A program made the position numbers and the translations under genes. From Promethearchaeota archaeon (GTDB taxonomy: Archaea > Asgardarchaeota > Lokiarchaeia > Sigyniarchaeales > SOKP01), in the NCBI GenBank assembly GCA_016926735.1, contig JAFGOA010000058.1, forward strand, positions 1 to 30,037: a stretch of DNA of 30,037 nt, read 5' to 3'. The stretch's first letter is position 1; every line of letters starts with the position of its first letter. Under the pieces are notes generated by a model. The model worked only from the letters and a program-made list of their open reading frames with translations, made no database searches and had not been told where the DNA came from. This document shows positions 1-30,037 of the stretch, in pieces.

Positions 1-351
1 ATTTAAGAAATCACTCTTATTAACAAAGGTGATGAATTGAGACTATATAAAAAAATGAACTATCAATCAGATTTATCTCTTTTCTACCTTCTTATCATTT
101 ATTATTATAGAAATGAAATTTGACTTCTTAAAAAATCAAATTCCTAATTATAAAACCTCTGTGAATTGAGAATTATACAAATCATAATAAAATGATTTTC
201 TATAATAAACAGACTAACTCGTTAAAGAAATGATTGTGTACTGGCGGGATGCTACAATCTTTAAAATGTTTATAGCTCTCCTGTTTCTTTAAACACAATT
301 ATATAAATTTTTTATTTTATAATATAAAATATAAAAAAGAATAAAATAAAT

Positions 352-1131
352 TTGTTAGATTTAAAAGATAGAATTAAAATACAGAAAATTAGTACATATT
401 TACTTGATTCTTCTAATGCAATCGCTTTAACAGGAGCAGGAATATCAACAAATTCTGGGATCCCACATTTTAGAGGAAAGGGAGGAATATGGGATATATA
501 TAAACCAGAAATATATGGTAACATCGAAGCATATCAAAAAAATCCAGAAAAATTTTGGAAAATGGCTGAAAAAATAGCTCCAAAATTATTTTCAGCGAAG
601 CCTAATCCGGGACATTACGCGTTGGCAGAGTTAGAGAAGATGAATATTATTAAAGGTATTATAACTCAAAATATAGATCAATTGCATCATAAAGCAGGTT
701 CTATAATAGTATATGAGGTACATGGTAATATTAATCATTTTATTTGTCTTAATTGTAAAAAAACCTACTCTAAAAAAGAAATTTCAAAGATAAAAAAGAA
801 AAATCTATTAATACCACCAAGATGTAAAATATGCCAATCACCACTAAAACCTTCTGTAATTTTATTTGGAGAAACATTACCTTCATTCGAATATTTTAAG
901 TCTAAAGAGCTTGTAGCAAAAGCAGATATTTTACTAGTTGCAGGTTCATCTCTTTCAGTAAATCCTATAGCAACCTTTCCATTACATACGTTAAAAAATG
1001 GAGGAAAATTAATCATTATAAATGATGAACCAACTTATTTGGATGATAAAGCAGATATAGTGATTATCAATAAAACTGAGATTATATTACCATTAATTTT
1101 AGAACAAATTAAAAAAGAGAGATTTAAATAA
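352..1131 (+). CDS. cobB: NAD-dependent protein deacylase, Sir2/CobB family
   Basis: Motifs TGAGIS..SGIPxFRG, PNPGH, ITQNIDxLH, EVHGN, Zn-binding CxxC...CxxC, LKPSVILFGE, GSSLSVxP. TTG start. Confidence 0.95.
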   Translation: MLDLKDRIKIQKISTYLLDSSNAIALTGAGISTNSGIPHFRGKGGIWDIYKPEIYGNIEAYQKNPEKFWKMAEKIAPKLFSAKPNPGHYALAELEKMNIIKGIITQNIDQLHHKAGSIIVYEVHGNINHFICLNCKKTYSKKEISKIKKKNLLIPPRCKICQSPLKPSVILFGETLPSFEYFKSKELVAKADILLVAGSSLSVNPIATFPLHTLKNGGKLIIINDEPTYLDDKADIVIINKTEIILPLILEQIKKERFK

Positions 1132-1209
1132 TTTATAATTTAATTCTGAATTATTTAAATAAATACTAAATCTTTTATTATTTCAACTATATGTCAAATC
1201 TGTTTAAAA

Positions 1210-2799
1210 ATGAGATATGAATATAATGCAATAATAAAACCTTGGGATAATATTGATTTAACATTTGGATTAGTATATCCTAATATTTATGAAATTGGAT
1301 TGTCATCTTATGCAATTCGTTTCCTATATTCATATATTAATTCATTTGATAATATTGTATGTGAACGGATCTTTCTTCCAAAAAATATCAGATTTCCTGC
1401 ATCTAAAGATCTTCAAACTGAAGAAATATTAAACAGTATTGAAAATAAAATCCATCCAAAATTATTTGATATTTTAGGCTTTTCTGTCCAATTTGAAAAT
1501 GATATTAGAAATATATTTTGGATTTTAGAAAAATCAGGAATACCAATTTCATATAAAATAAGAATGAAAGAAAGAATTGAAAATAATAAATCTTATCCAT
1601 TAATAATTGGAGGTGGTCCAGTAATTACTTCTAATCCCATCTCATTAGGTAAAGTTTTTGATCTTACTTTTATAGGTGATGCTGAGCCAAATTTAGAATC
1701 CTTTCTCAAATCTTATATTGATTATAAACCTATGAAGACTGATCTTAGTAATTATTTACAGAATTTATCTAAAATACAAGGTATATACATTCCTTCGGTT
1801 AAAAATAGAGTTCAAAGAGCAGTAATAAAAAACATAGATCATTCAGAAATACCAAATTATCAATTAAGAGCAGATTCAAAAACAGAAAAAAAAGCATTTG
1901 AAGATAGCTTTTTTATTGAAATTAATAGAGGTTGCCCGTATCAATGTAAATTTTGCATTTCTTCGTATCATAATTCACCTTTTAGAAATAGAAGTGTTGA
2001 AAATATAAAAAAAGTTATTTATAATGCCATAAATTCTCAAAAAATAGACACTATTAGCCTGATAGGATCTTGTGTTTCTATACATCCTAAATTTTATGAA
2101 ATTTGTGAATTGATTATTAAAAATAATATAAGATTAACAATTCCATCTTTAAGAATTGACCATCTTACAGACAAAATCATCGAAATACTTGAAAATGCTA
2201 AAATAAAAACAATAACAGTCGCTCCAGAAACAGGCTCAGATGAATTAAGATATAATCTAGGTAAAAAATTCCCAAATTCTCAAATTCTGGATACAATACT
2301 TAAAATTAAACAATCAAAAATTTCAAATATTAAATTATACTTTTTAATTGGATTACCAAATGAAAGTGAAGAGGATATTGATGCAATGATTAAATTAATT
2401 AAAGATATTGAGAATCTAGGTTTTAATAAGAATTCTATTAAAATAAATATAAACCCCCTCATTCCAAAATTAAATACACCCTATGAAAAACAAATAGATT
2501 GGTATATCGACGATCAATTACTAATATTAAAAAAGAGAATAAAAAAAATTGAAAAGGAACTTAAAAATATAGCTTCAATCAATTTAAAAATAAAAAAAAT
2601 AAATGATCTTATAAAAAATGCAAAACTACAGACTTTAATTTCATTAGGAAATAAAGATGTATGCTCACTATTAATAAATTATTATCATAATGGAGCAAAT
2701 TTTGGTGCTTTAAGAAGAGCAGAAAAAGAACTTGAATTTTCTATTGATAATTATTTTAAAAAAATTAAAAATTGTTATAATCCTTGGGTATTAAAATAA
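1210..2799 (+). CDS. Radical SAM protein with N-terminal B12-binding-like region (COG1032-like)
   Basis: EINRGCPYQCKFC (CxxxCxxC), IIGGGP, IGDAE, SLRID, TVAPETGS, KLYFLIGLPNE. Substrate unknown. Confidence 0.88.
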   Translation: MRYEYNAIIKPWDNIDLTFGLVYPNIYEIGLSSYAIRFLYSYINSFDNIVCERIFLPKNIRFPASKDLQTEEILNSIENKIHPKLFDILGFSVQFENDIRNIFWILEKSGIPISYKIRMKERIENNKSYPLIIGGGPVITSNPISLGKVFDLTFIGDAEPNLESFLKSYIDYKPMKTDLSNYLQNLSKIQGIYIPSVKNRVQRAVIKNIDHSEIPNYQLRADSKTEKKAFEDSFFIEINRGCPYQCKFCISSYHNSPFRNRSVENIKKVIYNAINSQKIDTISLIGSCVSIHPKFYEICELIIKNNIRLTIPSLRIDHLTDKIIEILENAKIKTITVAPETGSDELRYNLGKKFPNSQILDTILKIKQSKISNIKLYFLIGLPNESEEDIDAMIKLIKDIENLGFNKNSIKININPLIPKLNTPYEKQIDWYIDDQLLILKKRIKKIEKELKNIASINLKIKKINDLIKNAKLQTLISLGNKDVCSLLINYYHNGANFGALRRAEKELEFSIDNYFKKIKNCYNPWVLK

Positions 2800-2809
2800 A
2801 AGAAAATTA

Positions 2810-3313
2810 TTATTCAATTTTATTGAAAACTTTTTTTACAGCACCGCACACAGGACATTTATCTGGAACTTCACCCGCAATTGTATATCCACAAATAGGA
2901 CATACATAAATATCTTCTTCTTTTAATTTAACTCCACTTTCAGCAGCTTTCAATGCTTTAGAATATAATTCATGATGAACCTTTTCTACTTGATTTGCAT
3001 AATCAAAAGTTCTTAAAGCTTTTTCATCTTTTTCTTCCTTGGCTTCTTTCATAAATTGTGGATACATCTCTGTAAATTCGTAATGTTCTCCTTCAATAGC
3101 TTCTTTTATGTTTTCTATAGTGGATTTGATACCACCTAAAACTTTTAAGTGATTATGAGCATGTATAGTTTCTGCTGCTGCTGCTGCTTTAAATATTTTT
3201 GCAATTTGAAGAAATCCGTCTTGTTCTGCTTTTTTAGCAAAAGCCAAATATTTTCGATTTGCTTGACTTTCTCCAGCAAAGGCTGTTTTCAAATTTTTTT
3301 CTGATTTTGTCAT
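2810..3313 (-). CDS. rbr: Rubrerythrin
   Basis: NLKTAFAGESQANRKY, ExxH diiron motifs (ETIH, EKVH), C-terminal rubredoxin CPICG...CPVCG. Confidence 0.95.
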   Translation of the reverse strand: MTKSEKNLKTAFAGESQANRKYLAFAKKAEQDGFLQIAKIFKAAAAAETIHAHNHLKVLGGIKSTIENIKEAIEGEHYEFTEMYPQFMKEAKEEKDEKALRTFDYANQVEKVHHELYSKALKAAESGVKLKEEDIYVCPICGYTIAGEVPDKCPVCGAVKKVFNKIE

Positions 3314-3437
3314 TATAAATACTTATTTTTGAATTTAATTATAACATACTAGATAATATTTTAAATTAGTTATTATGTTCCATAAATAATGTTATTAAGT
3401 AATTATTTTTTATAATATAGGAGATATTCTACAGTCT

Positions 3438-4238
3438 TTAGTTAATCATTTTTATTAGATTTCTAATTGATTTTATTATTTTTCTTGAAATATGTTCTAC
3501 AATACCAAACGGGGTTTTAATATCAAATATTAAGATAATAAAATACGATTGGTCTATATATTCTGTATATATTATCTCTTTTTGTGAAGTAAAAAATAAT
3601 CTTAAGATAGAGTTATTGTAAATCTTAATCCTAAAATTGATTTTTTTTAATAATTGTTTCAATCTAATTGAAGCAATAGAGCTATATATAATTTGGTCTT
3701 TATTTGTTAGCATAATAATCCCTTCTAATTCATCTTTTAATTGAAGCGATTTTAAATGATCCAATAACTTCATCTCTTTATTATTATTAATTTTGGTAAA
3801 ATTTTTTCTGACTAAATCATCGATAAAAATATTTATATTATCATCTCTAATACATTCTACATTAGTATTAATTTTATTATCTATAACATAGTTCCTAAGA
3901 CATTCATCAATTTTATTTGTATATTTTCTAATTATTGATAGATCTTGATCTGAATTGCATAAAAATCCATAAAAAAAAATATCACGTTGAAATATGATAA
4001 TTTTTACTGAATTCATGTTTACAGTTTTTAATTTTTTTCCTACCATTTCTTGAGAAAAGGATATAATAGCAGAACAAAATGCAGAAATAAGATTATCATT
4101 CATTCTAAATTGATTTGTAAAATTACGACTATAAAGACAAATTCCAGCTCTATTAAATACAAAGAGATAATGGATATTAAATAGATCAATTACTTGATTA
4201 ATATCATTTGTTATTAAAGAATTATCCATTAAAGTCAT
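3438..4238 (-). CDS. Longin-domain protein fused to a C-terminal roadblock/LC7-like domain (Asgard eukaryotic-signature type)
   Basis: N-terminal HYLFVFNRAGICLYSRNF...LISAFCSAIISFSQEM has the longin pattern. C-terminal LEGIIMLTNKDQIIYSS...FIILIFDIKTPFGIV has the roadblock pattern. Recognised by eye. Confidence 0.7.
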   Translation of the reverse strand: MTLMDNSLITNDINQVIDLFNIHYLFVFNRAGICLYSRNFTNQFRMNDNLISAFCSAIISFSQEMVGKKLKTVNMNSVKIIIFQRDIFFYGFLCNSDQDLSIIRKYTNKIDECLRNYVIDNKINTNVECIRDDNINIFIDDLVRKNFTKINNNKEMKLLDHLKSLQLKDELEGIIMLTNKDQIIYSSIASIRLKQLLKKINFRIKIYNNSILRLFFTSQKEIIYTEYIDQSYFIILIFDIKTPFGIVEHISRKIIKSIRNLIKMIN

Positions 4239-4638
4239 ATCTAATTTTTAAAATTAAACTATAAAAAAACCTCTTTTCTAGATCAAAAAATGATAAAATA
4301 TGTTGAAATTGAATTCTTATATGTTATCTTAATATAGAAAGAATAATATAGTCTTTTTAGCAAGAATATGTTATTAAATTATACTTTAAGCTAGAAGCAT
4401 ATAGAAGAATTATTTATAATCTTTTCTAAATTAATAGAATCAGTTTAAGATAATTATAATGCATAATTCTAAAGAGATTACTTATAGGACACATATTTTT
4501 TAATATTTGCTATTTTTACAAAATGGGTTTTTGAATCTATTATTAACATTCTATGATAACTTTACCTCTAAATTTAAATACAAGCATGATAAATAAATAA
4601 TTAAAGTACTATAAAAAACATAACAAAAATTAACTATT

Positions 4639-4643
4639 GGAGG
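4639..4643 (+). promoter_or_regulatory. Shine-Dalgarno site of the histone gene
   Basis: GGAGG 8 nt upstream of ATG 4652. Confidence 0.7.
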
Positions 4644-4651
4644 AATAAAAA

Positions 4652-4882
4652 ATGGCTAAAAAACCTGCTGCTGCTGGTGCTGCTAAAAAACCAGCTTCTG
4701 GCGGTGATGTGTTATTTGTCAAAAGTAAAATCAGAGATTATATCAAATCAAAAGGTTGCAATACAAGTGGAGATGTAATCGATGGTAAAGTCTTAAATGA
4801 TAGACTTATAGAATTAATTGACAAAGCAGTCGCCAGAGCTAAAGCAAACGGCAGAAAAACTGTTCAAGAAAAAGATCTTTAA
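4652..4882 (+). CDS. Short histone-fold protein (truncated alpha3; face-to-face/DUF1931-like) with N-terminal Lys/Ala/Pro tail
   Basis: LFVKSKIRDYIK...TSGDV...LIDKAVARAKANGRKTVQEKDL contains the histone L2 RKTVxxxD motif. The protein ends right after it. Tail MAKKPAAAGAAKKPASGG. Confidence 0.88.
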   Translation: MAKKPAAAGAAKKPASGGDVLFVKSKIRDYIKSKGCNTSGDVIDGKVLNDRLIELIDKAVARAKANGRKTVQEKDL

Positions 4883-4910
4883 ATTTAATAACTAAAGATC
4901 CAATAATCAA

Positions 4911-4946
4911 TTTTTATGTTTTTTTTTTTCTTTTTTTACTTCTTTT
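4911..4946 (+). terminator. Oligo(T) archaeal terminator of the histone gene
   Basis: Long T tracts start about 30 nt after the stop codon. Confidence 0.55.
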
Positions 4947-5141
4947 ATAGTATAAGATAATTCACTAATTCATCAAGGTCTTAGTGTTAAAATTGATTGT
5001 ATATATTAATTAGAATTATACACACACAATCTTTTTTAAAAAAGAAAAGAGAATTAAAGATAGATTTCTAAAAAAAATCGCACCTTTTATATCCCTCACT
5101 TTTTTAATTTTAAATAAAAATTCTCTTTTCTTTTCAATTCT

Positions 5142-5666
5142 TTATGTTTCATCATCAATTTTATCAATAATAAAAAATCCTATTGATAAAACACTTCTTA
5201 ATTGTTCCAAATTCTCTTTTAATTTATTAACCCTATCAAATGGTCCTGAAACCGCAATTATTTCCAAACATTTTTCAAATTGAAGATGAATGTGCATTTT
5301 AGAAATGATCACATCTGTATAGTGATGTTGTATTTCATTATTTAGAATTAAATCTGTTTGATGAACATTTGCATAAATAGGGCGAGAACTATAATCATGC
5401 TCATGATAAAGAATTCCCTTATCATGATTTTTATTATGTTCATGATTAAGGTCATCAATGAAATGTTTATGGCTCATTATAAGAGAAATACAACCAATAA
5501 CATTGCTAGAAATTTTTGATATATTCTCTTGACTGGATAAATAGCTATACATGGCTTTTCTTACAGCATCAGAACGAGAAATATTTAATTCTTTTCTATA
5601 TTTTTCGAATTCATCATATAAATCTTGAGGTAATGAAACTGTAAAACGTTTATATTCTTCACTCAT
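5142..5666 (-). CDS. nikR: Nickel-responsive regulator NikR with His-rich insertion
   Basis: Ribbon-helix-helix RFTVSLP...SRSDAVRKA. Ni-site IQHHY...MHIHL...CLEII. Extra His-rich segment HKH...HEHNKNH...YHEHD. Confidence 0.92.
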   Translation of the reverse strand: MSEEYKRFTVSLPQDLYDEFEKYRKELNISRSDAVRKAMYSYLSSQENISKISSNVIGCISLIMSHKHFIDDLNHEHNKNHDKGILYHEHDYSSRPIYANVHQTDLILNNEIQHHYTDVIISKMHIHLQFEKCLEIIAVSGPFDRVNKLKENLEQLRSVLSIGFFIIDKIDDET

Positions 5667-5713
5667 TTTTCTTACATTTTAATTATAAAATTCCAACATT
5701 TATTATATAAAAA

Positions 5714-6448
5714 TTATTTTCTTAAAAAAATAGCAATTGGAACACTTGCTTCTCTCCATTGAGCTATTTTTCCAGAATACTCAAAATTCATTTTTGAGCG
5801 CCCATGATCACCCATTATAATCATTAAAGAATTTTGTCTTAATTGTTTATAATTACTTATAAGCCATTTATCAGTTCTATTAATGAGTTTTTCAATTAAA
5901 TCCTCTGGGGTTTGTTGTCTTAATCTTTGTTGTTGTTTGTGTAAATTTTCAAAATCTAAATAGTGCATCCATGATAGATCATATTTATTTATAGCTTTTG
6001 CAGATTCGATCCAAGTTGCCATATCTGTTTCTTTAGGAATTGATGTTGTTCCTTCTGCATATCTTTCAAGATCCTTCTGTCTAGCAACAAAACAAGTCTT
6101 TTTCCCATTATTATTCATATATTTTAAAAGATGAAATCCATTTGGTTCGACTTGGAACCCACCATACATTATTTGATGTAATACTCCAAGAGTATATGGA
6201 TTCTTTGTACTTAATAATAACATCGCTTCAGAATTAGTTATCATAAATGAGGGTTTAAAATAAGTTATCTCAAATAATCCAAAATTATCTAAAAGATTTA
6301 TGCTAATTCTCTCAATTCCCTTATACATATTAACTATAGATTCAACAGGTTTTGGGATTATATCCGTAGGATAACTAATTCCAAATAACTCTAGAAGAGT
6401 TGCTGGTACTTGTGAAAGATATCCTTTTAAAGTTTTAAGTTCACTCAT
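5714..6448 (-). CDS. Divergent alkaline-phosphatase-superfamily (nucleotide pyrophosphatase-like) protein
   Basis: VPATLLELFGI, LLDNFG (cf. LxDGxG), IIMGDHG, C-terminal E..VP motif. Short for the family. Confidence 0.55.
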   Translation of the reverse strand: MSELKTLKGYLSQVPATLLELFGISYPTDIIPKPVESIVNMYKGIERISINLLDNFGLFEITYFKPSFMITNSEAMLLLSTKNPYTLGVLHQIMYGGFQVEPNGFHLLKYMNNNGKKTCFVARQKDLERYAEGTTSIPKETDMATWIESAKAINKYDLSWMHYLDFENLHKQQQRLRQQTPEDLIEKLINRTDKWLISNYKQLRQNSLMIIMGDHGRSKMNFEYSGKIAQWREASVPIAIFLRK

Positions 6449-6596
6449 TGAAATTCAAACCAAATTATTAAAAATTTTAAAATGATCTTACAATTCTTAT
6501 TATTATAATTATAATAATATCAATTTAATTATTTTTGTATATAAATTTATATTTATTAAATAAGAAAGAATAATATGAAATAAAGAAAGAAAGGAT

Positions 6597-6836
6597 ATGA
6601 ACGCTAAAAAAAAGATTGAGTTAATTGATAATATTTTAGAAAGATGGGAAGAAATGTCATGTTTATATTGTGGTGGGACTCTAAACAAAGATATGGCAGA
6701 TGAAGACTATGATGATATGAATTCAGATACATATTGCCAATATTGTGGAAAAGATATTGATCCCTATGATGATTGGGATAATGAATGTCTAAAAGCCATC
6801 GAAAAAGTTCTGAATAATGAGAGATTTAAACCTTAG
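6597..6836 (+). CDS. Small acidic Zn-ribbon protein
   Basis: CLYCG...CQYCG pair. Purine-rich SD-like sequence upstream. Confidence 0.75.
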   Translation: MNAKKKIELIDNILERWEEMSCLYCGGTLNKDMADEDYDDMNSDTYCQYCGKDIDPYDDWDNECLKAIEKVLNNERFKP

Positions 6837-6925
6837 AGATCATTAATATGAATATTCTGATATTTTATTTTAAAAGGAACTCATAATTCATAATTAAACC
6901 ATATGAAAATGAAAAATTTTCGATT

Positions 6926-8218
6926 TTGGAGGTAAATATTATTAATTTATTATATATTGATATGACAAATTCTGGAATATCGGGAGATTTATTTTTATCA
7001 GCCCTTTTAGAATTAGTACCTAATTCAGAAGATATATTGAAAAATCTATCATCATTAAAGGAAATTGTATCTGGAGTTTCACTACTAAAAATTGAATTGA
7101 AAAAGATAAAAAGAAATGATATTGTTCTAAATCAATTAAAGATTGATTTAAAAGAGAAAAAACAACATAGATCAATAAATGAACTCAGGAATAATTTAAA
7201 TAAATATATTGATGATAATCTATTTTCTGAATCTGCAAAGAGTTATGCTAATAATGTACTTAATTCTTTAATATCAGCTGAGGCTCTTGTTCATGATAAA
7301 TTGGAAGAAAAAATACACTTACATGAATTAAGTTCTGTTGATACATTAATTGATATATTAGGAGTAAGTAAATGTTTAGATGAATTAGGAGCATTTGATA
7401 ATGATTTTAAAATTTATTGCAGTGTTATCCCTCTTGGAGGTGGTACTATAAATAGTGCCCATGGAAAAATTCCCATACCAGCACCTGCATCTATTAAGAT
7501 TTTAGAAGATTCTGATTTAAAAATTCTTTTGGGACCAGTAGAAGAAGAATTAAGTACCCCTACAGGAGTCGCTTTAATTAAAAACTTAAATCCTATTATT
7601 GAAAATCCCTCATTTATTATAGATAAATGTGCTAATAGTACCGGACAAAAGAAAATTCAATCATTTTTGAATACATTAAGATTATATAAGGGTAGGTTTA
7701 AAGAAAAAAAGGATTGGGAGGAGTCATCTTCATTATTTCAATATAATGAAACAATTTCAGTTATAGAAACGGATATTGATGATATATCAGGAGAAATTAT
7801 CGGAGATTTTATAGATAAAATAGAAAAAGATAAAATATTAGATATACAAGTTATTCAAACATTGACAAAAAAAAATCGTCCGGGTTTTATAATTAAAATA
7901 TTGACAAATTCTAACTATAAAGCTGATATTATAAAAATGATAATTAATAATTTAGGAACACTTGGAGTCAGATATTATGATGCAAATAGAATTTGTATTG
8001 AAAGAAAAATTGATACACTTAAAATAACAATAGATGATATTGAGTATCTTATTCACTACAAACTATCATATTATATGATAGATAATGAAAAGAAAATAGT
8101 AAATATTAAACCAGAATATAATGATCTTAGGGAGTTAAGTAAAATTACTAAATATTCTGTCAGGGAACTACAATCTATTTTCCAGATTGAACTTTCTAAA
8201 ATTTTAAATGCTAATTAA
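6926..8218 (+). CDS. larC: Nickel-pincer cofactor nickel insertase LarC
   Basis: LYID...SGISGD, AEALVH...IHLHE...VDTLIDI, HGKIPIPAPA, ELSTPTG, ETDIDD, TKKNRPG, GTLGVR, KPEY. Exact start uncertain. Confidence 0.95.
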   Translation: MEVNIINLLYIDMTNSGISGDLFLSALLELVPNSEDILKNLSSLKEIVSGVSLLKIELKKIKRNDIVLNQLKIDLKEKKQHRSINELRNNLNKYIDDNLFSESAKSYANNVLNSLISAEALVHDKLEEKIHLHELSSVDTLIDILGVSKCLDELGAFDNDFKIYCSVIPLGGGTINSAHGKIPIPAPASIKILEDSDLKILLGPVEEELSTPTGVALIKNLNPIIENPSFIIDKCANSTGQKKIQSFLNTLRLYKGRFKEKKDWEESSSLFQYNETISVIETDIDDISGEIIGDFIDKIEKDKILDIQVIQTLTKKNRPGFIIKILTNSNYKADIIKMIINNLGTLGVRYYDANRICIERKIDTLKITIDDIEYLIHYKLSYYMIDNEKKIVNIKPEYNDLRELSKITKYSVRELQSIFQIELSKILNAN

Positions 8219-8348
8219 ATCAATAACCATATTAGAAAAAAAAGAAAAAAAAGAAATTTTAGAATAATCTGAATTTGATACTCTAATCTGAAAATTATAT
8301 AAATACCAATTCCACGATATTCTAAATTTAACCAAAATGGTTTCTTAT

Positions 8349-8870
8349 TTAATATTCATCAACATGAAACTTATGTAATATAAAATCTTCTTCTACAGCT
8401 TCCTTAGAATAATCCTTAAGAATTTTAATTTTTTTCTCAATATCTTTTACATTCTTAATTTTTCCTAATTTTTGAAAAATATCCTTTGCTTCATCATAAG
8501 ATTTAAGACATTCCTCAAAATCTCCACTAACCACTAAATCTTCAGCCATAAATAGAAGGCCTTCTCCCACTTCTTTTTTTTTACCTAATTCTCTTTGAAT
8601 CCTTAATGATAATCGATGATGTTTTAAACTATCTGGATATTTTTTAAATATTGAATAAGTTCTACCCATATCTCTTAAGAGTATGGCTTCCTCATCCCTT
8701 AGTCCTTTTTCTTTACAGAAATTAAGTACAATCTTGAGAAAATCAATATATTCTTTATGATCTCTACTATGATCTATATTATGAATAAATTTCTCATAAG
8801 TTTCAAGAGTACTTTTGATATCTCCGCTTTTAAAAAAATCTTTTGACCTTTTAAAAAGATCATCACCCAT
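8349..8870 (-). CDS. TPR-repeat protein
   Basis: Helical repeats EAILLRDMGRTY...SLRIQRELGKK and GEGLLFMAEDL...AKDIFQKLG. ATG 8870 preferred over the track start 8891. Confidence 0.75.
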   Translation of the reverse strand: MGDDLFKRSKDFFKSGDIKSTLETYEKFIHNIDHSRDHKEYIDFLKIVLNFCKEKGLRDEEAILLRDMGRTYSIFKKYPDSLKHHRLSLRIQRELGKKKEVGEGLLFMAEDLVVSGDFEECLKSYDEAKDIFQKLGKIKNVKDIEKKIKILKDYSKEAVEEDFILHKFHVDEY

Positions 8871-9307
8871 AATTGCGACCATCAGTCTCAACTACGATTA
8901 TTTTTCAAATTTTATTTTTTTGTTTTTAAATATTTATCTAAAAATAGTACAATATGTATTATAATCAACTATATATTTATAATTATTCTTCTTTAAAAAT
9001 ATAGCTTATATATCTAAAAAGGGATAATTTAAGGAAGTGAAAATTATATTACTTAAAGAAGAATTTCATTCAAATAGATATTTTAGTAAAAGGTAGTTGA
9101 ATTAATGAAAGAGGAAATTCATTTGAAAGAGGAAATAAATAAATCTTGAAACTTAAATTGATTTTTAATTTTCCAAATAACACAAATCAAAATACTTTAA
9201 TAAATCTAAAAACCACTAATGAGTTAAGATTAAAAAAAGTTTTTTTCTTTAAATATAATTAAAATAAAATCCTATATTCAATAATTAAAATTATAATATG
9301 ATGATTT

Positions 9308-10426
9308 ATGAGAAAAAGTAAAAACAATTCATTAGGGTATTTTTATGCTTATTTTGCAATTCAAATAATTTTTATTTTAGTTCATAGTTATCTTCCTATT
9401 TACTTTAAAAATATAATTTTTGTTGATCAGAAAACATTAATTTATGCTTGGATTATTTCATACTCATTTTTGCTTATTAAGCCATTAATATCTCTATATT
9501 ATAATAAAAGAACAGGAAATTTTCATTCAATCCTAATCGTATCTTCTATAAGTATAGTCATCAGTTTCTTTTTGATGATTCTAACGTTGGAATTATTGAT
9601 GATTTTTGGTTTTTTTTTAGGAATTAATTTTGCATTTTCCTCAATTCTTGATGTTATTGTTGATAAATCTCTAGTGGAAAAATCAAATACTGAAAAGAAA
9701 AAAAATAAGAATGCAACTAGTTTACAATTAGGTGCTGCCTTTGGATCTTTAATTCCCCCTTTTTTTTATTTAATTACGCCAAATTGGTCAATATTTTTTG
9801 TGAGTTTATTTATAATGACTATTCCTTTGGTATTTATTGTTTATTTTATGAATATGTCTGTCCAAATACAAAAGAAAGAAGAGGAAGAAATAAAATCTGT
9901 TAAAATATCAAGTAATAAAATCATTTTAATGTGTATTTTTACATTTCTTATTTATGCAGATAAACTCTATGAAATCCCCTTAGAACCATGGATAACAACA
10001 ATTATAGATGTAGATCTGTTTTCTATTCTTTTAATTATTTTAATTGTAATCAATACTTTAGGTATTATAATGGCAGGATTGATATCCCATAAATATAATA
10101 AAAAAAAAATACTTATGATATGTTGTTTTGGGATAGGAATATTATCAATGATAAGCTCATTTTCAAATATTTTTATTTTCTTTATTATGTTCTCAATTAT
10201 GCAAATTTTAGCTGGTTTTATATTAATTAATTTAATCTCATTAATGATTGATATAAGCAATAAACAAGTATTATACTATCAAATTATCGCATTTTTTGCT
10301 ATTTTAGCTAAATTAATTTTTGTACCCTTGGGAGACTATTTATCAATATACATCCCTGTAGAACTTATCATCTTTATTTCTGGAGTACCTTTTATAGTAT
10401 CTAGTATAATTCTTTACTATATTTAG
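9308..10426 (+). CDS. MFS transporter (AmpG/BT1-like)
   Basis: About 12 hydrophobic segments. LIKPL and SSILDVIVD motifs, GLISHKYNKKK loop motif. Confidence 0.75.
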   Translation: MRKSKNNSLGYFYAYFAIQIIFILVHSYLPIYFKNIIFVDQKTLIYAWIISYSFLLIKPLISLYYNKRTGNFHSILIVSSISIVISFFLMILTLELLMIFGFFLGINFAFSSILDVIVDKSLVEKSNTEKKKNKNATSLQLGAAFGSLIPPFFYLITPNWSIFFVSLFIMTIPLVFIVYFMNMSVQIQKKEEEEIKSVKISSNKIILMCIFTFLIYADKLYEIPLEPWITTIIDVDLFSILLIILIVINTLGIIMAGLISHKYNKKKILMICCFGIGILSMISSFSNIFIFFIMFSIMQILAGFILINLISLMIDISNKQVLYYQIIAFFAILAKLIFVPLGDYLSIYIPVELIIFISGVPFIVSSIILYYI

Positions 10427-10461
10427 CAAAATAATCTTATTTATTATTTTATAGATTCTAA

Positions 10462-11241
10462 TTATTTTTTATTCCTGTTTGCAATTAATGCTGCGGAAGC
10501 TCCAGCGCCAAATCCATTATCTATATTAACAACCAATAGGCCAGGAGAACATGACTGAAGCATAGTAATTAAGGCACCTTTTCCTCTTTCTCCAAAACCA
10601 TATCCAGATGAAACAGGAACACCTATTACTGGAATATCCACTAAGGCAGCAACTAATCCAGGTAATGTGCCTTCCATACCAGCACACACAATTATAACAT
10701 CAACATTAGATTCAATCATATGACTTAGAGGTTTAAAAATTCGATGTAGTCCCGCTATTCCAATATCATAACTCGATATTACTTGGCATCCCATAGCCTT
10801 TGCAATAACTTTCGATTCTTCAGCTACAGGAATATCAGAAGTTCCTGCGGTAATAATACCAATTAATCCTTTTTTTTTTTTAAATTCAAATTCCTTTTCT
10901 TTTATAATTATTATTCGTCCTAATTCATTGATCTCAATTATATATGAGCTATTAGATTCATATTTTTCCTTAATCAATGATAATTGATCTTGTGTAAATC
11001 TTGAAATAATCGTAAATCTATTCTCTTCTAAATATGAAGAAATAATATTCATCAATAAGGCAGAATCTTTATTTTCTGCAAATATGGCTTCAGGAATACC
11101 TGTACGTGTCTGTCGAAAAAGATCTAATTGTGCAAATTCTTCAACATTTTTAATATAATTGCTTCTTAGCATCTTTTCTGCTTGTTCTATTTCAATCTCT
11201 TTACTAAGAAGCTTTTCTAATATTTCATGAATATTATCCAT
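10462..11241 (-). CDS. larB: Nickel-pincer cofactor biosynthesis carboxylase LarB (PurE-like)
   Basis: R..RTGIPEAIFAENK, TAGTSDIPVAEE, DIGIAGLHR, AGMEGTLP, PVIGVPVSSGYG, SCSPGLLVVNIDNGFGA. Confidence 0.96.
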   Translation of the reverse strand: MDNIHEILEKLLSKEIEIEQAEKMLRSNYIKNVEEFAQLDLFRQTRTGIPEAIFAENKDSALLMNIISSYLEENRFTIISRFTQDQLSLIKEKYESNSSYIIEINELGRIIIIKEKEFEFKKKKGLIGIITAGTSDIPVAEESKVIAKAMGCQVISSYDIGIAGLHRIFKPLSHMIESNVDVIIVCAGMEGTLPGLVAALVDIPVIGVPVSSGYGFGERGKGALITMLQSCSPGLLVVNIDNGFGAGASAALIANRNKK

Positions 11242-11344
11242 TTCAATTATTTTACCAAATTAGTTAAAAATGAAAGTCATAAGAAACATTTATTCTTATT
11301 GTAATATTTATTTAAATCAAAAAAAATCTCATGTGATAATAATA

Positions 11345-12562
11345 ATGTTTGATTACGTATCATATAAAGATGTAGAATTAAAAGAAAAAAAAATACTCAT
11401 TAGACCAGATATCAATTCAAATATTGATATTGAAAATAATAGAATACGTGAGTCCCCAAGAATTCAAGCCCTTGGAAAGGCGTTAGAAGATTTTAAAGAA
11501 TGTGCAGTTGTTGTGATGGCTCATCAATCTCGTCCAGGAGAAAAAGATTTTACTAGTTTAGAAATGCATGCTGAAGAACTCAAAAAATATACTAATATGA
11601 ATGTAGAGTTTGTTGATGATATTTTTGGAGAAAAAGCCATAAAAGCTATTAAAGATTTGAAAATTGGAGAAGTATTGGTTCTTGAAAATGTAAGAATGTG
11701 GGAACCAGAAAATAAAACTTATGACGATTTCTCTGAAGCTGAAAAACTTGAGATGATTCAAGCTTTGGCTCCATTATTTGATTATATAATTGCTGATGCT
11801 TTTGGTGCGGCCCATAGAGCTCAACCTTCTATAATAGGTTGGCCAAAGATGATAGGAGGACCAACAATTCAAGAAGAATTTGACTATATGACAAAACTTC
11901 TAGAAACTCCAGAAAAACCAATAGCAATGCTAATTGGTGGTGCTAAAGCAATAGATAAATTTAATGCAATGAAATTCAATCTCGAGAATGATAGATTAGA
12001 TTATGCATTGTGTGCAGGACTAACAGCGGTTCTTATTATGGAAGCAATAGGAATTAATACAGGAGAACCAAATAAGAAAGCAATTCAAAAAGATTTAGCT
12101 AAAGCAAAAGATAACATAATTGAGACTTATCAAAAATTTAAAGATAACATTATTTTACCAAAAGATCTAACGATAAATGATAATGGTACTAGACAAAATG
12201 TTGAAATCGATGAGTTGGAAAAGTATAATGCTGTAACTGGTGATATTGGTGAAAAAACTATTAAAGAATTTTCATCTATCATTAATAAAAGTAAAACTAT
12301 AGTAGCCAATGGACCACCTGGTATTTTTGAAGAAGAAATATTTCGAAAAGCAACAAAAGAATTAGCTTTAGCTATGGCAAACAGTACAAAACAAAATAAT
12401 GCTTTAACCGTAATTGGGGGAGGAGAATTTGGAACAGCGGCTGAAATGTTAGGGTTAGCTAATGAAGTCTCTTTTATCTCAACCGGAGGAGGGGCAATGT
12501 TAGAAATTTTATCTGGAAAAGATGTTCCTCTTGTAAAAGCACTACGAGAAAGAAAACCTTAA
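11345..12562 (+). CDS. pgk: Phosphoglycerate kinase (archaeal type)
   Basis: RPDINS, AHQSRPG, LLENVR-like VLENVR, DAFGAAHRAQ, GGAK, NGPPGIFE, ISTGGGA. ATG 11345 preferred over 11270. Confidence 0.96.
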   Translation: MFDYVSYKDVELKEKKILIRPDINSNIDIENNRIRESPRIQALGKALEDFKECAVVVMAHQSRPGEKDFTSLEMHAEELKKYTNMNVEFVDDIFGEKAIKAIKDLKIGEVLVLENVRMWEPENKTYDDFSEAEKLEMIQALAPLFDYIIADAFGAAHRAQPSIIGWPKMIGGPTIQEEFDYMTKLLETPEKPIAMLIGGAKAIDKFNAMKFNLENDRLDYALCAGLTAVLIMEAIGINTGEPNKKAIQKDLAKAKDNIIETYQKFKDNIILPKDLTINDNGTRQNVEIDELEKYNAVTGDIGEKTIKEFSSIINKSKTIVANGPPGIFEEEIFRKATKELALAMANSTKQNNALTVIGGGEFGTAAEMLGLANEVSFISTGGGAMLEILSGKDVPLVKALRERKP

Positions 12563-12813
12563 TCATAATTTAAATTCATTTTTTGTATTTTTATTTATTT
12601 ATTTTTGTTTCTATGAAATCAAAAATGAAATAAAGGTTTTGGTCTAAAATTTGAAACTTAAATATGATTTATTATTACTTCAAAAAGTATATATTTTTTC
12701 TTAAATTAGGATAATAACATACTAAATCATATAAAGATTAATTTTAATAAAATATTTATTGGTTAGTGCGCTATTTAAAATATTATCAAAAAAAACATCG
12801 TATAAACAAGTTT

Positions 12814-12885
12814 GGGCCGATGATCTAGTCGTATGATGCCTCCTTGACGTGGAGGAAATCGGGAGTTCAATCCTCCCTCGGCCCA
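12814..12885 (+). tRNA. tRNA-Val(GAC), intron-less, CCA not encoded
   Basis: Acceptor GGGCCGA/TCGGCCC+A. Anticodon stem CCTCC/GGAGG, loop TTGACGT (GAC 12846-12848). T arm GGGAG-TTCAATC-CTCCC. Confidence 0.96.
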
Positions 12886-12916
12886 TTAGTAAATATTATA
12901 ATTTAAGGTAATAATA

Positions 12917-13396
12917 ATGCCAGTAAGAATTCGTTGGATATCAAAAGATTATTTCGGTATACTCTTAATGTTTTTTGGAGCAATTGGATTAATTCAGACG
13001 GTTTTAATAATAATAGCTCAATTTTTCTTAATAATTGCTAGTTATTATGTAGTAATTCTAATTCCTTTTGGAGCAATAATAACTTTAACTTATGGTGCAA
13101 TAATTATATATGAAAGTATCCTCCAAGTTCAAAGAAGAAAACAATTAAAAACCCAATACAGAAAATCAAGAGCTCAAAAAAGTGTAATTATAAAAATCCT
13201 ATACTTTCCAATTGTGTTCCCAATAATGATTACTGCAGCTATTTTTATATCATTCTTTATTATTGCATATTCTATTTCTATTACATTTTTAGATGTTCGT
13301 ATAGCTTTTATAATTTCTGAGATAGTAGGTTGTATCGTAGTTTTATTGGCAGCTAATGCTATAGAGATCTACTATGGGAAAGTAAGAAGATATTAG
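12917..13396 (+). CDS. Four-TM membrane protein of unknown function
   Basis: Two hydrophobic hairpins separated by a basic loop. AAGGT upstream. Confidence 0.75.
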   Translation: MPVRIRWISKDYFGILLMFFGAIGLIQTVLIIIAQFFLIIASYYVVILIPFGAIITLTYGAIIIYESILQVQRRKQLKTQYRKSRAQKSVIIKILYFPIVFPIMITAAIFISFFIIAYSISITFLDVRIAFIISEIVGCIVVLLAANAIEIYYGKVRRY

Positions 13397-13584
13397 CTTA
13401 CCTTTTATCTCTATAATTTGGAATAAGTCATTTTAATAATCCAGATATTACATATATTAATATAGTCAAAAACATCCTCATCAAAAGATAATCATTCTTT
13501 TATTAAATCAATTTTTTTTTAAACAAAAAAAATAAAAGAGTATTTACTTATTGTTATTGATATAGACCTATAATTTTTATAAAT

Positions 13585-14430
13585 ATGAAAGTTGAAGTTC
13601 GCTGCCCGTCTTGTGAGAAAATTGGATTTATTAAAATATCAGAGGATAAATTTGCAAATATAAATAGAGGTTTGTTAGCAATAAACATTGCTGAAAAGCT
13701 CATATGTGAACATTCTTTTATCGTTTATGTCGATAAAAATCTTATAGTGAGAGATTGTTTTATTGCTGATTTTCATATAAAGATTCCCGAATTAGATACA
13801 TCGGAAGAATTAAATGATAATGCTCTCCTAGATGTAAATAAAATAGATTTAGTTATCTTAAGATTAAATTTTTCAGCATCTATCTTTGCTTATATTTTGA
13901 GATGTTTGTTTTTAAAAAAAAAAATGGTGTTTATTAGCAAAGAAACTTTTTTATTTAAACACCTTAAAAGTCTAATTAAATATATCACGTTAAATAATTT
14001 TGATTATTCAATAGAGATCATCCATACTGATGATTTTTTTAAAAATATGGATAAATATAGTGAATATATTATTTTAGAGGGAAATAAGATAATTCAAGAC
14101 AAAGATAAGATTATTAATCCAAAAGATTTAAAAGTAGAACGCACAATCATACAAAAATTCTTATCTGAAAATGATAAACTTTCAAGCATCTTAATTCTTA
14201 GAAAAGAAATAGAAACATCATACAGACTTGCAAAGTCCGTAGTAGATTTTGTAAATACATATAAGGGTAAAGAAATACAATCAAAAGAAATTATAGATCA
14301 TCTTTTTAGAGAATTTAAAATTGAAGTTACAATTGGTTATTTGGATTATATAATTAAGATTGTAGAAAATGCGTTTAATCTTAAAGTACCAAAATCTTCT
14401 GACGTTTCTAATTTTCTAGGATTATTTTAA
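13585..14430 (+). CDS. Lokiarchaeia-type protein with N-terminal CxxC...CxH Zn-binding domain
   Basis: VRCPSC...CEHSFIVYVDKNLIVRD is a pattern I recall from Loki hypothetical proteins. Function unknown. Confidence 0.65.
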   Translation: MKVEVRCPSCEKIGFIKISEDKFANINRGLLAINIAEKLICEHSFIVYVDKNLIVRDCFIADFHIKIPELDTSEELNDNALLDVNKIDLVILRLNFSASIFAYILRCLFLKKKMVFISKETFLFKHLKSLIKYITLNNFDYSIEIIHTDDFFKNMDKYSEYIILEGNKIIQDKDKIINPKDLKVERTIIQKFLSENDKLSSILILRKEIETSYRLAKSVVDFVNTYKGKEIQSKEIIDHLFREFKIEVTIGYLDYIIKIVENAFNLKVPKSSDVSNFLGLF

Positions 14431-14503
14431 AGAAGAAGAAAAATAAATATCTGAATTAATGATTATTAGATATATAATTCTAAAAAATAAAAATTTAAAA
14501 AAA

Positions 14504-14905
14504 ATGTCAAAAACATCTCAAAAAATTTTAATGGTCGTAGGAGCATGCATGTTAGTAGGAGGAATTATTTTAATCTCAATTTCCTTTTCCAGATTTGGGG
14601 GTTTTAGTTTTGATTTCTCTAGCTTCGGAAGTATGGCTTTTTCAATGTTTGGAGGAGTAATTTTAATAGGATTAGGAATTTTCATGTTGATATGTGGAGC
14701 TATATCAATGGTAATTTTCGACGATACTGGTAATTCCAGCTATAAATCCTCAACTATACCTTCAGCCGCAGAAAATCCTTATCGTGCTAAAAAAGCAGAT
14801 AAAAATAAAAACATAATAAATACAAAAAAAATATGCGAATTTTGTAATGCTGAACTTTCGACCGAAGAAAAATTCTGTTCTAATTGTGGTTCTGAGATAA
14901 AATAA
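14504..14905 (+). CDS. Two-TM membrane protein with C-terminal zinc ribbon
   Basis: Two TM helices, then CEFC...FCSNCG. ATG 14504 preferred. Confidence 0.75.
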   Translation: MSKTSQKILMVVGACMLVGGIILISISFSRFGGFSFDFSSFGSMAFSMFGGVILIGLGIFMLICGAISMVIFDDTGNSSYKSSTIPSAAENPYRAKKADKNKNIINTKKICEFCNAELSTEEKFCSNCGSEIK

Positions 14906-15047
14906 TTTTTCCTATTTTTTCAATATAAAGGTTAATAATTATCAATATTATCGATGGTATCGCAATCAGAGCTAGATTCAATTCTAAAAATAATGGGATA
15001 TATTCTCAAAAAATTTTTTTAAAAAAAACAAAGAATTTAAATATAAT

Positions 15048-15099
15048 CAATACTATATCTTATATAGTATTGGGCGAATAGTATCCCATGAATACTATT
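15048..15099. promoter_or_regulatory. Paired palindromic operators upstream of the PadR gene
   Basis: CAATACTATAT-ctt-ATATAGTATTG (15048-15072) and AATAGTAT-cccatga-ATACTATT (15077-15099), just downstream of a TTTAAATA TATA-like box. Confidence 0.7.
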
Positions 15100-15125
15100 A
15101 TATATATAAAGATGGTAAAAAAGTT

Positions 15126-15671
15126 ATGATAAAAAGAATAAAAGAATTAAGACCTGATGTAGATATAGCTTTTCCAGAATTTCGTGAATTTATTGAAAAA
15201 TTTGAGTCAGAGATTAATCGAGGTATCAGTACTCTTAGTATATTGTCAATAATTAATAACAATAATACTGAAGGTATATACGGATATAAAATCTTAAAAG
15301 AACTTGAATTAAAGACTAATGAAATGCTTATAATTGAAGAAGGTACGTTATATCCTCTTTTAAGAAATCTTGAACGTGATAAAGTAATAGAATCTAAAAA
15401 ACAAGAGACAGGAAGGAAAAGAAAATATTACTTTATGACAGATAAAGGTAAAAAAATATATAATTATCTAACAGGATATTATTCTAAACTAACAAAGGCA
15501 ATTTCTAACCTGGCAGATTTCTCTGTAGAACTTAAAAATCGATATATATATTGTCCAATGTGTGCAAATAAAATAGATACCACTAAATTAAATTATAATT
15601 TTTGTAGTGTATGTGGTTATAATTTAGATCGTGAAATTAAAGAAAGAGGTAAAATTAATGATGGAAAATAA
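15126..15671 (+). CDS. PadR-family transcriptional regulator with C-terminal zinc ribbon
   Basis: YGYKILKEL, EGTLYPLLRNLE, RKRKYYFMTDKGK. CPMC...CSVCG. Confidence 0.92.
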   Translation: MIKRIKELRPDVDIAFPEFREFIEKFESEINRGISTLSILSIINNNNTEGIYGYKILKELELKTNEMLIIEEGTLYPLLRNLERDKVIESKKQETGRKRKYYFMTDKGKKIYNYLTGYYSKLTKAISNLADFSVELKNRYIYCPMCANKIDTTKLNYNFCSVCGYNLDREIKERGKINDGK

Positions 15672-16659
15672 TCTCAATTTAATAATTAGAAATTATTTAA
15701 AGAAAGTTGAAGAAAATTTACCCAATTGGTTGAGAAAGAATAAAAGAGAACTTAAGGATATTATGGACGAGTTGGAGGAACATATATGGGATAAGGCAGA
15801 GGAATTATCAGAATTCAATCATCCTACTATTGAGTCTATCAAATTAGCAATATTGCATATGGGAAAACCAAATAATATAGCAAGAGAATATAAAAAAAGA
15901 GGTACTCCACATGTCTATATAACAAAAGAATTATGGCCTTTATATAAAAAAGTATTATTTTCATCCATAATTATTATAGCAATATTTAACGTAATATCTT
16001 TATTTCTGAATTTTTCTGTGGGTAATATTCATAGTATTTTTGACATTTTTGGATATTTTATTGGAATTTTTGTTGCCTTTACAATTATTACTATTATTTT
16101 CTTTACCTTATCGAAGGAGGGGTATGTAATTGGAGAATATATACCAAAATCGTCTTCAGAAAAAGAAGATTACTTAATAGAACAATCTCAGAAAATTGGA
16201 TATCTAAATGATGTGTTACCTAAAAAACGATATTTAAATCCGTCGCAAAAATTCATTGAAGGAATTATTATTTTTGTTATAGGTCTAGGATTATGGACTT
16301 TACTTGATTTACACTTTGATGGAATTTATCATTATGTATTCGTGTCGAACAGTATCTTCTTGATGATTTTAGGTTTTTTGCTAACAATTAAAGCGCTGTT
16401 AGGAAATAAATATTTTTTTATACATCAACTTCTTGAAGTGTTAATGATTGCGTTGAAAATTTTTTTCTTTTTTTTATGGTTGAGTTGGAGTACATTAAAT
16501 ATAGCTTTATCAGGAGTATGGAAAAATAATCTCTTCTCATTACCTTATGAATATGTTGATGAGATTCAATTTTTCTTTCGAGCTATAGCGTTTATCTTCC
16601 TCATTTCAATAATTTTCAATATATATCGATGTTTAAAATTACAGAAATATAAAAAATAA
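15658..16659 (+). CDS. HAAS-domain multi-TM membrane protein (PadR partner)
   Basis: IRNYLKKVEENL...DIMDELEEHIWD...MGKPNNIAREY matches the HAAS pattern, followed by TM helices. Overlaps the PadR stop. GAGGT SD before ATG 15658. Confidence 0.8.
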   Translation: MMENNLNLIIRNYLKKVEENLPNWLRKNKRELKDIMDELEEHIWDKAEELSEFNHPTIESIKLAILHMGKPNNIAREYKKRGTPHVYITKELWPLYKKVLFSSIIIIAIFNVISLFLNFSVGNIHSIFDIFGYFIGIFVAFTIITIIFFTLSKEGYVIGEYIPKSSSEKEDYLIEQSQKIGYLNDVLPKKRYLNPSQKFIEGIIIFVIGLGLWTLLDLHFDGIYHYVFVSNSIFLMILGFLLTIKALLGNKYFFIHQLLEVLMIALKIFFFFLWLSWSTLNIALSGVWKNNLFSLPYEYVDEIQFFFRAIAFIFLISIIFNIYRCLKLQKYKK

Positions 16660-16816
16660 AAATTTCCTTTTTTTTTTCATTTTTTCTTCATATTTGAAGT
16701 TAAATTAAAGATAGAGACAATATTTTTTTAGGAGAAGACAGTTTTTAATGTTAATATTAATTTCAGTTCAATTAATATTACATATATTATATTGAATAAA
16801 TTTATTTCTATGATGA

Positions 16817-17355
16817 TTATCCTTCACAAGTTAAATATTTTTCATAATTAGATAACTTCTTAATTACATTATTTAACAGCCTCAATTCTTTTAGAGAACG
16901 AGTTAGAACAGATTCAGACTCTTGAAAGGTACTTTAAAACGCATTACATACTACTTTTTCTTTTATTATGAACCAAAAATGTTCAATCTCACATAGATCA
17001 GGAGAATACGGTGGAAGATAAATCAGTTTTAATTTATCTCGAACTTTATGTAAAAAATTCTTTAAAGTTTTAGCTCGATAAGCAGGAGCATTATCGGTAA
17101 TGGCATATATCATTCCAGATCCAGAATATTTTCTCATAAGATAATGCAAGAATATTTTATAGGCTCTCGCATTTAATAAATTAATAAATATAAAAGTATT
17201 GGTATGGTTTCTGAGATTTATGGCTCCTAAAACGTGCTTCCTTTTTTTAAACCAATTTATCCGCAAGATAGGACGACTTCTCTTCTTCGCTAACATTTTT
17301 TTCGGGATGCCGTTGAGATAAAAAGAGCTTTCATGCTGAAATAAAATAATTTTTC
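16817..17355 (-). mobile_element. IS630-family transposase remnant (DDE domain only, pseudogene)
   Basis: In frame upstream of the track ORF: KIILFQHESSFYL (first catalytic D appears as H). Then ITDNAPAY and LPPYSPDLCEIEHFW. In-frame TAA at 16934-16936 with the frame continuing to 16817. HTH part missing. Confidence 0.88.
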
Positions 17356-18324
17356 CTATTTTTTTTTTTTAATTACGAAATCTAAAATTATTCTAATTAG
17401 TAGTATTCCAATTAAAATTACATTTAGTATAATAAAATATGGAATATACCAATTTAAAAAGAAAAGAAACGGATCTACCTCTAAATCAAAATATATTTCA
17501 AAATAAGGTGTATAAATTAATTCATTGTTCCATTCCCATTTATAATTTCTATAAGTATCTTCTTCTTCAATTGTATAATTATAGGGATTTCCCGTTTTAG
17601 GATAATTTCCATAGACCTGATATGTAAACGACCCTGTAGAATTTATAGAATCATAGTCAGGATTTGTATATAAGTCATAATAAATAAAATAAACATCTAG
17701 ATAAACTACAGTAAAATCACTTGATTGAAGATTGAAACATAATGTAATATTGTTATTATTAGGAATTGTCATATTACATACTATTGCAGTATAATTGTCA
17801 TAATTCCGATTATAACAATTATATATATAATTATTAGGTTCTGTAGTATAAATAACATCACTATAATTATATGGGATTTTCTGATCATCTATTTTCAACG
17901 TAATGTTATAATTTTTTCCAAAGAAACTTGGAAAAGGAGAAATTAGCATAATAGTTTTATTTTCAGAATTAAAATTATGAATTGTATAATTTGCTTCGAT
18001 ATAATAATCTATAACATTAAATATATTAGAAGTATCCATATTAAACAAAATATTTGTGTTTATGATGGAGATATTTGAATAATTGTTATAAATAAAAGGT
18101 TGACCCGAACCAGGATTCTGGTCCGCTAAAGCATCAGTAAACCCCTCCATCATACTAGCAAAATAAAATGGAATAGCAATAAAATTAGTAATTATTAAAT
18201 ATATAACTACTTGTTTAAAGAATCTTATTTTGTCAAATGATTTAGTATTTATCACTTTAGTTCCACAATAAATACAAAAAACATAAGTTTTTTCTAAATA
18301 ATTCTAACATTTTGGACATTTCAT
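17356..18324 (-). pseudogene. Zn-ribbon + TM + Asn/Tyr-rich extracellular domain + C-terminal TM protein, with in-frame TAG at codon 7
   Basis: From ATG 18324: MKCPKC*NYLEKTYVFCIYCGTKV, in frame with the track ORF (GTG 18255). The downstream 299 aa are intact and could be translated from the GTG. Confidence 0.7.
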
Positions 18325-18618
18325 AACTGATTTACCATTTTCTTTATTAAAATTTATATGAAAAAATAAAAAGAAATTTAAATTTATAAATTTTTTGTTA
18401 TTTTTTTAATAAAAAAAATTAGCATATAGAATTAATCTAAATTTCAATATTTTCTAAATTCAAAGCTTTCTGCAATAAATAGAAGAATTTTTCTCTAATT
18501 TATGCTCTAAAATAAGGAAATTTTACTCTTTTTTAGGTTATTTGATTGAATATTATTATAGAAATATTTGTCAGTAAATTTTATTATATTATTATCGTGA
18601 TATTAGAAGATATAAGAT

Positions 18619-18646
18619 TAATCGTGAAAGGACAGTTTTGCTAAGC
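18619..18646 (+). repeat. dif-like 11-6-11 site B
   Basis: TAATCGTGAAA-GGACAG-TTTTGCTAAGC. Confidence 0.7.
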
Positions 18647-18810
18647 GCACTCTAATGAATGATAACAGCCATATCATTAAGAAAGAGAAAGAGAATTAAT
18701 TAAGAAAAGAGATTTTAACACTTTGAATGAATTATCAACTAATTATTAAATAAAAAAAGCTTTTAATCTTTACAATCCGATGATAAATTATTATTAAGAT
18801 AATAGTAATA

Positions 18811-18838
18811 ATATCGTGAATTAACTGTTTTGCAAAAT
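18811..18838 (+). repeat. dif-like 11-6-11 site C
   Basis: ATATCGTGAAT-TAACTG-TTTTGCAAAAT. Confidence 0.75.
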
Positions 18839-18918
18839 TCTTTTTCACTTATATAGATTGGAATTTCTCTCTCATATCTATTGATCTACATTAAAAATAA
18901 AAAAATTTATATATTTTA

Positions 18919-18969
18919 ATGACTACTAGTCATATAATAACCTATGGTAATTCTATGACTTATAGTCAT
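18919..18969. promoter_or_regulatory. Two palindromic operators (probable TetR sites)
   Basis: ATGACT-act-AGTCAT (18919-18933) and ATGACT-tat-AGTCAT (18955-18969), right after AAAAATTTATATA (BRE/TATA-like, 18901-18913). Confidence 0.78.
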
Positions 18970-18995
18970 TATTTTTAATAAAAGGTGTAATTTAA

Positions 18996-19832
18996 ATGAA
19001 AACTGAAATCTATTATTTTTCTGGAACTGGTAATTCATTATACTTAGCTAAACAATTACAGAGTCTCCTCCCTGAAATAAATCTAATACCTATTGCAAAA
19101 ATATTAAGATTTAATTATATCGAGACAAAAGGAGAGAATATTGGATTTATATTTCCTTGTCATGGTTTAACTATACCAATACCAGTAAGAAAGTTGTTAA
19201 AAAGAATAAATATTAAAGCTTCCAAGTATTTTTTTGCGATTGTAACTCGGGGAGGATCTATTTTTAGAGGCTTTCCTAAAATTAATAAACTTTTAAAAAA
19301 ACAAGGTAAAAAACTAAATGCATCATTTGTTATAACTATGGGGCTCAATGATCCAAAATTAAAGGCATTTAAAGTTCCAAATAAGAGAGAATTAAAAGCT
19401 ATAGAAATAAATGTCCAAGAAAAGTTAAGACTAATTGAAAACGTTATAAATCATCAAAAGAATTATCATGATGATAATAGTGGAGTTCGATTTTCCAAAT
19501 TTTCTATAGTTAATCTTATAATGGAACGATTAATTCCTTTTGCAGTACATTATATTGCTCCAAAAGTAAAACAATATTTCTATATAGATTCAAAATGTAT
19601 GAGTTGTGGAATTTGTGAGAAAGTTTGTCCATCACAAAAAATTATCATGAAGAATAATCAACCCATATGGCAGAGTATAGTCAATTGTTATTATTGCTAT
19701 GCTTGTTTAAATTATTGTCCTACAGAATCAATTCAAATATACTCACAATTTTATATGAAATCTTATACACCTGAAAGAGGGAGATATCCACATCCTTATG
19801 CTAATGTAAAAGAGATTTCAAACCAAAAGTAA
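18996..19832 (+). CDS. EFR1-family flavodoxin/ferredoxin fusion
   Basis: IYYFSGTGNS, IGFIFP. Two 4Fe-4S motifs CMSCGICEKVCP and CYYCYACLNYCP. C-terminal RYxHP. Confidence 0.92.
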   Translation: MKTEIYYFSGTGNSLYLAKQLQSLLPEINLIPIAKILRFNYIETKGENIGFIFPCHGLTIPIPVRKLLKRINIKASKYFFAIVTRGGSIFRGFPKINKLLKKQGKKLNASFVITMGLNDPKLKAFKVPNKRELKAIEINVQEKLRLIENVINHQKNYHDDNSGVRFSKFSIVNLIMERLIPFAVHYIAPKVKQYFYIDSKCMSCGICEKVCPSQKIIMKNNQPIWQSIVNCYYCYACLNYCPTESIQIYSQFYMKSYTPERGRYPHPYANVKEISNQK

Positions 19833-19875
19833 TCATCAATGTTATTAAATAAACTGAAAAATCATACTAAAAAAG

Positions 19876-20556
19876 GTGAAATATATTTCTAAAATACCAA
19901 GAAGAGAACGTGAAAAATTAAAACGTCATAATGATATCCTTGAGGCTGCAAAAAAAAGATTCTTTGAAAAAGAGTATGATAAGGTATCAATGGATGTTAT
20001 TGCTAAAGATATAGAGCTTTCTAAATCAACACTTTATTTATACTTTAAAAATAAACAATCTCTTTACTTTGCTGTAGTATTAAAAGGAATGATTATTTTA
20101 CGGGATATGTTTAAAAAAGCTATAAAGAGTAAACATACAGGAATAGAAAAGCTTTTAGGTATAGCCAAAGCATCTTTTAATTATATGCAAATACACCCAG
20201 ACTACTATCGTCTTAATATTTCAGCGAGAAATCCTCGTTTTACAAAATTCCTTGATAAGGATAATAATGAACAGAGTATGATTGAATATGCAGAAAAATA
20301 TATTGAACTTATAAAAGAATTACTTGATTTTCTATTAGAAGCTGTAAACTTAGGAATTAAAGATGGTACGATTAAAAAGGAATCAAATCCTTTGCAAACA
20401 GCAATGTTTTTGGGTTCTGCTATTGAAACAATAGTATATTTATCTCCAGAAAACCAACTACTCCTAGATATGTATAGTATATCCCCAAAAGAATATTTCC
20501 ATCACTCGATTAACCTATTATTAAAGGGAATAAGCGGAGATAAATCTAAAAATTAA
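19876..20556 (+). CDS. TetR/AcrR-family regulator
   Basis: RREREK...ILEAAKKRFFEKEYDKVSMDVIAKDIELSKSTLYLYFKNK. Confidence 0.93.
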   Translation: MKYISKIPRREREKLKRHNDILEAAKKRFFEKEYDKVSMDVIAKDIELSKSTLYLYFKNKQSLYFAVVLKGMIILRDMFKKAIKSKHTGIEKLLGIAKASFNYMQIHPDYYRLNISARNPRFTKFLDKDNNEQSMIEYAEKYIELIKELLDFLLEAVNLGIKDGTIKKESNPLQTAMFLGSAIETIVYLSPENQLLLDMYSISPKEYFHHSINLLLKGISGDKSKN

Positions 20557-20573
20557 ATATGGACACCTATAAT

Positions 20574-20601
20574 TTATCATGAAACAGTTATAACTGTTAG
20601 A
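20574..20601 (-). repeat. dif-like site D (spacer inverted)
   Basis: TTATCATGAAA-CAGTTA-TAACTGTTAGA. CAGTTA is the reverse complement of TAACTG. Left arm matches B/C, right arm is divergent. Confidence 0.55.
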
Positions 20602-20839
20602 ATATAAAATATTAAATCAAATTTATTTTACCCTCAGAACAAAAACTATAAACAGAAAATTTGATAAAAAAAATTCTTAATTGATAAACTCTAAGTCCTA
20701 TTTTCATGAAAATTCCTTTGAAAAAATGAAAGAAAATAAAATAATAAAATATCCAAAAAATATAGGAAAATTAAATTTAAAATTAAAGAAGAATGGATTT
20801 TATGATTAATTTAATAGTTATAAATAATTTATTAAGCAT

Positions 20840-21118
20840 ATGAAAACAATTATAATTGATGGATCTAACATTGACAGTATTGATAAGTTGTATAATAAAC
20901 TATAATTATCATTAGATTTACCTAACTATTTTGGAAACAATTTAGATGCATTATGGGATTGTATAACAGGTTATATTGAACTTCCAATTAGAATAAAATG
21001 GATAAACTTCGATAAAATAGCAAATTCACTTGGTAATGAGTTTATAAATAAATTGATAGAATTATTCTCAGAAGCAGAAGATGAATTAGTTAAATTAATT
21101 CAAGTGGAATATGATTGA
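20840..21118 (+). pseudogene. Barstar (barnase inhibitor) family gene with premature TAA; absent from the ORF track
   Basis: MKTIIIDGSNIDSIDKLYNKL*LSLDLPNYFGNNLDALWDCITGYIELPIRIKWINF... carries the barstar signature (F/Y)GxNLDALWDC. Stop at 20903-20905. Confidence 0.92.
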
Positions 21119-21269
21119 TTTGTGGCAAAACATTAAAAAATTAGATGCATTTTTAATTGAAAAAAGGATAAATGAAGGAAAGATTATTATTGAAAATATA
21201 AAAAATACAACAGAATTGATCTTTTAATATAAAATTGTATTTTTAGACCTTTATTTAATGATTTAGTGA

Positions 21270-21362
21270 TATTCCGATTAAGAAAAAAACTTTTTTCATG
21301 GAAAAAATAATATTTTTAATGGAAAATGGGTGCAAAATAACTGTTTTGCAAAACTCATTTTA
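21270..21362 (+). repeat. About 90-bp repeat: accessory boxes + dif-like site E
   Basis: TTTTTCATGGAAAAA...TTTTTAATGGAAAA, then TGGGTGCAAAA-TAACTG-TTTTGCAAAAC (21327-21354). Close direct repeat of 22525-22615. Confidence 0.85.
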
Positions 21363-21606
21363 CAGAGTTATCTCTGTTATCTTATTAAAGAGTTAGAAAA
21401 GAAAAATAATAATAGAGGTTTTTTGATAAGATAATGGGCCTTCCGACGTATAATTAACCAATATAAAAACGATTGACTTCAATTTGTAAGATTTATAAAT
21501 AGTATACTTTATAAAGGAAATTTTTTATTTAAATATTTTAAAAAAAGGATAATAGACCAAAAGAAAGAAAGTTTTAAAGCTTATAATGGAATATAATTAA
21601 TTTTGA

Positions 21607-22176
21607 TTACTTTTTTTTTAATTTAAACAAATCAAAATACATTTTAATAGTATTTTTATCAATTTTCTCATTAGAAGATAATTTCTTTAATATAATCCTT
21701 CCAAGAGGCTTATCAACAAAATCAAATCCCATATTTAAATAAAATTTTATTGTCTCATGATTAGTTAAGGAATCAACAAAGACACATCTACATCCTATAA
21801 CTTTAGATACAGATAAAGCAATACTTACAGCTTTTTTGATTAAATCTGAACCAAATCCTTTCCTACGAAATCTTTTATCTATAGCAAACATACCAAGTAA
21901 AATACCTGGGATATATCTCGTTATTTTTTCTAAGAATAATGAATCATCCCATTGAATAGTTGAACTTGAAAGGGTAAAATATCCTATAATATTAGATTTA
22001 TTCAATTCTTCCAAAATATACATTTGAGAATATCCATATTTCATAAATATTGAAGCATATTTATATAAGAATTCATCCAATTCTTTAAATCCAGAACCAA
22101 ATTCATAATTCTGGAAAGTAAAAGTATCATCTATCTTTTTAAAGACAGGATTTATTTCTCTCATTAGTAAAATCAA
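21607..22176 (-). CDS. GNAT acetyltransferase toxin (AtaT/TacT-like)
   Basis: FGSG..ELDEFL, IIGYFTLS, IPGILLGMFAID, RRKGFG, GCRCVFVDS, FYLNMGF match the tRNA-acetylating toxin subfamily pattern. Confidence 0.8.
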   Translation of the reverse strand: MILLMREINPVFKKIDDTFTFQNYEFGSGFKELDEFLYKYASIFMKYGYSQMYILEELNKSNIIGYFTLSSSTIQWDDSLFLEKITRYIPGILLGMFAIDKRFRRKGFGSDLIKKAVSIALSVSKVIGCRCVFVDSLTNHETIKFYLNMGFDFVDKPLGRIILKKLSSNEKIDKNTIKMYFDLFKLKKK

Positions 22177-22183
22177 GTAAAAA

Positions 22184-22402
22184 TTATTCTTTTGTGAGAT
22201 CTGTTATTTCATTTTTTAATTCTGAATAAAAACTAGCTAATTTTTCATCATATTCTACATTTTCCAAATCATTCAATAAATCTTCTACAGCTTCTTTAGA
22301 TTTAAGGACGAGATCATCATTTGTAGATATAATATAGAAATCTTCTGGTTCATGAACCTCTTCAAATTTTCTAACTTCCTCTTCAGTTTTCATAATTTTC
22401 AC
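22184..22402 (-). CDS. Putative antitoxin (acidic, DUF1778-C-terminus-like)
   Basis: Small acidic ORF 7 nt upstream of the GNAT gene. LVLKSKEAVEDLLNDLEN...EKL recalls the toxin-binding tail of AtaR/TacA. Confidence 0.55.
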   Translation of the reverse strand: MKIMKTEEEVRKFEEVHEPEDFYIISTNDDLVLKSKEAVEDLLNDLENVEYDEKLASFYSELKNEITDLTKE

Positions 22403-22524
22403 TTTATATTTTTCATCTTAACATTAAATAAATACTAAAAAAAGTATTAAAAACTTCCTTTTTTTTATTTTATATAAATTATTTTAAACTTAAATTTTTA
22501 AACCTTTAACGAATAAATTAATAT

Positions 22525-22617
22525 TATTCAGATTTAGAAAAATTCTTTTCCATGGAAAAAAATAAATTTTTAATGGAAAATGGATGCAAAATAACTGTTT
22601 TGCAAAACACTTTTTCC
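22525..22617 (+). repeat. About 90-bp repeat: accessory boxes + dif-like site F
   Basis: TTTTCCATGGAAAA...TTTTTAATGGAAAA, then TGGATGCAAAA-TAACTG-TTTTGCAAAAC (22581-22608). Confidence 0.85.
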
Positions 22618-22953
22618 TAAGCGTTTTCCCATCTCTCATCAAGCTCTGAGAAGCATAAGAATATAGTAGGATTAGTTATTATAATATCATTATCTCTGCA
22701 TTATAAATAAAAGATATAAAGTTATTTGACTTATAATTTCAAGATATAATAGAAGAAAAATTAAATATAATTAAGAAATTTTTATTTTTATGAAATGTAA
22801 TATCTTAATTTGTAAACTTTGTGTTTGATTTTTATTAAGATTTAGTAGAAAAAAATATCTTTCAATCCATTATATAATTTCTTTCAAATTACATAATAGT
22901 TTTAAATATTCAAGACTTCTAAACTATATAATAAAAAGAGAGAGTTAATAATT

Positions 22954-23955
22954 ATGCGTTATAATCCCATTCCTTTTTTGAAGCAAACAACATACCCTTG
23001 GATTATATATAATCTTTATAAAAATATCTTAACCAAATCTAAAGATGAGGATGTACTATTAAAAATTAAGAAAGCAATGATAAATAGTGAACTCATCCAA
23101 GAATCAATTAATATTGCTAATATGTGGGAAGAATCTATTTTAAAACGACATAATGATGCAACTCATCCAATACATTATCTTGAGATTATTACAGAATTTG
23201 GATTGAATCAGAATGATCCTGGTGTTTCAAACATATGTCAGTTAATCTTTGCACACCAAACCAATGATGGAGCCTTTCAAACTAAAATATTAGTACCAAA
23301 GCAATTTAAAGGGAGTGGTGAAGCAAGTTGGGATTGGATGACTTGTGATATTCCAATTTTAATTTATTTCCTTAGTACTATGGGGTTTCAAGATGATTTA
23401 CGTGTTAAAAAAGCAATTAAACATTTAGTAGGATTAATTCAGGATAATGGATTGAGGTGCATTAGTTCGATTCCAAAATTTAGAGGTCCAGGAAGAAAGG
23501 AAGATCATTGTCCTTATGCAAATCTTTTAGCTTTGAAAGCATTAGCAAACGTTTTGGATAGTAAATATATTCAGGATGCATGTAGTAATACCATTCAAGC
23601 ACAACTTGATTTCTGGAAAAATCGTACAGAACGAAAAATTTACTTATTTGGTATTGGAACTGACTTTAAAAAATTAAAATATCCGAATATCTATTATAAC
23701 ATTGTTCATGTTCTTGATGTTCTCAGTTTATTTAAAGAAGCACGAGAATCTAATTATTTTCAAGAAATGTTAACTATTGTAAATAATAAGCAAAATGAGG
23801 ATGGAAGTTTTATTGCAGAATCAGTATGGCGTGCATTCAAAAATTATGATTTTGGTCAGAAAAAATATTCTTCTCCAACATTAACATATAAAATTACTGA
23901 AATTAATAATAGATGCAATAATCTTGATAATGAATGGATCTTAGACAACATATAA
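22954..23955 (+). CDS. Prenyltransferase/squalene-cyclase-repeat (alpha/alpha barrel) protein
   Basis: QTNDGAF and QNEDGSF QW-like repeats, DLRVKKA, FKKLKYP..YYNIVHVLDVL. Function unknown. Confidence 0.7.
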   Translation: MRYNPIPFLKQTTYPWIIYNLYKNILTKSKDEDVLLKIKKAMINSELIQESINIANMWEESILKRHNDATHPIHYLEIITEFGLNQNDPGVSNICQLIFAHQTNDGAFQTKILVPKQFKGSGEASWDWMTCDIPILIYFLSTMGFQDDLRVKKAIKHLVGLIQDNGLRCISSIPKFRGPGRKEDHCPYANLLALKALANVLDSKYIQDACSNTIQAQLDFWKNRTERKIYLFGIGTDFKKLKYPNIYYNIVHVLDVLSLFKEARESNYFQEMLTIVNNKQNEDGSFIAESVWRAFKNYDFGQKKYSSPTLTYKITEINNRCNNLDNEWILDNI

Positions 23956-23968
23956 GTATAATTATTTT

Positions 23969-24042
23969 GAAAATTCTTTTTTTCCATGGAAAAAGTGACT
24001 ATTTTAATGGAAAACTAAAGTGAAAGGACAGTTTCACGAATA
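23969..24042 (+). repeat. Accessory boxes + dif-like site G
   Basis: TTTTCCATGGAAAA...TTTTAATGGAAAA, then CTAAAGTGAAA-GGACAG-TTTCACGAATA (24015-24042). GTGAAA/TTTCAC is a perfect inverted repeat around the 6-bp spacer. Confidence 0.8.
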
Positions 24043-24069
24043 AAATAAAAAAGAATTTTTAATTTATGA

Positions 24070-24927
24070 TTATAATAAATCAGACATCATATTAAACCAT
24101 TCAGCTAATTCTTGAGCAGATTCAATGTATCCTCCCATTATTGCTGTTGCAAGGAGTTTAAGTCTTTCATGTTTAATTCCTATTTTTATAGTCCAAATTA
24201 TAATAACAAGTGAGATAATAATTGATAATATGGCAGCTAATATTGAGTAAAAAGATATAGGAATCATCATCAATATGAATGATGGAACGAGTATTAAATC
24301 TAAGAAATGAACTATAAAAAGAATTAACATACGTTTTAATGTTTTTCTATTATAACATATTGTTCTTGCGGCTTCAACAAATTTAACTATTTGTTTTTGG
24401 CTCTCTGTTATCGGTTCTTCTTTAAAAATAATTCCATTACCATATATAGGAATTCCACGAATAATACCTCCTGATTGTAATTCATATTTCATTTTTTGAT
24501 GATTTATTATTTTCACCATTTTTTTTTGGATTTCTTTATATCGATTTCTCTTTTGACTTTCATATTCCCATAATTCATTCATTTTAAAATAAGCAATTAA
24601 TTTCTTCTTAATAGGAATATATTGAAGGTTAAAAAACTCAATATTTTTTTTAAAGGTTGCTATAGCTTCCTTGTCAGAGAGCTTAGCTTTTATTATTTCA
24701 TATTTCACTGGTTCTATTAGACTAAAGAAAAAGAAAAATAACCTTGTTACAAATATTAGACCGATTATAGAAGTTAATAAATAATATAGATCTCTTGTTT
24801 CATCTATACCTAAATCCATTGGGGGGTATTTCATAAATTGAATAATAATTATGATTAATATAGGTAAAGAAAAGATACATTGTACTAGTAGATATATTAA
24901 TATGTTTCGCTTTAATTTATTTTTCAA
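24070..24927 (-). CDS. Hypothetical four-TM membrane protein
   Basis: Long ORF with two TM pairs flanking a soluble basic region. Confidence 0.7.
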   Translation of the reverse strand: MKNKLKRNILIYLLVQCIFSLPILIIIIIQFMKYPPMDLGIDETRDLYYLLTSIIGLIFVTRLFFFFFSLIEPVKYEIIKAKLSDKEAIATFKKNIEFFNLQYIPIKKKLIAYFKMNELWEYESQKRNRYKEIQKKMVKIINHQKMKYELQSGGIIRGIPIYGNGIIFKEEPITESQKQIVKFVEAARTICYNRKTLKRMLILFIVHFLDLILVPSFILMMIPISFYSILAAILSIIISLVIIIWTIKIGIKHERLKLLATAIMGGYIESAQELAEWFNMMSDLL

Positions 24928-25145
24928 ATCAATTTTTATTATAATACACCATTTTCTTTTATTATTTGATACTATATGTCTTACACGTATTTAAAGGTTT
25001 GAGGTACTCTTTTCGAACTTTTTTTTTGTTTAAACTAGTGAATAAAATATTATCAGAAACTTTATCTTGTAAATCACCTTTTCCTTTATACAATAAAGTA
25101 AGTTGACGACTATGAGGAATATTCTCTTAATTTTAGGGAGTTTAA

Positions 25146-25165
25146 TAAATTCACCATCTTCTATA
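25146..25165 (+). repeat. 20-bp direct repeat, copy 1
   Basis: TAAATTCACCATCTTCTATA, identical at 25761-25780. Confidence 0.8.
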
Positions 25166-25186
25166 ACCCCCAATAAATACTTATAT

Positions 25187-25627
25187 TTAATTTAAATTAA
25201 CCAACCAATGATATTCATAACGGGTAGTAAATTTTACAATTAAAGAATTACACTTAGGACATAAACCAGTATATTGATAAATAGGCATATGACCTCTTCC
25301 GATAATATCAAAATAACCACGAATATTTTTTCTTCTATATTTTAGTTCATTGTCATACCATATTTTTTTGCATTTTAAACAAACACATAAAAATCGAAAA
25401 AGAGGATCATATTTATCTTCAAGTAACTCTTCAATTTCTATATTATATTCATTAGAATAAGAGTCTGTATTAATAAACTTAGTCATATGTTTAATAGAAT
25501 CTCTTGTTCTTAGAGGAGCATAAAGATTATATTTTGAGTTATATTTATATTTGCCAGATTCTAAATTCTCCATTGTTTTTGGATGATCATCTAAAGTAAG
25601 AATAGGCATTTTATTAAGACTCTTCAT
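25187..25627 (-). CDS. Hypothetical Zn-finger protein
   Basis: CVCLKC...CPKC. No family recognised. Confidence 0.65.
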   Translation of the reverse strand: MKSLNKMPILTLDDHPKTMENLESGKYKYNSKYNLYAPLRTRDSIKHMTKFINTDSYSNEYNIEIEELLEDKYDPLFRFLCVCLKCKKIWYDNELKYRRKNIRGYFDIIGRGHMPIYQYTGLCPKCNSLIVKFTTRYEYHWLVNLN

Positions 25628-25760
25628 TTTTAGAACTTTTGATAATTTTAAATCACTAAAAAAAAAATATTCAATTTTTCTTTTTTTTTTATATTCTTCA
25701 TATAATTAAAAAACAAACAATCCTATTGATAAATTTTATTTTTTTAAAAACATTCATTAG

Positions 25761-25780
25761 TAAATTCACCATCTTCTATA
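25761..25780 (+). repeat. 20-bp direct repeat, copy 2
   Basis: TAAATTCACCATCTTCTATA. A 13-bp inverted match also lies at 28547-28559. Confidence 0.8.
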
Positions 25781-25982
25781 GTCCCTAATTCTTCTCCTTA
25801 TATGAAACGAACGATATTTATGAAATAATCATACTTTTCATTAAAAATCTTTTTTTGTATATATCAATCAATTTTAAATTTGATTGATATTAACATTACT
25901 ATCTAAAAACATTAGTAGAGGATCAATAATGTAGGTAATTTCTTAGAGATTTCGAAAATCCTTCTTAAAATTTTTTTATATT

Positions 25983-26462
25983 TTATTTATTTTCCTTTCC
26001 GGGTTTATAATTAACTTTAGGGATTTCAAAATTAGTAAGGTCTATTAGATAATTAATTAACTTACTGTAATGTTTATTTACCTCTGGGCGGGTTCTCTCT
26101 ATAATATGATATTTATTTTTATCATATACCTCAAATACTTTTTTAGTTCCATCCATTACAAGGAACCCGTCATTATTATCCTTAATTAAGTTCCAGAAAT
26201 CCATTTTCTCAATATAATTTCTAATCTCTTGGACTTCTTCCTTACTTATTGCTTTAGTAATCTCTTTTTTGGGTGCAATTCCTGCCGCTGAAGGATATAT
26301 AGCGGTTAGAGTATTCTCATTCTGTTTCACATCAATTCTTATAACTACAGGATCTTTGAATGTTCTGTTTATCGTCAATCTGTATGTTGTTAAGTCTGGC
26401 GATTTAAGATTATAAAGAGCGGAATCAAATGGATTTTTTGTAAAAGGTTTTTTTAAATTCAT
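25983..26462 (-). CDS. Hypothetical protein
   Basis: YRLT..RTFKDPVVIRI...DFWNL...DG...FE....YH...R..P recalls a bacterial uncharacterised family. Not confirmed. Confidence 0.65.
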   Translation of the reverse strand: MNLKKPFTKNPFDSALYNLKSPDLTTYRLTINRTFKDPVVIRIDVKQNENTLTAIYPSAAGIAPKKEITKAISKEEVQEIRNYIEKMDFWNLIKDNNDGFLVMDGTKKVFEVYDKNKYHIIERTRPEVNKHYSKLINYLIDLTNFEIPKVNYKPGKENK

Positions 26463-26618
26463 GCTACAATACAGATATTAGCATTTGTATAAAAATTTTT
26501 AGTTATTAAATTCTTTAATCTGGAATTCCTCTTTAAATAAAATTATAAGACTTTTCATAAACATTTTTCCATGTAGTAATGATATAATTCTGGATCTATT
26601 TGTGTTTATAATGATAAT

Positions 26619-26675
26619 ATTAAGGAAAAGAACAGTTACAATTTAATTTTCCATTAAAAATCTTTTTTTTTATAT
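26619..26675 (+). repeat. Degenerate dif-like site H with accessory box on the right side
   Basis: ATTAAGGAAAA-GAACAG-TTACAATTTAA, immediately followed by TTTTCCATTAAAAA (reverse complement of the proximal box). Confidence 0.6.
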
Positions 26676-26821
26676 AATAGACACTTTAAAAAATAAAAAT
26701 AGGATTTAAGAATTTATGGAAATTATTGATATCTAATCATATAACTTATAAATTAAAATTATAAATGAAAAATTGGATCAAATAATTATTAGATTAGTCA
26801 TTCTAGTATAAATGATTATAT

Positions 26822-28540
26822 ATGATTCGGACTCTTATCATTGATGGTATTACAAGCGTTTTATCAAGACATAGGATGGAACAAGTAAAAGATATTTTTA
26901 GAAGTAGTTTTCCATCTTTAGCCTATCTTGCTGATGAAATACCCTTAAAACTAAAAAACCCTATTCGGGAAGGTTATTTGTCTAAATTACTTATATTAGA
27001 AAAAAAACAAAATTTAGTTTTAGGTTTTGCTTTTATAATCCATTTTCCATCTATATATGCTAGTTTTTTAGACTTTTTCGCAGTTCATTCTAAGCAAAGA
27101 GGATTAGGGATTGGAGGATCATTATATGAATCTGTACAGGAGCATTGTCGTCAGATGGGCAGTCAAGCGTTATATATAGATGTTAGTCCAGATGATCCAA
27201 CATTAACAAAGAATGAAAGGGAATGTATTCAAAATCAAAAACGAATTCGTTTCTATGAACGTTATGGTTGCCGAGTTGTAATAAATAAGGAGTATTCTAA
27301 GCCGGTAGGTAATCCTCCAACATATGCTTATCTTATGATCGATCCACTTAATAATGAGGATTTCCCAGACATTACAAATATTAAAAGTGCTCTTTCGCGT
27401 ATATTTCTCCTTCGCTTTTCGCGTTCTGTAACACCAGAATACATTACTAATGTCTTAGAATCCATAACAGAGGAAGGATTTAGACTCCGTCCTATAATAA
27501 AAAAGCGAAAAAGAAAATTAATAAACATTAAAGTAGGAAAATTTCAGGAAAAATTTGCTTTAATATATAACCTGCAACATAAAATCCATCATTTACATGA
27601 CAAAGGATATTTAGAGAGTCCTATCCGTGTACAAGCTATTATGGATGCTTTAGAAGGTTCTCCATTATTTAATATAGTCCGAGTAAAAAAAATCCCTGAT
27701 ACTATTATATCTGAATTACATAGCCCAGATTTAATTCAATATCTTAAAATAGTCTGCAGTCAGCTAAATGAAAATAATATATTTTATCCTGATACTTTTC
27801 CCATAAGAAGGAGCAGTCAGAAACCAAAGAATTTAGCAATACAAGCTGGTTATTATTGTTTGGATGATGGTACACCACTTTATAAAGGTGCTTTTATTGC
27901 TGCTAAGGCAGCACTTAATACAGCGCTAACTGGAGCAGATGAGATCCTTTCGGGTAAAAAAGTTGTATATGCGGTTTGCCGACCCCCAGGTCATCATGCG
28001 GGAATAAACTTTTTTGGAGGATTTTGTTATTTTAATAATGCTGCTGCTGCTGCGCACTTCCTTAGCGAACATCACAAAGTTGCAATTCTTGATTTAGATT
28101 TTCACCATGGGAACGGCACTCAAGATATATTTTATCATAGGTCAGATATCCTTACGCTATCTATCCATGGGGATCCAAATTATTCTTATCCTTATTTTAG
28201 CGGTTTCATAGATGAGATTGGTGAAGGTGAAGGTAAGGGTTTTAATCAAAATTACCCACTCCCTCCTGATACAAATGATTCCACCTATTTAAAAACGTTA
28301 GAAATAGCACTCACAAGAATAAAAGAATTTCGGACTGAAATTCTAATTGTTTCACTTGGTTATGATATTCTTAAAGGAGATCCTACGGGTAATTTCAATA
28401 TTAGTTTTAGAGGTATGTCCCACATTGCTTTAAAATTGAGAGAATTAAATATACCAATACTTCTTATTCAAGAGGGGGGATATCATATGAATAACATAAG
28501 ACGAGGTTGTGAAGCTTTCTTCTTGGGTCTTATAAATTAA
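26822..28540 (+). CDS. GNAT acetyltransferase fused to HDAC/acetylpolyamine amidohydrolase domain
   Basis: N-terminal LDFFAV..QRGLGIGG...RFYERYG. C-terminal ESPIR, RPPGHHA, GGFCYFNN, LDLDFHHGNGTQ, SLGYD..KGDP, QEGGY. Confidence 0.93.
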   Translation: MIRTLIIDGITSVLSRHRMEQVKDIFRSSFPSLAYLADEIPLKLKNPIREGYLSKLLILEKKQNLVLGFAFIIHFPSIYASFLDFFAVHSKQRGLGIGGSLYESVQEHCRQMGSQALYIDVSPDDPTLTKNERECIQNQKRIRFYERYGCRVVINKEYSKPVGNPPTYAYLMIDPLNNEDFPDITNIKSALSRIFLLRFSRSVTPEYITNVLESITEEGFRLRPIIKKRKRKLINIKVGKFQEKFALIYNLQHKIHHLHDKGYLESPIRVQAIMDALEGSPLFNIVRVKKIPDTIISELHSPDLIQYLKIVCSQLNENNIFYPDTFPIRRSSQKPKNLAIQAGYYCLDDGTPLYKGAFIAAKAALNTALTGADEILSGKKVVYAVCRPPGHHAGINFFGGFCYFNNAAAAAHFLSEHHKVAILDLDFHHGNGTQDIFYHRSDILTLSIHGDPNYSYPYFSGFIDEIGEGEGKGFNQNYPLPPDTNDSTYLKTLEIALTRIKEFRTEILIVSLGYDILKGDPTGNFNISFRGMSHIALKLRELNIPILLIQEGGYHMNNIRRGCEAFFLGLIN

Positions 28541-28585
28541 GATAATAGATGGTGAATTTTTAAAGTTAGATTGATTATTTTAATA

Positions 28586-28636
28586 TTGATTAAATAGGAC
28601 AGATTCATTCCTAAAGTCCCTTAAAAACCTTTTTTT
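28586..28636 (+). repeat. Highly degenerate dif-like site J
   Basis: TTGATTAAATA-GGACAG-ATTCATTCCTA, then AAGTCCCTTAAAAACCTTTTTT at the same offset as the box at site H. Confidence 0.4.
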
Positions 28637-28848
28637 AATTTTAATATAAAAATTTTTTATCTTTAAGTTAATTATCAGAAAAATGTAGTTAAAGAAATAT
28701 TTTATTTTAGGGAATATAAGTTTAATTCTCGTTAGTTTAAATCTACTTCTTTTATTCATATTTGACCATAAGAAAAGCTATACTCTCCATAGAATATGTC
28801 TTAATTTCTTTTAAGCACTAAGTTCTCTGTTCCCCTAAATAAGACTAT

Positions 28849-29595
28849 TTACATTTTTCTAAACACATAAATTGCCCACCCAAGTACGTCTCGTTCCCAT
28901 TTTAAATATAAGGTCTTCTCTTTATTTAATTTGATTAACATCTCAGGAAGGTCAGGATCTTCTGGATGTGCTTGAGCATACTTGTCCATTGCATACCATT
29001 GGAGCCCAAGATATCTGTCCCACTCGTCATGAGTGCTCACGAAAGTGTATAGTATTTTTAGACCTAGATTTTCTCCAATTTGCACATTCTCAGCGTGATT
29101 GCTAAACATTTCATATTTTATTTCTGAGAGATCGAAATACTCTTTTGGGGGATTGCTGATCCAAAAGGGTTCTCCCACCACGACGAGTCCGTTGCGCTTG
29201 GTTTGGCTCATCAAATATTTAAGGGTACCCTCATGTCCATTATAAATCCAACTGGCACCTAAACAAGATGTGAGATCAAAGCTCTCCAGTGTATTAGGCA
29301 TATAATTGGCGCCGTCCATTTTAATTAATGTTAAATCGGCATTCGGAACATACTCTTTCGCTTTTCTTTTAGCATCAGCGAGGTGGTAAGGTGATTGATC
29401 AACGCCTATTGCGGAAACATTGTACTTTTCGACGAGCCGAATTAGAAATTCTCCTTTACCAGTGGCGATATCTAATACTTTTGAACCGGGTTTTAACTCC
29501 AAGAGAGTAATAAGCTCATTTAATTTTTCAATGCTCATAGGATTGCACACGAGGTGCTCCTTGTGTGTCTCATTATAATATTTCCAAACTTCCAT
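28849..29595 (-). CDS. Class I SAM-dependent methyltransferase
   Basis: VLDIATGKGE motif I, GVDQS, FDLTSCLGASW, GLVVVGEPFW. Visibly more GC-rich than its neighbours. Confidence 0.92.
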   Translation of the reverse strand: MEVWKYYNETHKEHLVCNPMSIEKLNELITLLELKPGSKVLDIATGKGEFLIRLVEKYNVSAIGVDQSPYHLADAKRKAKEYVPNADLTLIKMDGANYMPNTLESFDLTSCLGASWIYNGHEGTLKYLMSQTKRNGLVVVGEPFWISNPPKEYFDLSEIKYEMFSNHAENVQIGENLGLKILYTFVSTHDEWDRYLGLQWYAMDKYAQAHPEDPDLPEMLIKLNKEKTLYLKWERDVLGWAIYVFRKM

Positions 29596-29743
29596 AGTTA
29601 TTAGTTTTATAAATATATTAGATACCTATTCAAGTTATTTAATTTTTTCATCAACTATATATAAAAAAAATAATAAATCAATTAAAATAAAAATCTTTAA
29701 TTAATTATCAAAAATTAAAAGTGATTTAAATAAGGTAAAAATT

Positions 29744-29935
29744 ATGGAAAAAAGTATAAAAAAAAAGCGAACAAAAGTCATGTATAGATGGATATCACAA
29801 ATTTTTAATCCAATTTTGATGAAAAATGGCTTAAAGAATTATATTTGGTATTTAAAAGATTTAAAAAAATATGCTAAAATGGAAGGAGCAGAAAATATAG
29901 AATTTATTAATACACAACCTTGTATTTCATGGTGA
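29744..29935 (+). pseudogene. 5' fragment of a gene (DUF268/methyltransferase-like N-terminus) cut off by an insertion
   Basis: WYLKDLKKY..MEGAE.I.F..T.PC recalls DUF268-type N-termini, which continue PCLHD. The TGA stop comes from the inserted GTGAACTAC sequence. Confidence 0.45.
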
Positions 29936-30037
29936 ACTACCACGTCCGAAACAGTACTTCGTAATTATGTGATATTCATCCGAAATCATCTTTATCTTGA
30001 ATTTTCTGGATGATGGATGGATATCCAAAACTTGAAA
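29932..30037 (-). mobile_element. Probable IS200/IS605-family right end (runs off the window)
   Basis: Minus strand reads ...GAAG-TACTGT-TTCGG-ACGTGG-TAGTTCAC, the typical GAAG-hairpin-TAGTTCAC right-end layout with an imperfect hairpin. An open frame ending ...CFGRGSSP* runs through it. Confidence 0.6.

Follow-up and report, generated by a model that had tools for sequence, protein, structure and literature searches.

Converging arrays of accessory cassettes with composite junction sites in a Promethearchaeota genome

We describe here two converging arrays of accessory cassettes in a 30,037-nt stretch of DNA from a Promethearchaeota archaeon (assembly GCA_016926735.1, contig JAFGOA010000058.1; hereafter the window). 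The plus-oriented array runs from site B to site G, and the minus-oriented array comprises site J, site H and a decayed copy near 25830. The arrays were probably built from integrated cassettes by conservative site-specific recombination at a short core, and the same family of junction sites recurs at other loci of this genome and its close relatives.

A sequence-only reading of this DNA described the sites as 28 nt long with 11-6-11 symmetry. Those 28 nt make up just the core; the composite junction as a whole is asymmetric, 130 to 400 nt long and furnished with accessory boxes. From left to right, the junction consists of L1, an inverted-repeat core and R1. L1 is a pair of ATGGAAAA boxes spaced about 21 nt, often preceded by about 60 to 90 nt of conserved DNA, and R1 is a conserved tail of 70 to 270 nt. 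The core is an inverted repeat of the form 7-6-7 (TGCAAAA-TAACTG-TTTTGCA or GTGAAA-N6-TTTCAC), with a left arm of 7 nt, a spacer of 5 to 6 nt and a right arm of 7 nt. The symmetry had been overstated: the paired portion of each arm is 7 nt, and of 11 arm positions D has just 3 that are symmetric, whereas B, C, E, F and G have 5 to 7. The positions and letters reported for B (18619), C (18811), E (21327), F (22581) and G (24015) are correct, and these sites are intergenic. As repeated sites, E, F and G belong fully to the family, B and C have the core and tail, and D, H and J appear decayed. The features of the window are as follows.

18256-18624, plus strand: fixed left boundary of the plus array, a flank of unique sequence with the left arm TAATCGTGAAA at its end
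18619-18710, plus strand: site B, with left arm, spacer GGACAG, right arm TTTTGCT and R1 tail, without ATGGAAAA boxes
18711-18846, plus strand: remainder of a short ORF-less cassette and site C (core 18811-18838, spacer TAACTG)
18847-20573, plus strand: cassette with an EFR1-family ferredoxin gene (18996-19832) and a TetR regulator gene (19876-20556)
20574-20601, plus strand: site D, plausibly a decayed junction, TTATCATGAAA...TAACTG
20840-21115, plus strand: gene for a barstar-like protein, interrupted in frame by a TAA at 20903-20905
21213-21546, plus strand: composite site E, with upstream conserved stretch, boxes (21284-21327), core (21331-21350, TGCAAAA-TAACTG-TTTTGCA) and R1 tail
21607-22402, minus strand: GNAT cassette, with a GNAT acetyltransferase gene (21607-22176) and a 72-aa ORF (22184-22402)
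22477-22854, plus strand: composite site F, with boxes (22538-22581), core (22585-22604) and an R1 tail conserved over about 270 nt
22954-23955, plus strand: cassette encoding a 333-aa protein of no known family
23972-24042, plus strand: site G, the final site of the plus array, with boxes and core GTGAAA-GGACAG-TTTCAC
24070-26462, minus strand: three ORFs of unknown function between the converging arrays (24070-24927, 25187-25627 and 25983-26462)
25816-25878, minus strand: decayed box module (repeat families D7 and I5)
26620-26680, minus strand: site H, decayed boxes and core; minus-strand positions 26647-26657 match TTAATGGAAAA exactly
26822-28540, plus strand: GNAT-histone deacetylase fusion gene (PF00850, E 4.3e-72; PF00583)
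28586-28728, minus strand: site J, a decayed junction with its upstream conserved stretch

The flank to the left of the plus array is 90 to 92% conserved in the related genome G003 (L021 6219-6578) as far as the B core. Site B was matched by the right-half HMM (18624-18710, E 1.2e-6) and is an attL-like junction that opens the array. Both B and C consist of core and right-hand tail only, with both ATGGAAAA boxes absent, and C is the junction where populations differ in cassette content. The cassette that follows C has an ortholog of 73% identity in G002 (L025), which bears TTCGTGAAATAACTG in D's position directly after the TetR gene; D, which the HMMs do not detect, is therefore plausibly a decayed site. 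Sites E, F and G were matched by nhmmer with E-values of 6.5e-31, 3e-36 and 4.3e-24, respectively, using a seed built from those same three. Site E resembles sites in L009, L013 and L028 over about 250 nt, and F was aligned with eight other copies. Site G sits between two convergent genes.

Family searches agree with the cargo labels EFR1 (NF038196, 185 bits), TetR (PF00440) and GNAT-histone deacetylase that had been proposed from the letters. The barstar label is likewise correct (PF01337, E 9.6e-16, on residues beyond the stop), for a gene that is broken by its in-frame TAA. No family match backs the labels "TA pair" and "barrel enzyme": the 72-aa ORF, next to the GNAT gene (PF13508/PF00583), has no family match, and the 333-aa protein has none in Pfam or NCBIfam. 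The 333-aa cassette with its junction halves is 98.3% identical in G001, where it has different neighbors on either side.

The three ORFs between the arrays match no Pfam family above threshold. Homology of 95% between the window and G003 (L022) begins at 25816. Positions 26646-26825 show 71 to 76% likeness to DNA running into sites of L030 and L008, and the GNAT-histone deacetylase fusion has a 75% relative in G001 (L024). Positions 28616-28728 are the reverse complement of C112 8223-8331 (80%) and 16815-16885 (87%), which lead into the boxes of two C112 sites. Given this likeness and the minus-strand TTAATGGAAAA of H, both H and J belong to a second, oppositely oriented array.

The nhmmer model seeded with E, F and G gave 28 matches in the genome, 25 of them beyond the seed sites at E<1. 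Half-site HMMs located 33 sites clustered on 14 contigs of the window's genome (G000), 83 sites on 43 loci of G001 to G003 and 43 sites on 16 metagenome contigs; these counts are not independent, since G001 to G003 and the metagenome contigs may partly come from the same populations. Given this clustering, the motif is not scattered at core-gene promoters. Nor is it the inverted end of an intact IS. The pattern ATGGAAAA-N8-14-TTTAATGGAAA has 17, 35, 6 and 18 matches in the four genomes of genus g1 and one match each in 3 of 37 relatives outside it, and a reversed-pattern control gave 0 in every genome. Among the genomes searched, the junction sites are restricted to g1.

All sites point in the same direction, as direct repeats, in 41 of the 44 records that hold at least two. 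Array starts consist of a unique non-box left flank, core and R1 (C38 5808, C85 18624, C125 19408, C159 5546, C161 6024, L017 8844 and L019 15827, for example), array interiors of L1-core-R1, and array ends of L1-core-other, including L1 and core with TATAAGGATAAAA at C161 4608, L011 5772, L001 4868, L009 1278 and L002 13507. This layout follows the attL, attP and attR logic of tandem integration. G000 has at least seven array starts, with arrays at several loci. The left and right halves of the junction are also found apart, with other partners, and the boxes are much more conserved than the DNA beside them. Non-box left flanks that are otherwise unrelated retain the left arm (A/T)TCGTGAAAT, a sign that this half-site may be under selection.

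Within the core, the spacer is tightly tied to the right arm and tail: TGGGGx occurs with TATCAC or TATTAC in 13 of 13 sites, and TAACTG is paired with TTTTGCA in 36 of 38. Left arms of the GTGAAA type are found with all spacer types. The arms of the core helix covary, with 86.6% of cells paired and changes on both sides in four of seven pairs; counted over both helices tested, two-sided changes number 45 cells, against an average of 21 after shuffling, and none of 500 shuffles reached 45. In 19 of 67 non-redundant sites the arms do not complement each other (GTGAAA with TTTTGCA), so a hairpin cannot be required in all.

The cargo is diverse and is typical of flexible gene pools, comprising toxin-antitoxin pairs, enzymes and whole operons. 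It includes PIN, ParE, HepT/MNT, AbiEii-like ATPases, methyltransferases, LRR proteins, a GH5 cellulase, a subtilase, an SNF2 helicase and the whole pst operon, and genes for IS630-like and IS4-like transposases also lie within arrays. Cargo orientation is near random, with 80 ORFs on the strand of the site and 66 opposite; for the first ORF past a site, the numbers are 33 and 41, respectively.

Populations differ by cassette, and the differing junctions lie in the core. Site C was compared with a sister genome and with contigs of three other metagenomes; its left flank is joined to three different cassettes or tails, always within AA(T/A)TAACTGTTTTGCAAAA. In G001 (L008), the window segment 18625-18846 (96.8% identity) is followed directly by 22589-24034 (98.3%), with the two alignments overlapping by 28 nt in the common core, so that 18847-22588 is missing there. 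Homology of L008 with the window extends from the B core to the G core (24034, inside the core), and the tail of B has a box module in front of it in G001. G003 (L021) keeps the flank to the left of B and has a different cassette behind the core, beginning with the tail that follows the last L008 site. Around GGACAG, all four pairings of two left sides and two tails were observed. Logan contigs join 18818 to 21335 (C to E) in X6, with 194 nt on the shorter side, and 18818 to 22589 (C to F) in X2 and X3, with 43 and 51 nt, respectively. G001, X2 and X3 lack the EFR1/TetR stretch between C and F, and X6 lacks it between C and E. Because C has at most about 20 to 28 nt in common with E and F, k-mer assembly should have been unable to make these joints without spanning reads. 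The sites thus split the cargo into cassettes, as had been proposed, and the module boundaries of relatives (L008, L021, X2, X3 and X6) coincide with them.

Alignments of the G000 array contigs with relatives' loci (at least 88% identity and at least 300 nt) have 56 internal ends. Eight are no more than 60 nt away from a core defined by HMM, a number that none of 2000 random replicates reached (mean, 1.08). Another nine fall 61 to 400 nt deep in the tail, where 6 of 2000 replicates gave at least as many (null mean, 3.1). The other 39 are elsewhere, some of them outside arrays, and some may fall at undetected decayed sites. At C161 site 2445, G001-like sequence and G003-like sequence switch about 145 nt past the core, at a conserved AT-rich motif, in what looks like homologous recombination. 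All of the evidence comes from assemblies and contigs, in which no circular cassettes or excision junctions were seen.

The explanation that we consider best, and judge rather probable, is that the window holds two converging arrays of cassettes integrated at the core. Each cassette would carry half of a complex directional site at each end, R1 at the 5′ end and L1 at the 3′ end, and the halves of neighboring cassettes would meet at the core, with crossover at or beside the boundary of left arm and spacer. We infer a circular intermediate, a strand-exchange chemistry, a role for the boxes and an enzyme. A circular cassette bearing an attP-like L1-core-R1 would insert itself at a core, either elsewhere in the chromosome or within an array already present, giving flank-core-R1 (attL-like) at the start, L1-core-R1 between cassettes and L1-core-other (attR-like) at the end. 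Recombination of two direct sites would delete a cassette, and the boxes would serve as protein sites of an accessory or arm type.

No gene for the enzyme lies next to the arrays: none of those examined has a recombinase in or beside it. XerA, on contig C228, is the sole tyrosine recombinase found in the genome (NF040815, 240 bits; cut-off, 220), which is rated 99% complete. The genome also has three serine recombinases and 17 TnpB-type matches, all on site-free contigs, and its search returned neither a Y1 HUH transposase nor an IS110 DEDD enzyme. Neither XerA, present in 40 of 41 relatives searched, most of them without the sites, nor the serine recombinases, present in 12 of 23 genera, track the site distribution, and XerA therefore cannot be the only determinant. 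Host XerA is a tentative first candidate, and an unrecognized or unbinned recombinase would be at least as likely.

In its specific form, the sequence-only reading takes the sites to be dif-like Xer sites and the cargo to be dif modules that the XerA of the host, acting alone, would capture and shuffle, on the pattern of Acinetobacter pdif. This is a special case of the cassette explanation and takes up a minor share of its probability; we consider it improbable. XerA as sole tyrosine recombinase in a nearly complete genome, the arm-spacer-arm layout and the 6-nt spacer speak for it, as do E and F, which score 14/22 and 13/22 against the arm positions of Escherichia coli dif quoted in that reading, not of archaeal dif (0.05% and 0.2% of window 28-mers score as high). 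However, B and C reach 11/22 (2.8%) and D and G 7/22 (49%, that is, chance), so dif likeness is weak and does not characterize the family, and arm symmetry spans 7 nt rather than 11. In Acinetobacter pdif modules, flanking sites are oppositely oriented, whereas the sites here are direct repeats, and arrays stand at several loci, with at least seven starts in G000, as opposed to one chromosomal dif. Since XerA is widespread and arrays were found in g1 only, something beyond XerA must be needed. The archaeal dif sequence itself appears in PMC2958812 in figures only. Neither an integron integrase nor attC-type features were found here. The sequence-only reading knew of no such array in Asgard archaea; PMC9668308 reports an enrichment of integrons and attC clusters in Asgard genomes, but the sites described here lack IntI and attC features.

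Some exchanges occur at the tail end and not at the core, which keeps ordinary homologous recombination between the repeats in play as a rival: the composite element could be a dispersed intergenic repeat with a different main role (as promoter, insulator, cluster of protein-binding sites or small RNA gene, for instance) and shuffling its by-product. We regard this as unlikely. It would accommodate the 9 of 56 breakpoints at the far tail end, the BRE/TATA-like motifs there (AAAGATATAAA and TTAAGATTTATAAA, which may be read as archaeal promoters), box conservation far above that of neighboring DNA and the lack of a dedicated recombinase in genome searches; the varied combination of left with right modules also recalls bacterial BIME/REP mosaics. 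Yet the flanks joined by exchange at B and C have only about 18 to 28 nt in common with their partners, and these exchanges recur at the same place, joining C to three tails and the B flank to two, and unrelated flanks keep the left arm. Co-orientation in 41 of 44 records despite near-random cargo means that a promoter for downstream genes is no explanation, and G lies between convergent genes. RNAalifold gave no consensus structure for 67 tails, and Rfam had no match at E up to 1. Repeated insertion of a non-autonomous transposable element (MITE-like or IS-derived) into intergenic DNA of a variable region, leaving ends or remnants, would fit the dozens of copies in one genus among the genomes searched, many of them decayed or partial, and the transposase genes inside arrays. 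It is highly improbable, as synteny breaks mid-element, between boxes and tail, rather than at the ends, no terminal inverted repeats or target duplications were seen around units, and copies are co-oriented within arrays. The transposase genes are cargo inside cassettes, not bounded by the sites, and the HUH and IS110 enzymes that would suit hairpin-type ends are absent.

That related genomes exchange cassettes at these junctions argues for a gene-capture system, not described before, within a single archaeal genus.

The window's genome (G000) is a metagenome bin of 3.88 Mb in 238 contigs, with 26% G+C and a rated completeness of 99%; the window itself spans all 30,037 nt of contig C85. Sites B, C, E, F, and G were confirmed in the window to be intergenic and to carry the letters assigned to them in the sequence-only reading, which had taken them for 11-6-11 Xer/dif-like sites separating modules shuffled by a host XerA-like recombinase. 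The repeats are real and far beyond chance, but they were under-described as free-standing 28-mers: the unit repeated at E, F, and G is much longer, and the symmetric arms are only 7 nt, not 11. To the left of the core (arm-spacer-arm) lies a two-box module, L1, which at E, F, and G consists of TTTTTCCATGGAAAAA, about 10 nt, and ATTTTAATGGAAAAT, both being ATGGAAAA boxes. The core of these sites is an inverted repeat, TGCAAAA-TAACTG-TTTTGCA or GTGAAA-GGACAG-TTTCAC, and to its right runs a conserved tail, R1, which extends for 70 nt or more in nearly every copy, for about 170 to 190 nt in the majority, and for about 270 nt in the subfamily of F. Some copies also have 60 to 90 nt in common ahead of the boxes. 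Boxes, core, tail, and upstream stretch thus make up an asymmetric junction of 130 to 400 nt. The tail ends (e.g., window positions 22740-22775 and 21455-21500) in a conserved AT-rich block, AAAGATATAAA..TCAATTGA..TTAAGATTTATAAA, which has the look of an archaeal BRE/TATA promoter or of two such promoters; a number of synteny breakpoints lie directly past it.

The window holds two arrays, one of rightward sites (B, C, D, E, F, and G) and one of leftward sites (H, a decayed copy, and J), which converge between 24034 and about 25830. A further leftward site is present in the contig of G003 that continues beyond the window's right end (L023), G001 to G003 being three other genomes of the genus. 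Site D was missed by the hidden Markov models (HMMs), and the G002 ortholog of the same cassette has TTCGTGAAATAACTG at the D position.

Features in and beside the window arrays
16934-17296, minus strand, IS630-type DDE_3 transposase fragment of 120 aa, just outside the array; similar genes sit inside arrays of G003 (L011)
17356-18255, minus strand, 299-aa Zn-ribbon membrane protein with an in-frame stop, beside the array start
20840-21115, plus strand, barstar-like gene with an in-frame TAA at 20903-20905; the part past the stop matches PF01337 (E 9.6e-16)
21298-21326, 22552-22580, and 23986-24014, stretches that we take to resemble ORB origin repeats
25816-25878, leftward, decayed site
26620-26680, leftward, site H
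28586-28728, leftward, site J

Internal junctions have the form L1-core-R1, and their left and right halves are separable. At array starts, a foreign left side keeps only the left arm, (A/T)TCGTGAAAT, and is followed by core and R1 (window sites B and C; G000 contigs C38 at 5808, C125 at 19408, C159 at 5546, and C161 at 6024; L017 at 8844 and L019 at 15827 in other records); at least seven starts lie on different G000 contigs. Several array ends show L1 and core followed by TATAAGGATAAAA in place of R1 (C161 at 4608, L011 at 5772, L001 at 4868, L009 at 1278, and L002 at 13507). No empty target site (attB, a non-box flank joined directly to non-R1 DNA) was found among the junctions examined.

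A model built from E, F, and G gave 28 matches in G000 at E<1, and HMMs of the left and right half-sites located 33 sites on 14 G000 contigs. The pattern ATGGAAAA-N8-14-TTTAATGGAAA gave 17, 35, 6, and 18 matches in the genus's four genomes; among 37 further relatives the box pattern occurred once in each of three and in none of the rest, and a reversed-pattern control gave no matches in the genomes searched. Another 16 contigs with such arrays came from public metagenomes, none with a recombinase. The total is 159 sites in 73 records, which are not independent, as G001 to G003 and the metagenome contigs may overlap. All sites were co-oriented in 41 of the 44 records with two or more. A wider contig scan with the box pattern returned at least 120 stretches, with a single match in each of the 80 listed, and is uninformative on distribution; the matches listed include Promethearchaeota records L081 and L097, one of which has the coordinates of the single match in G020, a genome of the same family. 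Scans of viral contigs yielded no copy of the site. A repeat of about 145 nt at 4810-4958 of contig C112 (L037), present in at least seven copies at 92 to 98% identity in G003, probably represents a small mobile element that has no connection with the junction sites.

The sequence-only reading had proposed comparing module boundaries in relatives with the sites, and the two largely coincide, as seen in L008, L021, and contigs of three other metagenomes (X2, X3, and X6). In G001 (L008), window positions 18625-18846 (96.8% identity) are followed directly by 22589-24034 (98.3%), the two alignments overlapping in 28 nt common to C and F. This locus lacks 3.77 kb of the window, in which the genes for the EFR1 ferredoxin, TetR, and barstar lie together with site E and the GNAT pair; its homology to the window begins at the B core and ends at the G core, with other DNA beyond both. 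In G003 (L021), the flank left of B is kept at 90 to 92%, and past GGACAG comes the tail that follows the last L008 site. Two left sides and two tails are found around GGACAG, in all four combinations. Contigs of X6 join 18818 to 21335 (shorter side, 194 nt), and the X2 and X3 contigs join 18818 to 22589 (shorter sides, 43 and 51 nt). Taken with L008, these joints place three cassettes behind the left flank of C: its own in G000, that of E in X6, and that of F in G001, X2, and X3. Because C shares at most about 20 to 28 nt with E and F, we infer that the joints are not assembly chimeras. Most other metagenome joints were discounted as unreliable, since they lie in AT-rich DNA and their shorter side has only 20 to 24 nt. 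The C-type join is resolvable only to within AA(T/A)TAACTGTTTTGCAAAA, and the B-type join to within AAA-GGACAG-TTTTGCTAA. X2 and X3 also contain a backward joint from 24523, inside the open reading frame (ORF) at 24070-24927, to 22766, where the F tail ends; a single letter intervenes, and depth is low (2.4 to 3.8). This joint could represent another arrangement of the cassette encoding a 333-aa protein.

Breakpoints were counted in alignments (at least 88% identity and 300 nt) of the site-bearing G000 contigs to 55 loci of G001 to G003, which gave 35 alignments with 56 internal ends. Eight ends lay within 60 nt of an HMM-defined core, against a random mean of 1.08 (0 of 2,000 replicates reached 8), and nine lay 61 to 400 nt into the tail, against 3.1 (6 of 2,000 reached 9); three fell 61 to 400 nt upstream, and 36 were farther away. 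At the C161 site at 2445, G001-like sequence covers the core plus some 140 nt of the tail before G003-like sequence takes over, and four tail breakpoints lie directly past the conserved AT-rich tail-end motif. Taken together, the core and tail counts indicate that exchange concentrates in the junction element, though not in its core alone. Part of the exchange is probably due to homologous recombination between conserved blocks, which could in principle account for more of it. The corresponding rival explanation, in which the repeat has another role and is merely shuffled by homologous recombination, we consider unlikely. In 67 non-redundant sites, spacer TGGGGx occurs with right arm TATCAC or TATTAC in 13 of 13 cases and TAACTG with TTTTGCA in 36 of 38, and the GTGAAA-type left arm is found with all spacer types. 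A spacer tied to its right arm and tail, together with a left arm that accompanies every spacer, fits reassortment at the boundary between left arm and spacer.

The two arms are complementary beyond chance: the core helix is paired in 86.6% of cells, with changes on both sides in four of its seven pairs. Over both helices tested, 45 cells had both-side changes, where shuffling gave a mean of 21 and never reached 45 in 500 trials, and pairing was 76.7%, against at most 52% in slid controls; covariation is confined to the short core helix. In single-stranded DNA folds of E, F, and G, the core (a 7-bp stem) and the boxes form short hairpins of their own. Shuffled sequences fold as well as B and C do (z for the two sites, +0.35 and +0.58), and in 19 of the 67 non-redundant sites a GTGAAA left arm meets a mismatched TTTTGCA right arm; a hairpin is therefore probably not required. 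The idea of an RNA gene was rejected, as window positions 18000-30037 had no Rfam match at E up to 1 and RNAalifold found 0 consensus pairs in 67 tails. The boxes TTCCATGGAAA and AATGGAAAAT and the left arm AGTGAAAT, extended by GGGG in some copies, presumably recall the ORB origin repeats bound by archaeal Orc1/Cdc6. A crude k-mer repeat scan around the three G000 orc1/cdc6 genes showed nothing clear, and the site HMMs had no match on the contigs bearing those genes.

Consecutive co-oriented sites delimit 80 cassettes of 90 to 6,490 nt (median, about 2 kb), 6 of which lack an ORF of at least 80 aa. Cargo strand is near random, with 80 ORFs on the same strand as the site and 66 on the opposite one; for the first ORF after a site the numbers are 33 and 41. 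The window carries an EFR1 ferredoxin with TetR, the barstar gene, a GNAT gene with a small neighbor, the 333-aa protein without a known family, three ORFs of unknown function, and a GNAT-deacetylase fusion. No barnase-like partner was noticed near the barstar-like gene. Families in 99 scanned ORFs include PIN (4), HepT (3), ParE (3), Rce1-like proteins (3), AbiEii-like ATPases (3), DDE transposases, whose genes sit inside cassettes, and methyltransferases; further cargo comprises LRR proteins, a GH5 cellulase with dockerin, a beta-helix protein, a subtilase, an SNF2 helicase, and a phospholipid methyltransferase. On metagenome contig L192 (7547-13710), a complete pstS-pstCA-pstB-phoU set (PBP-like PstS, fused permease, ABC ATPase, and PhoU) occupies one cassette between two sites, so cassettes can be operon-sized. 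In an all-against-all blastp comparison of array ORFs, the largest cluster was a chain of multidomain surface proteins, and no protein family recurred at array ends.

No recombinase was found in or beside the arrays examined. The 299-aa ORF at the array start was rejected as a candidate, being a Zn-ribbon membrane protein with an in-frame stop. Read over 17356-18333 (minus strand), it starts with MKCPKC, meets the in-frame stop, and goes on as a Zn-ribbon, transmembrane, Asn/Tyr-rich protein of about 300 aa that matches no Pfam family; contig C222 encodes two paralogs, one of them at a distance of about 1.1 kb from a site. G000 was searched genome-wide with PF00589, PF01797, PF00239, PF01548, and PF07282. 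The sole tyrosine recombinase (PF00589) is XerA (NF040815, 240 bits against a cutoff of 220), encoded on contig C228; there, at about 10207-12470 (L048), xerA stands directly upstream of one of the three orc1/cdc6 genes. Three serine recombinases and 17 TnpB-type matches are all on contigs without sites, and G000 has no Y1 HUH or IS110 enzymes. XerA is present in 40 of the 41 relatives searched, most of them without sites, and serine recombinases in 12 of 23 genera, so neither explains arrays in this genus only; nor does the spread of PF00239 and PF00589 in the 41 genomes single out the genus. A weak integrase-like ORF in G002 (L205) was discarded, since tblastn gave no G000 relative and the ORF is not close to any site. 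As G000 is a metagenome bin, the enzyme could sit on an unbinned plasmid or virus.

The array behaves like that of an integron but does not qualify as one. As in integrons, promoter-independent cassettes stand in arrays, split by co-oriented recombination sites (41 of 44 multisite records); toxin-antitoxin genes and accessory enzymes abound in the cargo; and variation proceeds cassette by cassette, with presence or absence at C, B, and G differing between genomes. Integrons take up new cassettes at attI, the proximal site, and population differences here adjoin the array-proximal site C. The integron integrase is a tyrosine recombinase with an IntI-specific extra domain; in G000 there is no IntI, the sole tyrosine recombinase scoring 85.6 bits against a cutoff of 265 (TIGR02249). 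An attC site is a single long imperfect hairpin of about 57 to 141 nt with R''/L''/L'/R' boxes, R'' and R' being RYYYAAC and GTTRRRY, whereas the present sites fold into short hairpins in series, the stem having 7 bp, and inspection by eye revealed no RYYYAAC/GTTRRRY pair in them. Also unlike in integrons, each cassette begins and ends with conserved DNA, its genes lie in nearly random orientation, lengths of up to 6.5 kb leave room for operons, and each genome has several array loci. Integrons are reported in Asgard archaea, including integrase-less attC clusters (CALINs), and arrays without a neighboring integrase are common among integron/attC clusters too (excerpted text of PMC9668308).

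The Xer/dif label lacks support as stated, since the resemblance to dif is not common to the site family, the sites are direct repeats, and they occupy several loci. Compared with the E. coli dif arms as given in the sequence-only reading, E matches at 14 of 22 positions, F at 13, and B and C at 11, and D and G match at 7, which is chance. Acinetobacter pdif modules are bounded by oppositely oriented sites, so the parallel drawn with them is not borne out by the present sites, which are direct repeats rather than inverted pairs. Integrative mobile elements exploiting Xer (IMEX), such as CTX phage, integrate at a single chromosomal dif. The arrays share with pdif modules and IMEX units without a recombinase of their own, arm-spacer-arm sites with a 6-nt spacer (dif structure as in the excerpt of PMC2958812), a host XerA, and the prospect that repeated integration can yield tandem arrays. 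They differ from both in their large asymmetric junctions with box and tail modules and in that XerA is found in relatives without sites, and from IMEX in lying at several loci of one genome.

Among the systems compared, the logic of lambda att fits the junction types best. Lambda-type att is a complex site with a short core between different arms and with arm-type and accessory sites; here, too, a site of several hundred nucleotides has a short core between different arms and a short box in direct repeat on one arm, and flank-core-R1, L1-core-R1, and L1-core-other correspond to attL, an attP-like site, and attR. Unlike lambda, the units carry no integrase or excisionase and are single genes or operons, not phages or plasmids. 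BIME/REP elements are lineage-restricted, multicopy intergenic repeats of a palindromic unit with alternative flanking modules, and the junctions resemble them in each of these respects; we know of no BIMEs that delimit exchangeable cassettes or are co-oriented in arrays, and G000 has no RAYT-type (Y1) transposase. IS or MITE ends, which would bound a unit by terminal inverted repeats and come with target-site duplication and a matching transposase, are judged very unlikely because synteny breaks inside the repeat rather than at its ends, Y1 and IS110 enzymes are lacking, and the DDE genes lie inside cassettes. Aloposons are unrelated, being giant-gene elements integrated at tRNA genes (excerpt of PMC8813620). 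The excerpts of the review PMC8371274 contain nothing relevant on IMEX, integrons, cassettes, Asgard archaea, or hijacking, and no description of this site family was found in the literature searched, a limited collection without supplements.

The cassette-array reading is supported by natural recombinant junctions in several data sets. Site-specific recombination at the core is, in our estimate, somewhat better than evenly likely to be the process that builds the arrays. Circles carrying L1-core-R1 would integrate one after another at a core, and such serial integration would leave an attL-like start, attP-like internal junctions, and an attR-like end. XerA as the enzyme receives about a quarter of the likelihood that we give to site-specific recombination. 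More broadly, and leaning slightly against rather than for it, we suggest that one Asgard genus may run a gene-capture system of its own, independent of integrons, in which genes and operons would be taken up as circles with a 300- to 400-nt attP-like site (boxes, 7-6-7 core, and tail) and stacked in several directional arrays per genome, either by XerA redirected by a box-binding accessory factor or by an unrecognized kind of enzyme.

The site is well defined by its consensus, half-site HMMs, and natural recombinant junctions, which opens it to direct tests and gives a handle for finding the enzyme. Should XerA prove to be the enzyme, this would be, as far as we know, the first case in archaea of such wide exploitation of a chromosome-dimer resolvase; should it not, a new recombinase awaits discovery. 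The arrays mark a flexible gene pool that includes toxin-antitoxin pairs, surface LRR proteins, glycoside hydrolases, and a phosphate transporter. If the proposal is true, archaea would have a second route, besides integrons, for collecting and reshuffling accessory genes by the cassette, and would have it in the lineage most discussed as relatives of eukaryotes, in which mobile elements are poorly known.
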